Source of the DNA: Escherichia coli
GTDB taxonomy: Bacteria; Pseudomonadota; Gammaproteobacteria; Enterobacterales; Enterobacteriaceae
Length of the DNA stretch: 64,000 nucleotides
Reading direction: 5' to 3' (one strand)
Assembly: GCF_016903815.1 (NCBI RefSeq)
Contig: NZ_CP069973.1
Part shown: piece by piece, positions 1-64,000 of the stretch
How the letters are laid out: each line of letters starts with the position of its first letter
How positions within the stretch are numbered: the first letter of the stretch is position 1
The notes under the pieces: model-generated
Told to the model about the DNA's origin: nothing
Database searches by the model: none
What the model saw: the letters and a program-made list of their open reading frames with translations, nothing else
Translations under genes and position numbers: made by a program

Positions 1-10995: not shown

Positions 10996-12153
10996 ATGCT
11001 CACCGTTAAGCAGATTGAAGCAGCAAAGCCGAAAGAAAAACCATACCGCCTACTCGATGGTAATGGCCTGTACCTTTATGTCCCTGTGTCAGGGAAAAAG
11101 GTATGGCAGCTTCGCTACAAGATTGACGGTAAGGAGAAAATCCTGACTGTCGGAAAATATCCGCTTATGACTTTGCAGGAGGCAAGGGATAAGGCATGGA
11201 CTGCGAGGAAAGACATCTCGGTTGGCATCGATCCGGTAAAAGCGAAAAAGGCTTCGTCTAACAACAATTCCTTTAGTGTGATTTACAAGGAATGGTATGA
11301 GCACAAGAAGCAAGTCTGGTCAGTAGGCTATGCAACTGAACTTGCAAAAATGTTTGATGACGACATTTTACCTATCATCGGCGGCCTTGAAATTCAGGAT
11401 ATTGAGCCTATGCAACTGCTGGAAGTAATCCGCAGGTTTGAAGATCGCGGTGCAATGGAGCGAGCCAACAAAGCACGCAGAAGGTGCGGCGAGGTTTTCC
11501 GTTACGCTATTGTCACCGGCAGGGCTAAATATAACCCGGCACCTGACCTTGCTGACGCCATGAAGGGATACCGCAAGAAGAACTTCCCGTTTCTTCCAGC
11601 AGACCAGATCCCGGCATTCAACAAAGCACTTGCAACATTTTCAGGAAGTATCGTATCGCTCATTGCGACCAAAGTTTTACGCTACACAGCCCTAAGAACG
11701 AAAGAGCTTCGTTCCATGCAATGGAAGAACGTCGATTTTGAAAACAGGATTATCACCATCGACGCCAATGTGATGAAGGGACGCAAAATTCATGTGGTCC
11801 CGATGTCAGACCAGGTGGTTGAACTTCTCACTACGCTAAGCTCAATCACCAAACCAGTCTCAGAGTTTGTTTTTGCCGGGCGCAACGATAAGAAGAAGCC
11901 AATCTGCGAGAACGCGGTATTGCTTGTGATCAAACAAATCGGCTATGAAGGTCTGGAAAGCGGTCACGGATTCAGGCATGAATTCAGCACAATTATGAAC
12001 GAGCACGAATGGCCTGCTGACGCTATTGAAGTGCAGCTGGCACATGCCAACGGCGGATCTGTGCGCGGTATTTACAACCATGCTCAGTATCTCGATAAGC
12101 GCAGAGAAATGATGCAGTGGTGGGCGGACTGGCTTGATGAAAAGGTGGAGTGA
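10996..12153 (+). CDS. intS: P4-family tyrosine integrase (IntS-like), prophage integrase adjacent to argW
   Basis: ORF 10960-12153; start set at MLTVKQIEAAKPK...; C-terminal catalytic domain with HxxR-like 'HGFRHEF' and terminal Tyr region; matches my memory of IntS of the argW-associated CPS-53 prophage. Confidence 0.9.
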   Translation: MLTVKQIEAAKPKEKPYRLLDGNGLYLYVPVSGKKVWQLRYKIDGKEKILTVGKYPLMTLQEARDKAWTARKDISVGIDPVKAKKASSNNNSFSVIYKEWYEHKKQVWSVGYATELAKMFDDDILPIIGGLEIQDIEPMQLLEVIRRFEDRGAMERANKARRRCGEVFRYAIVTGRAKYNPAPDLADAMKGYRKKNFPFLPADQIPAFNKALATFSGSIVSLIATKVLRYTALRTKELRSMQWKNVDFENRIITIDANVMKGRKIHVVPMSDQVVELLTTLSSITKPVSEFVFAGRNDKKKPICENAVLLVIKQIGYEGLESGHGFRHEFSTIMNEHEWPADAIEVQLAHANGGSVRGIYNHAQYLDKRREMMQWWADWLDEKVE

Positions 12154-12269
12154 ACCACCTTAACCACTATCGAAGAGCACAAAACCTTGCAATCAAGTGC
12201 AAAGCTTTGTGTGTTATTTTTTATGGCTATATAAATTATATACTGCCAGTGCTATCTAACATTTAAATA

Positions 12270-12926
12270 TTATGAACTATAATAAGTCCTAATCTTTACA
12301 GATGAAAGCATAATCTTCCAAGCTTGATCGCTACCCAACCACTCATCGTTGGTTGGTTCATTATCACCAGATACTACATAAGTATCTGGCATATCAAAGT
12401 CTATATTGCAAAGGTCTTCTCCTTTGCGCTCCTTAAAAATAAGAAGATCTATTTTTGTTGTTGGGAATTTTTTATCCAAAACACTTCTCAGTTTATACAC
12501 AGCATCTCGTTCTGCATTCAATCTAACGAGTAAAACACGTTCCGACTCATTGATTTTCTCTATAAATCTTTTTCTTCTCGCCTTTATTTTTTTCATCATA
12601 TTAAACAAGCAGACTTCAATACCTTGTTTTTCATAGTCATCAATAAGAATATCGTGAATACTTCGAAATCCAGTCGCTGTATCTGTGATATCAATACAAT
12701 TTTTAAATCTGCCATTAATTTTTATATTTTCAGGCAAGAAAAGGTGGTCGCACCCCTTATTAATTATTTTTGTAACTTGAGGTAGTTTTTGAGAGGCAAA
12801 CCAATCAAATGGTCCACTAAATGTCCTCAACCCAAATCGCTTTAACCTTCCTGCTGGTTGACATTTTTTACCAAGGCTTGCTATAAAATCATACTCTCCA
12901 CAAGGAAGAAAAAGGCCTTTATTCAT
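12270..12926 (-). CDS. Hypothetical protein, possibly DUF1796-like (putative papain-like peptidase fold)
   Basis: ORF 12270-12962; start set at MNKGLFLPCGEYDF...; 'GPFDWF' motif recalled from DUF1796; AT-rich; sits between the integrase and the tailspike (conversion-gene position). Confidence 0.45.
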   Translation of the reverse strand: MNKGLFLPCGEYDFIASLGKKCQPAGRLKRFGLRTFSGPFDWFASQKLPQVTKIINKGCDHLFLPENIKINGRFKNCIDITDTATGFRSIHDILIDDYEKQGIEVCLFNMMKKIKARRKRFIEKINESERVLLVRLNAERDAVYKLRSVLDKKFPTTKIDLLIFKERKGEDLCNIDFDMPDTYVVSGDNEPTNDEWLGSDQAWKIMLSSVKIRTYYSS

Positions 12927-13043
12927 ATGATTTTCCTTACATTTTATGACGACAAAAATCATAACATTGCCTTATTAATCAGTCAAACAGTTAACAAATG
13001 CAAACAAACAAGTAAGCACATTGTTGATAATTTGTTTATTTTT

Positions 13044-13658
13044 ATGTTTTTGTTATCTATACCATTTTTTTCATTTGCTTCTGATACAAACAAAACGCCA
13101 CCATATCGCATGAGGGAGTCGATGTTTGAGTTATTAAAGGAGCAAAGGGATATTGTTATGCTTGGCGATAGCATAACCGCGCGAGGAGAGTGGAATGAGC
13201 TTCTTCCTAGTTTATCTGTAGCAAATAGGGGCATTGGGGGAGATGAAGTTAAATTTATGAAAAGAAGGATTGATTCTATATTTTTATTAAAGCCCAAATA
13301 TGTATTCATTATGGGCGGAACAAATGATTTCAGAAGAAAAAGAAGTGTTGATGATGTGGTTCGTGACTATAAGCATATAATAAAAAAACTACACAAACAC
13401 AGAATTAATGTATTCATTCAGTCCACCCTTTACGTGTCAAGAGAAAGCAGGTTAAATGACAACATAAAAATATTAAAATTAAACAATGCAATAAATAACT
13501 ATTGCTCTGTATCTAATTATTGTCGTTTCGTAGATCTTAACGTGCACATGGCAAAAGATAGAAAAATACTAGCTAAGTATAGCGATGATGGAGTCCATCT
13601 AAATGGTAATGGGTATTTAATGTGGGCGTCAATCATATACCCTTTAATTAAAAAATAA
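13044..13658 (+). CDS. SGNH/GDSL-family hydrolase (esterase/acyl-hydrolase) with N-terminal hydrophobic leader
   Basis: ORF 12858-13658; SGNH blocks visible: GDSIT (I), GIGG (II), GGTND (III), DGVHLN (V); start uncertain (set at MFLLSIPFFSFA to avoid overlap with the convergent ORF). Confidence 0.6.
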   Translation: MFLLSIPFFSFASDTNKTPPYRMRESMFELLKEQRDIVMLGDSITARGEWNELLPSLSVANRGIGGDEVKFMKRRIDSIFLLKPKYVFIMGGTNDFRRKRSVDDVVRDYKHIIKKLHKHRINVFIQSTLYVSRESRLNDNIKILKLNNAINNYCSVSNYCRFVDLNVHMAKDRKILAKYSDDGVHLNGNGYLMWASIIYPLIKK

Positions 13659-13665
13659 GAATAGT

Positions 13666-13697
13666 AAAAAACCATCTCATTATGAGGTGGTTTTTTA
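13666..13697. terminator. Bidirectional terminator between the SGNH gene and the tailspike gene
   Basis: Hairpin aaaaaccatctcat/tatgaggtggtttttt with flanking A- and T-runs. Confidence 0.5.
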
Positions 13698-13777
13698 TAT
13701 AGAATAAAGCAATAGAGGTTTATTTTATTTGTTTATCATGGCTTAATGCACTAGTACTTTAATTGAAAAAACTATAT

Positions 13778-16177
13778 TTATTTTAGTATCCATCCGGTAT
13801 TTCCTGTTCCTGTTTTTTTTTGATACCAATCACCATTATAATCAATGTACATTGACCCCTGAGGTGCGGTCACAACACCCTCAGGTGAACCGGAGCCTCT
13901 ATAAATTCCAAAGAGAGTTGTACCTCTTACTTTCTCGTATGCAAACAACAAACCATCTGAAGCCCTTCTGATACGCAACGGTTCGTGCTCTGAGTCCGAT
14001 GCAAATGTAGTGGTGCCGTTTGAATCTGTTTCCCTGGAAAAACTTCCATCTGTTCTTGTTCCTTCAATGATCGAATTTGGGTAGTTTGGATCATCAGATG
14101 AATGTAACCTAATATAGGAACTATTTGATGCTGATACCCCCCTACCCCTTAAAATCAATCCCTTAAATGATGACGTAAATAGTGCCTGGATTGAGCCATA
14201 AACAGTGTTATCACTACCGTTTTGCTGATCGTATATTCTTAGTCTTGAGCTATTATCATACATAATAGCGTTGAAGTACTCACCAAGACGTTCGCTAAAT
14301 GCAACAATATTAAAAGCATTGCGCCATCTAAATGATATATTTCGCCCGCTTTCTCCGGCATCTACACCTGCATTACTTGAAGCATTGGTTATGCCAGAAT
14401 TAAGGTTCTGCTCATCGTTGTTACCAGTCGCTGGTCGTATAGAGTAAATTGTCTTTTTCTCAAGAGAATAGCTACTTCCCCATCCATAATCTGTATCAGG
14501 ACTCCAGTCTCCAGAATTTGCATCCTTGGTTGTTTCCACCCAATAAGAGCCATTTGATGGAGGAACACCAATTATTCCAGAAGTCTCAATAGATGATGCA
14601 GCCCATCTTCTTCCACGCCAGTTTACAATATTAGCTCCTGCCCTCCATGTTTCTATGCAGCTTATAATTATTTCTTCGCCACGAATAGTTAAACCTTCCG
14701 GCTCGAATCTGGCTGGATTCCCAAGAGTTGGATGGTTAAGCAACCCATCGCGCCCATATTGCGACCTTGCATCATCGATATCTAATTTTCTTAGTAAATT
14801 ACCTGTTAAATCATATGTAAAGATATGATGCTTTCCAAAAGCATTAGTGCCTCCCTTAAGTATATGTATATATCTTCCATCAGACGCAATACCTTGTACA
14901 GAGTAAGCGCCTTCAGAAGGTGAGTCGCTCATTTCCCAAACAAACATGGGGTTTGCTAATGTTTTATCTTCAAGTTTATCAATTGATATTTTATCGTATA
15001 TAAATACAGTTCGTTTAGCGGCATCACTCTTTGGTGTATTAACCATTATTAAAAGACGACCGTCAGAAGAAATGGCAATTCCTGCACGATTGTAATCTTG
15101 AAATGGGTGACCGCTACCAGTAATCCCCCATACATTATAACTTTTTACGTCAGACTGAGTTGTTCCTGCCCCTCGCCAAGTTATTTTACTAAACCCTTTG
15201 CCTGCAGACTCCCCATCTTCACCTGAATTGGTTACACTTGATGTATATAAATATACTTGACCATTCTCCACCATGGCAGAAAGATCAAATCCGTGCCCAA
15301 GGTTTAATTCTGGAGAATACGCAACATGGTTTACTACCCTTCCATCATCATAAAGATTAAACTCAACAATACGAACTCTTTCTTTATCCGACCAGGTTGG
15401 CCCAACAGGCCGTTGTGTGACAAATAGTTTTTCAATGCCATTAACACGGCAATATGCGATCCCCTGTAACGCATTTCTGGCATTAGGATAAATTTCTGTG
15501 TTTGTTTCTCCCTGAAAACCAAAAAAAGGTTCCATCATTTTTCTCTGCGCAAGTTTGTCAGTTTCAAGTAGACGAGAAACGGAAATAAGAGAGCCATTAT
15601 CTGCAACAATCCTCCCAATACCTCGAGCAGAAGATACATCAACTTCGAGAGTATTTACTGCAAAATCGCCATCAGGAACAAACATTCTATAGCCTGCGTT
15701 AGAGAATGCCTCAGTAGCGTCAGTTATTCCATCACTGATAGCCCCCCAACCGCGAACATCTTTGTCATCACGCCATCGTGCAATCTGCAATTCGGGATAT
15801 TTTTTAGCACCATCCGGGTCTTCTAACTGCTGCCGTAGCTGATCCGGGTCATACTTCAGCACATTAGGGAAATAGAACTGCTGAGTGCCATATGCATCAT
15901 ATACAGCCATAGAATGGCCTTGAACAGTTACGAATTTGGCAATCTGCCCGTTATATACCGGATATCCAGCAGCGTTAATGATGATTGGCTGCGAAACAGG
16001 AACATGAGAGCCGTCTTCGTTCTCTACATAAACCTGAATCTGGTTTTCTGGACTTACCGGGTCAGTGTCAATTTTTCCGATATAAATTTTGCCGTTGGCT
16101 ACTGCTTTAAAAGAACGCGCCATAGTGAAGAGTTGCGAAGGCATACTCACTACAACATTGGCTGTAATGTCTGTCAT
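13778..16177 (-). CDS. P22-like tailspike protein (gp9 homologue) with conserved head-binding N-terminus and divergent receptor-binding body
   Basis: 799 aa; N-terminus [40 protein letters not shown]... is near-identical to the P22 tailspike head-binding domain as I remember it; the remainder differs. Confidence 0.85.
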
Positions 16178-16341
16178 TTAATTTTCTCCAGACGTAGCAA
16201 TGCGGAACAAGATGCAACTTGCCCGGCATTGCATTAATGTAAGTTATGATTTGTTAACTATGAGATGAGTCTATGCAAAAAGATCTGTTGAATATTGCGT
16301 TCTATATATTTGGTTTTTGCACATTTCTGGTGTTTGCAAAG

Positions 16342-18339
16342 CTATTCTGACAACGAATCAGACTTAGCCCCCTGCGTCAGAGCGTTAATTGCCTTTTGTG
16401 CCTGCTGCATTGCTTTCTCAAAGGCTGTTGATCCGCGTGGGGTGTTTGCCATTCTGAGCATTGCATTTCTGAATGGTTCGCTCTCATAGGCGCGAGTAAG
16501 AAGTCCGTAGCTTACTGCTGCGCCAGTTGTCGCCGGGTTCATTGCCGTCCCATACCCGATAATGAACGGGATGGTTTGCTGCCCTGTGGGTGTTGTTACT
16601 GCCGCTTTTGCTGCCTGCTGAGTGGACTGAAGGTAATTTTTCAATCCTTTCAGATAAGCAGCATCCTGCCCCTTAAATGTGATGCCAGTCTGGTTTTGCA
16701 GGATGTTAAGCTGCCGAAGGAACTGGTCAGGGGATCCGCCAGATTTCTCCATCGCCTTTCCAATGATGCCATTGCGCATTTGCGCCCTGCCAACACGACC
16801 AACTGAGTTATACAGAGTCTTAATTTCCGATTTGTTCTTGCTGAATAGCATGTTGTTGACAACTTCCGGCGTCAGATCGCCTTTCATGAGAACATTCTTC
16901 AGCCTGGTATTCTTTAGTTTAGCCGCTTCGTCAGCGTAGACGGCATTGGCCTGCTGATATTTACGGAGAGTATCGTTGCCAAGATTCTGACCAATGGCAC
17001 CATTGATATCGTCGGTCATTGCATTGTAAACGCGCTGAATGGCAGCATCGGAACGGTTTGGTAACACTGGTCGCTCACCCTTCACGTCCATTCTGAACTG
17101 GCTGCGCAGATCGCTTAATTGCTTCAAATCCAGATTTACCGGACCATCAGGACCAGCATTGCGAACAAGCTCATCACGATAGGACTGAAGTTTTGAAATT
17201 GTCTCGTTATCAGCCACCTTACCAAGCTTCTGCAGATTAGATATCTCAGTATCAATCTGCTGAATTGCTCGTGCAGGCTGAATGTTTACTCCAGCCATAG
17301 CATTCTGAACCTGCTCCAGTCGATTACCGGCGGCACGACGAATTCCTGATGTTTTCGCTTTAAGGCTGTCAATAACAACCGCTGGATCATACTCACCGAA
17401 TTTATCGGCAAATCTCTGCACCAACTGGCTTCTCGCTTCCTGTTGCGTTGCTCTCATTCCGCTTGTGCCAGCCAGGGGGATATTTTCTGCTGTAGTCTGC
17501 GCCATTTTCCCGACGCGGGAAGTAGGCTGTAACAGGTCTGTGGTGTGCAGAGGAACTCCTTCACGCTCTGCAAACCTGATAGCCTGTTGAGCTTCTGGTG
17601 CTATCGAACCACGAACACCACGATAAGCAGCACCTAATCCACGTCCGGCAGCGTTAATAGCACCGCCAGCCAGCACACCAACGCCTAAATCGGTGGCGAG
17701 TGCTTCCGCATCATCTTTCGCACTGTTTGCAGCAAGTGATCCAACTGCGTTTTCTGCTAGAAGGCGAGTTGCCCCCTGAGCAATTCGACCAGCAAGTGTT
17801 GGTGCCTGTGTTGCCGCTCTCTCAACGCCAGCAGGAGTGAGGTAAGGCAATGCTTCAGCAAATACCCTTCCCTCTGTCGTTTGTGGAGTCAGCGCGCCTT
17901 GCTGAAGGCCAAAGTCCTGCTCTAATCCCTGCGTTGTTACTCGTGGTGCTGGTTGATATGTACCATCGCCAATGCCGAGTTTACCGCCAGCCCAAGCCGC
18001 CGCGCTTGTTACAGCATCGGCAACTGATGCAGGTATGTTTGCCACATTCACGCCAGCCTGCACCAGTCCGCGACCAGTCTCTTTTACTGCTTCGCCAAGA
18101 TCAGACATAAATCCACTTTGCTGTGGTTGTTGCTGTGCTACTGGTTGCGGCGTCTCCACTGGCGACACAGATGGCAATGGATAGGCAGCATAGAAAGCTT
18201 GCTTAGCCTGCTCTGCATTTTCTCCGGCTTGCGGGGCCACGACTTCATTGAAGTATTGCTCCTGAGCCTGCGCTTTTTGTTCTGGTGCTAACGCCTGATA
18301 CTGTGGAGAGGCGATAACATCTTTCCATGCTTTAGCCAT
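16342..18339 (-). CDS. Ejection/injection protein (P22 gp16-like)
   Basis: 665 aa, Ala/Gln/Gly-rich; position and order (26-14-7-20-16-9) match the P22 ejection protein cassette. Confidence 0.55.
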   Translation of the reverse strand: MAKAWKDVIASPQYQALAPEQKAQAQEQYFNEVVAPQAGENAEQAKQAFYAAYPLPSVSPVETPQPVAQQQPQQSGFMSDLGEAVKETGRGLVQAGVNVANIPASVADAVTSAAAWAGGKLGIGDGTYQPAPRVTTQGLEQDFGLQQGALTPQTTEGRVFAEALPYLTPAGVERAATQAPTLAGRIAQGATRLLAENAVGSLAANSAKDDAEALATDLGVGVLAGGAINAAGRGLGAAYRGVRGSIAPEAQQAIRFAEREGVPLHTTDLLQPTSRVGKMAQTTAENIPLAGTSGMRATQQEARSQLVQRFADKFGEYDPAVVIDSLKAKTSGIRRAAGNRLEQVQNAMAGVNIQPARAIQQIDTEISNLQKLGKVADNETISKLQSYRDELVRNAGPDGPVNLDLKQLSDLRSQFRMDVKGERPVLPNRSDAAIQRVYNAMTDDINGAIGQNLGNDTLRKYQQANAVYADEAAKLKNTRLKNVLMKGDLTPEVVNNMLFSKNKSEIKTLYNSVGRVGRAQMRNGIIGKAMEKSGGSPDQFLRQLNILQNQTGITFKGQDAAYLKGLKNYLQSTQQAAKAAVTTPTGQQTIPFIIGYGTAMNPATTGAAVSYGLLTRAYESEPFRNAMLRMANTPRGSTAFEKAMQQAQKAINALTQGAKSDSLSE

Positions 18340-19727
18340 TAATCACCCCATAGTGAAGAAAAGTTACTGCTGGCTGCTGGCTGTGATACCTGTGCAGGTT
18401 GAGATTGCTGCCGCTGAGATTTACCAACATTAACGTTATATTGTTGGTTGTAATTGTTGGTGTATTCCTGAATCTCACGAATCGACTGCTGCATAGCCTC
18501 CGGGCTTGAATAGTCAACCTGCGGCATCCCCTGAAAATACATCTTCGCTTCTGCAACGGTGTTAATACCACTGGCCCCCATGTCCCTTGCTGCCGCCACA
18601 CCCTGATTCTGCATTCTGCCCTGAATACGTTGTGCTGAGTTATATAACTGGCGCTGCTCTTTTCCTGTTAATCTGCTGCGAACATCAGCACCAATTGCCG
18701 GGTTACCTGCGCCGCCGGTCATTCCTGTCATGAAATCGAGAGCAGAAGCGTCTGCATTTGCGATAGCGTCGATATCCTTCTTCATGGCATAGTTTTGTGC
18801 TGATGCAGACGATGTTGCAGGCGCTGCGATTGAACTGGCAGGAACGCGAACCATATTCCCCTCGTTGTCGATGCCTTCGTAGAACGCATTAGCCCCAGCG
18901 CCGTGAAGCTTCCCACCTACCGTTACAGTTCTGCCATCTGATAACTGAACTGTACGCTCATCATTCCCAGCGATTCCTCTTGTTGACGCTCGCTGCATTG
19001 CCAAATCCTGACCTCGTCGCGCAGTAGAAGCAGATAAGTCCTGACCGCGCATCGTGATGTTCTGACCTCGTGCTGTTAGCGCCTCTCCAGCCTGATTGCT
19101 GCGGATTGTCTCTGCCAGTCTGCCTCGGTCAATTTCACGACCAGCCATCTTGTCCTGAACATTGAAGTAGTCAATCGGACCGAGAGCAGCCATCCCAAGG
19201 TGATCAACAAACTCACCAAATCCTGAAGGATTCTGCTGATACATCTGAGCAACGCTGTTAGGGTCAACACCGACGCGAGTCAGTTCCTTGGCGTTGTTTT
19301 GCAGCCATGATTGCATTGCTTCTGGAGACGATGACGCAAGGCGTGCGCCAGCCGCTAAGGTGCCGATAGAATTACGCTGCTCTTCATCAATGAATCCCAT
19401 GCCTTTACGAACGGATTCAATCTGGTCTGGATATTGAGTAGCCAACTGACGCAAAGCACCGCGATCACCAGACGCATAAGCATTAGCGTATGCCTGCTGA
19501 AATTCTTTCTGCCGCTGAGCCTGCTTTTCCTGCTGAAACACCCCCGCAATACCTGAAAGGCCTTGCAAAGCAGTCAGCCCAACATTGTTAGCGCCTGAAC
19601 GCTCAATATCATTGTTCTGCCTGATAAGCTGAAGCGTATTGCCGATGTCATTTACGCTCGGAGCGTTTGAGTTGACGCCGCCGATACCAGCCAACAATCC
19701 GCCGTTTGTTCCTTGCCAAGTAGCCAT
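18339..19727 (-). CDS. Ejection/injection protein (P22 gp20-like)
   Basis: 462 aa; synteny with P22 gene 20; overlapping stop/start with neighbours. Confidence 0.55.
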
Positions 19728-19736
19728 GATTACCCC

Positions 19737-20429
19737 TTAAAACAACGAGCCAAGCAATCCGATACCAGCACCAATGCCAGCGCCCCAAGGCGTTGATGTT
19801 CCCAAAAGGCTGGCAAGACCTGCACCGGCAATCGCACCAGACGTTCCGCCACTAATTGCTGTCTGAAGACTTGATGGTTTGTTGGCATTAGCAGCGGCAA
19901 GAGCTGCGCTTTGCTGTGCAATGCTGCTCATGTTGTTGGCGTATGTCTGCCCGGCGTTCGCCTGACCTTGCAGCGCACCAAGGCCAATGTTTGCCAGATT
20001 GTTGTAGTTGCTCATCTGGTTCGACAACCACGACTGACCGAGAGTCGGGGCAATCGTGGCCAGTTGATTGCTTGTGGCTGTCGAGCCAAGTCCCCCCGTC
20101 GCCTCCGCAGCAGCAAGACTCTGGTAACGCGCCTGACCTGCAAGGTCTTTATACTGCTGAGAGTTGTAATACTGATTAAGTGCCTGCCCCTGTCCTTCTA
20201 AACTGGAAAGATTCTGAAGCTGGTTAACATACTGCTCCGCAAGCGGAGTGAACGGAGCAAGGTTTTTCATGATCGTCTGCCACTGTTGATTTTGCAGGTC
20301 TGCGGCATACTTCTGAGCTTCTGCTGCATACTTTGCGCTTTTATCAGAGCTACCACCTTTCCCGCCTTTTTCAGGGCACCAAGGTTCCTCGCCGCGCAGT
20401 TTTCTGCCCAGCTTAAATGCATATAACAT
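19737..20429 (-). CDS. Ejection/injection protein (P22 gp7-like)
   Basis: 230 aa; Gly/Ala-rich C-terminus; synteny with P22 gene 7. Confidence 0.55.
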   Translation of the reverse strand: MLYAFKLGRKLRGEEPWCPEKGGKGGSSDKSAKYAAEAQKYAADLQNQQWQTIMKNLAPFTPLAEQYVNQLQNLSSLEGQGQALNQYYNSQQYKDLAGQARYQSLAAAEATGGLGSTATSNQLATIAPTLGQSWLSNQMSNYNNLANIGLGALQGQANAGQTYANNMSSIAQQSAALAAANANKPSSLQTAISGGTSGAIAGAGLASLLGTSTPWGAGIGAGIGLLGSLF

Positions 20430-20431
20430 GG

Positions 20432-20887
20432 CTATCTCCCGTGATTCAGGAAGTCGATTAGTTCTTCGCGTGTTGCGCTGTAAAACGTCACGTCATCCAC
20501 GCCTTTGAAGTATTTCTTGATGGTTCCTACACGATTAAGGCCAATCATTGCGCAGTACATCTGACCGTGGCGGAATTTGCGTGCAGCGAACGATGTGACG
20601 CACTGAACGGTGGTGTTAGTCAGAATGTATCGCCAGAACGCCAGCCCGATTTCCTTGCTGAAGCCTCGAATCTCTGGCAGGTACATGGCGTGGCAATCGA
20701 ATGTAAGCGGCTGAATCTCCTGATAGTAAACAATGCCGCCGAACTGCCCGTGCACGTTCACCTCAAAGTAACGGCAATCAGGTTTGTAGTCGTATCCATC
20801 ACCGTTGTTGCTCCCGGCGATAATGTCAGGGTGATTTCCTACTGCTTCTATCAGGTCGATGTTTCGCGTTGGTTTGAATGTAATCAT
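20432..20887 (-). CDS. Virion protein (P22 gp14-like)
   Basis: 151 aa; position between the tail-needle and gp7-like genes. Confidence 0.5.
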   Translation of the reverse strand: MITFKPTRNIDLIEAVGNHPDIIAGSNNGDGYDYKPDCRYFEVNVHGQFGGIVYYQEIQPLTFDCHAMYLPEIRGFSKEIGLAFWRYILTNTTVQCVTSFAARKFRHGQMYCAMIGLNRVGTIKKYFKGVDDVTFYSATREELIDFLNHGR

Positions 20888-21588
20888 CAGTCAATCAGCC
20901 CATGTAATCTAAGTGCTGTTTCAAGCGCCAGAATACGCTGCCGCGCCTGCTCCAAACCTGTAGCGATAGCTGCGACTTCGGATTGTGTGTACGTAGTGCC
21001 GACCGTGTATGACTGGTTAGCGTTGAATGAGCCAAGAAGTGGTGTGCCTGTGGCCGCCGTCCATCCGGTCTGCCTTGCTCCAACGACCTGAATTCCATCA
21101 ACTGAATATGATGTTTTTACATCCAGCGGTGACGCAAGAGACTGCGATTCTGTTACGGTTTTCGATACGTAATCACTCTTAATGCCAGAGACATCGTTTT
21201 CTACGTCATCCAGTCTTTGGTCAACAGTGACCAGATGCGCCTGAATATCGATAACCTCATCCAGCAAGTAATCAACATCGCTACGCAGTACGACTATCTT
21301 CCCTTCGGCAGTTGTTAACCTGACCTCAAGTAGATTTATCGCTTTTGTGTTTGCGGTGATTCTTGCGTCGTGATCAGCCAGTTCGACGTCCTGTTCATCG
21401 TTTTTTACCTGAGCATCGTAAGCGCCCTGACCAGCCTGATTTGCCTTCCCGGCAATTGCGCCAACATCAGCACCCTGATTTATGACATACAGCAGGTAAG
21501 ACTGGCTGAATATATTGCGTGGAAGGATTGATGTATCGAGCCGCGTCGCCTGCACAATAACAGGGGTGTTGAGATTCGAATCAGCCAT
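20887..21588 (-). CDS. Tail needle protein (P22 gp26 homologue)
   Basis: 233 aa; N-terminus [25 protein letters not shown]... and C-terminus ...[32 protein letters not shown] closely match my memory of P22 gp26. Confidence 0.85.
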
Positions 21589-21985
21589 TACTCAATCCTC
21601 TGCCTTGCAAACTCTCCAAAATTTTCTGCTCTTGCCATCATTGATGCTGAGATAGCTTCGTCCAGGTCATCGAAGCATCCAACGTGAACCTGTTTTTTAT
21701 TTTTCTTGAAAGAAACAGTCCACTTGCAGAGATTTTTGTGCCAACAGACACCAGGATATCCTGACTTATTATTTCTTTGAATATTCCTGTTCATCCCATT
21801 CTGGGATCTATTTGCCAATCTTAAATTTGAAAATCTGTTATCCGTTCTGTCTCCGTTAATATGATCTATTAAGCAATTTGCAGGTTTTCCTGTCATATAA
21901 AACCAAGCAAGCCTATGCGCTAAGTATCTCTTACCACAGACCATTATCCTTAAATAACCAGTGCACATGGTTCCTGGATTTGCCC

Positions 21986-32758: not shown

Positions 32759-33226
32759 TCATCGAAGGCATTGCGTCCTGATGTATTCCTGAAGCGTTCT
32801 CAGTGCTGTTTGGTCGCGGATAATTCCGCCCCGGACACCGAGAACGTTTCGTCCAGCAACTGGAGAGAGTTCGACGGTGGCATCATTGCCCATGCCGGAG
32901 GCGCTGGAGGTTTCGGCTGAGGATGGCATATGGCATTTTCCTTTGACGAACACCCGACCACCATTATCAAGCTTGCGCCGAAGAGCATCATTTTCAGCTT
33001 TCGCATCAGCTAACTCCTTCGTGTATTTAGCATCGAGTGCATCAGCAGAACGCTGGCGCTGCTGCATGTGAGTAATGGTGGCGGTCGCCTGCTTCAGCTC
33101 ACTGACTTTTTTATCTCGCTGCTCTTTGTAGGTCATGGCGTTATCACGGTAATGATTAACCGCCCATGACAGGCAGACGATGATGCAGATAACCAGAGCG
33201 GAGATAATCGCGGTGACTCTGCTCAT
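32759..33226 (-). CDS. i-spanin (Rz-like)
   Basis: 155 aa; N-terminal TM anchor then charged coiled-coil; downstream of the endolysin; contains the embedded Rz1 ORF. Confidence 0.8.
32800..33006 (-). CDS. o-spanin (Rz1-like lipoprotein), embedded in the +1 frame of Rz
   Basis: 68 aa; signal peptide with lipobox (VVGC); Pro-rich mature region typical of Rz1. Confidence 0.7.
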
Positions 33227-33699
33227 ACATCAATCTCTCTGACCGTTCCGCCTGCTTCTTTGAATTTTGCAATTAGGCTGTCAGCCTTATGCTCGAACTG
33301 ACCATAACCAGCGCCCGGCAGTGAAGCCCAGATATTGCTGCAACGGTCAATTGCCTGACGAATATCACCGCGGTCAATCATCGGTAAAGCGCCACGCTCC
33401 TTAATCTGCTGCAGTGCCACAGCGTCCTGGCTTTTCGGAGAGAAGTCTTTCAGGCCAAGCTGCTTGCGGTAGGCATCCCACCAACGGGAAAGAAGCTGGT
33501 AGCGCCCGGCGGCTGTTGATTTGAGTTTGGGGTTTAGCGTGACAAGTTTGCGAGGGTGATCGGAGTAATCAGTAAATAGCTCTCCGCCTACAATGACGTC
33601 ATAACCATGATTTCTGGTTTTCTGCCGTCCGTTATCAGTTCCCTCTGACCACGCCAGCATATCGAGGAACGCCTTACGTTGATTATTGATTTCCACCAT
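33223..33699 (-). CDS. Endolysin (lambda R-like lytic transglycosylase)
   Basis: 158 aa; translation closely matches my memory of lambda R. Confidence 0.85.
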
Positions 33700-34006
33700 C
33701 TTCTACTCCGGCTTTTTTAGCAGCGAAGCGTTTGATAAGCGAACCAATCGAGTCAGTACCGATGTAGCCGATGAACACGCTCGTTATATAAGCGAGATTG
33801 CTACTTAGTCCGGCGAAGTCGAGAAGGTCACGAATGAACCAGGCGATAATGGCGCACATCGTTGCGTCGATTACTGTTTTTGTAAACGCACCGCCATTGT
33901 ATCTGCCGCGAAGGTACGCCATTGCAAACGCAAGGATTGCCCCGATGCCTTGTTCCTTTGCCGCGAGAATGGCGGCTAACAGGTCATGTTTTTCTGGCAT
34001 CTTCAT
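33683..34006 (-). CDS. Class I holin (lambda S-like) with dual-start motif
   Basis: 107 aa beginning [10 protein letters not shown]... (Met1-Lys2-Met3, as in the lambda S107/S105 pair); three TM segments; overlaps the endolysin start. Confidence 0.85.
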
Positions 34007-34515
34007 GTCTTACCCCCAATAAGGGGATTTGCTCTATTTAATTAGGAATAAGGTCGGTTACTGATAGAACAAATCCAGGCTACTGTGTTTAGTAATCAGA
34101 TTTGTTCGTGACCGATATGCACGGGCAAAACGGCAGGAGGTTGTTAGCGCGACCTCCTGCCACCCGCTTTCACGAAGGTCATGCGTAGAAGGCCGCAGCA
34201 TAACTATCACTGATGAATTCAGGATAGCCAGTGGCTACGGCTCAGTTTGGGTTGTGGCGGCCGGAATCGAACCGGCTTCCATCGGTGCGCTGCCGATTGC
34301 AGTACGCGCGGCGGTCAGCTACATGACTAGTATTTTCACTGTCGCCTATCTGCTAGCTCGCCATTGAGCTTCACCACAACGATAAGAGCACTGCGCGGCA
34401 CCTTTCACCAATTCCGCGAGGTCTGCGGGTTCAATGCTCTTACCTGTTGTGCAAACAAAAAAAGCCACCATTGCAACTTAAGAGTCACTAACGGCAGCTT
34501 ATCTTCTAATTATGG

Positions 34516-35034
34516 CTAAATGGATAATTGCATGTCAAGGCTTTTAACAGCAACATGCTTAACTTTCTCAACACGTTTACGCATTTTGAAAGCATTTTGC
34601 ATTGGCTGGTACAAAACAAATAACGACGCTTTCAGGATGTCGTCAATTTCGTTTCTACAGGTTGCCAGTGAAGGTTTTCTCCATCCCTCACCACCACGTC
34701 CACACATCTTGCGTGGCTTTGCAGTCGCGTGATAGTAGGATGCAATTGCTCGCTTAGATGAACCATGAGCGTAGTAGCTGAGGAGGATGCCAAATGCTTT
34801 CTTGTCAATGCACATGACGGAATCGACGACCTGAGAAATCAACATTCCATCATCATCATTACACATTGGCCTTGTCATAACTCTTCCCGGCTCTACGCTC
34901 TCCATGAACTTCGCTATTACGCTGCTCATGCGCTTTTCCAGACGACCTGAATAAACCCATGCGCCCCACAGTTCAAGCCAGCCATTCAGCCACTCGTGCT
35001 GCTCTTTGGTGAGGTTTAGTTCTCTTATGCTCAT
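34516..35034 (-). CDS. Putative late-gene antiterminator (Q-like)
   Basis: 172 aa with Cys/His-rich region; located between the nin region and the lysis genes where Q lies; ~500-bp non-coding region downstream, consistent with PR'/qut. Confidence 0.55.
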   Translation of the reverse strand: MSIRELNLTKEQHEWLNGWLELWGAWVYSGRLEKRMSSVIAKFMESVEPGRVMTRPMCNDDDGMLISQVVDSVMCIDKKAFGILLSYYAHGSSKRAIASYYHATAKPRKMCGRGGEGWRKPSLATCRNEIDDILKASLFVLYQPMQNAFKMRKRVEKVKHVAVKSLDMQLSI

Positions 35035-35219
35035 CGTCTTCCCCTCTTGCCTTGTTTGACCATCAGGACGCCGTTAACTATTACGTGACGCTCGCCTTTG
35101 CTGTCTCGGTTGTACTTGAGCACTGTTCCTCTTGCGCAGGAAAGCATCCTTGCCACTTCGGTCTGATTTCCTCGTGTCTGGATAAGCAGTTCTGGTATCG
35201 TTTGAATTGTGGCGTTCAT
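35031..35219 (-). CDS. ninH: NinH-like protein
   Basis: 62 aa; 'GNQTEVAR...RGTV.KY' matches my memory of lambda NinH. Confidence 0.65.
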   Translation of the reverse strand: MNATIQTIPELLIQTRGNQTEVARMLSCARGTVLKYNRDSKGERHVIVNGVLMVKQGKRGRR

Positions 35220-35578
35220 GCGTTCTCCAGTTCGGTGATTTTTATTCCAAGCCGTCCGCCTGGTACTTTCACACCACGAATTACGCGAATGTCATCGAAT
35301 TGCTCGTCGTCTTCCGCAAATCCGGCGTGGATAAGGGAGTCGAGTAAACCTTTCAGGATGTTATCGAGGTCGCGGCGGCGGGAGTCTGGAACGTCTGCGA
35401 TGACTTTGATGCGGAGTCGTGATTTGGTGAAAATGTCTAACTTGAGTTGGCGGATGATTTGCTGAACGTCTTTTCGGTATTTCTGGCCTTTATCGCTGAT
35501 GTAGTATTGGCTTCCCCGTCTTCGCCAGTAGGTGTTCAGCGACGGTGGGTATGGAAGCACAAACTGATATTCGTTCAT
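35216..35578 (-). CDS. rusA: Holliday junction resolvase RusA
   Basis: 120 aa; size and nin-region position match RusA; acidic catalytic residues present. Confidence 0.8.
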   Translation of the reverse strand: MNEYQFVLPYPPSLNTYWRRRGSQYYISDKGQKYRKDVQQIIRQLKLDIFTKSRLRIKVIADVPDSRRRDLDNILKGLLDSLIHAGFAEDDEQFDDIRVIRGVKVPGGRLGIKITELENA

Positions 35579-35865
35579 GGCTTAATCTTCCCCTCCTTCA
35601 GCAGTATCGCCTGCGTCCTGATTACGCCTTCGAGGTGGTAAAGTCTGGCGTCTTTGTTGTCGAGGTTATGGGTGCGTCGGTCGATTTCATCGTGACACGC
35701 GCTACAAGCCCATGCGCCGATCAGGTCGTCAGGCTTCATTCCCGTTCCGCAAATTCCAGCCATCCGGTAATGTGCCAGAACTGTAGTTTCAGGATTACCA
35801 TTGCATACGCCGTAAATACGTACCTGGCATTCTCTGCCGCGTGCTTCTTTGCGTAGATTAGCCAT
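35575..35865 (-). CDS. Hypothetical nin-region protein (DUF1364-like, Cys/His-rich)
   Basis: 96 aa with CxxC...CxxC arrangement; overlapping stop/start with neighbours. Confidence 0.45.
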   Translation of the reverse strand: MANLRKEARGRECQVRIYGVCNGNPETTVLAHYRMAGICGTGMKPDDLIGAWACSACHDEIDRRTHNLDNKDARLYHLEGVIRTQAILLKEGKIKP

Positions 35866-36587
35866 TAAGCAGCCTCCCCTGTTACTTTCAGCATTCCGTT
35901 ATCGAGCAGCTTTCTGGTCAGCCACTGTTGACCACGCCCGGTGATTTTTGTGGTGAACGATATCTGTATTCCGTGATTTGTGTTGACCGCTGTTTCTTTC
36001 ACTGCGAAATAGCCGCGATCCATATATTCCTGCATTGGCACATTGCGCCGGGAACCTGAAGCAATAAGGATTTTGTGATCGCGCATCCACGCAAACAGTT
36101 TGTTTGGACCAATACCAACAACCTTTGCATAGTTTCCAATCAAAATTCCACTGGCCTCGCCAACGCGATCGGCAAACTCAACTTTAGGTGCGGCAATTGC
36201 GAGCTGGTTTTCCAGTTGCATTTTCTGCTCAGCAAGGTCAGCAGCAAGGCGCAACGCTTCTGGTAGCGTTTTTGGGATATTAACCGCAGATTCTTCAAGC
36301 TCTCGCCAACGGTCAACAAGGCGAGCGGTGAATTCCGGCGACAACTGGGCAACAACGACAATACTGTCTCGCTTACCTTGTTCGCCTTCGAAGACGTAAT
36401 GCTCGTACTGAACATTGAACCCTAAGTTATTGATTCTTCCGGAAACCTCAATTTGAGGAAGCCGGATAACACCATTTTTAGCCAGCGTTTCGATGGTACG
36501 TTTCACATTGTCATGACGCTTACCAACCAACTCAGCAATTTCAATGCTTGTCATTTTGATGGCATTGCCATTCATTAACTCATTCAT
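35865..36587 (-). CDS. Phage antirepressor-like protein (Rha/KilAC-type)
   Basis: 240 aa; N-terminal Rha-like region and C-terminal KilAC-like region by family resemblance. Confidence 0.55.
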   Translation of the reverse strand: MNELMNGNAIKMTSIEIAELVGKRHDNVKRTIETLAKNGVIRLPQIEVSGRINNLGFNVQYEHYVFEGEQGKRDSIVVVAQLSPEFTARLVDRWRELEESAVNIPKTLPEALRLAADLAEQKMQLENQLAIAAPKVEFADRVGEASGILIGNYAKVVGIGPNKLFAWMRDHKILIASGSRRNVPMQEYMDRGYFAVKETAVNTNHGIQISFTTKITGRGQQWLTRKLLDNGMLKVTGEAA

Positions 36588-36792
36588 CGTCTTCTTCCTC
36601 GTACATTGAGCTATTCGGATCGCTCATCAGTTCTGCGCAGCAGTGCTCACACACGTGAACTTCCAGCACATGCAGCTTCTGACCGCAGTTAGCGCACGTT
36701 AAAGCTCGCTCGACGCTTTCTTGTTCGTAACTTCGATTTGGGTCAATCACCTTGTATTCCTCGCACGATTTCTTAGCCACCGGATATCCCAC
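36580..36792 (-). CDS. Small Cys-rich nin-region protein (NinF-like)
   Basis: 70 aa with CxxC...CxxC and acidic tail. Confidence 0.4.
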
Positions 36793-36929
36793 AGGTGAGC
36801 AGTGTAATTGAAGGTTTTTACGTCAGATTCTTTTGGGATTGGCTTGCGTTTATTTCTGGAGCGTTTCGTTGGAAGGTATTTGCAGTTTTCGCAGATGATG
36901 TCAGTGAAACTTCGTCGCTGTCGCCTCAT
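36747..36929 (-). CDS. ninE: NinE-like protein
   Basis: ORF 36747-37019; start set at [31 protein letters not shown]... (60 aa), matching my memory of lambda NinE. Confidence 0.65.
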
Positions 36930-37453
36930 GCCGCCCTCCTGACGCCCTGCCCGATCGCCATCAATGCCGCTTTGGATACGGTAGTAAACATCCGTCGAGG
37001 ACTGATGAACGGTCGCCAAATCAGCAGCATGGAACCTTTGCTGTTTCCCTTCTTCTCCAGCCCTGTCGATGGTTCGATAAAATTAATCCGTCCATCAGTA
37101 ATGATGCGAACTTCGTCAATACTCTCCAGAGCCTTGCTGAACCATCCGACAGACATATCCTCTGGCACAAGCATAACTACCGTCTGTCGCTGTTGTATGC
37201 ACTGCTCAGCGGCTTTTTCCACCCACGGCCTGATATTGCTGTACGGCGGGTTATTCCAGATTGCACCGTGGCTTACCCACTCAGAATTGAGCGCGTCGTC
37301 GGCCTCAGTCAGCCAGTGAGCGCACAGAGCATTTTTGTCGCTCGCTGCCGAATCCAGCCAGAATCCAAACTCAATATCCAGTGCATCAAAAAGCCAAAGC
37401 GGCGTTTGCCAGCAGTCCTTGTCGTGTGCTGGCGTATTTGATTTGATAGTCAT
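36926..37453 (-). CDS. Phage DNA N6-adenine methyltransferase (Dam-like)
   Basis: ORF 36926-37513; start set at [18 protein letters not shown]...; 'NPPYS' catalytic motif; ATGA overlap with ninB stop. Confidence 0.75.
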
Positions 37454-37887
37454 GCAGCCCGATCTCCCCATCTCGCTTTCCACTCCAGAGCCAGTCTCGC
37501 TTCGTCTGACCACTTAACGCCACGCTCTGTACCGAATGCCTGTATAAGCTCTAATAGCTCCGCAAATTCGCCTACACGCATCCTGCTGGTTGACTGGCCT
37601 ATTACCACAAAGCCATTCCCGGCAAGGTTAGGAACAACATCCTGCTGCTTTAATGCTGCGGTAAACACACACTTCCAGCTTTCTGCATCCAGCCAGCGAC
37701 CATGCCATTCAACCTGACGAGAGACGTCACCTAAGCAGGCCCATAGCTTCCTGTTTTGGTCTAAGCTGCGGTTGCGTTCCTGAATGGTTACTACGATTGG
37801 TTTGGTTGGGTCTGGAAGGATTTGCTGTACTGCGTGAATAGCGTTTTGCTGATGTGCTGGAGATCGAATTTCAAAGGTTAGTTTTTT
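37450..37887 (-). CDS. ninB: Recombination protein NinB
   Basis: ORF 37450-37908; start set at MKKLTFEIRSPAHQQNAIHAV...; family resemblance to lambda NinB. Confidence 0.75.
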   Translation of the reverse strand, partial: KKLTFEIRSPAHQQNAIHAVQQILPDPTKPIVVTIQERNRSLDQNRKLWACLGDVSRQVEWHGRWLDAESWKCVFTAALKQQDVVPNLAGNGFVVIGQSTSRMRVGEFAELLELIQAFGTERGVKWSDEARLALEWKARWGDRAA

Positions 37888-37963
37888 CATGACTTCCCTC
37901 TCCCCCAAATAAAAAGGCCTGCGATTACCAGCAGGCCTGTTATTAGCTCAGTGATGTAGATGA

Positions 37964-38233
37964 TCATTGCTTCATCTCCCTTTCCATTTCATCAATGTCA
38001 ACGTCATCAGGAAGATGGGAGCAATACGCCGCTATACCATGATGATTTATCTCATACCCTTTGAACGTTACCATCTGGTGCGTAATCTCAACTTCGTTCA
38101 GGAATCCGTCATCGCATAACTGCCTGGCTATTTTCGATTTGGTCTGGATTATTGGTAGTGCCTGTTCTTTCAAAGCGCATGATATTTGTGCATCCCATGC
38201 CTTTTCGAGAATGGCTAATTGTTTTTTATTCAT
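37964..38233 (-). CDS. Hypothetical phage protein
   Basis: 89-aa ORF immediately downstream of the helicase gene. Confidence 0.35.
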   Translation of the reverse strand: MNKKQLAILEKAWDAQISCALKEQALPIIQTKSKIARQLCDDGFLNEVEITHQMVTFKGYEINHHGIAAYCSHLPDDVDIDEMEREMKQ

Positions 38234-39669
38234 CAGAATCCTCCTTTCTTCTTGGACTGCGGTTCCTCGCGTTCACGGCGGCGCATTTCAGCAGACTGTT
38301 GGTCTGTGTCATAAATAGCGCCATTTGCCTGAATGCAATACACCGTGCCGGTATTGCCATGACGATTGAGGCGAAGGATTAGTTCGGTTTCACCAGGAGG
38401 AAAGCTGTCATCAAAAGCACCTTCACGATGGATCCCAACCCAATAATCGCAATCCTGTTCAATCTGCCCTGTATCTCGTGAGTCACTTGGTAATGGGCGT
38501 TTATTGGTTCGGCTTTCCAGTGCGCGGTTAAGCTGTGTCAGAAGCACAACAACGCAATCAAGCTCTTTGGCAAGGTTCTTCAGTCCTTTGGTGATCATGC
38601 CGTAAGCAAGGTCGTTGCGATCGGCCTTTTCAGCGGTCATTAGTGTCAGGTAATCGACCAGAATCATGCCAACACATCCTTTTTCTCGCTTGATTCGACG
38701 GCTTTCGCTGACGATTTGAGCCAGAGATAATCCCGGCGTGTCGTCGATGTAAAGCAGGTCGATTTCACTCAAGCGATTGGCTGTTTCGATCGCCCTGTTG
38801 AAGTCACCATCGTAATCACCCTGATAGCCGTCATCAGCGTCATTTGTCGCCGGAAGGTAAAAAATATTGGGGTTAACACCTGACTTTTGCCCTACCAGTT
38901 TTTCCAGTATCTGGTCACCTGGCATTTCAAGGCTGAACATCAGAGCGGGCTTTTTCTCATGCACTGCGCAGTTGATTGCCATCTGGCTGTATAGCGTCGT
39001 TTTCCCCATCTTAGGGCGAGCGCCAATGACAAACAAAGAGCCTTTCACCAGACCTTTCGGTGACAGCATCCTGTCCAGCGATGGGATCCCTGTGCTCATT
39101 CCTCGTTGTTCGCCTGACGGGTCAAAACGCTTCTCAAGGTCGCTAACCCAGTCTTCCATGACCTCACCAAATGAGCGAAGTCCGCGACGCGATCCGGTTT
39201 TTGCATGGTCTGTCAGTTGCGTGAAAATCGCCTGAATAGCTTCGTACTTCTGCGTTGCAGTCATTCCGTTGCGGGAATAGAGCAATTCCGTCGCTTCAGT
39301 CATGCGGTTGATGGCGTAGCGTTCCATTGCGGTTTCGCGAACCTGCATTGCATAGGCAACGATGTTTGCTGCGCTTGGCGTGTTCTTTGCGATCTCAGCG
39401 ATATAAGCAAAACCGCCAACAGACGCCGTTAACGATTTACGCTCCAGTTCATCGAAAAGCGTCAGGCCATCTACTGGCTTTTGCTCCCGGTGCATTCTGG
39501 TTATCTCTTCGAAAAGGATTTTGTGTGGTCGGCTGTAAAATGAATCAGGCTTCAGCATCGCCAGAACTTTCTGGACGCGCTCACTGCTGTCATCATCCAG
39601 AAGCAATCCACCAATCACCGCCTGCTCTGCCTCGATGCTATGGGGCGGCGCATAAAAATTATCGGTCAT
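38233..39669 (-). CDS. Replicative DNA helicase (DnaB-like; P22 gene 12 position)
   Basis: ORF 38233-39684 (GTG) with internal ATG at 39669; Walker A 'GARPKMGKTT' and DnaB-type N-terminal domain. Confidence 0.85.
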   Translation of the reverse strand: MTDNFYAPPHSIEAEQAVIGGLLLDDDSSERVQKVLAMLKPDSFYSRPHKILFEEITRMHREQKPVDGLTLFDELERKSLTASVGGFAYIAEIAKNTPSAANIVAYAMQVRETAMERYAINRMTEATELLYSRNGMTATQKYEAIQAIFTQLTDHAKTGSRRGLRSFGEVMEDWVSDLEKRFDPSGEQRGMSTGIPSLDRMLSPKGLVKGSLFVIGARPKMGKTTLYSQMAINCAVHEKKPALMFSLEMPGDQILEKLVGQKSGVNPNIFYLPATNDADDGYQGDYDGDFNRAIETANRLSEIDLLYIDDTPGLSLAQIVSESRRIKREKGCVGMILVDYLTLMTAEKADRNDLAYGMITKGLKNLAKELDCVVVLLTQLNRALESRTNKRPLPSDSRDTGQIEQDCDYWVGIHREGAFDDSFPPGETELILRLNRHGNTGTVYCIQANGAIYDTDQQSAEMRRREREEPQSKKKGGF

Positions 39670-40558
39670 CGTGTTCACCCTCACGAACTTTCAGGTAGGT
39701 ATTGTCGTTAAGCAGGAAATCAAATCCCTTTTTGTGCCAGACGGTTCCGCGTTGATGGTTTGGGCGTTCTTCGAACATCCATCGGCAATTTTCGCCTACG
39801 TAGCTCAAATAATTTCTCCAGTCCTGCATCGTGAACCCATGTCCGTCAAGCTGGCGGGTTATCACTCCGGCTTTGCGCCAGAACGTTCGGATCTGGTTTT
39901 TACGCTTGTCATTCAGTGCGCGGATTCTTGGCGCTTCAGGAAGGATTTCGTGGTAAGCATCGACAACATCCTGACAGCTGACGGAAGGTTTTTTCTTGTC
40001 AGACTTTTTGTCTGCTGTGGCACTCTCTAATACGTCAGTATTAGAGATAATATTATTATATTCTTTATCTGTGGTAATTTGCTGGTAATCTGCTGGTACA
40101 GTATTGCTTGCAGGCATTGGTATTGCTGGCTTTGAGGTGGTAATTTGCTGGTAATCTGCTGGTACAAAACTTGACTGATAATCGTCATATTTCTCTACCG
40201 AGAAAACTGAGAATTTACCGTGTGAAACCCAGTCAATCATGCCGAGTTTTTTGAACTTTCTAAGCAGGTACTGAACGCGATCTGGTTTGAGTCCTGTTTC
40301 AAACGCCAGAGAGTTTCTACCGCCAAGTAGCTTCCCTCTGCCTACCAGAATTTCTCCTGCGTCAGTCATTACATACTCAGGCGTATGCTTTGCTTTGAGG
40401 ATTAAGTGAACCCACAGATGCGCTGCTTCTGCGTCCTTGTAAAACGGCACATCCATAATTTTACGGTGCAGCAAGGCATACCCCTTACCGCTGCTTTGAT
40501 GCGGTTGTTGTAGCCTTCTGGCCTCTCTGGCTTCGGCTAGATTAGATATGTTACTCAT
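39659..40558 (-). CDS. Replication initiation protein (lambda O / P22 gp18 functional analogue) containing ori iterons
   Basis: 299 aa; direct DNA repeats in the middle of the gene encode a duplicated [10 protein letters not shown] peptide; immediately upstream of the helicase. Confidence 0.65.
40071..40166. repeat. Putative phage replication origin iterons inside the O-like gene
   Basis: Two ~30-bp direct repeats (40071-40100, 40137-40166), each with internal sub-repeats gctggtaat(t/c)tgctggta, next to an AT-rich tract. Confidence 0.6.
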
Positions 40559-40729
40559 GACCTTTCTCCTTCTGCATCAGCTTCACTTTTTCCAACTCAG
40601 CCCGAAATCGACCAGGCTGCTTGAAGCTGGACAGGAAGCGATCACGTAGTATGTGTTTGTGAATTTTGTCCTGGTAAGGACTGAGTTGTTTTGTCATAAT
40701 TACTCCTGTGGATTGATCCAGTAATGACC

Positions 40730-41023
40730 TCAGAACTCCATCTGGATTTGTTCAGAACGCTCGGTTGCCGCCGGGCGTTTTTTATTGGTGAGAATCGAAG
40801 CAACTTGTCGTGCCAATCGAGCCATATCGTCGTCAACGACGCCCCATTCAAGAACAGCAAGCAGCATTGAGAACTTTGGAATCCAGTCCCTCTTCCACCT
40901 GCTGATCTGCGACTTATCAACTCCTACAGCTTCCGCTGTCTTCTCAGTTCCAAGCATTGCGATTTTGTTAAGCAACGCACTCTCGATTCGTAGAGCCTCG
41001 TTGCGTTTGTTTGCACGAACCAT
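40730..41023 (-). CDS. cII: Transcriptional activator CII
   Basis: ORF 40730-41083; start set at [51 protein letters not shown]...; near-identical to my memory of lambda CII (97 aa). Confidence 0.85.
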
Positions 41024-41142
41024 ATGTAAGTATTTCCTTAGATAACAATTGATTGAATGTATGCAAATAAATGCATACACCATAGGTGTGGTTTAATTTG
41101 ATGCCCTTTTTCAGGGCTGGGATGTGTAAGAGCGGAAATGTC

Positions 41143-42495
<1,353 letters not shown>

Positions 42496-42544
42496 TCCCC
42501 ACCTCAATCTCGATAACCAAAAACAAACTATTTTTCATTTAAAA

Positions 42545-42612
42545 ACAATGGAGTTTGTTTTTCACGCCCCTTTTTACAATATTTCTTGTTTACAACATAC
42601 AATCTTTCTTGT
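42545..42612. promoter_or_regulatory. Left operator region OL (434-type operators, PL promoter region)
   Basis: Three ACAA-N6-TTGT sites: acaatggagtttgt (42545-42558), acaatatttcttgt (42576-42589), acaatctttcttgt (42599-42612), upstream of nutL and N. Confidence 0.7.
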
Positions 42613-42656
42613 AATTTTAAGCCATCAGCAGGACGCACTAACCACCATGAAGGTGA

Positions 42657-42687
42657 TGCTCTTAAAAATTAAGCCCTGAAGAAGGGC
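42657..42687 (+). promoter_or_regulatory. nutL antitermination site (boxA + boxB)
   Basis: boxA-like GCTCTTAAAAATTAA directly followed by boxB hairpin GCCCTGAAGAAGGGC, as in lambda nutL. Confidence 0.8.
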
Positions 42688-42885
42688 AGCTTTCAAAGCA
42701 GAAGGCTTTGGGATTGGATGAATGAGCAGGCTGATGCTCGACCAATGTATAAACAGCGCTCATGGCAAGCAGTAACCAATCTGCGCCTCAAGACAGCGTC
42801 ACTGGTAGTGCGGGCGCTCTAACCAGTAAGCCGGGGTTCAGCGCCGGCCATCCAATCACCAAAGCTAACTGACAGGAGAATCCAG

Positions 42886-43218
42886 ATGGATGCACAAACA
42901 CGCCGCCGCGAACGTCGCGCAGAGAAACAGGCTCAATGGAAAGCAGCGAATCCCCTGTTGGTTGGGGTAAGCGCAAAACCAGTTAACCGCCCTATTCTCT
43001 CGCTGAATCGCAAACCGAAATCACGAGTAGAAAGCGCACTGAATCCGATAGACCTTACGGTGCTGGCTGAATACCACGAACAGATTGAAAGCAACCTGCA
43101 GCGTATTGAGCGCAAGAATCAGCGCACATGGTACAGCAAGCCACGCAGTGAAATGGGTGTGACTTGCTCAGGCCGCCAGAAGCAACGCGGAAAATCAATT
43201 CCAGCTTATTACGATTGA
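42886..43218 (+). CDS. N: Antitermination protein N
   Basis: 110 aa; MDAQTRRRERRAEKQAQWKAANPLLVGVSAKPVNRPILSLNRKPKSRVESALNPIDLTVLAEYH... matches my memory of lambda N (arginine-rich boxB-binding motif). Confidence 0.9.
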   Translation: MDAQTRRRERRAEKQAQWKAANPLLVGVSAKPVNRPILSLNRKPKSRVESALNPIDLTVLAEYHEQIESNLQRIERKNQRTWYSKPRSEMGVTCSGRQKQRGKSIPAYYD

Positions 43219-43226
43219 GGTGATAT

Positions 43227-43478
43227 ATGGAATTTCATGAAAGTGCGATTTGTGATTTTCGCGCTAACGCAAATTCAGTAAAACCACAGCCAATTGCAGT
43301 TCTTTTTAAAACAATGGGAGCGTGGGCTGTTTTATGCTTCGCCGCTGATGACACTGACGCAAGAATGGCAATAGGCCAAGAGATGGAGATGGATCCGACA
43401 AACGATGAATTCATAATTTATGGCGCTCCATCTAATTACTTACTTGATACCTGCAACATTTACAACAAGGCTGCCTGA
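43227..43478 (+). CDS. Hypothetical early-left operon protein
   Basis: 83-aa ORF immediately after N. Confidence 0.35.
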   Translation: MEFHESAICDFRANANSVKPQPIAVLFKTMGAWAVLCFAADDTDARMAIGQEMEMDPTNDEFIIYGAPSNYLLDTCNIYNKAA

Positions 43479-43537
43479 TGGTGGTCTTTATTTTTTAGCC
43501 GTAAATAATTTCATGCTTATTACAATCAAGGTGATAT

Positions 43538-43903
43538 ATGGAAGAACAAGCAAACAAGATTCTCGTAGAACTACTGCAAAAAGCCAGCAATGGAATAGAC
43601 GCGGCTGTTTCATTTAGCCAGGCACAGATTCCTGATGTCATCCATCAGCTTTTGATGTGGCACGCCGTATCATCAGCTGGAATTCAGGCTATCTGTGTAT
43701 TGGTGATTATAGCGTGTGTTTATCTGATGATTTTTGCATGGAATAAAGGAGATGATGCAGATATTGTTCTTTCATCACTACTTGTCACATCAGGAATAGC
43801 GATTATTTCTATTGTTGTTTTCTTCAATTATTTCGACTGGCTGAAAATTTGGCTTGCTCCAAAACTTTACCTTATCGAATATGCAGCATCATTGGTTAAG
43901 TAA
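43538..43903 (+). CDS. Hypothetical membrane protein (early-left operon)
   Basis: 121 aa with 2-3 predicted TM segments; in the ral/sieB position of lambda. Confidence 0.4.
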   Translation: MEEQANKILVELLQKASNGIDAAVSFSQAQIPDVIHQLLMWHAVSSAGIQAICVLVIIACVYLMIFAWNKGDDADIVLSSLLVTSGIAIISIVVFFNYFDWLKIWLAPKLYLIEYAASLVK

Positions 43904-44092
43904 TTTCAGGACGCATAGCCGGCCTTTATTTTTGGCACAAACAACAGAATAAACACTGCACTGTGTATTCATTCCAACGAGTGGATACACGGAGCAATGT
44001 CGCTCGTAACTAAACAGGAGCCGACTTGTTCTGATTATTGGAAATCTTCTTTGCCCTCCAATGTGAGGGCAGTTTTTTTGACGGAGTAAACG

Positions 44093-44341
44093 ATGATAAA
44101 AACTGATTACCCTGCAGAGCTTAAACAAAAAGTAATAACAGCAATTAAATGCTCTTTTATCTCATGTCGTACAGATGAAGAACGATATGTCGTTGAGTGT
44201 GCAATTGTCGAGTTTCTCACAGCGATGGAATTTACCGCTGCAGAATCAATAGATGTATTAAAGCAATCAGACGGAAATGATATTGAAACGGATGATGTTA
44301 TTGACCGACTAATAAAATCATTCGAAGAAGAAATAGAGTAG
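44093..44341 (+). CDS. Hypothetical acidic protein
   Basis: 82-aa ORF; position only. Confidence 0.35.
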   Translation: MIKTDYPAELKQKVITAIKCSFISCRTDEERYVVECAIVEFLTAMEFTAAESIDVLKQSDGNDIETDDVIDRLIKSFEEEIE

Positions 44342-44543
44342 CCGCCTGAGCGCGGCTTTACCGCATACCAATAATGCTTCACGAGAGGCATTTTAGTTAT
44401 GCAATCAAATATAAGGAGTTACCCATGATGCACTTTCAGCTCGCGGGTAGCGGCGTCATGTCCGCTTTCTACCCGCACGAATCTGAATTATCACGCCGAG
44501 TTAAACAATTAATCAGAGCAGCAAAGAAACAAATGGAGGCGTT

Positions 44544-44696
44544 ATGCGCAATGAAATAGCCATCAATCACCAGATGCTTCGTGCTGCACAGAACAAAGCA
44601 GTAATAGCCAGATTTATTGGTGATTCCAAAATGTGGCTTGAAGCAAATAAAGCGATGAAATCAGCTATCAACCTTCCGTGGTATCGCAGGAAATGA
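44544..44696 (+). CDS. Small protein, possibly Kil-like
   Basis: 50-aa ORF MRNEIAINHQMLRAAQNKAVIARFIGDSKMW... not in the ORF track (<60 aa); 'FIGD' segment loosely recalls lambda Kil; ATGA-coupled to a following 34-aa ORF (44693-44797). Confidence 0.3.
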   Translation: MRNEIAINHQMLRAAQNKAVIARFIGDSKMWLEANKAMKSAINLPWYRRK

Positions 44697-44777
44697 GTTT
44701 TACAGATAACTGGTCAGACGAAGAATTCATTCGTCAGATGAACAAAATGCTCAATCAGCACAAAGAACAGGAGAAAG

Positions 44778-45089
44778 ATGATGATTCTGACTCTGAATGA
44801 TAAGCGTGAAATATCGCAAATAATCGCAAGTTTTACTGATGAAGATTACGAACGAATCAACAGTGAAGTTGATCGCCTCTGCAAACGTTGCGACCCAATA
44901 AGCGAAATGCTTCGCTCATATAAACCAGATGAACACACTAAGGACGCTATCGACTGGCTGGAAGATGATGACTGTAACTATCAGGAAAAAGCCGCTGAAT
45001 GGTTCTGGGATGCAATAACCGAAAGAGTTAAGGCTGAATATGCCTTCGCAATATTCAAACGCAGACATATTTATGGAGAAGCTGCATGA
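44778..45089 (+). CDS. Hypothetical protein
   Basis: 103-aa ORF, ATGA-coupled to the recT-like gene. Confidence 0.4.
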   Translation: MMILTLNDKREISQIIASFTDEDYERINSEVDRLCKRCDPISEMLRSYKPDEHTKDAIDWLEDDDCNYQEKAAEWFWDAITERVKAEYAFAIFKRRHIYGEAA

Positions 45090-45997
45090 GCAATATCGTT
45101 GAATTCGTTAAACAGCAAGAGCAGTTATTCTGCGGAGCATTGACTGAACAGACGGTGACATGGGCTAAGGAAAGCCAGTTTGCAATTCAGTATTTCCAGA
45201 AAAATGATTACCTGGCTAAAACGGCACTGGCAAATCCAACCAGCGCACAGAACGCCATCATCAATGTTGCGGCGATCGGCATCACCTTAAACCCGGCCAG
45301 CAAACTGGCTTATCTGGTTCCTCGCGACGGCATGGTGTGCCTTGATATCAGTTATATGGGATTGCTCCATATTGCAATGGAGTCTGGTGTTATCTCATGG
45401 GGTCAGGCAAAACTTGTTCATGCTAACGATACCTATGAGTCAAACGGGCTTGATAAAGCACCAACCCATAAATACAACGCCTTCGGTGATCGTGGTGATA
45501 TCGTTGGCGTTTACTGCACAGTTAAGACGCCAGCAGGTGATTATCTAACGGAAGAGATGAGTCTGGCTGAAATTGAGGCTGTAAGGAAAACAAGCAAGGC
45601 GGCATTCAGCGATAAAGGACCATGGGTAAATCACTGGAATGAGATGGCGCGAAAGACGGTCGTAAAGCGTGCAAGCAAGTTTTGGCCTAAGGCATCACGT
45701 CTTGATAGTGCTATTCACGTACTAAACGAAGAAGAAGGTGTGTGGACTGAACCAGTTATGCCGCACAAATCAGAGGAAGATATCCGCGAAGATGAACGGA
45801 AACGCCAGCAGGAAATAACGGATAAAGCACAACTTCTTTGTGATGAAATGGCTCAGGCTGAAAACATGGATGATTTGAAGCGATATTTTGCAGAAGCATA
45901 TCGCCTGACATCTGGAATGAAATTGCAGCAGAACGTACAAGCCATTTACGCAGAATGCAAAGCGAAACTGGAGGTTGCCAGTGAGCAAACTATATGA
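45086..45997 (+). CDS. recT: Single-strand annealing recombinase (RecT family)
   Basis: 303 aa; 'GPWVNHWNEMARKTVVKRASKFWP' resembles the RecT family core as I recall Rac RecT. Confidence 0.75.
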   Translation: MSNIVEFVKQQEQLFCGALTEQTVTWAKESQFAIQYFQKNDYLAKTALANPTSAQNAIINVAAIGITLNPASKLAYLVPRDGMVCLDISYMGLLHIAMESGVISWGQAKLVHANDTYESNGLDKAPTHKYNAFGDRGDIVGVYCTVKTPAGDYLTEEMSLAEIEAVRKTSKAAFSDKGPWVNHWNEMARKTVVKRASKFWPKASRLDSAIHVLNEEEGVWTEPVMPHKSEEDIREDERKRQQEITDKAQLLCDEMAQAENMDDLKRYFAEAYRLTSGMKLQQNVQAIYAECKAKLEVASEQTI

Positions 45998-46463
45998 AAT
46001 TGCCAATGAATACGCAAAATTGATGGATTCAGATTTAGAACCAGAGATGATTGCTGACACAATAGAAGGCATGGAAGGAGAATTTACCGATAAAATAGAG
46101 CAACTTCTTGCCATTATTAAAAATGAATCTGGTTATGCTGAACGCCTCAAGGAAGAGGCAAAGTCACTGAATGAGCGAGCCGCAGTAATTCAAAATAAGA
46201 TTGAGAGCATCAAATCATATATAGCGTCATCGCTTGAAATGGTTGGCAAGAAAAAGATTCGAGCAGGTATTCACCAGGTAACAATCCGCAAACCGTCAGA
46301 AACTGTAGAAATCATCGACTCAAGCGCCCTTCCTCCTGAATACGTTGAGTTTGAAACGACAATTAAAGCCGACAAACTGGCAATCAAACACCAACTAAAA
46401 GCAGGAATAAATATCCCCGGCGCTCAACTCAAAGTTGGGAAACCTTCACTTCTTATCAAATAA
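45975..46463 (+). CDS. Hypothetical recombination-associated protein
   Basis: 162-aa ORF (non-ATG start in the track); immediately downstream of recT; coiled-coil composition. Confidence 0.4.
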   Translation: MPVSKLYEIANEYAKLMDSDLEPEMIADTIEGMEGEFTDKIEQLLAIIKNESGYAERLKEEAKSLNERAAVIQNKIESIKSYIASSLEMVGKKKIRAGIHQVTIRKPSETVEIIDSSALPPEYVEFETTIKADKLAIKHQLKAGINIPGAQLKVGKPSLLIK

Positions 46464-46474
46464 CGGTATCGACT

Positions 46475-46789
46475 ATGAAAAAGACTCCATGGGAGAAATG
46501 GGAAGTCGATTTCTTGCGCGAGGTAGCGGCGACAATGCCAGTTGAAGTTATCGCTGAAAAACTGGAAAGGACTGAAAAAGCAGTAATGGCGAAAGCAACA
46601 AGGATTGGCGCTGACATTGTTAGCCGACTTCGTGGAAGACGATGGACAAGAGCCGAAGTATCACTTTTCGGTAAGTTCTCCGCAGAAGAAATAGCAATTG
46701 CAACCTGCCGCTCAATTTATTCAGTAAGAGCTATGCGATACAAGCTAAAAAAACTCGATGAAGAAAGAGCAGGCATACGAATAAATTAA
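46475..46789 (+). CDS. Hypothetical protein
   Basis: 104-aa ORF with plausible spacing. Confidence 0.4.
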   Translation: MKKTPWEKWEVDFLREVAATMPVEVIAEKLERTEKAVMAKATRIGADIVSRLRGRRWTRAEVSLFGKFSAEEIAIATCRSIYSVRAMRYKLKKLDEERAGIRIN

Positions 46790-46805
46790 CATGGAGTAAT
46801 TAACA

Positions 46806-47087
46806 ATGAAGCTAAACATCGACCTTGGAAAATACGTTATTACCGGAACCAAACACGACCTGATTCTTAGTGAAAGAGGAATTATCAAAGAAGGCGAGAA
46901 TGCAGGGAAAGAAACACTAAGTCGTATCGGTTATTACAGCAAGTTTGAGCATCTGGTTAAAGAGTTATGCAACCGTGAAATCCTGTTATCTCAGGCGCAG
47001 ACACTACAGGATATTCAGCAGCATATCGAGACTTTAGGTGTATCACTTAGCACGGCTGTTGACCAGTTCGCGGAGAGTAAATCATGA
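46806..47087 (+). CDS. Hypothetical protein
   Basis: 93-aa ORF; stop overlaps the next small ORF. Confidence 0.4.
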
Positions 47088-47247
47088 GAGGACTTGCATA
47101 CAATCCCGGCATTCTTCCGGCAGAAATGATTATTCGCCAACGCGTAAAGCCAATGCCATCGAGAGAGGAATTGCTTAAGAGAAATTCTTTTCCATCAGTG
47201 AATCAAAACAAATATCTGAATTCGATGTGGCGCAAAGGAGGCAAGCA

Positions 47248-47502
47248 GTGAGTAATTCCGCACGACTACAGCTTGGTTTTTCACCGCTATCAAAAACTAT
47301 CATGCTGGCAAAAATGCGCGATGTTGAAGGTGGACGTATGCGCGTTGGCAATGATCCAGGTCGTGATGTTACCAATGAGGCTGCTCAATTGGTGTGGCGA
47401 CTGGTCATGGCTGAAGGTGGTGAGATCGCGTGGGAACTTGATGATGGTTCTCGCATGGTGTTGAAGGCAGAGAAGCAGGAGACAACCAGTGAGCAAGATT
47501 GA
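47248..47502 (+). CDS. Hypothetical protein
   Basis: ORF 47227-47502; probable GTG start at 47248, GTGA-coupled to the preceding 55-aa ORF (47084-47251). Confidence 0.35.
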
Positions 47503-48181
47503 CTATCAGGCACTGCGTGATGTGGCAGTGAAAGCCGGTAAAGATAAGTGGCAAGCTAAAAAAATAAACGGTGATTTTTTCGTTATTCGTCACGGTAGTT
47601 ATACAAGACAGCATGGCTACACATTGTATCAACCCATTGCGGAGATTGATTGTAAGTCAGTCCGGGATTTTGTTGCCAAGGCTAATCCGGCTACCGTGCT
47701 TGCGCTTCTTGATGAACTGGAAGCTCAAAGCAAACGCATTGCAGAGCTGGAGAAAAAAGCTGCACCAGATTCGTTTGGCATCATCGGTGAAAATATTCGA
47801 ACACAGGATAATCGAATAACGTCAGACCCTATGTTTTGTGTGTATCAAAAGCGCGAAATCGTTGTTGATGCTGATTATGACTATGACCGGATTGTCTGGG
47901 TTGATGAAGATGGTAATGAAGCCAATAAACGCCAAAGTCGTCGTCTCGAACTACTTCACGAAAACTTTCGAGAGCCACAAGAAAAATGGCGGCGCGTTGC
48001 TGTGAAAGATATTGATGAATTCGTTACCTGCTGTTTCACCGAACAGGGTTGTAAAGACTACCTGGCAGCCAATGGTCACAATCTTCGCTTGCCATTTATA
48101 TATGTAAAAAGCGGTTTCAGGAACGCTGAATATATCGGCATAAGAAACTGGCTTGCTGGCATTCGCATCAAAGGAGAGTGA
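47489..48181 (+). CDS. Hypothetical protein (Ead/Ea22-like early protein)
   Basis: 230-aa ORF overlapping the preceding stop. Confidence 0.4.
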   Translation: MSKIDYQALRDVAVKAGKDKWQAKKINGDFFVIRHGSYTRQHGYTLYQPIAEIDCKSVRDFVAKANPATVLALLDELEAQSKRIAELEKKAAPDSFGIIGENIRTQDNRITSDPMFCVYQKREIVVDADYDYDRIVWVDEDGNEANKRQSRRLELLHENFREPQEKWRRVAVKDIDEFVTCCFTEQGCKDYLAANGHNLRLPFIYVKSGFRNAEYIGIRNWLAGIRIKGE

Positions 48182-48182
48182 T

Positions 48183-48392
48183 ATGGCTATCGCTGCAAGT
48201 TACACCATGCATCTCTATTGTGATTGCCTCCAGTGTACAGATGGCAAATATAAGTCGCCAGACTTCGGTGAGTATATAGGTACGTCATGGGCTGGCTGTG
48301 CAAAAGAGGCGCGCAAGGATGGCTGGCGAATAAGCAAAGACAAAACGCGTGCTTTTGCGCCCGGGCATAAAGTTTTGAGGATTAACAAATGA
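48183..48392 (+). CDS. Hypothetical Cys-rich small protein
   Basis: ORF 48153-48392; ATG at 48183; CxxC-containing. Confidence 0.35.
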   Translation: MAIAASYTMHLYCDCLQCTDGKYKSPDFGEYIGTSWAGCAKEARKDGWRISKDKTRAFAPGHKVLRINK

Positions 48393-49180
48393 CCACTTTA
48401 ACCGACAAAGAACTGATTAAAGAAATCAAAGAGCGCATAGGCAGCTTGGACGTTCGAGACAATATTGAGCGCCGTGCTTATGAAATTGCACTGGCATCGC
48501 TGGAAGCAGAGCCGATAGGTTTCCGTTGCAGGCGCAATGATAACCTTGGTGACTGGAGTTACGTATATCATCGAGAGCCAGATGATTTTGAGCGCAAACA
48601 TTTAGTGATAGAGGGCATTTACGCCTCCCCTCCAGCGCCAGTAGTACCGGAAGAAAAACCAATGCCTAATCCTCTTAGCATGTACGCGGTTGATGCTGTT
48701 GCCGCTATTGCAGAGGTGAGAGGCTGGAACGCCTGCCGCGCTGCCATGCTTCATAGTGCCGAACCTGCAAGTAATCATGAAGAGTTGCCGCTTGATTATC
48801 TCCAAGGTCAAAAAGATGGTCTTGAATGGGCTGCGCAGCTTGCAGAAGCAAATCACCCACAAACTGGCGACTGGCTTTACGATGACCCGCTGGAGCTGGC
48901 TAAAGCTATCAGAAAAGGTCCTGACATGCCCGAATTCGATGGACCAACTCCGGTGACTCCGGATAGTTGGATAAGCTGTAGTGATCGAATGCCGGAAGAC
49001 ACCAAAATGTTACTGGCATTTAGTCAAGGTCAAATAGTGGCAGCATATTGGAACTGGGTAGTGAGTCCAATTGATTACAAAAAATACAGAGCTTTCACAT
49101 ATTTATCAGGCAATATCTTGGATGACGTAACCCACTGGATGCCACTACCGGAACCGCCGCAGGAGGCTGACAATGGCTAA
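48389..49180 (+). CDS. Hypothetical protein
   Basis: 263-aa ORF with ATGA overlap to the upstream ORF. Confidence 0.45.
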   Translation: MTTLTDKELIKEIKERIGSLDVRDNIERRAYEIALASLEAEPIGFRCRRNDNLGDWSYVYHREPDDFERKHLVIEGIYASPPAPVVPEEKPMPNPLSMYAVDAVAAIAEVRGWNACRAAMLHSAEPASNHEELPLDYLQGQKDGLEWAAQLAEANHPQTGDWLYDDPLELAKAIRKGPDMPEFDGPTPVTPDSWISCSDRMPEDTKMLLAFSQGQIVAAYWNWVVSPIDYKKYRAFTYLSGNILDDVTHWMPLPEPPQEADNG

Positions 49181-49457
49181 TCTGCAACTGGCAGTGAACG
49201 GCGAATACTTCGACCAGATGAAGCGGGGCGAGAAAACGGAAGAGTATCGCCTGTGTAATGACTACTGGAATAAGCGAATTATGTTCCGGGAGTATGACCG
49301 CCTGATTATCACAAAGGGATATCCGAAGCGCGACGATTCCAGTCGCAGAATTGATGTTCCGTATGGTGGATATGAAATCAAGACAATCATACATCCACAC
49401 TTCGGTGATAAACCGGTAAAGGTGTTCGCGATAAAGGTGAATATCGGCAATGAATAA
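49173..49457 (+). CDS. Hypothetical protein (possibly ASCH-like)
   Basis: 94-aa ORF overlapping the upstream stop. Confidence 0.35.
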   Translation: MANLQLAVNGEYFDQMKRGEKTEEYRLCNDYWNKRIMFREYDRLIITKGYPKRDDSSRRIDVPYGGYEIKTIIHPHFGDKPVKVFAIKVNIGNE

Positions 49458-49753
49458 CATCCTCGCACTCGCGGGGATTTCTTTTATCTGAACTCGCTAC
49501 GGCGGGTTTTGTTTTATGGAGATGATAAATGCACTTCCGAGTCACTGGTGAATGGAATGGAGAGCCATTCGACAGGGTTATAGAAGCAGAGGACATCAAC
49601 GACTGCTATAACCACTGGATGATATGGGCGCAGATAGCGCATGCAGACGTAACCAATATTCGAATTGAAGAACTGAAAGAACACCAAGACGCCTGATGGC
49701 GGTTTTTTATTGCCTGATTTGCAGGTTCGATTCCCTATTCGGAGATAGCACTC

Positions 49754-49954
49754 ATGCAACACGAACTACAGCCTGATTCACTGGTTGATTTGAAATTCAT
49801 CATGGCCGATACTGGCTTTGGTAAAACCTTCATCTATGACCGGATTAAGTCCGGCGACCTTCCTAAAGCCAAAGTTATCCACGGACGAGCAAGATGGTTA
49901 TATCGTGACCATTGTGAATTTAAAAATAAGCTCTTAAGCCGCGCCAATGGGTAA
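49754..49954 (+). CDS. AlpA-family excisionase / DNA-binding regulator (Xis) for prophage 1
   Basis: 66 aa, HTH; ends 74 bp before the att repeat at 50028; in the circular phage it would sit directly upstream of attP and the int gene at 10996. Confidence 0.65.
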   Translation: MQHELQPDSLVDLKFIMADTGFGKTFIYDRIKSGDLPKAKVIHGRARWLYRDHCEFKNKLLSRANG

Positions 49955-50027
49955 AATAGCGGGTAAAATATTTCTCACATCTAAAAAACACCATTCCAAT
50001 CAATCCCCTGCCGCTTCAAGTAGATGT

Positions 50028-50043
50028 CTGCAGGGGACACCAT
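50028..50043. repeat. att core repeat (copy of argW 3' end); right junction of prophage 1 and left junction of island 2
   Basis: 16-bp CTGCAGGGGACACCAT identical to argW positions 10820-10835. Confidence 0.8.
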
Positions 50044-50206
50044 CCCGCTGTACACCAACGTCTACCATTGTCTATAAATCCCATGTAAACATATAAAAAT
50101 AAAGAGATTTTATTCTCATGACGTCCATTTCCGTCTATTGAAATCAAGTAAATCTATGGGGCATAATTAGGGGCATTGCTGGTTCGATTGTATATGTGCC
50201 CCCAAC

Positions 50207-51493
50207 ATGTCCAGAAATACCCTCAACAAATTAACAGACCGTCAGTGCAAAGCAGCTAAGCCACGAGACAAAACTTATAAATTGTCTGATGGTGGTGGTC
50301 TTTATCTTGAAGTATCCCAGACCGGGTCGAAGTATTGGCGAATGAAGTATCGCCGCCCATCAGATAAGAAAGAAGACAGACTTGCTTTTGGTGTATATCC
50401 AACCATTAGCTTACAAGACGCCAGAGAAAAACGAGACAACGCCAAAAAGTTGTTAGTCAAGGGGATAGATCCCAAAGCAGAGCAAAGAGCAGCAAAAGCA
50501 GAAGAAAAAGGCGCATTCACTTTTGAGACAATAGGACGTCAATGGGTTGAAAGCCACCAGATGTGGAACGAAGACCACCGAAAACGCGTACTTAGAAGCC
50601 TTGAAATGTATATTTTCCCTCACATTGGCACTTCGGATATTCGCAAACTGGAGGCGATGACAATTTTACCTTTGTTTAAGAAGGTAGATGACGCCGGGAA
50701 ACACGATACAGCCAACCGACTTAAACAACGAGTTAAGGACATCATACATAGCGCCCGTCTGAGCGGCATTAAGACAGAAATCATCACGAATGATCTCGAT
50801 GTCCGGTTAATGCAATATGAAACTAAGCATCATGCCGCACTACATCCCAGAGATTTACCAGACTTTTTCACTCGATTGGGCAGCTTTAAAGGTAATCCTC
50901 TTACCCGCCTTGCCATTGAGCTAACCATGTTGACATTTGTTCGTTCAAGCGAGTTAAGGTTTGCCCGTTGGAAAGAGTTTGACCTTGATCGGGCTGAGTG
51001 GATTATCCCTAAAAAAAGAGAGCCTATCGATGGTGTGAGGTTTTCCACCCGTGGCACAAAAACGGGAAAAGACGAACATATCGTGCTTCTTAGCCGTCAG
51101 GCTGTTTCTATTGTAAAGCAGTTGAGAGAACTAAGCGGAAGCTACGATGTTGTGTTTCCGAATGAAAGAAACACCAAAGGCGTGATGAGTGAAAACACGG
51201 TAAACAAGGCATTACGCTTAATGGGCTATAACACGCAAGAGGACGTAACTGGACATGGATTCCGTGCCACAGCCTGTAGTTCCCTGATGGAGTCCGGTTT
51301 GTGGCAGGAGGACGCAGTAGAGCGCCAGATGAGCCACAAAGAATATAAAGACGTTAAAAGAGCCTACAAGCACAAGGCTGATTACTTAGAAGAGCGCAAA
51401 CTAATGCTTCAATGGTGGGCAGATTATCTGGACGCCAATCGAGAAATACATATAAGCCCTTACGAGTTCGGAAGGAGAACACGCCGTGACTAA
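50207..51493 (+). CDS. P4-family tyrosine integrase (second, distinct integrase)
   Basis: 428 aa; N-terminal MSRNTLNKLTDRQCKAAKPRDKTYKLSDGGGLYLEV... (P4-int arm-binding type) and C-terminal catalytic 'HGFRATA' region; sits next to the att repeat. Confidence 0.9.
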   Translation: MSRNTLNKLTDRQCKAAKPRDKTYKLSDGGGLYLEVSQTGSKYWRMKYRRPSDKKEDRLAFGVYPTISLQDAREKRDNAKKLLVKGIDPKAEQRAAKAEEKGAFTFETIGRQWVESHQMWNEDHRKRVLRSLEMYIFPHIGTSDIRKLEAMTILPLFKKVDDAGKHDTANRLKQRVKDIIHSARLSGIKTEIITNDLDVRLMQYETKHHAALHPRDLPDFFTRLGSFKGNPLTRLAIELTMLTFVRSSELRFARWKEFDLDRAEWIIPKKREPIDGVRFSTRGTKTGKDEHIVLLSRQAVSIVKQLRELSGSYDVVFPNERNTKGVMSENTVNKALRLMGYNTQEDVTGHGFRATACSSLMESGLWQEDAVERQMSHKEYKDVKRAYKHKADYLEERKLMLQWWADYLDANREIHISPYEFGRRTRRD

Positions 51494-52241
51494 GATGACA
51501 GGACTAGATGCGTTTTATAACGAGTCAGAAGATAAAATCTGGTTTGGTAATCTGATCAGCGAACTGGCAAGACTAAACAATGAAAATGAAAGAATGATCG
51601 CTGCCGCTATCTTAAGTAACTACAGATTGAGCAAAGCTAAACCAGATACTTTAGGGGGGCTGGGCTTTTATCAGTTCGATTGGGTATCAGGTTTTACAAC
51701 TAATGACGACTTTGAAAAGCAGTGTGTGGAGTTTTTAGGTCTTCTGGCTATGGGGCATGAATACAGGGAGAGCCCGATACCGGGGGAAGAAGGGACTTTC
51801 AACGTTAGGAAAGGGGAAGACTTTTTATATCACGATGATGAGGATGATTGGTATGGGTCTTACGATTCGTTTTATTTCAAGCGCTCCGAGGTTGTGAACT
51901 TCTTCCCAGAACTGGATATGAATGTTCCAGATAACGAACCAGAAATTGGAGCACTGTCAAAAAAAGTAGAAAGAGAACAAAACTGGAGAGGAAAAGATAC
52001 GGCTTTAAAGATGATCGCCGGAATGGCGATTGCCTTATTTGAATCAAGCAAAGATTTCCATAGTGGAGGAAACCTTAGTATCAATAGGGTTAGTGCCCAA
52101 GTAATAGAAAACAACATAATATTCGGGAACGATGAAGACAGCGATACCCACCCAGATACATTTCGGAGATTGCTAACGAACGCTTTGGATAAGTACGCCC
52201 CCAAATTTAAGAAAAAAGCAACCAAAAAGCGTCCAAAATAA
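51486..52241 (+). CDS. Hypothetical acidic protein, overlapping the integrase stop
   Basis: 251-aa ORF overlapping int2 by 8 bp; no recognised motifs. Confidence 0.45.
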   Translation: MTKMTGLDAFYNESEDKIWFGNLISELARLNNENERMIAAAILSNYRLSKAKPDTLGGLGFYQFDWVSGFTTNDDFEKQCVEFLGLLAMGHEYRESPIPGEEGTFNVRKGEDFLYHDDEDDWYGSYDSFYFKRSEVVNFFPELDMNVPDNEPEIGALSKKVEREQNWRGKDTALKMIAGMAIALFESSKDFHSGGNLSINRVSAQVIENNIIFGNDEDSDTHPDTFRRLLTNALDKYAPKFKKKATKKRPK

Positions 52242-52397
52242 AGGAAGGATGTTCCCAAATTGTGCGTTAGAACTAAAAAATAACGCCCAATTTGGGGTAA
52301 TTCTATTCCCAAAAATTTTTTCTCCAAATTCACAGAAAACTTAAAAAAACAATGATTTACTATCTCACATAGTCAAGCAACGTATTACGAGGTAGAT

Positions 52398-52589
52398 ATG
52401 AAAAAGTCGCTGATTCGGCTATCTGAGGTTTTGAAACGCACTGGCTATAGCAAGGCGTGGGTATATGCTCTGATGAGCCGAGGACAATTCCCCCAATCAG
52501 TCAAGATTGGTGCTCGCGCAATAGCTTTTATTGAAAGCGAGATCGATGACTGGATCGATCAACGTATAGCCGAATCGCGTAGTAACTAA
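52398..52589 (+). CDS. AlpA-family transcriptional regulator / excisionase (island 2)
   Basis: 63 aa; 'RLSEVLKRTGYSKAWVYALMSRGQFPQSVKIGARAIAFIESEIDDWI' resembles the AlpA HTH family. Confidence 0.65.
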   Translation: MKKSLIRLSEVLKRTGYSKAWVYALMSRGQFPQSVKIGARAIAFIESEIDDWIDQRIAESRSN

Positions 52590-52637
52590 AGAACAGAAAC
52601 AAACAGGATACAAACAATACGTTATTAGGTATTAAGA

Positions 52638-52829
52638 ATGCAGTTGAAACCTACCAATCAAAAGCTGAACGTAACCCATGTTGATTTTGAAACCTTCGCG
52701 GCACTGATTAGATCAGAGCCACAAAAGGTGAGCACCAGCACCTGGGTTTATGATGTGAAATCCACCAGCGGTGGAAAAGCTATCGGCATTGCCTCTGGCG
52801 ATGATTACTTAGTAATAGATCTGATTTAA
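52638..52829 (+). CDS. Hypothetical small protein
   Basis: 63-aa ORF; position only. Confidence 0.3.
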   Translation: MQLKPTNQKLNVTHVDFETFAALIRSEPQKVSTSTWVYDVKSTSGGKAIGIASGDDYLVIDLI

Positions 52830-52910
52830 TCGCACAAAAATTGTAGAGTAATTTGGGGAGACAGGAAGTCTCCTCCATATTACATTTTGGTACAACAGTA
52901 AGGGAATAAA

Positions 52911-53105
52911 ATGATTAATTACCTGACCGCTAAAGACGCAGCAGAATATCTTGGCGTCTGTCTGTCACGCTTCTATCAGTTAAAGCGATATATCCGAAGC
53001 TTTCCTCCCTATATAAATCAGACCATCAATGGACGCAAGCGCCGGGTGTGGCTTGCCTCCAGCCTTGATCAATTTGCCGACAGATTTCTGGGGGGACGAA
53101 AATGA
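52911..53105 (+). CDS. Small HTH DNA-binding protein
   Basis: 64 aa; 'LTAKDAAEYLGVCLSRFYQLKR' looks like an HTH; ATGA overlap with the next ORF. Confidence 0.4.
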   Translation: MINYLTAKDAAEYLGVCLSRFYQLKRYIRSFPPYINQTINGRKRRVWLASSLDQFADRFLGGRK

Positions 53106-53488
53106 GCACTCTTACACGCTCTCAGGTCGCCGCGAATATACGCGATATCCTACTAAGTGGCAGGAAGCTTACCCCAAAAGAGTTTGACGACATATTAAGG
53201 AAAGCCGGAAATCACGAACGTAGTCGCGTTTTAACGCTGTTACGCAACGATTGGGGAATTCCTGTTGAGCAGTTTAAAACAGAGGCGTATCACGTCACAG
53301 AACGCAATTTAGAAGCATACCACAGCGATAAAGACGAAACATTGAAGATCTGGAGGACGAACGCCAGATATGTAAAGACATTGCGTAAGGTAAACATAAC
53401 GTTGTCGTTGTTGCGTGGGCTGGTGGGTAAAGTGCCTGAAGACACGCTTAGAACTGTTTACAAGGGTATTGAAACCAAATACCTGTGA
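53102..53488 (+). CDS. Hypothetical protein
   Basis: 128-aa ORF coupled to the upstream HTH gene. Confidence 0.4.
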   Translation: MSTLTRSQVAANIRDILLSGRKLTPKEFDDILRKAGNHERSRVLTLLRNDWGIPVEQFKTEAYHVTERNLEAYHSDKDETLKIWRTNARYVKTLRKVNITLSLLRGLVGKVPEDTLRTVYKGIETKYL

Positions 53489-53556
53489 TTGACAAAGCAG
53501 AAAGCCGACTTTGCGAGAGTCGGCTTTGAAGCAATTGAAATATATGAACTTTACAC

Positions 53557-54609
53557 ATGGAATTATACGATAAAGACGCGAGTCTATCCACAAAATCACA
53601 AGCCGTAATCAATCACATCAATGGTCGCACATTAGCTTATGTGAGATCAGTTACGCACAAACGTAATGAATTAAAGGCGGAGAATAAACGCCAATCATCA
53701 AAGGCTAACCACTGCATACCACCAGCTTGGACAAAGAAGAAATGGCGTACAATGAGGCGAGCTTTGTTTACTCTGGATGTCGAATCAACTAGTGGTATCC
53801 CCTACTCCTTTACCTTCAGACCCGTTAAGGGAACAACGCCAGAGAAATTCAACAAAGCGTTAAAGGCACTTACCAGATGGTTGACTTCGAAAGGCAATCA
53901 GTGGGTTTACGTCATGGAGTGGGCTCAACACCAGTCAGAGCCGCATGTACACGCAATAATTATGGTGAACGAAAGAAGCATTAATGGGCAAGCAGGCAAA
54001 ATTGTCAGCAAATGGGTAACACTGGCAAACAATGCAATCCCATCAAATGTTCCTCCCCAGTGGGATCTAGATTTGAAAGGTCAGCAATATTCAGAGCCTA
54101 CAAGGTGTATAGGTAAACAGATTGATTACATGGCAAAACCCGAAACTAAGTTAAATGACTTTAATAGAGAGGCGAGCAAGAGCCTATATGATTGGTCAGA
54201 TGCCAACGTTTGGGGTTATTCGAATGGCTGGGCGCGGCATGAGATAAAAAAAGAAACACTTTCTATCACTGGCTTTCATGCTGTAAGACGCATACTAAAA
54301 GCCATTCAGGCATCAAGGAAAGACAACTACAAAGTTAAGCGACAGATACAGCGTACATTGAAACGACAAGACATAAATCGCTCACCAATCACCCCGTTCC
54401 AAGCACCGTTAATTAGCAAACACGATTGGGATTTATCAGTGATAGCGGTCACCAAAGAGGCAGAGACAGAGCGCAGGGAGTTACTATCCTCACAGACAAT
54501 AAACTCGAACAAAGTACAAACCCACCCGCTGTTAAGGATGTTAAGAAAAGCACGAGTGAGAGCATCCAGAGCCAGAAGAGAAAGCGGAGGTTATGACCAT
54601 TACTACTAG
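53557..54609 (+). CDS. Putative replication initiation protein (HUH-type Rep)
   Basis: 350 aa; candidate HUH motif 'PHVHAIIMV'; basic C-terminus; followed by GC-rich short repeats (54670-54730) in an AT-rich context. Confidence 0.5.
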   Translation: MELYDKDASLSTKSQAVINHINGRTLAYVRSVTHKRNELKAENKRQSSKANHCIPPAWTKKKWRTMRRALFTLDVESTSGIPYSFTFRPVKGTTPEKFNKALKALTRWLTSKGNQWVYVMEWAQHQSEPHVHAIIMVNERSINGQAGKIVSKWVTLANNAIPSNVPPQWDLDLKGQQYSEPTRCIGKQIDYMAKPETKLNDFNREASKSLYDWSDANVWGYSNGWARHEIKKETLSITGFHAVRRILKAIQASRKDNYKVKRQIQRTLKRQDINRSPITPFQAPLISKHDWDLSVIAVTKEAETERRELLSSQTINSNKVQTHPLLRMLRKARVRASRARRESGGYDHYY

Positions 54610-55407
54610 TAGTGACAGATCGTGACAAGGCAGAGCAAAAAACGACCAATATAAGAGAAATATCCCTGCCCAATCGCCAAAAGCGCGGAGCGCGGAGCGC
54701 GGCAAGCGCCGCGAGAGGCGCAAGAAGGCGAACCTATCCATTGAAACGGTCAGAAGAGCGCATCGCGCTCGATGACCGAAGTCCCCACTAACACCGTTAA
54801 CGAAAGATCAAAGTCTTAGAAAAAAATGACGTTTCTTTGAAGGGCTTCCATCCGTAAAAATCAAATTTTGAGATAAAGTACTTATAGAAATTAATCACTC
54901 TATAAGAGTGAGTTGACGTGAGTTTGAAGTGAGCAACATATTAAAAATATATATAATAATCAAACATATAATAACAACTACTGAGCAAAAATCACCAGAA
55001 AACAACGTCAACGTAACGTCACTCTGTAAGCACTTTTTCAGTCACTTTTTGGGTTGAATACACGTATAAATCCCCAACCATGAAATTTGAGCGCGTAAGC
55101 ACGACTCTGAAAGGCTTTTTATCTTTTAACCATTTAATATACCTGAGGTATTGAAGAAGATTCTGAGACATATACTAGAACTTTACCGTGCACGACTAAC
55201 AACATAAACGTTATATTTATATATAAATCAATGAGATAAATACATCCCCATCCAAAAAACAAGCATAACGCAAAATTGCGTTATCAACTTAAAAGGTACG
55301 ATTGAATCTGACAGTCTGCTCTGAGCGAAATGTGGGCACGTTCACCATAAGTCTCCAGATTGAAACGAAATGATAGTGTTAAATGTTCGATAGTTACTTT
55401 TCTAAGC

Positions 55408-56400
55408 TCAACGTTCGTAATAGTAATCCGACACCTCAGTAAAATCTATTTCCTCCCTAGAAAGTAATGATTCCATCTCATCTAGTTTATCGATTTGAGG
55501 CAAAACACTTGTTGGTGAAATCACAACATTAAAGTCCTCATTATATCGGTGACCTACCCTTGTGAGCTCTTTACCTAATTGCAACAATATATAATCACGT
55601 AAAATAAGTTGATTCCGTCTAAATCGAATAAGACGATAGTAATGGAAGAAATCAGAACATTTTGATGAATCATAATTTCTACCATTCCACCCGGTTTTCC
55701 TCGTAGCTCGGAATAATGCTTGCTCTTGCGTATTTTTCCAAATGCTAAAATCAAAGTGACTTTTCGGGTTAGGATTTTCGTATGTTGCTTGAGGATAAAA
55801 ATTAGTAACACCAAATTGATGCTTGTCAATGATCTTTAAAGTCCGATTTTGTTCAGACAACATCCGCCTTAAGGACCTAGGAATTTCGAAACGCATTAGT
55901 TTGTTTTTATCCAAGATTCTTAATTCTCTTGGAAGCATCTCATGATCCCGTTCTAAATATCTTTCACACCGTTTCGGCACATACTGAAAATACACTGAAA
56001 AAAAACAAAATATATTATCAGAAACGAGAGGAGTAATATGTATTTTTTCTTGCTCAGGAACGTTTTGAACAAAATAGTATGCCGTTCCTTGCCAAATCAA
56101 CGATTGCGCTACTGCCTCCACCAATTCACGTATTGTTTCATCTACCGAGTATTTCCTATATCTAGCTTGTAAATTTCCAAACATTTTACGTATGAGTTCT
56201 TCGTCGTTAGTTTCGACTTGAAACAAATTGGTATCACCGTGATTTACAAAATTAAAAACTCTAGCAAAATCCTCATAAAACATCCTTTGATAGAAACCTG
56301 GTCGTTCATTCTTAGACTTGGTCAATAGTCTATCAACAAAACTTAATTGCTCAGGATCGACGCTATAACCGTAAAGGGGTATATTCTTGATAATTTTCAT
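55408..56400 (-). CDS. Uncharacterised soluble protein, second gene of a candidate two-gene accessory (defence?) operon
   Basis: 330-aa ORF, ATG at 56400 with AGGA 7 nt upstream; ATGA overlap with the upstream gene stop; AT-rich; no family motif recognised by eye. Confidence 0.6.
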   Translation of the reverse strand: MKIIKNIPLYGYSVDPEQLSFVDRLLTKSKNERPGFYQRMFYEDFARVFNFVNHGDTNLFQVETNDEELIRKMFGNLQARYRKYSVDETIRELVEAVAQSLIWQGTAYYFVQNVPEQEKIHITPLVSDNIFCFFSVYFQYVPKRCERYLERDHEMLPRELRILDKNKLMRFEIPRSLRRMLSEQNRTLKIIDKHQFGVTNFYPQATYENPNPKSHFDFSIWKNTQEQALFRATRKTGWNGRNYDSSKCSDFFHYYRLIRFRRNQLILRDYILLQLGKELTRVGHRYNEDFNVVISPTSVLPQIDKLDEMESLLSREEIDFTEVSDYYYER

Positions 56401-58862
56401 TCAAAATCCTTATCGTATTCCACGCCAAAACGACGAGCCAACTCACTAACATGGTAATCGATCTTGAAGTCAATTTGCTCGAGTTGCGGGAAAATTTCGA
56501 GAGCACAAAAGAGATGCGATGCATCTGAATGGGAGTTTAAGAACTCTCTGACAACTTTGTTCGTATGAGATTTCCCTCGATTCATTCCCATTTGATCGCT
56601 AAAGCCATCATGTCTTGCGCGGCGCTCAAATTCCATTTTCCAGTTAAGACGAATCATATCTCTCGGTGATGCGCACAAGCTGAAATTGCGCGGATTTGAA
56701 AGAATCATCATTCTCTTCAAATACTGCTGTTTGTTGGGAACAGACTCGAGCCAAGACTTAAACCTATCAAGTACTGTTTTAGATAGTTTTGCATTATCGA
56801 AATAAGCACTGTAAAGGATAGCAAAACCTAGAACTGACATCAGATCGTTGATCGCGGATGAAAGGAGATGCAGTCGAAACTCGTTGTTTATATCGAGTTT
56901 CGGATCTACAAATTTGGTATCTGATGCCAGCAATGAGAGAACCATGAACATAGGGAATACCTTGCTCAGTTTATTTTCATCATTCTGTTCAAGCGCATGT
57001 ATACATTCCTCAGCCAACTCAAAATATATCTGTCCAAAATGATCCGGTAGTTCATCATCTTGCTCTTGTTCAATGATATGTCCCACAATTTCCACCCTAC
57101 CAAGAATAGCTATAGCTTCATCCTGTGTAACGACAAACTGTTTGAGCATTTCAGCAATATTAATTTCTGGTAATGCGTATAGCTTTTCAGAGTAGTGCTC
57201 GTACTTTCTGTATCTCTCCAAGAGCAGAGAAAGTTCATTAAACCAATGGGGAAACTTCAAATGATTATGTAGGCTAGCGAGAACGACTTGCGTTGCGGCT
57301 TCCGGCATCTTCATGTTTATCAGTGAGTTAACGAAATCTGGAACCATGTTTACGTGAAAATCGCATACTTCTGGCAGAATTTTAGAATATTGTTGTAATA
57401 ACTTCTGAACCGCCAACTGCTGGACGTACTTTGGTTTGGATAATCTCTGTCCTTCAATCTCTTTTTCGAATTCGATACGTTCTACGATAAAGGCCAACTC
57501 AACCTGCAGAAAAGCAGGCAAAGTGTGTAGAGAGGTCTCTGTCCAGATATCATCTTTAAAGAACTGCTCCAATTCTTTCTCAAAAGTAATCATGCGGCGT
57601 AACATTTCAAGGCAAAGATTGCTGCCTAATGCAGCCCATGCATCCGCAATTCCAACTTTTATCACCTTTTCCTCAAAATAATTAACGACATCAGACGGTG
57701 TAAAGGCTTTTTCAATGATCGTCTTCATTTTCCGAAGTTCACGTATACCAATATCGAACTGAAACTGTTGTGCATAAGTTAATATACGAGATGAGAATAG
57801 ACTGATGAGATCCAACCCGAGCTTGAAATCACCGGCTTTGAATGCAAGTTCAATATGGCCTACCAACCTATTGATAATTTCATTCTCTAACCAAAGATAA
57901 TTTGGTTCTTCTTCAACCGTTAATTGGCTCCTTGTTTTTAAAGCAATGGATGTTACACTGTCGCCAGCTAAGAACCATTGCTTATGTTTTATTCGTCTAG
58001 GGAACCAGTAACTTTGATAATCAATTCTGTGTTTCTGATTAAGGTAATGAAGAAGTAATGCCGAATAAACATTACTGAGAGCAGGTAAATTATCTCCGAG
58101 TCCTACTTTTTCACATATCAGGCGATCATCAATGTAGTTTAACTGCTCAAAGGCCAAATGTGCGGCTTTAGAGTGATGATTAGCTAAAGATACTGAATTC
58201 TTGGGATTAGACGCACCTTCGATGTGTCGTGCAATTCGTGGGAGTATTTCACTTCGGGCTAACTGATTTAGGTCAAAAAAATTGAATAATCTTTGACCTA
58301 ATGGGAACAGAGCTAAGGAACTAACAAGTGTCAGCAATGTTCCCATTGCATAAACGAAAAGACCGGGTTCAACCCCGAACAAGTGGAGAGCAGTTGCACT
58401 AAGACAAAACACCGCAGAAAGCACTAAAGTCCGCGAATACACATTACCTACCTGCTCGGTAGTAAGCATTTGTATAATATCTCGCCGAAGTCTGGTATAT
58501 CCTGTACTTAGAATGATACCTATTGTAGCAAAGTATATTGAAAATATAGCGGTAAGTATCTGTGCGTACAACCTAAGTTGATCAATATTAAATTTTTTTT
58601 CATCATAGCTAAGAGGATGAAGCAAAATCGTATTATTCCGAATATAATCTTCAACAAAACCCAGTGCAAATAACGTTAATATGACCCATAACAAATTTTT
58701 TAAACCTACCAACGCAAAAGACATAAAAACATGAGCGTTAGACTTAGCTTTAAAAACAGACGTACGATGTATGTATGACGCACGTTCTAAAATAAATCTA
58801 ACCCTCACAAGATCTGTTCTTAATTTCCAGAACCACTTTTGAGAAATAAGCCAAACCTTCAT
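56397..58862 (-). CDS. Uncharacterised large membrane-anchored protein (four N-terminal TM helices plus ~600-aa cytoplasmic domain), first gene of the candidate operon
   Basis: ORF 56397-58874 (TTG) with first ATG at 58862 (about 821 aa); hydrophobic segments VFMSFALVGLKNLLWVILTLFALGF, LYAQILTAIFSIYFATIGIILST, RTLVLSAVFCLSATALHLF, LFVYAMGTLLTLVSSLALFPL; no Walker A, HNH or other obvious motif found by eye. Confidence 0.6.
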   Translation of the reverse strand: MKVWLISQKWFWKLRTDLVRVRFILERASYIHRTSVFKAKSNAHVFMSFALVGLKNLLWVILTLFALGFVEDYIRNNTILLHPLSYDEKKFNIDQLRLYAQILTAIFSIYFATIGIILSTGYTRLRRDIIQMLTTEQVGNVYSRTLVLSAVFCLSATALHLFGVEPGLFVYAMGTLLTLVSSLALFPLGQRLFNFFDLNQLARSEILPRIARHIEGASNPKNSVSLANHHSKAAHLAFEQLNYIDDRLICEKVGLGDNLPALSNVYSALLLHYLNQKHRIDYQSYWFPRRIKHKQWFLAGDSVTSIALKTRSQLTVEEEPNYLWLENEIINRLVGHIELAFKAGDFKLGLDLISLFSSRILTYAQQFQFDIGIRELRKMKTIIEKAFTPSDVVNYFEEKVIKVGIADAWAALGSNLCLEMLRRMITFEKELEQFFKDDIWTETSLHTLPAFLQVELAFIVERIEFEKEIEGQRLSKPKYVQQLAVQKLLQQYSKILPEVCDFHVNMVPDFVNSLINMKMPEAATQVVLASLHNHLKFPHWFNELSLLLERYRKYEHYSEKLYALPEINIAEMLKQFVVTQDEAIAILGRVEIVGHIIEQEQDDELPDHFGQIYFELAEECIHALEQNDENKLSKVFPMFMVLSLLASDTKFVDPKLDINNEFRLHLLSSAINDLMSVLGFAILYSAYFDNAKLSKTVLDRFKSWLESVPNKQQYLKRMMILSNPRNFSLCASPRDMIRLNWKMEFERRARHDGFSDQMGMNRGKSHTNKVVREFLNSHSDASHLFCALEIFPQLEQIDFKIDYHVSELARRFGVEYDKDFE

Positions 58863-59087
58863 TATATCAATCAAGTGATACCTGCCTTCTCATCTCTACA
58901 TGCAACATAAAAATGCTTACTATGGTGGCAAACAAAATCAAGAATCATATGTTTGAACACTTTTTACGCACGAATTATCCGGTGTAAGATACTTATAGTC
59001 AAATGGCAGGGCTAATCTCATCTGTATTGAGCTATTAACAGCCATATGTAAGACTAAGAAACGCGCCCAGCAAAGGCGCGTTCTGCA

Positions 59088-59264
59088 TCAGGTAAGTTTG
59101 CTGGGGTCTACGGTTTCCATCCAATCTGGAGCAATTCCCAAACGTTCCGCTATCTCTTCGTTGGTCATGTCTTCAGTTGAGAAATTAGCCAGAGAATCGT
59201 TAACTTCAGGATAGTCAGGGGAGAGTAACAGGTATTCCCGCAACGCTTTCAGATCTTTTTCCAT
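59088..59264 (-). CDS. Small hypothetical protein with downstream terminator
   Basis: 58-aa ORF (MEKDLKALREYLLLSPDYPEVNDSLANFSTEDMTNEEIAERLGIAPDWMETVDPSKLT), not in the ORF track; followed on its strand by hairpin aacgcgcc/ggcgcgtt (59056-59086). Confidence 0.3.
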   Translation of the reverse strand: MEKDLKALREYLLLSPDYPEVNDSLANFSTEDMTNEEIAERLGIAPDWMETVDPSKLT

Positions 59265-59431
59265 TTTAACGCTCCTTGTTTATTGACAGTCGAACGATGG
59301 TGAAGATTCTTGCCATCTCAAGTACAGGCAAGAAAATCCACCAGAACACCAAATTATCTCATAAGGTTAAATCGGTGTCGGGCTATTTCTTTCGGCTAGG
59401 TGAGTGTACCGCCTTAACCACCGGCAATTAT

Positions 59432-59560
59432 CATTGTCTCAATTGGGTATACCGTAATGACAAGGTGATACAAAGTCTCAATAGGGTTGTATAGGAACAT
59501 TTTGACTACACAAAATGCATTATGTATCATTTGCACTTATATTCACAACCCTATTGAGAC
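59432..59560. promoter_or_regulatory. Putative recombination (res-like) site with perfect 16-bp inverted repeat upstream of the serine recombinase
   Basis: gtctcaatagggttgt (59475-59490) and acaaccctattgagac (59545-59560) are perfect reverse complements separated by 54 bp; a related half-site 'tgtctcaattggg' lies at ~59437-59449. Confidence 0.5.
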
Positions 59561-59566
59561 AATGCA

Positions 59567-60193
59567 ATGAACGTTAGAATTTACTGCCGAGCATCAACTG
59601 AGGGGCAACACGCTGATCGAGCACTTACCAGCCTACGTGAATTTTCAAAATCAAAAGGCTGGCAGATTGCAGGAGAGTATATAGAAAATGCTAGCGGGGC
59701 GAAGCTTGAGCGCGTAGAGCTTATGCGGCTATTGTCTGAAGCCCAGTCCGGCGATCTGTTGCTAGTGGAAGCTATAGATCGTCTGAGTCGCCTAGAACAT
59801 AGCGCATGGGTCGAACTGAAAGATACGCTCAACCGAAAAGGGTTAATCATCGTATCAATGGATTTACCAACGAGCTGGCAGATGGTCGAGATGGCAGGCA
59901 ATGACCTAACCAGCGGCATCCTGAGAGCCGTAAATGCCATGTTGATTGATATCCTTGCCACAATGGCACGGCAGGATTACGAAACACGTCGTAAACGCCA
60001 ACAGCAAGGCATTGAGCGAGCTAAAAGCGAAGGAATATACATTGGCAGGGAGAAAAATCAGGAAGCCCGAGAGATCGTTAGAGAGATGTTGGAGCAAGGA
60101 GTAAAACCTGAACTCATCATGAAGGCAGCAGGAATCAGCCGAGCGACTTACTACCGTATAAAAAGTGAGCTGTCAGTCGTAAAATCAGAATAA
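59567..60193 (+). CDS. Serine recombinase (resolvase/invertase family)
   Basis: 208 aa; N-terminal catalytic region 'VRIYCRASTEGQ' with the nucleophilic Ser; C-terminal HTH 'ISRATYYRIK'. Confidence 0.85.
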   Translation: MNVRIYCRASTEGQHADRALTSLREFSKSKGWQIAGEYIENASGAKLERVELMRLLSEAQSGDLLLVEAIDRLSRLEHSAWVELKDTLNRKGLIIVSMDLPTSWQMVEMAGNDLTSGILRAVNAMLIDILATMARQDYETRRKRQQQGIERAKSEGIYIGREKNQEAREIVREMLEQGVKPELIMKAAGISRATYYRIKSELSVVKSE

Positions 60194-60327
60194 CCTTTGA
60201 AAGGTCGTCAGGCTTGTTTCATCTGCTAAAAGCCAGCATTTCTGACCATAATACCTGGGGGCACCTACTGGGGCACCCACCAAAATCGAAAGACAAATAA
60301 GTTATAATTCAATCTGTTAGTTTACTT

Positions 60328-60350
60328 TTCGATTCCTGCAGGGGACACCA
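60328..60350. repeat. att core repeat (third copy of argW 3' end); distal junction of island 2
   Basis: 23-bp TTCGATTCCTGCAGGGGACACCA identical to argW positions 10812-10834. Confidence 0.8.
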
Positions 60351-60790
60351 GATACCCTTCAAACCAAATCTACCTTCACCCCGTAAAAGATGGGTTTGGC
60401 GCACACTAGCCCTATATCTACTCATTTTTACTGCAACAGGTTGAAATCTCAGCACTGTCAGAAAGCGCTGATGACTAAACAGCCCTGGGCCGGGCGATGT
60501 AACCATCATACAGAATCCTGATAGCGAAATATGGCGTGACTCGATACTTCACTCTGCAATGCATTCCTTGATGAATTCGCAGGCCCGTGATACTCGGGAC
60601 AGGTCGCTGAATGACGACAATGTCCTGGAAATCAGCGAACCGCGTATCCGGAGTACATTTGAGCGACTGTACCAGAACATGAATGAGGCGTTTGGATTAG
60701 GTGATTATTAGTTGGGCTAAGCATTTTTGTATTATTATTTTCCGGTTGAGGGATATGGAGATATCGACAACAACCGGAAAAAGTTTACGT

Positions 60791-62038
60791 CTATATTGCT
60801 GAAGGTACAGGCGTTTCCATAACTATTTGCTCGCGTTTTTTACTCAGGAAGAAAATGCCAAATAGCAACATCAGGCAGACAATACCCGAAATTGCGAAGA
60901 AAACTGTCTGGTAGCCTGCGTGGTCAAAGAGTATCCCAGTCGGCGTTGAAAGCAGCACAATCCCAAGCGAACTGGCAATTTGAAAACCAATCAGAAAGAT
61001 CGTCGACGACAGGCGCTTATCAAAGTTTGCCACGCTGTATTTGAAGACGGATATGACACAAAGTGGAACCTCAATGGCATGTAACAGCTTCACTAATGAA
61101 ATAATCCAGGGGTTAACGAACAACGCGCAGGAAAGGATACGCAACGCCATAATCACAACACCGATAAGTAATGCATTTTTTGGCCCTACCCGATTCACAA
61201 AGAAAGGAATAATCGCCATGCACAGCGCTTCGAGTACCACCTGGAATGAGTTGAGATAACCATACAGGCGCGTTCCTACATCGTGTGATTCGAATAAACC
61301 TGCATAAAAGACAGGAAAGAGTTGTTGATCAAAAATGTTATAGAAAGACCACGTCCCCACAATAAATATGACGAAAACCCAGAAGTTTCGATCCTTGAAA
61401 ACTGCGATAAAATCCTCTTTTTTTACCCCTCCCGCATCCGCCGCTATGCACTGGTGATCCTTATCTTTAAAACGCATGTTGATCATCATAAATACAGCGC
61501 CAAATAGCGAGACCAACCAGAAGTTGATATGGGGACTGATACTAAAAAATATACCGGCAAAGAACGCGCCAATAGCATAGCCAAAAGATCCCCAGGCGCG
61601 CGCTGTTCCATATTCGAAATGAAAATTTCGCGCCATTTTTTCGGTGAAGCTGTCAAGCAAACCGCATCCCGCCAGATACCCCAGGCCAAAAAAGAGCGCC
61701 CCCAGAATTAGACCTACAGAAAAATTGCTTTGCAGTAACGGTTCATAAACGTAAATCATAAACGGTCCGGTCAAGACCAGAATGAAACTCATACACCAGA
61801 TGAGCGGTTTCTTCAGACCGAGTTTATCCTGAACGATGCCGTAGAACATCATAAATAGAATGCTGGTAAACTGGTTGACCGAATAAAGTGTACCTAATTC
61901 CGTCCCTGTTAATCCTAGATGTCCTTTCAGCCAAATAGCGTATAACGACCACCACAGCGACCAGGAAATAAAAAAGAGAAATGAGTAACTGGATGCAAAA
62001 CGATAGTACGCATTTCTGAATGGAATATTCAGTGCCAT
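60791..62038 (-). CDS. cscB: Sucrose:proton symporter (oligosaccharide/H+ symporter, LacY family)
   Basis: 415-aa 12-TM protein; translation matches my memory of CscB; adjacent to cscK and divergent cscA. Confidence 0.9.
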   Translation of the reverse strand: MALNIPFRNAYYRFASSYSFLFFISWSLWWSLYAIWLKGHLGLTGTELGTLYSVNQFTSILFMMFYGIVQDKLGLKKPLIWCMSFILVLTGPFMIYVYEPLLQSNFSVGLILGALFFGLGYLAGCGLLDSFTEKMARNFHFEYGTARAWGSFGYAIGAFFAGIFFSISPHINFWLVSLFGAVFMMINMRFKDKDHQCIAADAGGVKKEDFIAVFKDRNFWVFVIFIVGTWSFYNIFDQQLFPVFYAGLFESHDVGTRLYGYLNSFQVVLEALCMAIIPFFVNRVGPKNALLIGVVIMALRILSCALFVNPWIISLVKLLHAIEVPLCVISVFKYSVANFDKRLSSTIFLIGFQIASSLGIVLLSTPTGILFDHAGYQTVFFAISGIVCLMLLFGIFFLSKKREQIVMETPVPSAI

Positions 62039-62099
62039 AATTACCTGCCTGTCGTTAAAAAATTCATGTCCTATTTAGAGATAAGAGCGGCCTCGCCGT

Positions 62100-63023
62100 T
62101 TACTTCTCACCTTCCAGTTCTTGTCGACATGGCAGCGCTGTCATTGCCCCTTTCGCTGTTACTGCAAGCGCTCCGCAACGTTGAGCGAGATTGATAATTC
62201 GTCGCATTTCTCTCTCATCTGTAGATAATCCCGTAGAGGACAGACCTGTGAGTAACCCGGCAACGAACGCATCTCCCGCCCCAGTGCTATCGACACAATT
62301 CACAGACATTCCAGCAAAATGGTGAACTTGTCCTCGATAACAGACCACCACCCCTTCTGCACCTTTAGTCACCAACAGCATGGCGATCTCATACTCTTTT
62401 GCCAGCGCGCATATATCCCGATCGTTCTGTGTTTTTCCACTGATAAGTCGCCATTCTTCTTCCGAGAGCTTGACGACATCCGCCAGTTGTAGCGCCTGCC
62501 GCAAACACAAGCGGAACAAATGCTCGTCTTGCCATAGATCTTCACGAATATTGGGATCGAAGCTGACAAAACCTCCGGCATGCCGGATCGCCGTCATCGC
62601 AGTAAATGCGCTGGTACGCGAAGGCTCGGCAGACAACGCAATTGAACAGAGATGTAACCATTCGCCATGTCGCCAGCAGGGCAAGTCTGTCGTCTCTAAA
62701 AAAAGATCGGCACTGGGGCGGACCATAAACGTAAATGAACGTTCTCCTTGATCGTTCAGATCGACAAGCACCGTGGATGTCCGGTGCCATTCATCTTGCT
62801 TCAGATACGTGATATCGACACCCTCAGTTAGCAGCGTTCTTTGCATTAACGCACCAAAAGGATCATCACCGACCCGACCTATAAACCCACTTGTTCCGCC
62901 TAATCTGGCGATTCCCACCGCAACGTTAGCTGGCGCGCCGCCAGGACAAGGCAGTAGCCGCCCGTCTGATTCTGGCAAGAGATCTACGACCGCATCCCCT
63001 AAAACCCATACTTTGGCTGACAT
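62100..63023 (-). CDS. cscK: Fructokinase (PfkB/ribokinase family)
   Basis: 307 aa; PfkB signatures (N-terminal GxAxxD region, C-terminal 'DSTGAGDAF' motif). Confidence 0.9.
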   Translation of the reverse strand: MSAKVWVLGDAVVDLLPESDGRLLPCPGGAPANVAVGIARLGGTSGFIGRVGDDPFGALMQRTLLTEGVDITYLKQDEWHRTSTVLVDLNDQGERSFTFMVRPSADLFLETTDLPCWRHGEWLHLCSIALSAEPSRTSAFTAMTAIRHAGGFVSFDPNIREDLWQDEHLFRLCLRQALQLADVVKLSEEEWRLISGKTQNDRDICALAKEYEIAMLLVTKGAEGVVVCYRGQVHHFAGMSVNCVDSTGAGDAFVAGLLTGLSSTGLSTDEREMRRIINLAQRCGALAVTAKGAMTALPCRQELEGEK

Positions 63024-63128
63024 TTTTTTCCCTTAAATTCATCTGACTTACGCATAGTGATAAACCTCTTTTTCGCAAAATCGTCATGGATTTACTAAAA
63101 CATGCATATTCGATCACAAAACGTCATA

Positions 63129-63204
63129 GTTAACGTTAACATTTGTGATATTCATCGCATTTATGAAAGTAATGGACTTTATTTTTATAAAAGTTAACGT
63201 TAAC
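63129..63204. promoter_or_regulatory. Divergent cscKB/cscA promoter region with two copies of the 12-bp palindrome GTTAACGTTAAC (candidate CscR operators)
   Basis: GTTAACGTTAAC at 63129-63140 and 63193-63204 in the intergenic region between cscK and cscA. Confidence 0.5.
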
Positions 63205-63238
63205 AATTCACCAAATTTGCTTAACCAGGATGATAAAA

Positions 63239-64000
63239 ATGACGCAATCTCGATTACATGCGGCGCAAAACGCACTAGCAAAACTTCACGAGCGCCGAGG
63301 TAACACTTTCTATCCCCATTTTCACCTCGCGCCTCCTGCCGGGTGGATGAACGATCCAAACGGCCTGATCTGGTTTAACGATCGTTATCACGCGTTTTAT
63401 CAACATCACCCGATGAGCGAACACTGGGGGCCAATGCACTGGGGACATGCCACCAGCGACGATATGATCCACTGGCAGCATAAGCCTATTGCGCTAGCGC
63501 CAGGAGACGAGAATGACAAAGACGGGTGTTTTTCAGGTAGTGCTGTCGATGACAATGGTGTCCTCTCACTTATCTACACCGGACACGTCTGGCTCGATGG
63601 TGCAGGTAATGACGATGCAATTCGCGAAGTACAATGTCTGGCTACCAGTCGGGATGGTATTCATTTCGAGAAACAGGGTGTGATCCTCACTCCACCAGAA
63701 GGAATCATGCACTTCCGCGATCCTAAAGTGTGGCGTGAAGCCGACACATGGTGGATGGTTGTCGGGGCGAAAGATCCAGGCAACACGGGGCAGATCCTGC
63801 TTTATCGCGGCAGTTCATTGCGTGAATGGACCTTCGATCGCGTACTGGCCCACGCTGATGCGGGTGAAAGCTATATGTGGGAATGTCCGGACTTTTTCAG
63901 CCTTGGCGATCAGCATTATCTGATGTTTTCCCCGCAGGGAATGAATGCCGAGGGATACAGTTACCGAAATCGCTTTCAAAGTGGCGTAATACCCGGAATG
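63239..64000 (+). CDS. cscA: Sucrose-6-phosphate hydrolase / invertase (GH32), 5' part only; continues past the window end
   Basis: Open frame from ATG 63239 to the window end: [48 protein letters not shown]... with the GH32 'WMNDPNG' catalytic motif. Confidence 0.9.

Follow-up and report, generated by a model that had tools for sequence, protein, structure and literature searches.

The tailspike analysed here appears to be directed at a bacterial capsule rather than at an O antigen. The window, that is, the whole 64,000-nucleotide stretch of Escherichia coli contig NZ_CP069973.1, holds a gene that, as judged from its sequence and position, is the tailspike gene of a Lederbergvirus-type (P22-like) prophage with its insertion site at argW, and our best reading of the encoded protein is that it targets a K24-type capsule through a binding pocket of the teichoic-acid type. 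Taken as a whole, the explanation that a P22-type tailspike carries a platform-tower propeller body, that its pocket acts on a K24-type group 2 capsule and that a linked module belongs to it is judged fairly probable. The features concerned are listed in Table 1.

Table 1. Features of the tailspike region, in window coordinates.
Feature	Position	Strand	Basis or remark
tRNA-Arg(CCU) argW, prophage attachment site	10760..10834	+	ARAGORN
IntS-type tyrosine integrase of the prophage	10960..12153	+	Pfam Phage_integrase, Arm-DNA-bind_3, Phage_int_M; PGAP name intS
DUF1796 protein (putative papain-like fold), second gene of the module	12270..12962	-	Pfam PF08795, E 8e-16
SGNH/GDSL esterase, candidate capsule-modifying ('conversion') gene	13044..13658	+	Pfam Lipase_GDSL_2, E 4.5e-21
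Tailspike gene	13778..16177	-	Single ORF, ATG start, 799 aa + stop codon
C-terminal domain, residues ~731-799	13781..13987	-	Ends '...[39 protein letters not shown]'
All-beta domains following the propeller, residues ~531-730	13988..14587	-	Position of the phi11 Gp45 'tower'
Five-bladed beta-propeller ('platform'), residues ~206-530	14588..15562	-	Presumed receptor-binding, possibly catalytic domain
Neck/linker and small alpha/beta domain, residues 114-205	15563..15838	-	Tailspike alignments, PDB match, pLDDT
P22-type head-binding (tail-hub docking) domain, residues 1-113	15839..16177	-	Pfam PF09008 and PDB matches
gp16-like DNA-ejection protein, directly upstream of the tailspike	16342..18339	-	ORF; annotated DNA transfer/ejection protein in 683R2, Gally and RefSeq

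Tailspike gene and head-binding module

The position of the gene is canonical, with three ejection-protein genes followed by the tailspike gene and then by the integrase gene at argW. This is the Lederbergvirus gene order, as seen from the order of the ORFs in the window, with gp7, gp20 and gp16 homologues and the tailspike gene at the prophage end beside the integrase, and the same order was found in the annotated identical region of vB_EcoP-683R2 and of RefSeq strain 2779. The annotated tailspike of vB_EcoP-683R2 is 100% identical to the window tailspike at the protein level and that of Gally is 98.6% identical, while PGAP names the product 'phage head-binding domain-containing protein'. The gene yfdC precedes argW, and CUS-3-like prophages use the same argW site. 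A scan for promoters and terminators around the tailspike gene gave signal at or below the shuffle expectation.

Residues 1-113 matched the Pfam family Head_binding (PF09008) over profile positions 1-113 of 113 (E 1.2e-66, 222 bits), and in the PDB the same residues matched the solved N-terminal domains of the tailspikes Sf6 gp14 and P22 gp9 and of their relatives, with E values from 3e-64 to 2.5e-44. This strong homology shows a domain of the kind by which the trimers of P22 and Sf6 dock on the tail hub. An earlier note, made from the sequence alone, had described the N-terminus as nearly identical to that of P22; the domain type was borne out by PF09008, but near-identity to P22 is too strong a description, the first 110 residues being 75.5% identical to P22, 91.8% to Sf6 and ~91% to HK620 and CUS-3.

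Tailspike similarity was found to continue into the neck. The tailspikes of CUS-3 and vB_EcoP-720R6 align up to residue 159 with ~91-92% identity (90.6% over residues 1-159 for CUS-3), PDB entry 9vvr_A matches residues 113-175, and residues 114-205 contain 'DVRGWGA..G..D.T.AF', a motif similar to the cap found at the N-terminal side of beta-helix tailspikes. In the PK5 variant, the tailspike stays near-identical up to about residue 150 and diverges after it. Because similarity among tailspikes extends past the head-binding domain, the recombination junction is placed at about residues 150-160 rather than at 110. Beyond about residue 159 no P22-like similarity is left, in agreement with the divergence noted earlier for the rest of the protein, and the module swap read from it, a conserved head-binding domain joined to a foreign body, also held, as a second type of prophage has the same body joined to another N-terminus. 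Such tailspike swapping in P22-like phages is textbook knowledge.

Fold of the receptor-binding body

The AF2 model of the tailspike (mean pLDDT 83.7, pTM 0.76, and pLDDT >90 for about residues 140-730) predicts a body composed of a five-bladed propeller and beta-sandwich domains. In Foldseek searches the body was matched by staphylococcal RBPs with E values of about 1e-10 to 1e-11 and, in BFVD, by the GA-1 neck appendage with an E value of 5e-44; tblastn gave an E value of 4e-46 for GA-1 gp12. The five-bladed fold is closest to the solved PF21311-type members 5EFV, 6IAB and 6V8I. The direct Pfam score for PF21311 at residues 293-462 is below the gathering threshold (16.5 vs 23.7 bits, E 0.0067), and hhalign comparison of a 99-sequence profile of the body with the kps-encoded PF21311 proteins gave probabilities of 96.5-97.5% and E values from 1e-9 to 6e-12; the match of the body profile to phi11 Gp45 is weak (E 0.008, probability 5%). 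Collectively, structure prediction, fold search and profile comparison show the body, as modelled, to be homologous to the 'platform-tower' RBPs, namely phi11 Gp45, the 80alpha RBP, the P68 tail fibre and the GA-1 neck appendage.

Searching the PDB with the single protein returned only N-terminal matches and none in the body, and Pfam, PHROGs and NCBIfam gave for the body only the sub-threshold PF21311 match and an uninformative PHROG. Other assignments were tried and rejected. Against a beta-helix body, PF12708 and PF13229 gave no match, the AF2 model is a propeller with beta-sandwiches, and the leading fold matches of the body are propeller RBPs of staphylococcal phages and other propeller proteins, with no beta-helix among them. 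A known depolymerase family was dismissed after searches of Pfam, PHROGs and NCBIfam returned no match to one. For a GH58 endosialidase, PF12217, PF12218, PF12195 and S74 are absent and the similarity to CUS-3 stops at residue 159; the relatives P0027-P0048 show these CUS-3-type domains (PF12217, PF12218, PF12195 and PF13884).

The C-terminal Peptidase_S74 chaperone (PF13884), which is carried by the relatives P0004, P0008, P0011, P0012 and P0014-P0017, was absent from the window tailspike in the Pfam search. Comparison of the family profile with the PDB matched mainly S74 chaperone domains, and endosialidase chains were matched only via the S74 region of relatives. The place of this intramolecular-chaperone domain of many relatives is occupied in the window tailspike by the C-terminal ~70 residues, which gave no Pfam family match, have pLDDT values of 55-77 and recur as repeats in giant proteins.

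The beta-helix that the earlier note had expected for the body was replaced by a five-bladed propeller with beta-sandwiches in the model and the fold search. The body, for which the note had suggested an endoglycosidase, a deacetylase or a similar enzyme, resembles the wall-teichoic-acid-binding proteins of Gram-positive phages and no known endoglycosidase or deacetylase tailspike. A C-terminal region with neither a beta-helix nor another polysaccharide-binding fold, which had been named as speaking against the whole idea, was looked at and did not arise, because the propeller family is a glycopolymer-binding fold. Publications on Gamaleyavirus, on G7C gp66 and on tailspikes with propellers gave nothing on this tailspike-body family, and no description was found of a Gram-positive teichoic-acid-binding-type body on a Gram-negative podovirus.

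Capsule loci and O antigens of the host genomes

The same body, at 98-100% DNA identity, occurs in O102 hosts and in O83 hosts (LF82, NRG857C and A0 34/86), and in three prophage contexts, at argW, at torS/torT and at a site beside yfgI. One rare kps region 2 was found in 39 of the 43 carrier genomes and in 60 of 5426 genomes overall; the expected overlap between tailspike and kps region is 0.48 (Fisher p 5e-79, uncorrected for phylogeny), some of the carriers being clonal or duplicate assemblies (three of strain 405, two of LF82, and ST405-like strains). Within the O102 genomes listed, the tailspike is present in 13/22 with the K24-type locus vs 3/38 without it, and tailspike variants and two sequence variants of the K locus are combined reticulately across the prophage contexts. 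A0 34/86, of serotype O83:K24:H31, is among the 60 genomes with the rare kps locus, and K24 contains alpha-Kdo. Diverged bodies show a similar distribution: the PK5-type body (55% identity) was found in two genomes, both of them K24-type hosts, and the P0017-type body (36% identity) in exactly the five genomes with another CDP-glycerol-type kps region 2, which may be one clone. The K24-type kps locus has CDP-glycerol/TagF-family enzymes, which may make the capsule teichoic-acid-like or may only join the polymer to its poly-Kdo anchor through a glycerol-phosphate linker (PMC11666461). Four carriers, three WCHEC strains and WW2, have no K24-type region 2, and in WCHEC4533 a CDP-ribitol-type locus stands in its place; on the assumption of a capsule switch after lysogeny, these exceptions would fit.

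Most P22-like tailspikes, among them those of P22, Sf6 and HK620, recognise and cleave O antigen, and the genome position of the window tailspike is identical to theirs, as would be expected if its body recognised and cleaved the O antigen of the host serogroup. This reading is strongly disfavoured and appears very improbable: the host with the 100% identical cassette has O102 wzx/wzy and near-identical spikes are found in O83 strains, where the O-antigen gene clusters are different; 38 of the O102 genomes listed have no K24-type locus, and the tailspike is missing from 35 of these; and the body has no predicted beta-helix. The earlier note had left the target as O antigens or capsules, and it is the capsule, specified by host-genome association as K24-type group 2, that is favoured. 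Prophage RBPs like RBP1 of PGN829.1 are reported to occur in O11, O83, O86 and O102 strains (PMC10408124), a statement that is suggestive and not tied to the window tailspike, whose identity to the fibre of PGN829.1 is 45.7%. Gally lysogenises LF82 and gives no plaques on K-12 wbbL+, C or TD2158. The STLIN_13 genome was observed to be rearranged.

The association with the K locus might also be the clonal by-product of another shared receptor, such as an LPS core type, the enterobacterial common antigen or an outer-membrane protein. Many carriers are one O102 clone in an association uncorrected for phylogeny, the four carriers named above have no K24-type locus, and propeller RBPs of Klebsiella phages are reported to associate poorly with single capsule types (PMC12491483). 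Such a receptor is nevertheless regarded as unlikely, since the association stands within O102, across O83 and O102 backgrounds, and across the three prophage contexts with their two reticulately combined K-locus variants, since two diverged relatives repeat it, and since a homologous propeller is encoded within the K locus. The K24-type kps locus and a CDP-ribitol-type locus each encode a secreted PF21311 propeller (E 1.7e-15 and 57.8 bits in Pfam), which hhalign (E 1e-9 to 6e-12) and BLASTP (E 7e-9) show to be a homologue of the propeller in the tailspike, and which has the same pocket residues; in UniRef, its relatives are named 'P68 RBP/TagC-like'.

Pocket, linked module and known systems

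The conserved residues of the propeller are Q238, E266, R269, H295, K327, T339, Q428, Y474, E492 and E494; among 99 relatives at ~30% identity, E492 is invariant, and conservation is 97-99% at H295, Q428, Q238, E494 and T339. Each blade has a single copy of the motif [QHAE]-G-[ILF]-[ATD], which makes exactly five in all, and at the starts of the innermost strands one polar residue per blade is found (Q238, H295, Q428 and E494), the fifth position being A365; E492, R269 and K327 lie near these funnel-ring residues. Alignment by hhalign pairs H295 with H209 of phi11 Gp45, which adjoins the cavity residue T211, Q428 with the cavity residue Q330, and E492/E494 with E385/E387. From propeller geometry and the phi11 alignment, the conserved residues are predicted to ring the central funnel of each propeller. 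In phi11 Gp45, the cavity residues include T211 and Q330, and the cavity is proposed to hold a teichoic-acid sugar (PMC4901313). For phi11 Gp45 no enzymatic activity has been demonstrated, and soaking with GlcNAc was unsuccessful (PMC4901313), so that a conserved pocket is no proof of catalysis.

In the mechanism that we favour, the propeller pocket would bind a unit of the K24-type group 2 capsule of the host, a Kdo-containing polymer, and the O antigen would not be the target; with three pockets on each of its six spikes, the virion would capture the capsule layer multivalently, and cleavage of the polymer in the pockets would let the short-tailed virion descend to the outer membrane. Given capsule targeting, we lean slightly towards a pocket that is also catalytic and cuts the polymer. 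A capsule-binding adhesin would instead only bind the K24-type polymer, as phi11 Gp45 is understood to do with wall teichoic acid, and its virion would get to the membrane where the capsule has gaps or by binding reversibly at many sites; this reading is conceivable but rather improbable. Twelve polar or charged residues are 78-100% conserved in relatives with presumably different receptors, which is more typical of catalytic or metal sites, and the GA-1 propeller replaces the phi29 gp12 beta-helix, which degrades teichoic acid. A secreted homologue is encoded in the capsule locus of the host, and what is commonly found in biosynthetic loci is an enzyme that cuts the polymer, not a lectin. Furthermore, the characterised capsule-specific podovirus spikes are, to our knowledge, all depolymerases. 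Cleavage by the pocket could be carried further to a proposal that we make only tentatively and hold to be doubtful, in which the P68 RBP/TagC-like propeller would be an unrecognised class of polymer-cutting enzymes for phosphodiester- or Kdo-linked teichoic-acid-like glycopolymers, common to Gram-positive phages that attack WTA, to E. coli phages on K24- or K2-like group 2 capsules and to bacterial capsule and teichoic-acid loci (the kps propeller, TagC). If true, TagC/PF21311 would gain a function, and a new depolymerase fold would be added for E. coli K antigens.

The earlier advice to read the tailspike together with the adjacent module is supported, as the neighbouring genes are tightly linked to the body. 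DNA of the SGNH esterase gene was found in 31 genomes, each time beside this tailspike, and the DUF1796 gene co-occurs with both; the prophages of PK5 and EC19 carry a DUF1796 variant, which in PK5 lies beside the diverged tailspike. The SGNH gene has a GC content of 34-36%, and its start is uncertain (13044, 13110 or 13122, within a long ORF from 12858). Because of a hydrophobic signal-like N-terminus the esterase is probably periplasmic; a clear signal peptide is seen in the orthologue from PK5, at 55% identity, and no signal peptide was found in the DUF1796 protein. By analogy with neuO of CUS-3, both proteins would probably alter the same capsule in lysogens, and the tailspike, the secreted SGNH esterase and DUF1796 form a candidate capsule-conversion unit analogous to the endosialidase/NeuO pair of CUS-3.

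Were the capsule assignment true, the window tailspike would be the first candidate RBP, possibly a depolymerase, for the E. coli K24 capsule, which is found on the Crohn's-associated LF82, on the probiotic A0 34/86 and on many O102 (ST405-like) isolates with multidrug resistance. The assignment could also explain the failure of Gally to plaque on standard laboratory strains, it would mean that receptor-binding modules cross the Gram divide when target chemistry is similar, and the function of TagC-like propellers in capsule and teichoic-acid loci would become directly testable.

Among known systems, the kps region-2 'phage baseplate protein'/TagC-like propeller is like the tailspike propeller and sits in the capsule locus that marks the tailspike's hosts, but it is a single-domain host protein of 319-322 aa with a signal peptide and no virion part. 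The staphylococcal RBPs phi11 Gp45, 80alpha gp61 and the P68 tail fibre (PDB 5EFV, 6V8I and 6IAB) have only 12-14% sequence identity to the window body and a coiled-coil stem where the window tailspike has the P22 head-binding domain and neck; moreover, the window host is Gram-negative and the presumed ligand a capsule. A true sequence homologue is GA-1 gp12 of Bacillus (26% identity over residues 207-659, 30.7% over the propeller), which is likewise the host-recognition spike of a podovirus, but which has a different N-terminal anchor and ends in an S74 intramolecular chaperone (PDB 3GUD) that is absent in the window tailspike. P22 gp9, Sf6 gp14 and HK620 gp9 have PF09008, gene position and host-range role in common with the window tailspike, whereas their bodies are right-handed beta-helix O-antigen endoglycosidases and the similarity ends at about residue 120-160. 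CUS-3, a prophage of E. coli K1, is likewise a P22-like element at argW with the closely similar tailspike N-terminus described above, a beta-propeller body on a group 2 capsule instead of O antigen, and a capsule-modifying moron (neuO) between tailspike and integrase, where the window has its candidate capsule-modifying module. The body of CUS-3, however, is a GH58 endosialidase with six blades and an S74 chaperone, whereas the window body is of the five-bladed P68 RBP/TagC type without those domains, and the CUS-3 moron encodes a hexapeptide acetyltransferase, whereas the candidate moron of the window encodes an SGNH esterase and DUF1796.

Head-binding module and prophage setting

The tailspike gene lies in a P22-like prophage of the E. 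coli chromosome that extends from argW to the excisionase gene (torI) at ~49.9 kb of the window. Four complete genomes, including that of strain 2779, were 100% identical over window positions 9500-17000; the encoded protein was identical to the tailspike annotated in vB_EcoP-683R2, an induced phage, and 98.6% identical to that of Gally, an active P22-like prophage of strain LF82. The sequence is already deposited in databases under generic names, and no functional description of it was found in the literature searched.

Residues 1-113 matched the Pfam Head_binding family over the full model (E 1.2e-66), as well as N-terminal domains of known structure from Sf6, P22 and related tailspikes, and this homology shows that the protein docks through its head-binding domain. 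The first 110 residues shared 75.5% identity with P22 and 91.8% with Sf6, so the near-identity to P22 stated in the earlier note holds for Sf6, HK620 and CUS-3 but not for P22 itself. Similarity to the CUS-3 endosialidase spike (90.6%) and to other tailspikes extended the shared N-terminal module to ~residue 159, past which nothing resembled P22. The proposed module swap, a conserved head-binding domain on a divergent body, was borne out, as the same body was found with another N-terminus in a different prophage beside yfgI. This 858-aa protein of A0 34/86, named 'phage head protein' in RefSeq, belongs to another prophage type; holin and GH19 endolysin genes come after it.

Elsewhere in the prophage, an IS2 insertion, also present in strain 2779, separates the gp10 tail gene from a small HNH-endonuclease-like gene lying ahead of the tail-needle gene. 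IS2 appears to have clipped the HNH-endonuclease-like gene, since its product is 137 aa in the window versus 164 aa in vB_EcoP-683R2. A second integrative element abuts the excisionase end and could represent a tandem satellite or defence island. It has a tyrosine recombinase of its own and a serine recombinase, and further encodes small HTH and MerR regulators, a 'rolling circle replication-associated protein' and two large hypothetical proteins of about 820 and 330 aa.

Coordinates of the features discussed (window positions unless a locus handle, L006 to L013, is given)
Feature	Coordinates	Strand	Remarks
Low-GC stretch	7001-9000		GC 35-39% in composition profile; chromosomal flank upstream of yfdC/argW
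tRNA-Arg(CCU) argW	10760-10834		beyond integrase
IntS integrase	10960-12153		beyond low-GC pair
SGNH esterase + DUF1796 gene pair	12270-13658		other flank of tailspike; GC 34-36%
Tailspike	13778-16177	-	799 aa, single ORF
Last of three DNA-ejection-protein genes	16342-18339		flanks tailspike on one side
HNH-endonuclease-like gene	21588-22001
IS2	21986-23259		two transposase ORFs
gp10 tail gene	23421-24839
Second integrative element	~50200-60000		NZ_CP103521.1 1498196-1508182; GC low (36-39%) around 55-59 kb
Secreted propeller, strain 2779 kps region 2	L006:22318-23283		outside window; 322 aa, signal peptide; PGAP 'phage baseplate protein'
Secreted propeller, WCHEC4533 CDP-ribitol-type locus	L007:15464-16423		76% identical to strain 2779 version
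A0 34/86 858-aa fusion protein	L010:6380-8956		same body, 98.3% DNA identity from ~residue 149 onward; different N-terminus
P0017-type prophage beside thrS, hexapeptide-repeat acetyltransferase	L013:4367-5077		after spike

The propeller body and its conserved pocket

The beta-helix foreseen for the body gave way to a different fold. The domain search detected no beta-helix family in the tailspike body, and its sole hint there was a sub-threshold match (E 0.0067) to PF21311, 'phage 5-bladed beta propeller receptor binding platform'. The AlphaFold2 model, computed from a 99-sequence alignment, was confident (mean pLDDT 83.7, pTM 0.76; pLDDT >90 at ~residues 140-730), with low values at the N-terminus because the alignment did not include it. 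It displayed five four-stranded blades at ~residues 206-530, followed by all-beta domains at 531-730 and then a C-terminal domain of 70 residues. The best Foldseek matches were the receptor-binding proteins of phi11, 80alpha, P68 and NF5 in the PDB (E about 1e-10 to 1e-11) and the GA-1 neck appendage in BFVD (E 5e-44). Prediction and comparison show the body as a predicted Gp45-like propeller-tower with a conserved pocket.

An exhaustive HMMER search retrieved 712 cluster representatives, of which 112 scored below 1e-30; the N-terminal anchors among the 712 were many and varied. Only ten phages among 50,697 phage records carried the propeller, including Bacillus phage GA-1 (gp12 neck appendage, E 4e-46), a phi29-like Tetragenococcus phage, the N4-like coliphages PGN829.1 and Pollock, and some T7-like coliphages. 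A C-terminal S74 intramolecular chaperone is common among the relatives but absent from the window tailspike.

Across the 99 relatives, of ~30% identity, E492 was invariant, H295, Q428, Q238, E494 and T339 were conserved at 97-99%, and K327, R269, E266 and Y474 at 87-92%. The motif [QHAE]-G-[ILF]-[ATD] occurred exactly five times (238 QGIA, 295 HGFD, 365 AGIA, 428 QGIA and 494 EGLT), each copy at the start of an innermost strand and one per blade, and from propeller geometry we infer that the five motif residues ring the central funnel. A weak profile comparison with phi11 Gp45 (E 0.008) paired H295 with H209 (beside Thr211), Q428 with Gln330 and E492/E494 with E385/E387, and the LQG motif at 237-239 mirrored Met164-Gln165. 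The phi11 cavity proposed for wall teichoic acid GlcNAc is lined by Gln165, Thr211, Gln330, Met164 and Met329 (PMC4901313), and the pocket, whose residues align with it, is therefore an ancestral trait of this receptor-binding family. As phi11 Gp45 has no shown activity, a conserved pocket alone does not prove catalysis.

Association of the tailspike with a K24-type capsule locus

An O antigen or a capsule had been proposed as the target, and the host genomes favoured the latter. Strain 2779, host of the identical cassette, carries O102 wzx/wzy, LF82 and NRG857C are O83:H1, and A0 34/86 is O83:K24:H31; bodies 98-100% identical thus occur in unrelated O serogroups. Strain 2779 also has a group 2 kps locus, of which region 2 encodes a TagD-like cytidylyltransferase, a GT29-family protein, a TagF/TagB-family glycerophosphotransferase, a TPR protein and the 'phage baseplate protein'. 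Of 5426 complete genomes, only 60 had this type of region 2, among them LF82, NRG857C and the K24-serotyped A0 34/86 (96% identity). The tailspike body was found in 43 genomes, 39 of which had this region 2, against an expected overlap of 0.48 (Fisher p 5e-79, not phylogeny-corrected).

Several lines of evidence speak against clonality as the sole cause of this pairing. Among the 60 listed O102 genomes, the spike was carried by 13 of 22 with the locus versus 3 of 38 without it. The three locus-less carriers are WCHEC strains, and WCHEC4533, the one examined, has a CDP-ribitol-type region 2 instead, which fits a capsule switch after lysogeny. Moreover, the body occupies three prophage contexts (argW, torS/torT in Gally and the yfgI-side prophage), and tailspike and K-locus variants are combined reticulately.

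The diverged relatives provide two replications of this pattern. PK5, a K24-type host, carries at argW a diverged trio whose tailspike is 55% identical, with an identical N-terminus to ~residue 150 and the same propeller and C-terminal motif, accompanied by a DUF1796 gene and by an SGNH esterase that is likewise 55% identical; both genomes with the PK5-type body are K24-type hosts. The P0017 spike, from a prophage beside thrS, has a 36% identical body and an S74 chaperone; it was found in exactly 5 of 5426 genomes. The CDP-glycerol-type kps region 2 of one of them, a type of its own, occurred in precisely these five, which may be one clone. Collectively, comparative genomics suggests that the tailspike binds capsule, the likely target being the K24-type capsule rather than the O antigen. 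K24 contains alpha-Kdo (PMC12887879), and the glycerol-phosphate enzymes might make only a linker (PMC11666461), so that 'teichoic-acid-like' is a hypothetical description of this capsule. In LF82, expression of the Gally tailspike and mnt genes reportedly rose 6- to 40-fold within macrophages with no virions produced; on laboratory strains Gally never plaqued, yet it lysogenised cured LF82 (PMC9928086). Both findings could be re-read in light of a capsule receptor.

Capsule-locus propellers and the neighbouring gene pair

The strain 2779 'phage baseplate protein' is a genuine member of PF21311 (E 1.7e-15), and such kps-encoded five-bladed propellers (319-322 aa) occur in group 2 loci with TagF-family genes. 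They matched the tailspike propeller with hhalign probabilities of 96.5-97.5% (E 1e-9 to 6e-12) and a BLASTP E of 7e-9, sharing the motifs VQG, GHxG, KG and (W/F)EPEGL. E. coli B, BL21 and C also hold a kps-type propeller. Rahnella and Acinetobacter relatives are named 'P68 RBP/TagC-like beta-propeller domain-containing protein' in UniRef, which ties the fold to teichoic-acid operons. Because biosynthetic loci often encode polymer-trimming enzymes, a secreted homologue within the capsule locus may tilt the balance slightly towards an enzymatic role. Given capsule targeting, we put cleavage of the capsule by the tailspike at a little better than an even chance; should the propeller prove to be a new depolymerase class, this might also explain the TagC-like proteins.

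The SGNH esterase and DUF1796 genes formed a divergent pair in 31 genomes, only ever next to this tailspike, and co-diverged with it in PK5; Gally, in contrast, has the spike without them. The N-terminus of the SGNH esterase is signal-like, clearly so in the PK5 version, and no signal peptide was found in the DUF1796 protein. In CUS-3, an endosialidase spike is paired at argW with the capsule acetyltransferase neuO. The layout of spike and neighbouring genes parallels that of CUS-3 and of the P0017 prophage, with its spike and hexapeptide acetyltransferase, and by this parallel the SGNH/DUF1796 pair is, with low to moderate confidence, a putative capsule-modifying conversion module.

Follow-up and report, generated by a model that had tools for sequence, protein, structure and literature searches.

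Bacteriophage lambda makes two proteins from its holin gene S, S105 and S107, in a ratio of roughly 2:1, and its endolysin R is a soluble transglycosylase. Initiation at Met3 gives S105, a holin with three transmembrane domains (TMDs) in an N-out, C-in topology, whose large holes release the endolysin (PMC6116005). Initiation at Met1 gives S107, in which the positive charge of the Met-Lys extension prevents TMD1 from inserting. S107 forms dimers with S105, which it inhibits, and lambda that makes S105 only lyses 5-10 min early; once the proton-motive force collapses, TMD1 of S107 inserts and the inhibitor then adds to hole formation (PMC6116005). Initiation at the two codons is governed by the sdi ("site-directed initiation") structure, which sets the holin:antiholin ratio (PMC3359269; PMC9636201 agrees). 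Mutation of the start codons of lambda S, with lysis timing as the readout, was done decades ago (PMC6116005, PMC9636201, PMC3359269).

Two further phages serve as points of comparison. Salmonella phage P22 carries gene 13/13', annotated as an "inhibitor of holin" with a nested holin. The S21 protein of phage 21 is an unrelated, smaller pinholin with two TMDs that works with a SAR endolysin. S21 likewise has a dual start that yields an antiholin and a holin (S21-71 and S21-68; PMC6116005, PMC9636201).

We analysed a 64,000-nt stretch of an Escherichia coli genome (contig NZ_CP069973.1), referred to below as the window. A sequence-only reading had pointed to an ORF opening Met-Lys-Met and had proposed that it encodes a holin with the S107/S105 arrangement of lambda. 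We put at about 95% the probability that this gene is lambda S in its Gly105 allele, serving as a dual-start holin/antiholin gene within the lysis cassette that a P22-like prophage carries at argW (Table 1).

Table 1. Features of the S locus, its carrier prophage and the adjoining element, in window positions.
Feature	Position	Strand	Basis or remark
S gene, long product (S107-type antiholin, 107 aa)	33683..34006	-	ATG 34006-34004; identity to lambda S and family matches
S gene, short product (S105-type holin, 105 aa)	33683..34000	-	ATG 34000-33998, two codons downstream, in frame
sdi hairpin AUCCCC-UUAUU-GGGGGU	34012..34028	-	Fold; 3' arm holds the Shine-Dalgarno (SD) purines, 6 nt upstream of ATG1
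Downstream hairpin GCCGC-CAUUCUC-GCGGC	33960..33976	-	Codons 11-16; in every fold of the initiation region; identical in lambda
Strong GC hairpin and UUUU in the S leader	34121..34167	-	-28.2 kcal/mol, z -4.7; 0/200 shuffles as stable
R endolysin gene	33223..33699	-	Matches lambda R at 157/158 aa; first 17 nt shared with the end of S
Rz, inner-membrane spanin subunit	32759..33226	-	PF03245
Rz1, outer-membrane lipoprotein subunit, embedded in Rz in another frame	within 32800..33006	-	PF06085
Q late-gene antiterminator (172 aa), not lambda-type	34516..35034	-	PF06530, phrog_943
Candidate late promoter pR', TTGACA-18-CATAAT	34509..34538	-	Consensus scan, 11/12 match
tR'-like leader terminator hairpin followed by U7	34457..34505	-	-19.9 kcal/mol, z -2.5; overlaps the qut region
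P22-like prophage carrying the cassette (~39.2 kb)	10815..50043		21-nt repeat of the tRNA-Arg(CCU) 3' end
Tyrosine integrase of the second element	50207..51493
Rep/relaxase-like protein of the second element	53557..54609		phrog_30534
Serine resolvase of the second element	59567..60193

Gene S and its start region

Positions 33683 to 34006 hold exactly one ORF, of 107 codons and a stop codon. The sequence-only reading had its coordinates exactly right and omitted the strand, which is minus. AAG (34003-34001) separates the two ATG codons, and the protein begins Met-Lys-Met-Pro-Glu-Lys-His-Asp. A start of the form M-[K/R](1-2)-M is found in S alone among the window's 226 mechanically called ORFs that are 60 aa or longer.

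Compared with lambda S (NC_001416 45186..45509), 106 of the 107 residues are identical, and the sole difference is R105G. At the nucleotide level, S together with 150 nt of leader is identical at 496 of 501 positions. Four of the five differences fall inside the coding sequence, three of them silent and one the A-to-G change that gives R105G; the fifth lies in the leader. The possibility of a chance Met-Lys-Met was ruled out by the 99% identity to lambda and by the uniqueness of the motif within the window.

Family assignments agree with this identification. The protein scores well above the cutoffs of Pfam PF05106 (Phage_holin_3_1; 105.3 bits, cutoff 23.8) and of the NCBIfam equivalog TIGR01594 holin_lambda (127.3 bits, cutoff 55.05), and it matches PHROG 126 "holin/anti-holin" (phrog_126, E=1e-40). 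A simple Kyte-Doolittle hydropathy calculation, as distinct from a dedicated TM predictor, gives three hydrophobic stretches (residues ~9-29, 41-61 and 61-85) followed by a basic C-terminal tail. The family scores, the three hydrophobic segments with a net-positive tail and the position in the cassette place S in class I, the lambda S family of holins. From the 99% identity we infer an N-out, C-in topology and the formation of large, non-specific holes at a programmed time. Judged by these identities, the gene is lambda S itself, a textbook gene that is already known, rather than an analogue of it.

The RNA elements around the start codons are equally close to those of lambda. The sdi hairpin is base for base the same as lambda's; its predicted energy of -9.7 kcal/mol is equalled or bettered by 9 of 200 shuffles (z -1.9), a modest edge. 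Between positions -40 and +70 of S, lambda and the window differ once (+30 G>A, silent at Leu10), outside both helices, and the two predicted fold energies of this interval are -28.1 and -28.6 kcal/mol. The initiation region as a whole is not unusually stable (z -0.8). As signs of a dual start we looked for in-frame starts one to three codons apart and a basic residue in the N-terminal extension, and S has both. A stem-loop overlapping the Shine-Dalgarno sequence is present as well, and control of the product ratio by such a structure is known from lambda alone (PMC3359269). Rfam returned no match to the sdi and leader region at either gathering or permissive thresholds, its only match being a sub-threshold one of the tRNA/tmRNA clan to the tRNA-like remnant described below.

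With the protein (106/107 aa), the leader, both starts and both hairpins shared with lambda in this way, the proposal of a holin with the S107/S105 arrangement held up. The likeness extends to the ATG-AAG-ATG start, the ~250-nt leader, the 17-nt overlap with R and the gene order S-R-Rz/Rz1. What sets the window apart from lambda is R105G, the three silent changes in S and the one leader change, together with a Q, pR' and tR' of the phage 21 type, another allele of the distal Rz/Rz1 and a carrier that is a P22-like, podovirus-type prophage.

The S genes of Sf6 (gp60/gp61), CUS-3, HK620, HK544, mEp213, IME10 and vB_EcoP-611R6, all P22-like or lambdoid coliphages, are also close. Several of their proteins are 100% identical to that of the window, Gly105 included, and S DNA in the Sf6/CUS-3/HK620 group is 99.5-100% identical; this group also shares the late promoter and Q of the 21 type. 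Both products are listed in curated entries for near-identical phages, as gp60/gp61 "similar to lambda S107/S105" in Sf6 and as 13/13' in P22, and the lambda record too has the nested CDS. The P22 protein is ~90% identical to that of the window and its gene has an SD-sequestering hairpin at the same position; it differs in its Met-Lys-Lys-Met start and in its stem, CCUCAC/GUGAGG as against AUCCCC/GGGGGU in the window, a compensated difference.

Conservation of the double start and its hairpin

S with its leader, at 90% identity or more, is present in 1,213 of 5,426 complete E. coli genomes, about a fifth, and in 187 phage records. RefSeq labels the E. coli copies only "phage holin, lambda family". 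Close relatives show no variation in ATG-AAG-ATG, which every one of the 80 retained IMG/VR loci has. The sdi hairpin is unchanged in 75 of 82 recovered start regions, a set that includes lambda, CUS-3 and Sf6; of the rest, five are altered once in the helix and one in the loop, and one locus comes without its leader. Five of the 75 start regions with an unchanged hairpin have a different leader sequence upstream of it.

We then compared twelve divergent lineages with 29-90% protein identity. Their N-termini read MKKM in P22, MKM in Louie, phiEt88, F10, phi2 and ZC-S1, and MPNM in VW-6S; that of Aeromonas phage pAEv1818 reads MKM once the upstream ATG is counted. In ten of the twelve, a hairpin of -7 kcal/mol or stronger lies between -34 and -3 with the SD purines in its 3' arm, whereas only 3 of 51 upstream regions of other genes in the window reach this energy. 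The stems themselves differ among lineages (AUCCCC/GGGGGU, CCUCAC/GUGAGG, UCCGA/UCGGA, CUCCC/GGGAG).

A further survey covered 80 loci with 39-55% identity to the Aeromonas member and was anchored on the ATG pair nearest the aligned Met1/Met3. Two in-frame ATG codons, one to three codons apart, stand at the aligned N-terminus of 77 of these loci. After reduction to 52 distinct leaders, each of them has a hairpin at least as strong as -6 kcal/mol, and in 45 it attains -7 kcal/mol (mean -9.9), compared with 18% of random 32-mers from the same loci and 29% of shuffles. Together with the upstream regions of other genes, these make three kinds of folding control. The leader hairpins, which are short and variable in loop and spacer, were found by folding each sequence separately, so that the test is one of energy enrichment over controls and not of pair-by-pair covariation.

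The claim that lysis-timing regulation is conserved thus gained support, as the double ATG and the SD-sequestering hairpin upstream of it are kept in divergent homologs. Lys or Arg occurs in the extension of 39 of the 52 distinct leaders. The other 13 (MNHM, MDHM, MQNM, MQM, MTM; loci L252, L255, L257, L258, L261-L263, L266, L271, L296 and L297, and also L232 and L250) keep the double ATG and the SD-masking hairpin without a basic residue, and this subgroup might use two starts by a logic other than the charge block of Lys2.

Whether the sdi-type hairpin and the double ATG constitute a cis-regulatory RNA module that is ancient and common to the entire PF05106 family, with a subgroup that lacks the basic residue, is in our judgement evenly balanced. 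Compensatory changes may have maintained such a module in phages that infect Escherichia, Salmonella, Erwinia, Aeromonas and Pseudomonas and whose proteins share 29-55% identity. This reading concerns the PF05106 family, in which the window locus is a standard member. The retention of the double start and the SD-masking hairpin in very divergent members could justify a curated RNA motif and better annotation of holin start sites.

The lysis cassette and competing readings

S is the first gene of an S-R-Rz/Rz1 cassette, with Q, pR' and tR' upstream. The near-identity to lambda begins ~260 nt upstream of S and stops ~100 nt inside Rz, a pattern that is the usual lambdoid mosaicism. The distal Rz/Rz1 (32759..33125) is a third allele, unlike both lambda and Sf6; on its 5' side the flank matches lambda and on its 3' side Sf6, which places a mosaic joint inside the spanin genes.

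The late-control region has a different affinity. CUS-3 and Sf6 have a Q coding sequence of equal length (519 bp) in the same place, the Sf6 copy being annotated as "similar to phage 21 Q", and both phages align with the window at the 3' end of Q as well as across the promoter region. The candidate pR' aligns with an Sf6 feature annotated as "nearly identical to phage 21 late promoter", and the tR'-like hairpin with the annotated qut site and tR' of Sf6. Nearer to S, the strong GC hairpin is identical to lambda's and lies within a conserved block of ~250 nt upstream of S, which the CUS-3 record names boundary sequence bsq3. Since both Q and the late promoter are of the phage 21 type and not the lambda type, transcript levels may differ from those of lambda.

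With Q and pR' of the 21 type, a phage-21-type holin was also considered. It was ruled out by the holin's assignments, which are to the lambda families alone (PF05106/TIGR01594), and by an endolysin that is 99% lambda R; the pairing of a two-TMD S21 pinholin with a SAR endolysin is thus not what the window holds.

Two further structures were noted between Q and S. A tRNA-like remnant (34249..34307, minus strand) consists of a T-arm, GCCGGTTCGATTCCGGC, and the 3' half of an acceptor stem; it scores 20 bits with the Rfam tRNA/tmRNA clan, below threshold, and is negative in ARAGORN. The Q-S spacer differs here from that of the Sf6 group, and Sf6 has an intact tRNA-Asn and tRNA-Thr in this place. 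Just downstream of tR', a long hairpin (34376..34450, minus strand; -32.8 kcal/mol, z -2.7) has arms, CACAACAGGTAAGAGCA and TGCTCTTATCGTTGTG, that are conserved in lambda and CUS-3, and an interior shared by the window and CUS-3 that differs from lambda's. This hairpin may be one of a series of tandem late-leader terminators or a recombination boundary.

Three things were observed directly: each cis element and the protein agree in sequence with lambda's, the cassette lies in its operon context, and conservation is family-wide. On this basis, and by the example of lambda, both starts would be used in the window prophage, and the product ratio, the topology and the effect on timing would follow. 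Late transcription would start at pR' and be carried by the Q antiterminator past tR' and the leader hairpins, and the resulting single S mRNA would be translated from both starts. Translation from ATG3 would give the 105-aa holin. Initiation at ATG1 would add Met-Lys, whose extra positive charge would keep the first transmembrane segment out of the membrane; the 107-aa form would then bind and inhibit the holin until the membrane is de-energised, and would join in hole formation thereafter. Rz/Rz1 would then disrupt the outer membrane. The sdi hairpin is expected to sequester the Shine-Dalgarno purines that serve ATG1 and, together with the downstream hairpin, to set the ratio of the products and thereby fine-tune the time of lysis.

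Other readings of the locus were weighed against this one. S could use one start only, the second ATG being an ordinary internal methionine or the upstream one a fortuitous codon, and hence make no antiholin. Several GenBank records do annotate one "holin" CDS, and the 13 divergent leaders without Lys/Arg between the methionines indicate that a double ATG need not mean a lambda-type antiholin everywhere. Nevertheless, every element that experimentally gives two products in lambda is identical here (PMC6116005, PMC9636201, PMC3359269), the ATG pair and SD hairpin are kept at 77 of 80 divergent loci, which is unexpected for a neutral codon, and a single ORF out of 226 in the window has such a start, so that we find one-start use hardly credible. 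It is also very unlikely that the cassette is a relic in a defective, never-expressed prophage, with an inherited motif that has no current role. That many E. coli prophages are cryptic, that the tRNA-like remnant stands where Sf6 has intact tRNAs and shows some local decay, and that a second integrative element lies in tandem at the same tRNA site would all fit a relic; against it, every expected module is represented by intact ORFs and flanked by matching att repeats (integrase, repressor, replication, Q, lysis, terminase, portal, coat, ejection proteins, tailspike), and S, R and the leader are 100% identical to named phages deposited as complete records, e.g., vB_EcoP-611R6.

A third possibility leaves the dual-start machinery as it is and concerns residue 105 alone: the Gly105 allele would lyse at a measurably different, probably earlier, time than laboratory lambda, and timing regulation would be conserved in kind but not in set-point. 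We regard this as possible but doubtful. With R105G the C-terminal tail loses one positive charge (net +3 becomes +2), and the underlying nucleotide change is silent in the overlapping R frame. Gly105, rather than the Arg105 of laboratory lambda, is the common natural allele: the exact 27-mer with GGA occurs in at least 120 IMG/VR contigs, against five with lambda's AGA, and all 80 retained IMG/VR loci encode exactly this S protein, as do Sf6, HK544, mEp213, IME10 and others. PMC12817945 describes the cytoplasmic C-terminal tail of S, after Blasi 1999, as a regulatory domain that affects timing and needs at least one basic residue. Since R105G lowers the charge of this tail, the timing set-point may differ from that of laboratory lambda, and the prevalence of Gly105 is of some value for the same reason. 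Yet four basic residues are left in the tail, where one is reported to be enough for function (PMC12817945), and losing one distal charge may make next to no difference.

As for the reading of the gene as lambda S with two starts, nothing in the sequence argues against it. The S locus itself matters little beyond annotation, where both the S107-type and the S105-type products deserve an entry.

The carrier prophage and the argW site

The 21-nt repeats that bound the prophage lie at 10815-10835 and 50023-50043. Between them are genes for an integrase, a repressor, a DnaB-like helicase, RecT, terminase, portal, coat, gp7, gp20 and a P22-type tailspike head-binding domain, and judged by this content the prophage looks complete. 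Its best phage matches are CUS-3, HK620 and vB_EcoP-611R6, and its chromosomal neighbourhood is of E. coli type (fadJ, fadI, fadL, mlaA, yfdC).

At the moron position between the integrase and the tailspike, the prophage carries a DUF1796 papain-like protein (12270..12962, minus strand) and a GDSL/SGNH hydrolase (12858..13658, plus strand; "moron lipase" in PHROGs). CUS-3 and Sf6 have O-acetyltransferases at this position, so the genes at 12270..13658 may modify surface polysaccharides. Elsewhere in the prophage, a perfect 30-nt direct repeat, GTGGTAATTTGCTGGTAATCTGCTGGTACA, occurs at 40071..40100 and 40137..40166, 66 nt apart, within the ORF 39659..40558 just upstream of the gene for the DnaB-like helicase. 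These iteron-like repeats are a candidate for the replication origin of the prophage.

Directly after the attR repeat of the prophage, and in tandem with it, lies a second mobile element (50023..60193), so that the argW site holds two elements. This element includes an overlapping two-gene operon on the minus strand (55408..58874), in which a gene of 825 aa (56397..58874) is followed by one of 330 aa (55408..56400). Neither matches any family in Pfam, NCBIfam, PHROGs or PADLOC. At 99% identity or more, 147 of the 5,426 complete E. coli genomes contain this operon, in every case under the label "hypothetical protein". Given its location inside the second integrative element, it may be cargo of that element, possibly a defence system.

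At the right end of the window (60791..63023, minus strand), the genes for a LacY-family permease and a sugar kinase (PfkB) are similar to those of csc sucrose utilisation, which lie near argW in some E. coli strains.

Follow-up and report, generated by a model that had tools for sequence, protein, structure and literature searches.

A Dam-like orphan adenine methyltransferase gene between ninB and ninE of a P22-like Escherichia coli prophage, most likely a GATC enzyme of the lytic phase

The DNA analysed here (the window) is a 64,000-nt stretch of the Escherichia coli contig NZ_CP069973.1, of which 40.5 kb match the E. coli strain 2779 chromosome at 100% identity. It contains a P22-like prophage of ~39 kb, and the coordinates of the features considered below are collected in Table 1. 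On the minus strand of the prophage the order is O-like gene, DnaB-like gene, 89-aa ORF, terminator, ninB, dam, ninE, ninF ... ninH and Q, with further same-strand neighbours, identified from Pfam and RefSeq, encoding a Rha/ANT (Rha/KilAC antirepressor-type) protein, YbcO and RusA. Since the genes around it on the same strand are nin genes (NinB, NinE, NinF and NinH by Pfam), dam is embedded in the nin region, and it lies within the interval that separates the replication genes from Q, on the strand transcribed from PR.

In the six-frame listing of open reading frames, the dam frame opens with the ATG at 37453 and comprises 175 codons plus stop (528 nt). The longest form of this minus-strand ORF, with the same end at 36926, begins at a GTG at 37513 and would encode 195 aa. 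This start was rejected, since the Pfam and TIGRFAM profile alignments begin at residues 2–4 counted from the ATG, the start codon of HP1 Dam falls at the same aligned position as the ATG, and the RefSeq CDS (WP_023146905.1) has the same coordinates and start. A 174-aa ORF on the plus strand (36795–37319) was set aside as a mechanical by-product of the dam reading frame; in that region RefSeq annotates minus-strand genes only.

Table 1. Coordinates in the window of the prophage, of dam and its neighbours, and of the associated signals
Feature	Position	Strand	Description and basis
P22-like prophage at tRNA-Arg(CCU) (argW)	10812–50042		Carries dam; att repeats 10812–10834 and 50020–50042, tRNA, annotation of the identical region in E. 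coli 2779
dam	36926–37453	minus	175-aa orphan phage N6-adenine DNA methyltransferase, PF05869 / TIGR01712; ortholog of M.EcoVT2Dam
Shine-Dalgarno-like GGGGAG run	37464–37469	minus	10 nt 5' of the dam ATG, within the end of ninB; sequence reading
ATGA overlap, ninB stop TGA / dam start ATG	37450–37453	minus	Sequence
ATGA overlap, dam stop TGA / ninE start ATG	36926–36929	minus	Sequence; same layout in the VT2-Sakai annotation
NPPY codons, catalytic motif IV	37241–37252	minus	Residues 68–71, immediately following beta strand 4 in the model
LDSAAS codons, motif-I-like AdoMet-binding loop	37340–37357	minus	Residues 33–38, after strand 1; D34 invariant
ninB (recombination mediator NinB/Orf)	37450–37890	minus	PF05772, E 2.3e-54; RefSeq CDS WP_000736903.1
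ninE	36747–36929	minus	PF05322, E 7e-42; shares a mosaic module with dam in the comparison to VT2-Sakai
tR2-like intrinsic terminator	37915–37938	minus	AGGCCTGC...GCAGGCCT; 8-bp stem with 6 GC pairs, then a T run
PR-like promoter	41386–41414	minus	TTGACA, 17 nt, GAAAAT; beside the cro-like gene; consensus scan, cro/cI/cII annotation

The dam product matched PF05869 ('DNA N-6-adenine-methyltransferase (Dam)') with an E value of 1.4e-64 (217.3 bits versus 28.1, profile positions 1–167 of 169) and the NCBIfam equivalog TIGR01712 ('phage N-6-adenine-methyltransferase') with 265.9 bits against a cut-off of 97.05 (positions 1–165 of 165), and these two scores exclude a chance match. An earlier note, made from the letters of the window, had described a 175-aa protein with an NPPY motif, placed it among nin genes, proposed its translational coupling to ninB and named it an adenine methyltransferase. 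All of this was borne out, the ORF being exact and NPPY falling at residues 68–71, the neighbours being nin genes, the ninB and dam frames overlapping by ATGA, and both family profiles being those of phage N6-adenine methyltransferases. The protein also matched PHROG 111 ('DNA methyltransferase'), and its best PADLOC matches were 'orphan methyltransferase' models. A Pfam search gave no match to PF02086 (MethyltransfD12) at E ≤ 0.01 and, judged by its profile matches, the product is Dam-like in function and not a member of the classical alpha-class Dam family PF02086. No nuclease gene adjoins dam in the Pfam and RefSeq annotation of its neighbours, so the enzyme is classed as an orphan and not as part of a type II restriction-modification system.

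At 95–100% DNA identity, the gene was present in 244 phage records, mostly of Stx1- and Stx2-converting phages, with mEp043, Sf101 and phage Louie also among them. Among 5426 complete E. coli genomes, 1565 (~29%) carried it, and there RefSeq labels it 'phage N-6-adenine-methyltransferase' between 'recombination protein NinB' and 'NinE family protein'. A tblastn search with the protein gave matches in 1899 phage records (Escherichia, Klebsiella, Vibrio, Lactococcus, Staphylococcus and Gordonia phages), and an exhaustive HMMER scan retrieved 8719 cluster representatives at E ≤ 0.001, so the family of PF05869-type Dam proteins is large. As is already known, dam is an ordinary, characterised and routinely annotated gene, common between ninB and ninE of lambda-like and P22-like E. 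coli prophages.

Residue conservation was computed over 63 diverse homologs, and the same alignment was used for the AlphaFold model and for the profile search of solved structures. T17, D34, N68, P70, R122 and F125 were invariant in the 63 homologs, and P18, A37, P69, Y71 and N137 were conserved in at least 90% of them. The conserved residues W15, T17, P18, L33, D34 and A37 mark a WxTP segment and an LDxAA loop, both of which precede motif IV, and the order of motif I followed by motif IV was seen in the sequence and in the model. The model (pLDDT 95.2, pTM 0.91) is a single alpha/beta domain of the Rossmann methyltransferase type, with strands at residues 31–34, 64–67, 92–97, 114–119, 141–146 and 155–160, the strand at 31–34 preceding the motif-I-like loop and the strand at 64–67 standing immediately before NPPY. 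A separate target-recognition domain is absent from the 175-aa model.

Searching solved structures with the single sequence returned noise only (SdiA, E 0.32), and Med31 (E 0.018), obtained in the 63-sequence profile search, was rejected as a match to a chance 'WCNPPYS' string; no solved structure of a PF05869 member was detectable by either the sequence or the 63-sequence profile search. In a fold search with the model, 144 of the 175 residues superposed on the catalytic domains of larger methyltransferases. The closest solved folds were N6-adenine methyltransferases, with PCIF1/CAPAM as the top neighbour and M.TaqI, Dam, M.BseCI, MmeI, CamA and type I M subunits within about one Z unit of it.

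From established knowledge of methyltransferases, the LDSAAS loop after strand 1, with D34, would bind AdoMet as the equivalent of motif I, and the flipped adenine would be accommodated by NPPY, which follows strand 4. The LDSAAS loop may be equated with (D/E)PAxG, the form that motif I takes in M.TaqI and in enzymes of the HsdM type. In a protein that lacks a distinct recognition domain the core loops must read the sequence, and we speculate that DNA contacts could be made by the N-terminal WxTP segment (T17, P18) and by the hairpin between strands 6 and 7 (R122, F125, N137). The possibilities for reading GATC with a bare 175-aa domain are the strand 6–7 hairpin, the WxTP segment, or dimerisation.

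The closest named methyltransferase is the dam product of VT2-Sakai (M.EcoVT2Dam, H0105, BAA94133), to which the window protein is identical at 174 of 175 residues. The two genes are 98.5% identical in DNA, with seven synonymous differences and one conservative replacement (I112V; isoleucine here, valine in VT2-Sakai) at a position outside the invariant columns, and they agree in length, in their position between ninB and ninE, and in their 4-nt overlaps. Equivalent genes are carried by 933W (L0094), Phi24B, Min27, HK97, mEp043 and Sf101, and the annotation of BAA94133 reads 'similar to 933W L0094, HP1 Orf13 and T1 M.T1'. The carriers differ, the window gene residing in an stx-less P22-like prophage at argW and M.EcoVT2Dam in the Stx2 phage VT2-Sakai. 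In the passage of PMC6602927 that cites Radlinska & Bujnicki 2001, M.EcoVT2Dam is listed as an orphan methyltransferase of prophage VT2-Sa with GATC as its target; the GATC assignment is thus reported second-hand. The determination of the methylated motif, which the earlier note had proposed as a check, has in effect already been made on this 174/175-identical enzyme.

Alignment to VT2-Sakai also delimited the segment in which dam is shared. Identity of 98.2% extended over 36742–37460, which is exactly ninE plus dam, broke off at the dam/ninB junction, and resumed at 37892–39620 (the 89-aa ORF and the helicase gene). Since identity stops at that junction, the ninB allele 5' of dam is a different mosaic variant from that of VT2-Sakai, and dam and ninE travel as a module; on this alignment, the junction is a typical lambdoid mosaic joint.

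HP1 Dam (orf13) and T1 Dam (M.EcoT1Dam), the founding members of PF05869/TIGR01712, are 35% and 32% identical to the window Dam, respectively, and the motifs DxWxTP, LDxAA, NPPYS and R..FI are common to all three, with NPPYS (residues 68–72) invariant among them. HP1 Dam has 173 aa compared with 175, whereas in T1 Dam the N terminus is longer by 48 aa and the strand 6–7 region contains an insertion, neither feature occurring in the window protein, and the genomic contexts differ, T1 being a virulent siphovirus and HP1 a P2-like phage. Dam-like genes of phages VT-2, HP1, P1 and the T-even group are listed in the relevant part of PMC7556043.

More distant enzymes differ in size and architecture. 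With E. coli Dam, T4 Dam and DpnM (alpha-class, PF02086), identity was ~10% over ~107 aligned residues, only the core being common, and these enzymes are ~100 aa longer, with an inserted DNA-recognition domain that the window Dam lacks. The M.TaqI and M.EcoKI-type (group 2) enzymes and eukaryotic PCIF1/CAPAM have 382–751 aa and large extra recognition or helical domains, and compared with the M.TaqI and M.EcoKI-type enzymes the window Dam is a bare catalytic domain. Hia5, M.EcoGII-like enzymes and phiP27 L24 / OS31_p25 are likewise prophage-borne orphan m6A methyltransferases of enterobacterial and related phages, but the non-specific prophage enzymes have relaxed specificity and belong to another family (PF01555, about 350 aa), and the phiP27 gene is located near Q–stx and not between ninB and ninE. 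As relatives of dam, three prophage or plasmid enzymes were rejected: phiP27 L24 as a 352-aa PF01555 protein, Hia5 for its other motif set (DPPY and a classical FxGxG, with a divergent recognition region, in the section of PMC3299994 that describes it), and M.EcoGIX as an enzyme described, in the extract available, as plasmid-borne and single-strand-specific.

A consensus scan for promoter-like sites of dam itself found none between 37454 and 38178, and the transcript reaching dam presumably starts at the PR-like promoter beside the cro-like gene; promoter and terminator calls here are consensus matches only. The tR2-like hairpin, a strong one, is located between the 89-aa ORF and ninB, just 5' of ninB. 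In lambda, the nin genes are arranged behind tR2 and N antitermination is needed for their transcription. By analogy, the hairpin would correspond to lambda tR2, and transcription from PR into ninB–dam would need N antitermination, with NinB, Dam, NinE and NinF predicted to be made from one message, the overlapping ninB-dam-ninE-ninF string of a delayed-early PR operon. Because a tR2-like terminator precedes dam in the PR operon, the dam product would be made mainly after induction or infection, and not in the quiescent lysogen. Expression in the lytic phase, as expected from this anatomy, is supported by data on Phi24B, whose dam is given in Table 3 of PMC3342100 as 100% identical to that of VT2-Sakai and 99% to that of HK97, and is counted, in the corresponding part of that paper, among four CMAT genes whose expression was tied to the lytic cycle.

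We conclude that dam very probably encodes an active, orphan, AdoMet-dependent N6-adenine methyltransferase, most likely acting on the adenine of GATC, and synthesised in the lytic phase from the PR operon; the assignment of AdoMet-dependent m6A at GATC draws on the 174/175 identity to M.EcoVT2Dam. A relaxed or non-GATC adenine specificity like that of Hia5, M.EcoGII and OS31_p25, which would give broad anti-restriction protection, could be proposed from the lack of a recognisable target-recognition domain and from the occurrence of non-specific adenine methyltransferases in lambdoid and Mu-like prophages (as stated in sections of PMC3299994 and PMC7556043). The known non-specific enzymes are of another family, however, phiP27 L24 (the homolog cited for OS31_p25) being PF01555, and the window protein departs from a reported GATC-specific enzyme only by I112V, which makes this alternative very unlikely. 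We assign a probability close to nil to an RNA or other non-DNA substrate, which the nearest solved fold, that of the mRNA cap m6Am methyltransferase PCIF1/CAPAM, might suggest: DNA adenine methyltransferases are found within about one Z unit of PCIF1, which is itself grouped with the M.EcoKI/M.TaqI DNA enzymes in the classification excerpted from PMC4738411, and the closest characterised relatives are phage Dam-like enzymes (listing in PMC7556043), M.EcoVT2Dam being reported to act on GATC in DNA (same passage of PMC6602927). An IS2 insertion at about 21986–23214, among the morphogenesis genes, means that the prophage may be defective, and dam might then be an inactive remnant in a decaying prophage. 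Against this, the ORF is full-length, all invariant residues of the family are present, the 7:1 ratio of synonymous to non-synonymous differences from VT2-Sakai indicates purifying selection, and the isolated phage Louie encodes an identical protein, so that we regard a remnant as extremely improbable.

The suggestion in the earlier note that the enzyme alters the epigenetic state of the host in lysogens is its weak part. In favour of dam being expressed in the lysogen as an epigenetic regulator, for example supplementing host Dam to stabilise lysogeny, dam clones of Phi24B had been obtained from cultures of lysogens and such supplementation was suggested by the authors, and stable 933W lysogeny is reported, in a reference cited in the same article, to need host Dam (both from the portion of PMC3342100 on these clones). 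Yet the Phi24B gene followed a lytic-cycle pattern in that account, consistent with spontaneous induction in a subpopulation; the window gene is 3' of a terminator in a repressor-controlled PR operon and is without a promoter-like site of its own at 37454–38178; and because host Dam already methylates GATC, a GATC enzyme is expected to bring no new motif to a lysogen of a Dam-plus host. A lysogenic role is on these grounds improbable, and synthesis of an active GATC methyltransferase in the lytic phase is the reading followed here.

Such an enzyme would most plausibly benefit the phage by maintaining full GATC methylation of its rapidly replicating DNA in cells where host Dam is in short supply or lacking. 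Once in the next host, fully methylated progeny DNA could escape restriction of the MboI/DpnII type, and full methylation could likewise shield phage DNA from MutH nicking at under-methylated GATC. Within the prophage (10835–50042) GATC occurs 88 times versus 189 expected from trinucleotides (O/E 0.47), compared with O/E values of 0.87 and 1.22 in the chromosomal flanks, and with the prophage approximated as 17000–51500 the only 4-nt palindromes as depleted as GATC or more were CTAG and GGCC. Avoidance of GATC has long been known in enterobacterial phages, and the depletion in the prophage fits it. Since E. coli has Dam and GATC in the prophage has an O/E of 0.47, the need for a dedicated enzyme is lowered. 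Phage Dam enzymes are described in PMC7556043 as still having a poorly understood biological role, and extra GATC methylation, according to part of a preprint, can trigger retron toxin–antitoxin defence, a possible cost.

The conserved overlap with the recombination mediator gene ninB and the GATC depletion would allow a dedicated role for dam in shielding replicating or recombining phage DNA from MutH or, equally, would allow that DNA to become visible to GATC-sensing retron defences; that these readings, along with the question of how a bare domain reads GATC, hold novel ground at the level of the family we consider unlikely. In practice, prophage copies of dam must be counted when E. coli methylomes and the phenotypes of dam mutants are read. 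The enzyme could let phage DNA exit fully GATC-methylated whatever the level of host Dam, which bears on host range with respect to GATC-directed restriction and on defences that sense GATC methylation. As a discovery the gene has little value, since it is routinely annotated and an almost identical enzyme, reported as GATC-specific, has already been cloned.

Several further observations were made on the prophage and its surroundings. The 23-nt 3' end of tRNA-Arg(CCU), TTCGATTCCTGCAGGGGACACCA, at 10812–10834 is repeated exactly at 60328–60350, with a 16-nt core at 50020–50042. Because the tRNA 3' end is repeated at both positions, two tandem elements are recognised at argW, the prophage (~10.8–50.0 kb) and a 10.3-kb island. 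The island (50043–60350, 10.3 kb, GC 0.41) carries genes for a tyrosine integrase (50207–51493), a rolling-circle Rep-like protein (53557–54609, PF23343) and a resolvase (59567–60193). Two large, adjacent minus-strand ORFs of the island, at 56397–58862 (821 aa) and 55408–56400 (330 aa), had no match in Pfam or PADLOC, and could be a defence gene pair.

In the prophage, the tailspike end has intS (10996–12153) next to the tRNA and the other end has a torI-like excisionase gene (about 49754–49954), a split layout that we take to be a recombination module of the KplE1/Sf6 type and not an adjacent int–xis pair. The IS2 copy, with a programmed-frameshift transposase, is situated among P22-like head and DNA-stabilisation genes and adjoins an HNH endonuclease gene. 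Inside the O-like replication gene, exact 30-nt direct repeats of GTGGTAATTTGCTGGTAATCTGCTGGTACA at 40071–40100 and 40137–40166, 66 nt apart, are probably origin iterons. In the early-left region, a 46-nt segment ending in GGTGATATATGGAA is present at 43187–43232 and 43498–43543, 311 nt apart and with 80% identity, with the appearance of a ribosome-binding and start region that has been duplicated, one copy for each of two small genes.

Follow-up and report, generated by a model that had tools for sequence, protein, structure and literature searches.

What is the role of a repeated sequence that lies in the middle of a phage replication gene? In the window, which is the whole 64,000-nt stretch of Escherichia coli DNA analysed here, such a sequence lies within a gene that RefSeq labels 'hypothetical protein' or 'DNA replication protein', with no origin marked. 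In our reading, this element is with high probability where lytic replication of an HK620/HK022-type (P22-like) prophage starts, an origin placed within the initiator gene itself, in the part that codes for the linker. We favour this reading because of the prior annotation of related phages, constraint at the DNA level, a conserved architecture, the coupling of the N-terminal domain and of the replication partner, the linker in the AF2 model, a lambda-like order of elements and covariation within a palindrome. The gene and its repeats are as follows.

39659-40558, minus strand: initiator gene 'O' of the HK620/HK022-type prophage, 299 aa, containing the putative origin (ORF; 99% DNA identity to phage O genes; PHROG 345)
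40134-40166, minus strand: iteron block A, gene-sense units TGTACCAGCAG, ATTACCAGCAA, ATTACCACCTC; 'ori iteron 1' of VT2-Sakai
40101-40136, minus strand: spacer between the blocks, in 11-bp register AAAGCCAGCAA TACCAATGCCT GCAAGCAATAC
40068-40100, minus strand: iteron block B, gene-sense units TGTACCAGCAG, ATTACCAGCAA, ATTACCACAGA; 'ori iteron 2'

A repeat search of the 64-kb window recovered two 30-nt direct copies at 40071-40100 and 40137-40166, 100% identical and with a start-to-start distance of 66 bp (6 x 11), together with half-shifted copies, offset by 11 nt, that form the nested sub-repeats. Tandem Repeats Finder placed arrays with a period of 11 at 40067-40098 and 40138-40164. A random sequence of 64 kb would be expected to hold about 8e-12 exact 30-mers that recur within 150 bp, and the 11-bp autocorrelation of the 99-bp repeat segment (0.49-0.50) was the highest of all 99-bp windows in the 64 kb (mean 0.256, sd 0.049), so that chance is excluded as the source of the 30-bp repeats. 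The earlier note had described two direct repeats of about 30 bp at 40071-40166, with nested sub-repeats, in the middle of the gene and translated as a duplicated peptide in the linker between two domains. All of this was borne out: the copies are exact, the sub-repeats are seen as the half-shifted copies, the repeats occupy nt 393-488 of the 900-nt minus-strand ORF, both translate to the same 10-residue peptide, and in the AF2 model they fall between the initiator's two folded domains.

Each 30-bp repeat is made of three head-to-tail 11-bp units with the gene-sense consensus ATTACCAGCAR, so that the two blocks together hold six good units, three in each. Since every unit begins at a multiple of 11 bp, the units would lie roughly on one face of the helix. 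We found no inverted repeat inside the 30-mers; the 11-bp units are direct repeats without internal dyad symmetry.

The feature is already known, and our analysis amounts to the rediscovery of an annotated phage origin. The 1021 bp at 39600-40620 show 99% DNA identity to HK620, HK630, mEp235, VT2-Sakai and many Stx1/Stx2 phages, and HK022 is also among the 99%-identical relatives. The surroundings resemble P22-like coliphages: of the DNA at 28000-52000, 69% is matched by phage vB_EcoP-683R2 at 99.3% and 44% by HK620. The HK620 record (AF335538) carries a two-piece rep_origin on the same 96 bp. In VT2-Sakai (AP000422), the misc_binding features 'ori iteron 1' and 'ori iteron 2', bound by the O protein, lie exactly on both 30-mers, which stand at gene nt 393 and 459 and do not differ between the window, HK620 and VT2-Sakai. 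The homologous site is described as a 'repeat region reminiscent of the phage lambda origin; similar to phage HK620' in the Sf6 record and as a 'putative origin of replication' in that of phage L. Public annotations of this origin type are 'putative' or made by analogy with lambda, and they cover the two 30-mers, neither the A+T-rich stretch nor the palindrome described below.

Zaworski et al. (2020) took six imprecise 11-bp repeats (TGTCCAACGGA) within gene 18 of phage L to be its likely origin (PMC8022706). Indirect genetic evidence comes from Hilliker (1981), as cited in that paper, who found the replication region of phage L to be exchangeable as a whole. In the literature we found sequence-based statements on this origin type and no footprint, ori-plasmid assay or origin mapping, unlike for the lambda-type Stx origins (PMC7466680). 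The replication module is present in 373 of the 5,426 complete E. coli genomes, and the exact initiator protein was found on 158 contigs. A natural minimal replicon was considered and rejected, since the match in the plasmid database, a linear 50-kb 'plasmid', is really an Stx2a phage genome.

We compared the element with phage homologues found by tblastn (loci L003-L010), 80 IMG/VR loci (73 unique genes) and two distant metagenomic members; a further distant homologue (P0256) was left out of the DNA-level comparison. Period-11 blocks were present in all 73 unique IMG/VR genes and in 10 phage genes. Nearly all of the 73 showed an offset of 66 bp between blocks, to within a few bases in the mechanical period-11 calls. 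For column statistics we used 11 diverged genes that share the unit type and have 79-100% N-domain identity. Blocks A and B had 3 variable columns out of 30 each, so that 6/60 block columns varied, compared with 27/36 in the spacer (Fisher 8e-11). The spacer is thus free in sequence and fixed in length, keeping the blocks 66 bp apart. At third codon positions, 3/20 were variable in the blocks and 87/122 in the N-domain (Fisher 2.5e-6). Because a period of 11 is not a multiple of 3, one and the same 11-mer is translated in three frames. Together with the block/spacer and third-position statistics, this shows that the constraint acts on the DNA and not on the peptide.

All six unit copies agree within a genome, and the unit differs between lineages: TTACCAGCA in the window, TACCAACA in locus L059, TGTCCAACG in L/Sf6, TGTCCAGCC in CobraSix-like phages, TGCCAACA in Klebsiella and Erwinia phages and TTNACCC in locus L095. 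The 66-bp module also varies in copy number, with one block in L050, three in L048 and in at least 26 protein clusters of 321 aa, and four in P0001 (343 aa). Length variants other than whole 66-bp steps were not seen among the genes compared. The initiator family is very large (6782 representative clusters at E <=1e-3). Many of its distant members have peptide repeats at 11- or 22-aa offsets right after the N-domain, and a distant metagenomic member with 28% identity (L094) carries 6-8 contiguous 11-bp units, ACTAACCAGCA.

These data bear on the simplest explanation, that the repeats arose by mere slippage in a disordered, low-complexity linker and have no function as DNA. The segment does encode a linker that AF2 predicts to be disordered, and copy-number variants in steps of 66 bp (22 aa) are what slippage between repeats would give. 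However, selection on a peptide cannot yield an 11-bp period, synonymous sites are conserved in the units while the spacer of the same linker varies, and each lineage keeps its own unit in all six copies. A protein would also tolerate in-frame indels, yet the 66-bp phasing is fixed in nearly all of the unique genes. We therefore consider slippage alone hardly credible and retain the origin reading.

Next to the protein. The coding regions of its two domains and the adjoining gene are located as follows.

40175-40486, minus strand: coding region of the N-terminal winged-helix domain, aa 25-128, presumed to bind the iterons (AF2)
39662-39991, minus strand: coding region of the C-terminal domain, aa 190-299, presumed to recruit the helicase (AF2 pLDDT >92)
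38233-39669, minus strand: phage DnaB-type replicative helicase 'P' (Pfam DnaB 3.5e-31, DnaB_C 4e-60), overlapping the end of the initiator gene

The AF2 model of the initiator, built on a 111-sequence alignment, has two confident domains, aa 25-128 and aa 190-299 (pLDDT >92), and a disordered linker at aa 136-183 (pLDDT <50). The linker coincides with the segment encoded by the repeats and, according to the model, it is the disordered linker of the initiator that the origin DNA encodes. Fold searches assigned a winged-helix fold to the N-domain. Since this similarity is generic, it supports a DNA-binding domain and points to no specific initiator family. The N-domain matched DnaD-like PHROGs (2e-19), and Phage_rep_org_N (PF09681) was marginal on the window protein (E 0.09, 13.2 bits vs a cut-off of 23.3) and matched by 11 of the 111 relatives (best E 7.4e-8). 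The C-domain has a homologue in the C-terminal part of P22 gp18 (25% identity, E 1e-4). NCBIfam gave no match to the initiator. A sequence search of solved structures returned no relative, the sole match being a spurious low-complexity one in the linker, and sequence and fold searches together found no close solved structure.

The initiator matched PHROG 345, 'replication initiation O-like', with an E of 3.5e-87. Phage_rep_O (PF04492) did not match it, with the N-domain searched up to E 10, and BLASTP against lambda O gave a best E of 4.7, i.e. no detectable homology. On these negative results we rejected membership in the lambda O family. The 'O-like initiator' of the earlier note therefore stands by position, architecture and PHROG 345 name only, and falls as a statement of sequence homology to lambda O. 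Iteron-plasmid Rep proteins have two tandem winged-helix domains that bind 17-22-bp iterons. A Rep of the RepA/RepE/pi type was rejected as well, since in the window initiator one winged-helix domain is predicted, the C-domain is separate and helical, and the units are 11 bp long.

The initiator gene sits in the early-right operon of the prophage. Along the minus strand a Cro-like HTH gene is followed by cII, a DUF2740 gene (orf48/hkaW), the initiator gene and that of the DnaB-type helicase, and a cI-type repressor gene lies on the plus strand. Pfam searches of the neighbouring ORFs gave Phage_CII, DUF2740 and DnaB/DnaB_C. The synteny cII - orf48/hkaW - O - DnaB-type helicase is the same in HK620 and VT2-Sakai, where the helicase is annotated as P or DnaB-like and has a start equivalent to 39669.

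We then compared the units with each half of the initiator. Genes with an N-domain identity of at least 79% always had the TACCAGC unit, whatever their C-domain (39-100% identity), and those with an N-domain identity of 63% or less had other units, even when the C-domain was 93-100% identical. Locus L080 (84% N-domain and 39% C-domain identity to the window) is an example of the first case and Sf6 (45% and 100%) of the second. In these sequences, the unit tracks the N-terminal winged-helix domain and not the C-terminal domain, although the N-domain coding region adjoins the units and linkage could partly explain their co-inheritance.

The C-domain, judged from sequence comparison, follows the replication partner, helicase or loader. 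In Erwinia phage Eho59 and locus L095 it is of the lambda O kind, being 70% and 46% identical, respectively, to residues 178-299 of lambda O, and in both the next gene encodes a lambda-P-type loader. Conversely, P22 gp18 has lambda-type 20-bp iterons, a C-domain homologous to that of the window initiator and a DnaB-type helicase as partner. P22 gene 12 encodes a DnaB-type helicase. Both reciprocal hybrids thus exist in nature, joined at the origin.

Two further elements lie beyond the repeats.

40048-40070, no strand: A+T-rich stretch, presumed DNA-unwinding element, 21/23 bases A or T (91%), directly downstream of block B in gene sense
40024-40047, no strand: perfect palindrome TCTCTAATAC-TGAC-GTATTAGAGA with 10-bp arms, beyond the A+T-rich stretch in gene sense

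The G+C content falls to 0.175 at 40040-40079, and the best 30-bp window of the A+T-rich stretch (90% A+T) is in the top 0.07% of the 64-kb window. The AT-rich stretch that the earlier note had placed after the repeats is real; it lies at lower plus-strand coordinates, i.e. downstream in gene sense. The homologues checked for such a stretch have one of 72-85% A+T in the corresponding position, and both this stretch and the palindrome are present in those homologues printed or measured. The palindrome is an addition to the earlier note. As single-stranded DNA it would form a hairpin with a dG of -7.5 kcal/mol (z = -6.4), its stem holding only 3 G-C pairs. The consensus scan lists it as terminator-like on the plus strand, and Rfam had no match in the region.

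The palindrome is known in at least six sequence versions. We aligned 15 distinct versions centred on the best dyad, with conserved flanks showing that the sites are orthologous. In this alignment 98% of cells were paired, both-sided changes occurred in 9 of 10 pairs and one-sided changes in none, and no shuffle or slid control approached the observed pairing. Since the double changes alter encoded residues (e.g. N..L to S..E), dyad symmetry outranks the peptide here. The sequence comparison indicates that the palindrome is part of the origin and is kept by compensatory, strictly Watson-Crick double changes. An RNA hairpin as its main reading was rejected because of the A+T-rich stem and the lack of one-sided (G-T type) changes.

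The A+T-rich stretch, palindrome and repeats may instead be primarily a recombination joint for lambdoid module swaps, or the palindrome an antisense terminator. Mosaic junctions do fall here, as the identities of Sf6 and L080 in the two domains illustrate. The terminator-like call on the plus strand would fit an antisense terminator, and the phage L record predicts terminators opposite the initiator strand just downstream of its annotated ori. Nevertheless, a joint leaves unexplained why the 11-bp units co-vary with the N-domain and why a perfect dyad persists through six sequences, and the stem with its 3 G-C pairs and the lack of one-sided changes speak against an RNA hairpin. Nor does a joint conflict with the meeting of two functional modules at this point, from which it probably results. 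We regard this explanation as improbable and take the three elements together as the putative origin.

How might the origin work? By analogy with lambda O/ori-lambda (PMC7466680) and SPP1 gp38/oriL (PMC6316719), we infer binding, unwinding, helicase recruitment and origin firing in the following order. Transcription from the early rightward promoter would yield the DnaB-type helicase of the phage along with the 299-aa initiator, whose winged-helix N-domain would bind the head-to-tail 11-bp units. The phased array would give rise to a wrapped nucleoprotein complex analogous to the lambda O-some. This complex would destabilise the adjoining 23-bp A+T-rich stretch. Once the C-domain had delivered the phage helicase to the opened DNA, the primase and polymerase of the host would take over.

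The same binding could also serve mainly for control, e.g. autoregulation, titration, handcuffing or the blocking of forks or transcription, with the true origin elsewhere. Iteron arrays in plasmids are generally known to serve initiation and control alike, and the natural range of one to four blocks suggests a dosage-like role. SPP1 gp38 at its second site was proposed to stall forks (PMC6316719). However, the repeats always adjoin the A+T-rich element and the palindrome, in the order of the proven lambda origin, and the 64-kb window holds no further unit array: outside the element the core TTACCAGCA occurs just as two isolated 9-mers. Control and origin roles are not mutually exclusive, and a control site without origin function is in our view unlikely.

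If the element is an origin, a wider proposal can be made, which we offer tentatively. The 11-bp unit would be a true iteron, and an array with an A+T-rich stretch and a palindrome in a disordered linker would be the common design of the whole family of 6782 clusters. The palindrome would be essential, e.g. as a cruciform or hairpin at which the helicase enters, and one to four blocks of the 66-bp module would tune the strength of the origin.

As a finding, the element matters little, being the expected origin of a common prophage type. Its replication module does, however, drive the amplification of many Stx1/Stx2 phages (VT2-Sakai, PA-series phages), and the 11-bp unit, the fixed 66-bp phasing, the block-number variants and the compensated palindrome provide ready predictions. 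To the public annotation we add the synonymous-site statistics, the 66-bp phasing, the variants with one to four blocks, the two-way module coupling, the compensated palindrome and the mapping of the origin onto the disordered linker.

Finally, we compared the element with known systems. HK620, VT2-Sakai, HK022, HK630, mEp235 and the Stx1/Stx2 phages with HK022-type O and P have the same element and the same neighbours. Nothing of substance differs between the HK620-type phages and the window, apart from a few point differences in the protein (S129/S130 vs S/N, and others). Phages L, ST64T and ST160 as well as Sf6 have a homologous initiator (65-67% overall identity), the same DnaB-type helicase partner and the same layout of 3 + 3 11-bp units, 66-bp offset, A+T-rich stretch and palindrome. 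In L/Sf6 the unit is TGTCCAACG instead of TTACCAGCA and the N-domain has diverged (41-57% identity), which implies another origin specificity.

The distant relationship is with SPP1. Its gp38 was found experimentally to bind direct repeats by an A+T-rich unwinding element in its own gene 38 (oriL; PMC6316719). As in the design proposed for the window system, gp38 is a winged-helix origin binder paired with a DnaB-family helicase, and the N-domain family of the window initiator is linked to the Phage_rep_org_N and DnaD-like profiles of SPP1/Firmicutes phage initiators. Unlike the window, SPP1 has a separate loader, gp39, and a second origin.

The closest parallel in architecture is ori-lambda, which likewise lies inside the initiator gene, in the inter-domain linker, and the lambda O gene even encodes the same length of 299 aa. 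As the earlier note had proposed, the two are alike: the in-gene repeats are followed by an A+T-rich stretch, to which we add a palindrome with a 4-nt centre, all in the same order. The lambda palindrome, GTCAGAGAATTC-4 nt-GAATCCTCTGAC, lies to the right of ori-lambda in the equivalent relative position, and by this analogy the palindrome at 40024-40047 would be its counterpart. Lambda and P22 also follow the same modular logic, in which the repeats belong to the N-domain and the helicase or loader to the C-domain. Lambda-type Stx phages vary between four and six iterons, which lengthens the protein (PMC7466680), and iteron-number variants lengthen the initiator in the window family alike. The iterons themselves are different. 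In lambda and P22 there are four of about 19-20 bp, with internal dyad symmetry and 20-24 bp apart, whereas the window has 11-bp direct units in two triplets. The comparison with ori-lambda and P22 ori made in the note thus stands for the in-gene, inter-domain layout and fails for the 19-20-bp dyad iterons. Since the window units lack the lambda-type dyad symmetry, the binding stoichiometry of lambda is not transferable. The partner differs too, a DnaB-type helicase in the window and in lambda the P loader of host DnaB. From its sequence, the window origin is best described as an architectural analogue of ori-lambda and not as a homologue at the level of the N-domain or the iterons. It should not be filed as a member of lambda O/ori-lambda, though by analogy it very probably works like one.

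In natural variants of the initiator gene, the 66-bp module of the putative origin is present once, three times or four times, and the encoded proteins have 277, 321 and 343 aa, respectively. These variants came from the IMG/VR loci L048 and L050 and from the homologous initiator proteins P0001 and P0002-P0027.

The origin region was matched in 373 of the 5,426 complete E. coli genomes in RefSeq. No origin feature is annotated there among the matches listed, and the label given to the initiator gene is either 'hypothetical protein' or 'DNA replication protein'. The module formed by the initiator gene, its embedded putative origin and the helicase gene was also found in PLSDB, in a linear 50 kb entry from E. 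coli O157 recorded as plasmid pAR-0430-4 (NZ_CP044141.1, locus L096). As this entry is a Stx2a phage genome, it probably represents a prophage that was excised or mis-binned, and not a plasmid.

The origin core TTACCAGCA occurs four times in the window, against 0.57 copies expected, and this number was reached in 1 of 100 shuffles. Two of the copies lie outside the origin and are probably there by chance:

37925-37933, plus strand, isolated copy of TTACCAGCA
61861-61869, minus strand, isolated copy of TTACCAGCA

Tandem Repeats Finder reported other short tandem repeats in the window:

307-354, A+T-rich, 25 bp x 1.9
20299-20340, 21 bp x 2
54682-54702, 7 bp x 3
54907-54933, 11 bp x 2.5, AGTGAGTTTGA

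Much of the window is occupied by the HK620-like prophage, whose attachment site may lie in the following tRNA gene:

10760-10834, plus strand, tRNA-Arg gene, anticodon CCU

Another element was found near cII:

40690-40790, plus strand, oop-like element, a match to the oop promoter/5'-end followed by gccgccgggcgttttttatt

The Rfam search returned no matching family for this stretch. Hayes et al. 2012 (PMC3349717) quote a conserved 33-bp sequence for the oop promoter/5'-end, whose reverse complement makes up the first part of the stretch, 40690-40722; gccgccgggcgttttttatt lies beyond this match at about 40766-40790. The element looks like an oop-like antisense RNA, positioned opposite the end of cII and just upstream of the replication genes.

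What the first reader, a model, noticed from the sequence alone, without database searches (positions are those of the whole stretch)
50028..60350. Compact ~10.3-kb integrative island (int-AlpA-HUH Rep-cargo-resolvase) bounded by argW att repeats: satellite/PICI-like element
Between the second and third copies of the argW 3' end lies a self-contained element: a P4-type integrase (50207-51493), an AlpA regulator (52398-52589), small HTH proteins, a putative HUH Rep protein (53557-54609) followed by GC-rich repeats, the candidate two-gene cargo operon, and a serine recombinase with a res-like site. No capsid, tail or lysis genes are present, so it is not a conventional prophage. It resembles phage-inducible chromosomal islands or other integrative mobilisable elements that depend on a helper phage; the adjacent P22-like prophage is a possible helper.
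Basis: partly seen in the sequence, partly recalled or inferred. Interest (0 to 1): 0.65.

Follow-up and report, generated by a model that had tools for sequence, protein, structure and literature searches.

The report
Integrative rolling-circle island with defence cargo
This is an intact 10.3-kb mobile island in the argW tRNA site of E. coli that joins a phage-type integration module to the replication module of a small rolling-circle plasmid and carries a swappable, probably anti-phage, gene pair; it resembles a phage satellite, but nothing found here ties it to a helper phage.

Summary
Three copies of the argW 3' end (10820, 50028, 60336) bound a P22-like prophage and then a 10.3-kb island with the stated genes and no virion or lysis genes.

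The island belongs to a family of 7.7-11.9 kb argW elements. The backbone is in 220 of 5426 complete E. coli genomes and also in Klebsiella pneumoniae. I found no paper describing it.

The backbone has two parts:
- **Integration module:** P4-type integrase, an integrase-overlapping ORF and AlpA.
- **Replicon module:** HTH, a 128-aa protein, an HUH Rep, a conserved 530-nt ori-like region, a res-like site and a serine recombinase. Small circular Klebsiella plasmids and a 4.5-kb circular contig share this module.

Between the ori-like region and res lies a cargo slot. Relatives carry GAPS6 (a validated defence system), a DpnII-type nuclease, HNH, ATPases or GTPases there. Here it holds an uncharacterised 825-aa membrane protein plus a 330-aa partner.

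PICI, P4 and PICMI membership tests fail: no primase, terS or capsid genes, and no detectable cos/pac similarity. Only 26 genomes have the prophage-island tandem, so adjacency reflects a shared att site.

Horizontal movement is supported: the island is 99.9% identical across chromosomal flanks that are 96% identical. The transfer route is unknown.

The parts
50028..50043 (.). Left att copy. This is the 16-nt core shared with argW; in this strain it is the attR of the upstream prophage and serves as a hybrid attL of the island.
   Evidence: (D1: only 83% identity to the 23-nt island core)
50158..50205 (.). Cluster of three GGGGCA motifs (two direct, one inverted) just upstream of int; candidate arm-type integrase binding sites.
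   Evidence: Five of the 7 island copies lie at the two ends against a background of 0.34 per kb, and they are invariant in relatives.
50207..51493 (+). P4-type tyrosine integrase, 428 aa, intact.
   Evidence: It is 32% identical to the prophage IntS, with box I R, HxxR and Tyr aligned. The Klebsiella orthologue has Arm-DNA-bind_3, Phage_int_M and Phage_integrase domains.
51486..52241 (+). Integrase-overlapping ORF (8-nt overlap), 251 aa, function unknown; positional analogue of PICMI iolg.
   Evidence: homologues only inside this island family; iolg in PICMI
52398..52589 (+). AlpA-family HTH regulator/excisionase, 63 aa.
   Evidence: phrog_2790/66; PF05930 in the Klebsiella orthologue
52638..52829 (+). 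Conserved 63-aa backbone protein, unknown function.
52911..53105 (+). Small HTH (MerR/excisionase-like), 64 aa.
   Evidence: (weak HTH/excisionase hits)
53102..53488 (+). 128-aa protein that always precedes Rep; a conserved partner in the plasmid-type replicon module.
   Evidence: (33-46% identity to the ORF upstream of Rep on small replicons L027/L028)
53557..54609 (+). HUH rolling-circle replication initiator, 350 aa. HUH is at H130/H132 and the catalytic Tyr at Y191 in YxxK.
54610..55135 (.). Conserved non-coding region downstream of rep; candidate origin. It holds GCGCGGA heptad repeats, GC hairpins, AACGTC repeats and an AT-rich stretch.
   Evidence: conserved in all E. coli relatives up to the cargo boundary; ssDNA fold z -3.4 / -3.1
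56397..58874 (-). Cargo gene A: 825 aa, four N-terminal TM-like segments plus an all-alpha C-terminal domain; uncharacterised.
55408..56400 (-). Cargo gene B: 330 aa, soluble; overlaps A by 4 nt and is always its partner.
59088..59264 (-). Small conserved 58-aa ORF between cargo and res, with a terminator-like hairpin at 59059-59083.
   Evidence: phrog_35119, unknown function
59432..59564 (.). res-like site: three copies of TGTCTCAATWGGGT (two direct, one inverted).
   Evidence: (I14, I15)
59567..60193 (+). Small serine recombinase (resolvase/invertase type), 208 aa, with the catalytic YCRASTEGQ motif present.
60257..60280 (.). Two tandem GGGGCAC motifs near the right end; candidate arm-type sites.
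60328..60350 (.). Right att copy (attR), 23 nt identical to the argW 3' end.

Best explanation
The island is an intact member of an apparently undescribed family of small (7.7-11.9 kb) argW-specific integrative elements of Enterobacteriaceae. These elements are chimeras of two modules plus a cargo slot. Module 1 (int, an int-overlapping ORF, alpA) inserts the element into the 3' end of tRNA-Arg(CCT), restoring the tRNA, and excises it again. Module 2 is the replicon of a small rolling-circle plasmid: a small HTH, a 128-aa partner, an HUH Rep, a roughly 530-nt ori-like region downstream of rep, and a res-like site with a serine recombinase. Inferred life cycle: a signal switches on AlpA and the HTH regulators. 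Int excises a circle. Rep nicks the origin and replicates the circle by the rolling-circle route, producing multimers and single-stranded intermediates. The recombinase resolves multimers at res. The element has no transfer genes, so it must hitch-hike. The route I consider most likely is packaging of its concatemers by headful (pac-type) phages, as shown for PICMI satellites; conjugative mobilisation is the alternative. The slot between the ori-like region and res is a hotspot for anti-phage genes, exchanged by recombination in the conserved flanks. In this strain it holds a two-gene module (a membrane-anchored 825-aa alpha-solenoid protein plus a 330-aa partner) that is most likely a defence system of unknown mechanism. 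Shown here: boundaries, gene content, HUH nature of Rep, kinship of the replicon module with small plasmids, cargo swapping, and recent horizontal spread. Inferred: excision, replication, resolvase role, transfer route and cargo function.
Against: No excised or circular form was detected. The attP junction pattern gave 0 hits in IMG/VR and in JGI metagenome contigs. All 554 E. coli matches are chromosomal and single-copy, with none on plasmids. No oriT, cos or pac similarity was found, so the transfer route is pure inference. The cargo has no hit in PADLOC, NCBIfam, Pfam or PHROGs, and its fold matches only uncharacterised 'DUF2254' proteins. In this strain the island's left att keeps only 16 of the 23 core nucleotides, because the prophage is inserted between argW and the island. 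That may impair excision of the island on its own.
Confidence: 0.6

Rival explanations
1. It is a true phage satellite (PICI/PICMI-like). A helper phage, possibly the adjacent P22-like prophage or another pac-type phage, activates AlpA. The island then excises, replicates by rolling circle, and its concatemers are packaged into helper capsids at high frequency.
For: The int / int-overlapping ORF / alpA order matches PICMI, where int, iolg and alpA are needed for excision and the satellite is packaged as a concatemer without any capsid-remodelling gene. The size of 8-12 kb, the lack of structural genes and the defence cargo are typical of satellites. Tandems with P22-like or lambdoid prophages arose more than once: in this window, in the O157:H7 remnant and in CP027593. 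Four island copies (41.2 kb) are close to the 39.2-kb prophage unit; this is numerology only.
Against: There is no primase-replicase, terS, capsid-morphogenesis, Ppi/Rpp-like or anti-repressor gene. No DNA similarity to any phage was found. The Rep family is found on plasmids and not in phages. Only 26 of 220 island-bearing genomes have the prophage junction. IMG/VR hits are prophage calls from isolate genomes that run into the island, not virion DNA. AlpA/int modules are also common in non-satellite islands.
Confidence: 0.25
2. It is an integrative mobilisable element moved by conjugation. After excision the HUH Rep acts as a relaxase at its origin (as MOB_T/Rep-like relaxases do), or the element carries an oriT recognised by a co-resident plasmid or ICE, and single-stranded DNA is exported through the helper's type IV secretion system.
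For: HUH Rep proteins and relaxases are mechanistically equivalent, and there is a weak Pfam Relaxase (MobA/VirD2) match at E 0.022 over the HUH core. Relaxase-less islands that hitch on conjugative elements are reported to be frequent and to hold defence genes near oriT. The host lineage appeared, by my recognition of strain names only, to be the plasmid-rich ST410 group; this was not tested.
Against: No recognised relaxase, coupling protein or oriT was found. The ori region has no similarity to 72,556 plasmids. The related small Klebsiella plasmids are typed non-mobilisable by MOB-suite. MOB_T-type systems are known mainly from Firmicutes (established knowledge).
Confidence: 0.17
3. It is now a fixed, non-mobile defence island. 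The recombination and replication genes are relics, and its spread among strains is due to homologous recombination of the whole argW region.
For: The island is always chromosomal and single-copy. No attP junction was found. Decayed versions are fixed in O157:H7, with about 311 genomes. The region around argW is a recombination hotspot with mosaic flanks.
Against: All backbone ORFs are intact and the catalytic motifs are conserved in 220 E. coli genomes and in Klebsiella at 50% protein identity. The att repeats and arm-type motifs are conserved. The island is 99.9% identical between strains whose immediate flanks differ by 4% or are unrelated, with the break points at the att sites.
Confidence: 0.1
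4. It is a satellite of a filamentous (Inovirus) phage, like RS1 or TLC of Vibrio cholerae. Rep makes single-stranded circles that a helper inovirus packages.
For: The Pfam family matched (PF23343) is named for plectrovirus ORF2 and inovirus gene II proteins.
Against: No Rep homologue occurs in the phage collection. The closest relatives are on small plasmids. No inovirus genes or packaging-signal similarity were found. Integration uses a tyrosine integrase at a tRNA, not XerCD/dif.
Confidence: 0.03

Closest known systems
PICMI (phage-inducible chromosomal minimalist islands, Vibrionaceae; PMC10803314)
   Same: Small integrative island with int, an ORF overlapping the 3' end of int, alpA, one replication gene and a few unknown ORFs. 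It has no capsid-remodelling or packaging genes. PICMI multiplies by a rolling-circle-like route and is packaged as a concatemer, and it protects its host against other phages.
   Different: PICMI replicates with a DUF3987/DUF5906 primase and integrates next to fis. This island has an HUH Rep, a resolvase/res module and an argW att site, its int-overlapping ORF has no detectable homologue outside the family, and no helper is known.
Enterobacterial PICIs (e.g. EcCICFT073) and P4-like satellites
   Same: P4-type integrase at a tRNA-type site, AlpA regulator in the same orientation, about 10 kb, no tail or lysis genes, and a hotspot with anti-phage cargo.
   Different: This island lacks the primase-replicase (alpha), terS/Rpp, capsid-morphogenesis genes (Sid/Psu/Cpm), Ash/epsilon, delta and a cos site. 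Its Rep and resolvase are plasmid-type.
Small cryptic rolling-circle plasmids of Klebsiella (NZ_CP073059.1, NZ_AP022186.1 and similar, 5.3-6.3 kb) and a 4.5-kb circular metagenomic contig
   Same: Homologous Rep (24-30% identity), a homologous 126-128-aa ORF directly upstream of rep, a small HTH and a serine recombinase, in the same order.
   Different: The plasmids are free circles with no integrase, AlpA or att site and little or no cargo.
[quoted passage not shown]
   Same: Integrate into a tRNA gene with int/xis and, after excision, replicate with a rolling-circle Rep before transfer.
   Different: AICEs encode their own FtsK-like Tra protein for double-stranded DNA transfer and occur in Actinobacteria. 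No transfer gene is present here.
Relaxase-less integrative mobilisable islands (iOriT; bioRxiv 10.64898/2026.01.13.699239) and GMT islands
   Same: Small to medium islands without transfer machinery that carry defence systems, including GAPS6 in GMT islands, and depend on other elements to move.
   Different: Those are defined by an oriT or by the GMT protein trio. Neither was found here, and they lack an HUH Rep plus resolvase replicon.

Membership tests
PICI (SatelliteFinder definition, PMC10085698) | Integrase | tested here: met
PICI (SatelliteFinder definition, PMC10085698) | Regulator homologous to AlpA, MerR or Stl | tested here: met
   phrog_2790/66; PF05930 in the orthologue
PICI (SatelliteFinder definition, PMC10085698) | Primase-replicase module | tested here: not met
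   The only replication gene is an HUH Rep. No primase or helicase hit in PHROGs, NCBIfam or Pfam.
PICI (SatelliteFinder definition, PMC10085698) | Capsid-morphogenesis gene | tested here: not met
   No head or packaging PHROG hit for any island ORF.
PICI (SatelliteFinder definition, PMC10085698) | Small terminase subunit or other packaging redirection | tested here: not met
   no cos/pac DNA similarity to phages
PICI / any phage satellite | Induction, packaging and high-frequency transfer by a helper phage | not testable with these tools
   Only indirect evidence: attP junction absent from IMG/VR and JGI contigs; the prophage/island tandem is in 26 of 220 genomes.
P4-like satellites | Seven core components: int, psu, delta, sid, alpA, epsilon/ash, alpha | tested here: not met
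   Only int and alpA are present (definition).
PICMI (PMC10803314) | int + alpA + DUF3987/DUF5906 primase, integrated downstream of fis | tested here: not met
   int and alpA are present; there is no primase; the att site is argW.
PICMI (PMC10803314) | ORF overlapping the end of int (iolg), needed for excision | tested here: inconclusive
   A 251-aa ORF overlaps int by 8 nt. Homology to Iolg could not be tested, and there are no homologues outside the family.
HUH rolling-circle Rep superfamily | Motif I, HUH (metal-binding) and Y-containing motif III in the right order | tested here: met
   G80/T86, P129-H130-x-H132 and Y191-x-x-K194 are invariant in 13 homologues; Pfam PF23343 1.5e-6.
HUH rolling-circle Rep superfamily | HUH endonuclease fold | tested here: met
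HUH rolling-circle Rep superfamily | Nicking of a cognate origin and Rep-dependent replication | not testable with these tools
   A candidate origin at 54610-55135 is conserved and structured, and homologues are on small circular replicons.
tRNA-targeting P4-type integrase island | Direct repeats of the tRNA 3' end at both borders, integrase next to the tRNA-proximal end, tRNA restored | tested here: met
   In this strain the left repeat is shortened to 16 nt by the intervening prophage.
Integrative mobilisable element (conjugative hitcher) | Relaxase and/or oriT related to a conjugative helper | tested here: not met
   Only a weak Relaxase Pfam match at E 0.022; the ori region has no similarity to PLSDB plasmids; related plasmids are typed non-mobilisable. 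A novel oriT cannot be excluded.
Small serine recombinase / res system | Catalytic Ser motif, C-terminal HTH and a repeated binding motif next to the gene | tested here: met
   YCRASTEGQ at residues 6-14; phrog_125 2e-40; three TGTCTCAATWGGGT copies upstream. Whether it resolves or inverts was not tested.
Defence hotspot on a mobile element | Conserved flanks with variable inserts enriched in known defence genes | tested here: met
   At least nine different inserts in one slot. GAPS6a/b are above the curated cut-offs and validated. DpnII/MboI and HNH nucleases are also present.
Known anti-phage system (cargo of this window) | Match to a described defence protein family | tested here: not met
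   No PADLOC, NCBIfam, Pfam or PHROG hit.

The most novel reading that the evidence does not exclude
The island founds a new family of enterobacterial phage satellites. These use a plasmid-derived HUH rolling-circle Rep, not a primase-helicase, to make concatemers for headful packaging by pac-type (for example P22-like) phages. They use a resolvase to return to monomers. Their cargo slot delivers defence systems, including a new, widely transferred two-gene membrane-associated system (825-aa 4-TM/alpha-solenoid protein plus 330-aa partner).
Probability: 0.2. Interest if true: 0.75.

Novelty: new variant of a known kind. Interest (0 to 1): 0.5.

Why it matters
About 4% of complete E. coli genomes, and some Klebsiella pneumoniae, carry this backbone. 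By my recognition of strain names only, which I did not test, many of the E. coli hosts look like the carbapenem-resistant ST410 group. Current satellite, ICE/IME and plasmid finders would not classify the element, because it has an integrase and AlpA but a plasmid-type Rep and no primase, relaxase or packaging gene. It is a compact, tractable model for two questions. How do small islands without any transfer gene move? How are defence systems shuffled between strains? Its single well-delimited slot already holds one validated system (GAPS6) and several unknown inserts. That makes it a ready source of candidate new defence systems, first among them the 825+330-aa pair, which is 63-74% identical across alpha-, beta-, gamma- and deltaproteobacteria. 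If the element proves to be a satellite, it would show that satellites can be built from rolling-circle plasmids.

Tried and rejected
- **attP junction (excised circle or tandem):** the pattern TTTTCGATTCCTGCAGGGGACACCATCMCGC gave 0 hits in IMG/VR and 0 in JGI metagenome contigs. This is uninformative rather than negative, because E. coli is sparse there.
- **IMG/VR loci encoding Rep:** these are prophage predictions from isolate genomes that extend into the island. I rejected them as packaging evidence.
- **Whole-island megablast and distant blastn of the regulatory/ori region against phages:** only a 49-nt chance hit.
- **Ori region against plasmids:** nothing.
- **PADLOC on this cargo and on eight alternative cargos:** no significant system. 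GAPS6 was only recognised by the newer NCBIfam library.
- **Repeat search between prophage and island for a shared pac site:** the best match (D7, 17 of 19 nt, 35723 vs 60202) lies in the prophage region between the predicted lysis genes and the late-regulator genes, not in terS, and is at chance level. Rejected.
- **PDB sequence searches with Rep and its profile:** no hit; the fold search was needed.
- **Rfam on the island:** nothing.
- **Pfam on the 251-aa and 128-aa ORFs:** nothing.
- **Foldseek of cargo A against PDB:** only generic helical repeats.
- **Literature searches for this family:** no description found.

Full report
**Observation**

ARAGORN finds a single tRNA in the window, tRNA-Arg(CCT) (argW) at 10760-10834. 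The 15-mer CTGCAGGGGACACCA from its 3' end occurs exactly three times, at 10820, 50028 and 60336, with none expected by chance.

The right-hand copy shares 23 nt with the tRNA. The middle copy shares only 16 nt, CTGCAGGGGACACCAT. I recall from the literature on the IntS/TorI (KplE1-type) module that this 16-mer is its core; I did not check that recollection here.

The stretch 10835-50027 is a P22-like prophage. It has IntS at its left end, TorI at its right end, and a tailspike, ejection proteins, scaffold, portal and TerL. The segment 50028-60350 is the island of the finding.

The GC-rich repeats after Rep are real. The res-like site is real. None of the island ORFs matches a capsid, tail, terminase or lysis family.

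**Anatomy**

From left to right:
- A cluster of GGGGCA motifs at 50158-50205.
- A 428-aa P4-type integrase. It is 32% identical to the prophage IntS, with the catalytic Arg, HxxR and Tyr aligned.
- A 251-aa ORF overlapping the integrase stop by 8 nt. It has no Pfam or PHROG match, and its homologues occur only in this island family.
- AlpA.
- A 63-aa unknown ORF.
- A 64-aa HTH.
- A 128-aa unknown ORF.
- Rep.
- A roughly 530-nt non-coding region.
- A two-gene cargo on the opposite strand, 37% GC against 43-45% for the backbone and 47% for the chromosome.
- A 58-aa ORF.
- Three copies of TGTCTCAATWGGGT.
- A 208-aa serine recombinase with the YxRxSTxxQ catalytic motif.
- Two more GGGGCAC motifs, then the 23-nt att copy.

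Five of the seven GGGGCA motifs in the island sit within about 50 nt of each other at the two ends, against a background of 0.34 per kb. They are invariant in relatives. I read them as arm-type integrase sites; this is inference.

**Rep**

It fails to refute.
- Rep matches Pfam PF23343 (REP_ORF2-G2P) at 1.5e-6.
- An exhaustive HMMER scan of 1.84 billion representative proteins finds only 21 relatives, so the family is narrow.
- In an alignment of 13 full-length members down to 19% identity, the invariant columns are those expected of an HUH initiator: a G...T motif I, PHxH (H130, H132) and Y191xxK194.
- The AlphaFold model has a confident core, with pLDDT 80-95 over residues 55-230.
- The long 350-aa reading frame is supported by full-length alignment to the 50%-identical Klebsiella orthologues.

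**The replicon module comes from small plasmids**

The distant Rep homologues are not found in phages: tblastn against 50,697 phage records gives no match. They are on small replicons.
- One is a 4,572-bp assembly contig whose ends overlap by 30 nt, so it is a circle.
- One is a 5,565-bp contig.
- Several are complete circular Klebsiella plasmids of 5.3-6.3 kb, typed non-mobilisable.

These replicons share more than Rep with the island. They carry a 126-127-aa ORF immediately upstream of rep that is 33-46% identical to the island's 128-aa ORF, a small HTH protein and a serine recombinase.

So the right two-thirds of the island backbone (HTH, 128-aa ORF, Rep, ori region, res, recombinase) is a small rolling-circle plasmid replicon with a multimer-resolution system. 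It is fused to an int / int-overlapping ORF / alpA module.

The non-coding region after rep (54610-55135) is conserved in all E. coli relatives up to a sharp boundary where the cargos diverge. It contains heptad repeats (GCGCGGA, three copies here and two in relatives), GC hairpins and AACGTC repeats. As single-stranded DNA it folds better than shuffled controls on both strands, with z -3.4 and -3.1. It is the obvious origin candidate. The nick site cannot be assigned from sequence.

**A family with a cargo slot**

Counts in complete E. coli genomes:

| Query | Genomes matching at 80% coverage or more |
|---|---|
| Whole island at about 100% identity | 145 of 5426 |
| Backbone alone (50045-55130) | 220 of 5426 |
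| Prophage/island junction (49380-50700) | 26 of 5426 |

The backbone is always single-copy and always chromosomal. A further 311 or so genomes, mostly O157:H7, keep a decayed remnant. Klebsiella pneumoniae has the same architecture at the syntenic mlaA-yfdC-argW site, with Rep 50% identical.

Att-to-att sizes range from 7.7 to 11.9 kb. The differences are concentrated in one slot between the ori region and res. Its contents in different genomes are:
- The 825+330-aa pair (this window).
- Two other hypothetical proteins.
- A P-loop ATPase of the Sll1717 family.
- A ParA-like ATPase.
- A GTPase plus a small protein.
- A 470-aa protein.
- An HNH protein plus two small ones.
- A DpnII/MboI-type nuclease.
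- In strain TUM3755, gapS6a/gapS6b.

The GapS6 proteins score above the curated NCBIfam cut-offs. GAPS6 was shown experimentally to protect E. coli against phages (bioRxiv 10.1101/2023.03.28.534373). The slot therefore behaves like the defence hotspots described in P2, P4 and PICI elements.

**The cargo of this window**

Neither protein matches PADLOC, NCBIfam, Pfam or PHROGs.

Cargo A has four TM-like segments in residues 47-192 and a confidently modelled all-alpha C-terminal domain. That domain resembles only uncharacterised 800-890-aa 'DUF2254' proteins found across bacterial phyla, and nothing informative in the PDB.

More than 300 homologues are 63-74% identical across alpha-, beta-, gamma- and deltaproteobacteria. 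That pattern fits frequent horizontal transfer under strong constraint.

In every context examined the 330-aa partner follows cargo A, and the pair sits in mobile, defence-rich surroundings:
- A Pectobacterium island that has P4-type integrase, AlpA, Ash and Ogr/Delta genes, next to SIR2 and toxin-antitoxin genes.
- The integrase end of a lambdoid prophage.
- An Enterobacter island with serine recombinases, a TIR protein and a putative AbiC.
- Beside a large serine recombinase in an alphaproteobacterium.

A defence function is the best guess by association. The mechanism is unknown.

**Is it mobile?**

In strain M9682-C1 (O6:H16) the stretch from int to the cargo is 99.94% and 99.90% identical to the window. 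The 4 kb of chromosome to the left is only 96.0-96.7% identical. The right flank is unrelated, with no csc genes. The res/recombinase end is only 96% identical.

In TUM3755 the left backbone is 98.2% identical, the cargo is replaced, and the right backbone is 99.7% identical. In strain ES11 island and flanks are 100% identical, and the island lies directly at argW with no prophage.

This is the signature of recent horizontal movement ending at the att sites, plus modular reassortment inside the family.

Direct evidence for an excised form is lacking. The attP junction was not found in IMG/VR or JGI metagenome contigs, and no plasmid record carries the island.

**Satellite or not?**

The published core of a PICI is integrase, AlpA/MerR/Stl regulator, primase-replicase, capsid-morphogenesis gene and small terminase (PMC10085698). 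Only the first two are present here.

P4-like elements need psu, delta, sid, epsilon and alpha as well. None is present.

The nearest described analogue is the PICMI family (PMC10803314). PICMIs have int, an int-overlapping gene required for excision, alpA and a single replication gene. They have no capsid genes, multiply by a rolling-circle-like route and are packaged as concatemers. But PICMI is defined by a DUF3987/DUF5906 primase and integration at fis, so membership fails there too.

No cos, pac or other similarity to phage DNA or to plasmid oriT regions was detected.

The proposed helper is not specifically associated with the island. The prophage/island junction occurs in 26 genomes against 220 with the backbone. 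Tandems with other prophages also arose and decayed independently: P22-like in O157:H7 and lambdoid in CP027593. That is what two elements competing for one att site would produce.

The satellite label therefore describes a plausible way of working, not a demonstrated membership.

**A detail specific to this strain**

The prophage inserted between argW and the island, so the island's left att now has prophage sequence (GTAGATGT) where the tRNA-derived TTCGATTC used to be. Only 16 of the 23 core nucleotides are kept.

If the island integrase needs that half-site, the island could be locked in. Alternatively it could leave only together with the prophage, as a roughly 49.5-kb segment, by recombination between argW and the right att. 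This is inference and is easy to test by PCR.

**Verdict**

The finding is real and the element is intact. It is best described as a new variant of a known kind: a small tRNA-integrating, hitch-hiking island built from a P4-type int/AlpA module and a rolling-circle plasmid replicon with resolvase, serving as a carrier of exchangeable anti-phage cargo.

My probabilities for its transfer route or mobility status are:
- 0.25 for a true helper-induced satellite.
- 0.17 for conjugative mobilisation.
- 0.10 for a now-immobile relic.
- 0.03 for a filamentous-phage satellite.
- The remainder for opportunistic generalised transduction or an unrecognised route.

I found no paper describing the family. 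NCBI already names the protein a 'rolling circle replication-associated protein'.

Noticed in passing
window 49719-49734 (and 10805-10820): A second, 16-nt exact fragment of argW (TTGCAGGTTCGATTCC, the part just upstream of the att core) lies about 20 nt upstream of torI, 300 nt inside the prophage's right end. It is too long to be chance. It may be a relic of an earlier integration event or an IntS/TorI binding feature.
   Followed up: no
L007 (O157:H7 TW14359, NC_013008.1 3250272-3266520): About 311 O157:H7-type genomes carry a deletion that fuses a P22-like prophage remnant (intS, ejection proteins, truncated tail-needle knob) to the C-terminal 215 aa of Rep, followed by a 470-aa cargo, the 58-aa ORF, the recombinase and attR. 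This remnant explains why PHROGs holds 'phage' families phrog_30534 and phrog_35119 for island proteins.
   Followed up: partly
L023 (E. coli CP027593.1): An independent decay product: the end of a lambdoid prophage (Ead/Ea22, DUF551) is fused to a truncated Rep, and the cargo slot holds a DpnII/MboI-type nuclease plus a 232-aa protein.
   Followed up: partly
window 56397-58874 and homologues P0010-P0128: Cargo protein A is unusually well conserved, at 63-74% identity over 825 aa and with mean column identity of 79% in 36 sequences, across four proteobacterial classes. It belongs to a structurally recognisable but uncharacterised family present in Firmicutes, Actinobacteria and Bacteroidota as well.
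   Followed up: partly
window 54683-54703: The GC-rich heptad GCGCGGA is present in three tandem copies here and in two copies in all five E. coli relatives aligned, so there is a copy-number polymorphism inside the putative origin.
   Followed up: no
L033 13540-15898 and L002 10555-12913: Some islands carry an extra segment between the recombinase gene and attR: a 263-aa hypothetical protein and a partial second recombinase gene. This suggests recombination between two island variants at or near res, and possibly a second cargo position.
   Followed up: no
window 60351-64000: Right of the island lie a DUF4942 gene fragment (a relic of yet another element) and the csc sucrose genes (cscB, cscK, cscA). 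Other strains have dsdC/dsdX directly after attR, so the argW-dsd interval is a layered integration hotspot.
   Followed up: partly
L028 (Logan ERR14173576 contig, 4572 bp): A circular 4.5-kb replicon (30-nt terminal overlap) encodes only a resolvase, an HTH, a 127-aa ORF, Rep and two small ORFs. It is a minimal free-living relative of the island's replicon module.
   Followed up: partly
E. coli records H2, H3, H39 and H47: Several copies of the island are interrupted by IS elements (IS2, ISSen4, ISEc23), which shows ongoing decay in some lineages.
   Followed up: no
window 10835-50027 vs 50028-60350: Four island units (41.2 kb) are close to the prophage unit length (39.2 kb), about a P22-type headful. 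Island sizes in relatives vary from 7.7 to 11.9 kb, so this may be coincidence.
   Followed up: no

Follow-up and report, generated by a model that had tools for sequence, protein, structure and literature searches.

In PICIs of Gram-negative bacteria, the master activator is AlpA, which is switched on by the helper phage; the existence of a repressor, and the route by which a phage signal reaches the alpA promoter, are open (PMC6092414; PMC11773190). In Gram-positive PICIs (SaPIs), Stl/Rpr is encoded beside int, binds the excision/replication regulatory region, has two domains (DNA-binding and partner-sensing), is highly divergent between islands and exerts island-specific control (PMC6092414).

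The gene described here, designated X, is located between int and alpA of an island in the window (the whole 64-kb stretch of Escherichia coli DNA that was analysed). Judged from its proposed role, X would most resemble, in function, the Stl/Rpr proteins of Gram-positive PICIs and the immunity cassettes of phages. Like Stl/Rpr, it is positioned next to int in a satellite-type island, has two domains and is highly divergent between islands. Its associated repeats overlap hexamers of the predicted alpA promoter. Stl/Rpr has an N-terminal XRE-type HTH, whereas X has no HTH_3 match and its candidate DNA-binding domain is C-terminal. Stl/Rpr is transcribed divergently from the genes it controls, whereas X is co-directional with int and alpA, and a divergent promoter pair is absent. 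Neither in sequence nor in fold was a relationship between X and Stl/Rpr found. Lambdoid immunity regions (cI/cro with operators) resemble the X locus in that a specificity protein and repeated sites are combined in one divergent block, the flanks are near-identical, and all sites change together with the protein. They differ from it in several respects: X exchanges only its C-terminal domain (CTD); the sites belong to three unrelated types of 8–11 bp repeat, direct or inverted; and X is without a divergent promoter pair, a LexA/RecA-type cleavage domain or homology to the lambdoid proteins. Compared with AlpA/Vis/TorI (PF05930), X is four times longer and gives no PF05930 or HTH_17 match, and a genuine AlpA gene is present 156 bp 3' of its stop.

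Two other proteins, DUF6387 (PF19924) and a coiled-coil protein annotated as 'bZIP', are found in other PICI-like islands of E. coli, where they share the position and orientation of X and are similar to it in size (265–293 aa). The coiled-coil protein has a type 2 CTD in common with a member of the X family, and its own repeat array on the 3' side. The N-terminal parts of both have no detectable homology to X. A relationship of the X family to DUF6387 was rejected at an hhalign probability of 0.7% against the protein of locus L033, with no Pfam assignment, and a relationship of X to the N-terminal part of the coiled-coil protein at 2.7%. Literature searches found no published function for either protein and no published description of the X gene or its int-alpA slot.

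Island and gene order

A tRNA-Arg(CCU) gene at 10760–10834 is taken to be argW. Its 3' end recurs at 50028–50043 and 60328–60350. The first argW interval is a lambdoid prophage with a torI-like gene (49754–49954) at its end. The second is a 10.3-kb island (50,044–60,350). The left att copy of this island (50028–50043), 16 bp of the argW 3' end matching argW 10820–10835, is the junction with the upstream prophage. The right att copy (60328–60350), identified by sequence match, is a 23-bp repeat of the argW 3' end. The gene order is int, X, AlpA, 63-aa ORF, 64-aa HTH protein, 128-aa ORF, Rep, two minus-strand genes (330 and 825 aa), 58-aa ORF and resolvase. The tyrosine integrase (50207–51493, plus strand, 428 aa) has Arm-DNA-bind_3, Phage_int_M and Phage_integrase domains. 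The AlpA-family regulator/excisionase (52398–52589, plus strand, 63 aa) matches PF05930 with E=3.6e-18. The Rep protein (53557–54609, plus strand) is of the rolling-circle type (HUH, G2P-like), by a profile match to PF23343. The 330-aa and 825-aa genes (55408–58874, minus strand) are both without a family match and occupy a variable slot. In sister islands the pair is replaced by SIR2, by an AAA_15/21 ATPase and DUF4435 pair, or by a 470-aa unknown, and the position is for this reason regarded as a defence-cargo slot.

Some of the features by which Gram-negative PICIs are recognised are present: int followed by a co-directional alpA, a specific att site, and a size of 10.3 kb, compared with a size criterion of roughly 10–20 kb (the sole PICI size drawn from the literature is 19,963 bp). 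By Pfam and PHROGs, the PICI primase (pri-rep) module is absent from the island, which has the rolling-circle PF23343 Rep instead, and no gene of a packaging or late module was recognised. X-coding DNA occurs in 225 of 5,426 complete E. coli genomes, or about 4% (megablast of 51486–52600).

Gene X and its product

Plus-strand ORF with a GTG start at 51486–52241, 251 codons, 251 aa, stop codon included in the coordinates. The same ORF, first delimited in a sequence-only reading of the window, is called by RefSeq/PGAP as WP_001535476.1, 'hypothetical protein'. It overlaps the integrase stop by the 8 nt (51486–51493) given in that reading, int ending at 51493. A Shine-Dalgarno sequence, AAGGAG, is located at 51472–51477, 8 nt 5' of the GTG. 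This codon is preferred as the start because the alternative ATG at 51495 is 17 nt from the Shine-Dalgarno sequence. The protein is acidic, as had been reported: pI 4.97, with D+E = 43 and K+R = 32.

The absence of a recognisable motif was likewise borne out. No matches to X were obtained in Pfam, PHROGs, NCBIfam and PADLOC, and profile searches of the same collections with X and nine relatives were without a match. A Pfam domain, HTH_3 included, is absent from ten X-family members even at E<=5. PDB sequences gave no significant match, whether searched with the single protein or with profiles. PADLOC profiles gave no match to X, P0018 or P0026. Xis/AlpA/Cox-like similarity was sought for X in Pfam, PHROGs and with the relatives' profiles, and similarity to the TerS, ParB and Rep families in Pfam, PHROGs and PDB; none was found. 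No match was obtained by tblastn of X against phage and plasmid collections. Between E. coli alleles, pN/pS over the first 140 X codons is 0.08–0.16, and int is similar. On this sequence evidence X is a genuine gene, conserved and belonging to a family that is uncharacterised, and not a chance ORF, because of the N-terminal pN/pS and because homologues are kept between int and alpA.

The co-expression with int implied by the earlier reading is plausible. In its favour are the GTG at Shine-Dalgarno spacing within the int 3' end and the absence of a terminator between int and X; a strong hairpin with a U-run is found only past the X stop. A promoter-like site 5' of int (TTGAAA-18-CATAAT, 50138–50167, plus strand, 10/12 consensus match, prediction) is a candidate promoter of an int-X operon. 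Coupling is not universal: the 8-nt overlap is kept in a 44%-identical homologue (L008–L010), whereas 143–217 bp separate int from X in the distant islands.

Domain architecture of X

The structure prediction suggested in the sequence-only reading was run and indicates three parts. The AlphaFold2 model (pLDDT 72) comprises an alpha/beta N-terminal domain (NTD), a disordered acidic linker and a helical CTD. The NTD (codons 1–141, 51486–51908, plus strand) is alpha/beta, acidic (pI 4.4) and, in protein sequence, 98–99% identical among E. coli alleles; for residues 6–140, pLDDT is >80 in most 10-residue blocks and 52–70 in three. The linker (codons 142–166, 51909–51983, plus strand) is acidic and predicted disordered, with pLDDT <50 at residues 142–164. 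The CTD (51984–52241, plus strand) is of type 1 ('GKDTALxMIAG...'), with four helices and a basic tail; without the lysine tail its pI is ~6. Compared with solved wHTH domains, it gives a weak winged-helix-like match. We propose the CTD as the putative DNA-binding specificity domain.

Distribution of the X family

Sixteen relatives at E<=0.001 were found among 1.84 billion representative proteins. Word-indexed searches gave 10–27 matches, all unnamed, and word-indexed profile searches contributed nothing beyond fragments, split versions and CTD-only forms. The full-family alignment has no conserved stretch usable as a pattern. A genome-contig scan with the P0018 group yielded no relative, and a viral-contig scan only the same two E. 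coli alleles, within over-extended prophage calls. At all readable loci the X homologue is 3' of a P4-type integrase, and 5' of alpA wherever the contig reached it; homologues at 25–44% identity occupy the int-alpA position in other islands. The distant X-bearing islands are PICI-like, with AntA and DUF927/D5 primases. Compared with the window, their Int is 35–36%, their AlpA 62–75% and their X ~25% identical.

Other occupants of the int-alpA slot in PICI-like islands are the DUF6387 protein, the coiled-coil 'bZIP'-annotated protein and an EcCIMP1 ORF of ~67 aa. The last, EcCIMP1_002, an int-alpA ORF studied in PMC11773190, was considered as an X relative and rejected: ~67 aa, unrelated.

Hypervariable block and repeats at the predicted alpA promoter

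Four E. coli variants of the island were aligned. In int, and from alpA to rep, they are 97–100% identical at the DNA level. Between these flanks, identity drops abruptly to 40–55% in a block at approximately 51,900–52,330, which contains the last ~115 X codons and ~90 bp past the stop. Across the four alleles AlpA is 100% and Int 97–99.8% identical. A shufflon or silent-cassette origin of the variable CTD was rejected, as no extra CTD- or NTD-like copies are present elsewhere in the window.

The block contains short repeats. R1 (CCCCCAAATTT, 52199–52209, plus strand) is within the X 3' end, where it encodes A-P-K-F. R2 (TTCCCAAATTG, 52252–52262, plus strand) and R3 (CCCCAAATTGGG on the minus strand, 52286–52297) are the 5' and 3' arms of a hairpin. 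R4 (TTCCCAAAAAT, 52306–52316, plus strand) is a related fifth copy. R5 (TCTCCAAATTC, 52321–52331, plus strand) overlaps the predicted –35 element of alpA. The 64-kb window contains seven YCCAAATT sites, four of them within 131 bp (52200–52330). The hairpin (52243–52309, plus strand, –28.2 kcal/mol, z=–5) is an RNA hairpin followed by a U-run and, from its sequence, probably terminates the int-X transcript. The predicted alpA promoter, TTCACA-16-AATGAT (52329–52356, plus strand, 9/12 consensus match), is the only promoter-like site 5' of alpA. The same 'CCAAATT-GACA' junction is seen at locus L005, where it supplies the –35 element of a promoter match of 10/12, and the –10 element there is overlapped by a further repeat. 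In nine of twelve loci tested, the recurrence of 9-mers was higher than in any of 30 shuffles; the loci without enrichment over shuffles were L002, L015 and L033, the last being the DUF6387 locus.

Relation of CTD type to repeat type

The family shows naturally swapped domains: the CTDs found with the X-type NTD are of three unrelated types. In 13 loci (sample, 13–14 loci) the repeat type tracks the CTD type. CTD type 1 (eight loci) is accompanied by TTnCCAAA-type repeats. CTD type 2 (L034 with an X-type NTD, L031 and L032 with a different NTD) is accompanied by 6–9 ACCCTnA or ACCCTnAGGGT sites. CTD type 3 (L002 and L037) is accompanied by 3–4 copies of TGGAATATTCCA (GAATRTTCC sites). The motif background is 0.01–0.06 sites per 200 bp, and the motifs of types 2 and 3 were not found at each other's loci. 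Within type 1, the alleles differ in all copies at once (TTCCCAAATT versus ATTACCAAAC), with AlpA and Int unchanged: E. coli 'ALKMIAGMAIAL' CTD alleles carry TTCCCAAATT-type copies, and in 'AMRTIAAMAILL' alleles every position has a ATTACCAAAC-type copy. AlpA and Int were rejected as the repeat binder for these alleles, the proteins being 100% and 97–99.8% identical while the repeats differ.

Three observations break the other pairings. In L011, a type 1 CTD that stands alone precedes five ACTTCCAAA copies, and the start of alpA there, judged from the few codons on the contig, resembles that of L002. The L034 protein (P0017) combines an X-type NTD with a type 2 CTD (39% identity in the comparison with the L031 protein, E=2e-16) and type 2 repeats, and its AlpA is closest to the AlpA of L002, a type 3 repeat locus. 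In L032 and L033, Int is 96% identical, yet the slot proteins and spacers differ. The repeat type is therefore predicted by the CTD, and not by AlpA, Int or the NTD. The motifs persist although spacer and CTD have diverged to saturation (window compared with L012 and L008; L031 compared with L034), and selection on the sites is for this reason favoured over mere hitch-hiking. Part of the association may be due to linkage within one recombination cassette, because CTD and repeats are contiguous.

Proposed role and alternatives

We consider the chances nearly even that X, with its two domains, regulates the alpA promoter in a sequence-specific manner, probably by repression, and forms an immunity-like cassette. 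X would be expressed jointly with the integrase, from the promoter of int, its start codon lying within the int 3' end. The CTD (residues ~167–240) would recognise the short repeats as operators, running from the last X codons through the X-alpA spacer onto the alpA –35 element. Occupancy of the repeats by X would set AlpA expression; in the most likely mode, X would keep alpA silent in the integrated island. CTD and repeats would constitute an exchangeable 'immunity-like' cassette. The acidic NTD would have a constant function, either oligomerisation or reception of an inducing signal, e.g. a helper-phage protein. From sequence comparison we infer DNA binding by the CTD, action at the alpA promoter and any role of the NTD. 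Repression as the sign of the regulation is a guess; it is held to be more likely because the putative operators overlap core promoter elements and X would be made with int in the integrated state. Points against the regulator model are the overall acidity of X, with a CTD pI of ~6 when the lysine tail is left out, the location of two window repeats in the arms of a terminator-like hairpin, the scoring of the type 2 palindromes, too, as small hairpins of terminator-like form, the consensus match of only 9/12 at the predicted alpA promoter, the contiguity of CTD and repeats, and the rarity of the family.

An alternative, judged unlikely, is that X is accessory cargo in the int-alpA slot (anti-phage, helper-interfering or host-modulating), with a CTD that diversifies in an arms race with phages. 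The repeats would then be part of the alpA regulatory region and bound by another factor, e.g. of the helper phage or the host. A hypervariable domain inside a conserved gene is typical of conflict interfaces, and the conserved X gene has such a domain; the content of the slot is variable among PICI-like islands, and the island carries defence genes. The slot of EcCICFT073 presumably contains c1499 and c1500. Deletion of these two genes was without effect on EcCICFT073 transfer (PMC6092414), which also suits a cargo role. The position of X, unlike that of typical cargo, is constant across very divergent islands, and X has no PADLOC match. Moreover, the repeat type tracks the CTD even when NTD, AlpA and Int differ, so that a cargo role demands an unrelated external factor co-varying with the CTD.

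The sequence-only reading had suggested a recombination directionality or regulatory factor. Its regulatory half is supported by the alpA-promoter repeats that track the X CTD. As an integrase cofactor or directionality factor, X would modulate excision or integration at the att sites; this is very improbable. The 8-nt int overlap, retained at 44% identity, is consistent with such a role, as is the constancy of the NTD alongside a constant Int among E. coli alleles. A directionality role is left unsupported, however, because an AlpA-family excisionase (PF05930) adjoins X, which itself has no Xis/AlpA/Cox-like match. The X-associated repeats (52199–52331) are ~2.2 kb from the att core (50028–50043) and so outside the attP arm region; X is uncoupled from int by 143–217 bp in distant homologues and, at 25% identity, diverges much faster than Int (36%). 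That X and the repeats form a packaging unit (pac-site/TerS-like), or that X is an iteron-binding replication or partition protein, is likewise very improbable. Some pac sites begin within the 3' end of a gene and run downstream, as the repeats do from the X 3' end, and the 10-kb argW island is without a recognisable packaging gene. The same cassette is nevertheless found with different replicons (rolling-circle Rep here, DUF927/D5 primases elsewhere), it is always directly 5' of alpA and overlaps promoter-like hexamers, and X has no TerS, ParB or Rep similarity.

With regulation of alpA as the preferred reading, X is a concrete candidate for an alpA regulator: an unannotated family in the int-alpA interval, whose putative specificity domain can be exchanged and is matched by operator-like repeats on the predicted alpA promoter. 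If correct, the model would give a handle on the induction of defence-cargo islands (present in ~4% of the complete genomes of E. coli), a new family of DNA-binding domains whose specificity can be read in three classes, and an annotation rule for a recurrent 'hypothetical protein'. A wider proposal is doubtful: that the int-alpA slot proteins, X included, are the master regulators, each specific to its island, that have been missing from the picture of Gram-negative PICI-like islands. If it held, the CTDs and operator arrays would define 'immunity groups' that keep alpA silent, and the conserved NTDs would receive the helper-phage signal, explaining helper induction of alpA. X cannot be the universal regulator, because its family is rare and many PICIs have other slot proteins or a small ORF. 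If the regulator model were refuted, the block would still mark an unusual recombination or conflict hotspot within a gene.

Other features of the region

An Rfam scan of the region found no known structured RNA. A further occurrence, CCCAAATT at 52850–52857, was rejected as a site of the system, being unchanged in all four alleles, class B included. It adjoins a hairpin between two downstream ORFs.

The 3' end of the X gene

X is the acidic 251-aa protein encoded between int and alpA (51486-52241, plus strand); its C-terminal domain is referred to as CTD. The first copy of the downstream DNA repeat falls within the last X codons, at 52199-52209 in the window and at 8794-8810 and 6285-6301 in the homologous loci L005 and L029. 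The C-terminal peptide is A-P-K-F in one class and A-K-L-E-D in the other. Because each peptide spells the DNA motif of its own class, the sequences suggest a dual protein and DNA constraint on the 3' end of the gene.

Split, fused and CTD-only forms

The slot protein is split into two ORFs of 81 and 98 aa in Pluralibacter gergoviae (L029, 5751-6297) and of 135 and 90 aa in a metagenomic contig (L011, 307-1008). Klebsiella aerogenes and Enterobacter asburiae, known here from proteins alone, have 91-103-aa forms consisting of CTD and almost nothing else. From these split and nearly CTD-only forms, CTD may work as a separate polypeptide, or the forms may be copies in decay. In-frame fusions of an N-terminal Int fragment with a C-terminal part of X occur in some assemblies, composed of Int 1-200 with X 98-251 or of Int 1-53 with X 150-251; a read-through int-X fusion is also encoded. 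These fusions (P0008, P0009 and P0010) resemble products of deletions or frameshifts within the locus.

Recombination boundaries

For two alleles, synonymous divergence is several-fold higher in the X N-terminal domain (51552-51900, pS 0.07-0.16) than in int (50207-51450, pS 0.015-0.022). This difference indicates a recombination boundary near the int/X junction, besides one in mid-gene.

Other proteins in the int-alpA slot

In other E. coli PICI-like islands the slot is occupied by unrelated 265-293-aa proteins (L031, 3024-3821; L032, 2991-3788; L033, 2907-3788). One kind is a coiled-coil protein annotated as 'bZIP', with 5-6 ACCCTnAGGGT palindromes after it. The other is a DUF6387 protein; after it come an 11-bp inverted repeat, TCCGCTTTGAA...TTCAAAGCGGA, and one more copy that is incomplete, ATCCGCT.

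Replication protein and alpA operon

Replication in the other X-bearing PICI-like islands relies on a primase, whereas the island in the window encodes a rolling-circle, inovirus G2P-like HUH Rep (53557-54609; PF23343; PHROG 30534 over residues 136-350). The Rep ORF is 285 aa in the PGAP call and 350 aa as the longest ORF. A small GC-rich hairpin, GGAGAC...GTCTCC (52854-52875), lies between a 63-aa ORF and a 64-aa HTH gene, and each of the four island variants retains it. Within the alpA operon this hairpin may act as an internal terminator or attenuator.

Cargo and integration site

The cargo is a pair of co-oriented genes on the minus strand (55408-58874, 4-nt overlap), encoding proteins of 330 and 825 aa with no match in Pfam, NCBIfam, PHROG or PADLOC. 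The same position holds a SIR2 protein in sister island L012, an AAA_15/21 ATPase and DUF4435 pair, presumably PARIS-like, in L013, and a 470-aa unknown protein in L015. The window pair is a candidate novel two-gene anti-phage system.

The 3' end of the tRNA at 10760-10834, which we take to be argW, recurs at 50028-50043 and 60328-60350, forming a tandem array. The first recurrence follows a lambdoid prophage of about 39 kb, whose last gene is torI-like xis (49754-49954); the second follows the 10.3-kb island. In the L012, L013 and L015 strains the prophage is absent and the island lies directly at argW.

Follow-up and report, generated by a model that had tools for sequence, protein, structure and literature searches.

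Comparison with related islands and plasmids indicates that the conserved element just downstream of rep in the 64-kb stretch of Escherichia coli DNA analyzed here (hereafter, the window) is a palindrome, HP1, and not the tandem heptamer repeat that overlaps it. The third heptamer of the window appears to be a minor polymorphism, a recent gain from two to three copies by replication slippage within one arm of the hairpin. HP1 and a second hairpin, HP2, belong to a non-coding block that always follows rep, is kept while the cargo changes, and recurs on autonomous plasmids, and the block therefore very probably holds the cis-acting origin functions of the replicon. For the hairpins themselves, the best explanation, which we favor tentatively and at somewhat below an even chance, is that they form, within a rolling-circle origin region, an accessory module of single-strand hairpins that carries a neutral microsatellite. 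Under this explanation, selection would act upon the ability to fold rather than upon the repeat or the exact sequence. The features discussed below are listed in Table 1.

Table 1. Features of the argW island and of the non-coding block downstream of rep (window coordinates).
Feature	Position	Strand	Basis or remark
argW island, 10.3 kb	50028-60350		Direct repeats of argW 3' end, domain matches, RefSeq annotation of identical locus
attL, CTGCAGGGGACACCA	50028-50042		argW 3'-end direct repeat
int	50207-51493		argW island
alpA	52398-52589		argW island
128-aa protein gene, just upstream of rep	53102-53488	+	Conserved partner of replication module; plasmid homologue
rep, Rep-class HUH endonuclease, 350 aa	53557-54609	+	Motifs FTF 84-86, HVH 130-132, YMAK 191-194
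Conserved non-coding block, ~515 bp, travels with rep; putative cis-acting replication region	54610-55124		blastn; plasmid homologues
AGCGCGG x3, perfect tandem heptamers	54682-54702	+	Tandem Repeats Finder, uniqueness, composition; copies 2-3 overlap HP1 5' arm
Extended three-tier stem-loop	54683-54721	+	Outer GCGC (54683-86 or 54690-93) pairs with GCGC 54718-21 around HP1
HP1, CGCGGC-AAGC-GCCGCG	54698-54713	+	Centroid folds; covariation over islands and plasmids
Strongly conserved core: HP2, invariant box, GAAGGGCTTCC, CTTATAG/CTATAAG inverted repeat	54746-54925		Identity comparison
HP2, GGTCA..GAGCGC-ATC-GCGCTC..TGACC	54748-54777 (inner stem 54756-54770)	+	Folds
Invariant box, AAAGTCTTAGAAAAAAA; candidate Rep nick or recognition box	54810-54826	+	Conservation
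TGACGT (54827, 54914) and ACGTCA (55005, 55016), inverted, around AT-rich stretch	54827-55021		Iteron-plus-unwinding-like arrangement
Inverted repeat CTTATAG-N12-CTATAAG; alternative candidate nick hairpin	54881-54906	+	Arms conserved in islands
Cargo	55408-58874	-	
Serine recombinase	59567-60193		argW island
attR	60336-60350		argW 3'-end direct repeat

Tandem Repeats Finder reported the AGCGCGG array with a period of 7, 3.0 copies, and a 100% match, and it was the sole perfect three-copy tandem with a period of 4-11 in the entire window; a perfect 3x7 tandem arose in 0 of 300 first-order Markov simulations. The 41-mer spanning 54681-54721 (aagcgcggagcgcggagcgcggcaagcgccgcgagaggcgc) is 80.5% G+C, which is the window maximum compared to a window mean of 45.9%, while the 14-mer AGCGCGGAGCGCGG has no further occurrence in the window with two mismatches allowed. 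These results bear out the three GC-rich heptamers described in the initial annotation together with its partial palindrome, which is HP1 with a 6-bp stem and a 4-nt loop. Its description of AT-rich surroundings is accurate for 54800-55400, where G+C is 0.29-0.38, but the array begins 73 nt past the rep stop codon (54607-54609) and falls within the first fifth of the intergenic region, which is G+C-rich (G+C 0.54 at 54600-54799), not amid the AT-rich part.

Between close relatives, the heptamers change by whole units and nothing else, as a microsatellite or VNTR does. A single 7-nt unit is the sole difference across 200 nt between the window and one relative with two copies (L022), and a second (L054) also has two copies and is otherwise identical to the window sequence. 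The three-copy form was matched at ≥99% identity by 142 of the 539 E. coli carriers, all belonging to one lineage, with no match in either the four further carriers from the same lineage (90-95% identity) or the 393 carriers from other lineages (80-90% identity). Two copies are found in most carriers and in every inspected sequence from both of these identity bands, and this includes the inspected type-A carriers outside of the window's lineage, which fall in the 80-90% band. The two-copy repeat is itself restricted to type-A islands, as the corresponding sequence is AGCGCAA AGGCGGC in type-B islands and GCTCAGGGCGGT in plasmids, with no tandem repeat in either. Indels of 7, 1, and 2 nt are frequent in this G+C-rich stretch among close relatives. 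Absence from homologous islands, which the initial annotation had named as evidence against its own interpretation, applies to the repeats, whereas the palindrome is retained.

In a set of 32 distinct sequences from islands and plasmids, the paired fraction of HP1 cells is 98.4%, compared to ≤52% for slid controls, and three of its six base pairs exhibit compensatory changes (GC/CG, GC/AU, and CG/UA), which rest on ~3-4 independent events among related sequences. The 3-4-nt loop is variable (AAGC, AAAC, AAC, AGC, TTC, AAA, and TCC). The heptamers form the 5' half of the extended stem-loop, whose outer GCGC tier is paired in 86.7% of cells and has one GC-to-UA compensatory pair. The two-copy form adopts one dominant fold (ensemble frequency 0.98, z -3.6, RNA fold -24.9 kcal/mol), and the three-copy form has competing registers (ensemble frequency 0.15). 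The + strand of 54660-54800 folds better than shuffled sequences (z -3.1), with a z of -1.4 for the minus strand, although wobble pairs give contradictory indications of the folding strand, as L007 has a G-T on the + strand and L054 has its wobble on the minus strand. The same HP1 (GGCGGTTTCACCGCC) is found in plasmids L015 and L056, whose Reps share only 24% identity, which argues for a generic structure read by the host and not for a Rep specificity site. In the plasmids, HP2 corresponds to GGCGC-TCC-GCGCC, in which the fifth pair has changed from A-T to G-C, and the HP2 loop occurs as ATC, ATT, TCC, CTC, or TTC. A seeming hairpin insertion with a recurrent GGTCA breakpoint had been entertained as a candidate nick site, but it arose from MAFFT pairing island HP2 with a different plasmid segment, and the idea was dropped because a loop-centered comparison revealed the island and plasmid HP2 to be homologous.

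The gene preceding the block had been described as Rep-like and of the HUH type, and its product does carry motifs I (uuTu), II (HUH), and III (YxxK) in order on a HUH fold, which is the definition of a Rep-class HUH protein. Its reading frame ends with three successive stop codons (TAG TAG TGA). A PDB sequence search with the single Rep protein yielded no match at E≤1, and a family profile yielded sub-threshold HUH matches only. The 128-aa protein had no family match and is 46% identical to a 126-aa protein encoded upstream of rep on plasmid L015. The rep gene and the cargo are transcribed convergently, and the cargo beyond the block is variable among islands (SIR2, GAPS6, HNH, AIPR, and DpnII-like). 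Carriers account for 539-542 of 5426 complete E. coli genomes (~10%), with one location per genome in 539/539 carriers, and in L007 the island directly adjoins tRNA-Arg. Island-type sequences were seen as integrated copies only, with no circular contigs, and island DNA had no similarity to phage and plasmid records. The island has the backbone of a rolling-circle plasmid replicon, fused to a P4-type integrase and AlpA, and a single slot for different anti-phage genes. No description of the argW island was found in the searchable literature. PICMI, PIME, the jumbo-phage-transduced Pseudomonas islands, and EcCIMP1 were each considered as its identity and all are different elements; EcCIMP1, for example, is located at proA-yagU and has a primase.

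In blastn alignments to sister E. coli islands, similarity ends at query position 565 (window 55124), past which the cargo differs. O157:H7 is among the strains that retain the block. The core of the block is 92% identical in a comparison of the type-A window with type-B L012, compared to 52-65% for rep and 56-62% for the flanks, while the heptamer/HP1 segment is 62% identical, which is the background rate of divergence. The invariant box is retained as AAAGTCYTAGAAAAAA(A) in 32/32 island and plasmid sequences, even though the Reps are only 24-29% identical. In the plasmid fold it is predicted to be unpaired between the HP2 and HP3 positions, and in the window it is unpaired in the centroid and partly paired in the MFE fold. 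The CTTATAG/CTATAAG arms are also present in plasmids, where they are ~65 nt apart. TGACGT/ACGTCA occurs four times in 231 nt versus 0.13 expected (Poisson P ~1e-5), around an AT-rich stretch (54935-55000) with a G+C of 0.20, and plasmid L015 has three TGACGT within its positions 5230-5345. Three ACGTCA repeats exhibiting CGT-to-CAT co-variation were rejected as Rep-specific iterons, because L004 and L013 pair a type-A Rep with the CAT form, so the form is independent of Rep type. Klebsiella/Citrobacter islands L008 and L014 retain rep and the G+C-rich stretch and have lost everything from HP2 onward, so survival of the G+C-rich part does not require the core and may simply reflect its position next to rep. 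At 55050-55128, where the block ends, a possible terminator folds no better than shuffled sequences.

Plasmid relatives were reached via distant Rep homologues, followed by a DNA-pattern search and by blastn queries using the plasmid sequence. Circular ~5.5-kb plasmids of Klebsiella carry a homologous block directly 3' of their distantly related rep genes, the circular contigs in question having terminal overlaps of 127, 77, 55, and 30 nt, and the block also occurs on complete plasmids of K. pneumoniae (5.3-6.3 kb). The plasmids and the island share a replication backbone consisting of the 128-aa protein, the HUH Rep, the block, and the serine recombinase. In the plasmids, there are two direct copies of the HP1 unit ~88 nt apart and a total of two or three hairpins over 150 nt. 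In L031, the two HP1 copies have different stems (GGCGGC/GCCGCC and GGCGAT/ATCGCC), and both are complementary. The L056-type plasmids keep HP1 and HP2 with no detectable 128-aa homologue among the proteins tested, and a circular 1.67-kb relative (L019) has no recognizable shared motif.

If the block is an origin region as we infer, the island would first be excised by Int/AlpA and Rep would then nick the + strand within the conserved core, with the invariant box or the CTTATAG inverted repeat as candidate sites and the TGACGT repeats flanking the AT-rich stretch as presumptive sites of binding and melting. Being located immediately 5' of the core, HP1 and HP2 would be displaced last, after which they could fold in the displaced single strand to provide host enzymes with an accessory or lagging-strand signal resembling a single-strand origin; the third heptamer would be neutral. 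Single-strand origins (sso) of rolling-circle replicons include the ssoA/ssoU types of rolling-circle plasmids and, in the intergenic region of Ff phage, hairpins B/C. They are active in one orientation, their loss leads to accumulation of single-stranded DNA, and they are poorly catalogued in Enterobacteriaceae. Similar to these elements, HP1 and HP2 are stable imperfect hairpins, non-coding and beside a replication gene, and they are positioned immediately 5' of the presumed leading-strand origin. Likewise, it is their structure and not their sequence that is conserved, irrespective of how far the Reps have diverged, as evident from the HP1/HP2 covariation, the identity of HP1 between plasmids, and the + strand folding. 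Nonetheless, HP1 and HP2 have no sequence similarity to sso elements, no RSB/CS-6-type or other sso consensus motif was recognized by eye in the hairpin region, and the stems are very short (5-6 bp) and G+C-only.

It is unlikely, although not markedly so, that HP1 and HP2 are instead stem-loops of the rep-operon 3' UTR, which shield the mRNA 3' end from exonucleases or insulate rep from convergent cargo transcription, an mRNA 3'-end stabilizing or insulating role being played in E. coli by REP-type extragenic hairpins. The two hairpins do lie 90-160 nt past the rep stop on the coding strand of a gene that converges with the cargo, they are G+C-rich and stable, their stems covary while the loops vary freely, and the L007 wobble is a G-U on the + strand. 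However, neither hairpin is followed by a U-tract and the terminator scan flagged nothing at 54680-54780 on the + or minus strand, the downstream sequences being AGAGGCGCAAG on the + strand and CTCCGCGCTTTTGG on the minus strand, which also speaks against the structured terminator suggested by the initial annotation. Rfam returned no match at the gathering threshold or at E≤1, the L054 change pairs on the minus strand only, and the multiple hairpins of the plasmids exceed the needs of a 3' end. REP elements and RAYT HUH transposases differ further in distribution, as REP elements have many dispersed copies per genome, whereas the heptamer/HP1 site is unique in the window and present at one place in each of the 539 genomes.

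It is quite unlikely that the stretch has no present function and is a decaying relic, such as an Arg/Lys-rich coding tail or small ORF, that is palindromic by virtue of self-complementary GCGC units and carries a neutral microsatellite. Its background-rate divergence and frequent indels would suit such an origin, as would its survival in L008 and L014 without the core. In each lineage, one frame is rich in K/R (KRRKR.., KRRRRIRRKR..), and relatives with two copies contain a 40-codon ORF whose ATG start the window has lost. Nonetheless, compensatory changes and 98% pairing are hard to obtain by decay, the same hairpin occupies the same place in plasmids with Reps only 24-29% identical to that of the island, and no open frame with a start codon spans the lineages. 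A functional coding sequence (a small basic ORF or a C-terminal extension of Rep) was rejected from three frames in nine lineages. Between L012 and L008, 7 of 12 changes fall at third positions, which is codon-like by eye, but there is no shared start codon, frame-breaking indels are common, and three stops end the rep frame.

Less likely still is that the HUH Rep binds the heptamers as iterons, with the adjacent palindrome as its nick hairpin in a double-strand origin, which is close to what the initial annotation had proposed. Its origin assignment retains merit insofar as the repeats reside within the probable origin region that always trails rep, and the G+C-rich segment does differ between type-A and type-B Rep islands. 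The array itself, however, is not a conserved Rep site: its copy number is polymorphic between identical backgrounds, type-B islands and plasmids have no tandem repeat, HP1 is identical despite 24%-identical plasmid Reps and is thus no specificity determinant, and the segment diverges at the background rate next to a core conserved at 92%. The conserved nick sequence of HUH hairpins is exposed in a loop, typically of ≥6 nt, or single-stranded beside the stem. The variable 3-4-nt loop of HP1 is too small for loop nicking, and the invariant single-stranded box is the better candidate for a nick site, just as the four TGACGT around the AT-rich stretch are the better iteron candidate. In the double-strand origin of pMV158, a nic hairpin is accompanied by 'bind' direct repeats recognized by the RepB origin-binding domain. 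Unlike pMV158, where the nick site is in the loop, the island has too short an HP1 loop, its heptamers are conserved in neither number nor presence, and its conserved core is ~100-200 nt away from them. The parvovirus/AAV origin, which has tandem G+C-rich (GAGC)n Rep-binding repeats by a hairpin and a terminal resolution site, offers only an analogy, as both unit and context differ and the heptamers are polymorphic and lineage-restricted.

We consider it improbable that HP1 and HP2 act in double-stranded form as palindromic operators, bound by a dimeric protein of the element (an HTH protein, the 128-aa protein, or the serine recombinase), serving in copy control or multimer resolution. They are near-perfect 15-16-bp palindromes, the plasmids carry the HP1 unit as two spaced direct copies, a resolvase and several small DNA-binding proteins are among the products of the element, and a symmetric double-stranded site would be predicted to covary just as a hairpin does. 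Against this, the L031 copies differ in stem but stay complementary, which argues for structure over sequence read-out, the L056-type plasmids keep both hairpins with no 128-aa homologue detected among the proteins tested, and the sites consist of G+C only and are far shorter than known res subsites. It is highly improbable that HP1 and HP2 serve as recognition hairpins for a HUH Rep lineage not studied before, bound in the manner of IS608 TnpA/RAYTs with cutting at a distance, and that the heptamers shift the stem register as a heritable switch tuning origin firing; were this true, the switch would tune excision-replication and transfer of a defense-carrying island.

The arrangement of the argW island resembles that of other integrated islands. 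In PIME islands (int-alpA-repA), oriV is located directly 3' of repA (10.64898/2026.01.12.698999), and the argW island shares with these and with SaPI/PICI origins an int-alpA-rep organization, a putative origin region directly 3' of rep, repeats by an AT-rich stretch, and defense cargo beyond. PIME and SaPI/PICI, however, employ RepA- or primase-helicase-type theta initiators with iterons, whereas the argW island encodes a HUH nickase. The PIME hallmarks trbJ, trbL, and an IncP-like oriT are absent from the argW island, and no helper element is known for it. The outcomes of use from this analysis are the limits of the putative cis-acting block, the separation of its fast-evolving hairpin part from the 92%-conserved core, and the autonomous Klebsiella relatives, together with a caution that an eye-catching repeat should not be read as a Rep site. 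With these, a small set of constructs can now be defined for asking whether and how argW islands replicate and move.

The stretch under study lies in an Escherichia coli chromosome, in which argW is followed by a ~39-kb prophage with torI at its end and then by a 10.3-kb island (see the table below). The tRNA gene is thus occupied in tandem, with prophage and island each bounded by a copy of the tRNA 3' end; in another compared locus (L007), the island directly adjoins argW without a prophage. The rep-proximal part of the island was found in 539-542 of 5426 complete E. coli genomes, always chromosomal and in one copy each. Sister islands share the backbone and differ in their cargo, which includes SIR2, GAPS6a/b, an HNH nuclease, AIPR, a DpnII-like gene and, in the O157:H7 sister island, a 470-aa protein. 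Because the sister-island alignments end at 55124, we assign the non-coding block downstream of rep to the backbone and the sequence beyond it to the cargo. The cargo in the window consists of two genes that overlap by 4 nt; their products, 330 aa and 825 aa long, have no match in Pfam, PHROGs, PADLOC or NCBIfam. Since the same slot in sister islands holds SIR2, GAPS6, HNH, AIPR or DpnII-like genes, the pair is a candidate for an uncharacterized anti-phage system. A decayed copy of the island is also present in O157:H7 strains (L002, strain TW14359, 6403-7640), having a rep cut to 648 bp and neither int nor alpA, while the non-coding block is kept at 88% identity with a 2-nt deletion next to HP2.

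Features of the argW island and of the sequence downstream of rep (window positions)
Feature	Position	Remark
tRNA-Arg(CCU) gene, argW	10760-10834	
Tandem occupancy of argW	10760-60350	prophage and island
Direct repeats CTGCAGGGGACACCA of argW 3' end	50028-50042 and 60336-60350	island borders
Copies of tRNA 3' end	50028-50043 and 60328-60350	
P4-type tyrosine integrase	50207-51493	first island gene
251-aa protein		between integrase and AlpA
AlpA	52398-52589	
Two small proteins, one an HTH protein		between AlpA and 128-aa protein
128-aa protein	53102-53488	directly upstream of rep
HUH Rep	53557-54609	
Gene-free stretch, ~800 bp		between Rep and cargo
Non-coding block travelling with rep	54610-55124	
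AGCGCGG heptamers (three)	54682-54702	
HP1	54698-54713	CGCGGC-AAGC-GCCGCG
Conserved core	54746-54925	
HP2	54756-54770	GAGCGC-ATC-GCGCTC
Candidate Rep-binding, melting and nicking part	54805-55021	
TGACGT	54827, 54914	
ACGTCA	55005, 55016	
Two convergent cargo genes	55408-58874	minus strand
58-aa gene		between cargo and serine recombinase
Serine recombinase	59567-60193	last island gene

Rep contains the motifs FTF (84-86), HVH (130-132) and YMAK (191-194), and H130, H132, Y191 and K194 do not vary across 20 aligned members. Proteins compared with Rep include SIRV1 ORF119 (8.8), Parvovirus B19 NS1 (8.2), the pMV158 RepB origin-binding domain and Helraiser (both 7.0), AAV5 Rep (6.9), IS608 TnpA (6.7) and RAYT (6.4). 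HUH enzymes of these kinds cut single-stranded DNA in or beside a hairpin and several of them bind short tandem repeats close by, which made it reasonable for the initial annotation to propose the heptamers as an origin or nick site for Rep. The Rep family is tiny, with 29 matches at E<=1e-3 among 1.84 billion representative proteins, and among 100,044 species genomes it occurs only in E. albertii and one Citrobacter species. The rep gene ends in three consecutive stop codons, TAG TAG TGA (TAG TAG TAA in type-B islands). One of the downstream frames is Lys/Arg-rich in every lineage, e.g. KRRKRISRQRRQKRKK, and two-copy relatives have a 40-codon ORF (MPAKPPKARSAANAARGARRR...) whose ATG start is replaced by ATC in the window; across lineages, none of the frames in 54607-54791 stays open throughout.

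The three GC-rich heptamers and the adjoining palindrome are present as initially described. The perfect AGCGCGG array is the sole perfect three-unit tandem of periods 4-11 in the whole window, such a tandem arose in 0 of 300 Markov simulations, the 41-mer bearing it has the maximum G+C of the 64 kb (80.5%, window mean 45.9%), and the motif has no second occurrence in the window; the array is therefore not a chance feature. Its copy number is nevertheless not conserved. In a seven-island alignment, only the window has three heptamers, while every other type-A island has two, and the islands that diverge most, with a type-B Rep that is 50% identical, have AGCGCAA AGGCGGC or AGCGCATAAGTCGGC at this position and no repeat. 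L022, a strain of the window's own lineage, is identical to the window over 200 nt apart from one absent 7-nt unit, and L054, a viral-collection contig of the same lineage, likewise has two copies. The three-copy form was matched at >=99% identity by 142 complete E. coli genomes, at 90-95% by 4 (the band expected for the window's lineage minus one unit) and at 80-90% by 393 from other lineages. Since every inspected sequence of the latter two bands has two copies, the third heptamer is a recent slippage gain in a single lineage.

Relatives of Rep are also encoded on small plasmids. Two distant members, P0013 and P0014, are 25% identical to the window Rep in the family alignment (P0013 29% locally), and their contigs have overlapping ends, indicating circular molecules of 5.6 and 4.6 kb that each encode a resolvase, an HTH protein, a 126/127-aa protein and Rep. 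A search with a DNA pattern built on the common non-coding sequence yielded 31 metagenome contigs, of which many are plasmid-type and several circular (overlaps of 127, 77 or 55 nt), and blastn found complete Klebsiella pneumoniae plasmids of 5.3-6.3 kb. In the two PLSDB records examined, no replicon type is assigned and the plasmid is classed as non-mobilizable. Overall, small circular Klebsiella or gut-metagenome plasmids of 4.6-6.3 kb (L015, L016, L023, L024, L037, L047, L053, L056 and L057) have in common with the island a Rep homologue, the non-coding block and a resolvase (29% identical between the island and L015), and some also the 126-aa protein. The 128-aa island protein has no family match, but shares 46% identity with the L015 126-aa protein, compared with 29% for Rep, and may be an origin-binding or copy-control partner. 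A 1.64-kb circular element (L019/L020; 1669 bp with a 30-nt terminal overlap) encodes nothing but a 324-aa distant homologue of Rep and an 84-aa ORF, making it a minimal rolling-circle replicon, and has no recognisable motif in common with the island block.

HP1, which directly follows the heptamers, occupies identical columns in all 32 distinct island and plasmid sequences aligned. Its stem is CGCGGC/GCCGCG in type A, GGCGGC/GCCGCC in type B1, GGCGGT/ACCGCC in most plasmids and GGCGAT/ATCGCC in one. Pairing was found in 98.4% of cells with compensatory changes in 3 of 6 pairs, these representing few independent events only, whereas shifting the 3' partner by 1-3 columns as a control gave <=52% and almost no covariation. 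The palindrome is thus conserved, but it may act as a hairpin or in another molecular form, since a symmetric protein-binding site would covary alike. For the outer GCGC/GCGC tier, conservation is partial, with pairing in 86.7% of cells and a single GC-to-UA change. When two copies are present, the whole 48-nt segment is predicted to form one three-tier stem-loop (ensemble frequency 0.98, z -3.6), while the three-copy form has competing registers (frequency 0.15); in the predicted fold, the heptamer periodicity is the tier spacing on the 5' side. HP2 differs from its plasmid counterpart, GGCGC-TCC-GCGCC, by one A-T to G-C swap and a freely varying loop. Evidence for the folding strand conflicts, with a G-T wobble on the + strand in L007 and on the minus strand in L054.

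Between the window and the type-B island L012, nucleotide identity is 52-65% in rep, 56% in the spacer after the stop codon, 62% in the heptamer/HP1 segment, 92% in the core, 60% in the AT-rich stretch and 58% in the rest of the block. The core boxes AAAGTCYTAGAAAAAA(A) and GAWGGGCWTCC and a CTTATA..CTATAAG inverted repeat all persist in plasmids whose Reps are 24-29% identical to one another and to the island Rep. In the plasmid fold and the window centroid, the invariant A-rich box is predicted to lie between hairpins as an unpaired segment, and in the window minimum-energy fold it is partly paired. TGACGT faces ACGTCA across a 66-nt stretch of 20% G+C, with four copies versus 0.13 expected (P about 1e-5). 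All three right-hand units have CAT in place of CGT in some sister islands, a variation rejected as Rep-specific because it does not correlate with Rep type. Given these boxes, the inverted repeat and the TGACGT/ACGTCA units around the low-G+C stretch, 54805-55021 is a better candidate than the heptamers and HP1, which lie upstream of it, for the part of an origin where Rep binding, melting and nicking would take place.

The heptamers do not qualify as Rep iterons, as their copy number is unconserved and they are missing from relatives, and HP1 does not qualify as a nick hairpin, its loop being variable and only 3-4 nt long. Nor does HP1 follow the divergence of Rep: plasmids with Reps at 24% identity have the same HP1, and base-pair swaps have altered it between islands with Reps at 50% identity. 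This suggests a generic structure recognised by host factors or by RNA metabolism. HP1 lies on the strand that codes for rep, directly upstream of the core, and so would be in the last region displaced; this position fits the single-strand origins of rolling-circle replicons, a role that we regard, with modest confidence, as the most likely one. A hairpin acting at an RNA 3' end or as an insulator is a less probable alternative, with no U-tract, no terminator call at the site and no Rfam match; the structured terminator suggested at first lacks a T-run on either strand. In Klebsiella and Citrobacter islands (L008 9044-9330, L014 7041-7330), a type-B rep is intact and the G+C-rich stretch is retained, but HP2 and all that follows it, including the whole core, are missing, and the backbone stops at ..GAAATGGTCA (window ~54752); these islands may be incapable of replication. 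The stretch can therefore persist by mere adjacency to rep. We consider it rather improbable that it is a relic without function. Least probable is a palindromic operator for an element-encoded protein, even if such a site would covary just as HP1 does.

No description of this island or these plasmids was found in the searchable literature. PIME, PICMI, EcCIMP1 and the Pseudomonas tmRNA islands are different elements, though PIME, an int-alpA-rep island with a tested origin directly downstream of rep, provides a precedent (10.64898/2026.01.12.698999). The feature is of a known kind, an origin-associated hairpin with a microsatellite in it. The argW island looks like a small plasmid of the family described here after the gain of a P4-type integrase and AlpA. 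A separate element with an integrase, a distant Rep, AlpA and other accessory genes (DUF2971, DUF4145; L021 114-6534) suggests that this Rep family has been joined to P4-type integrases more than once.
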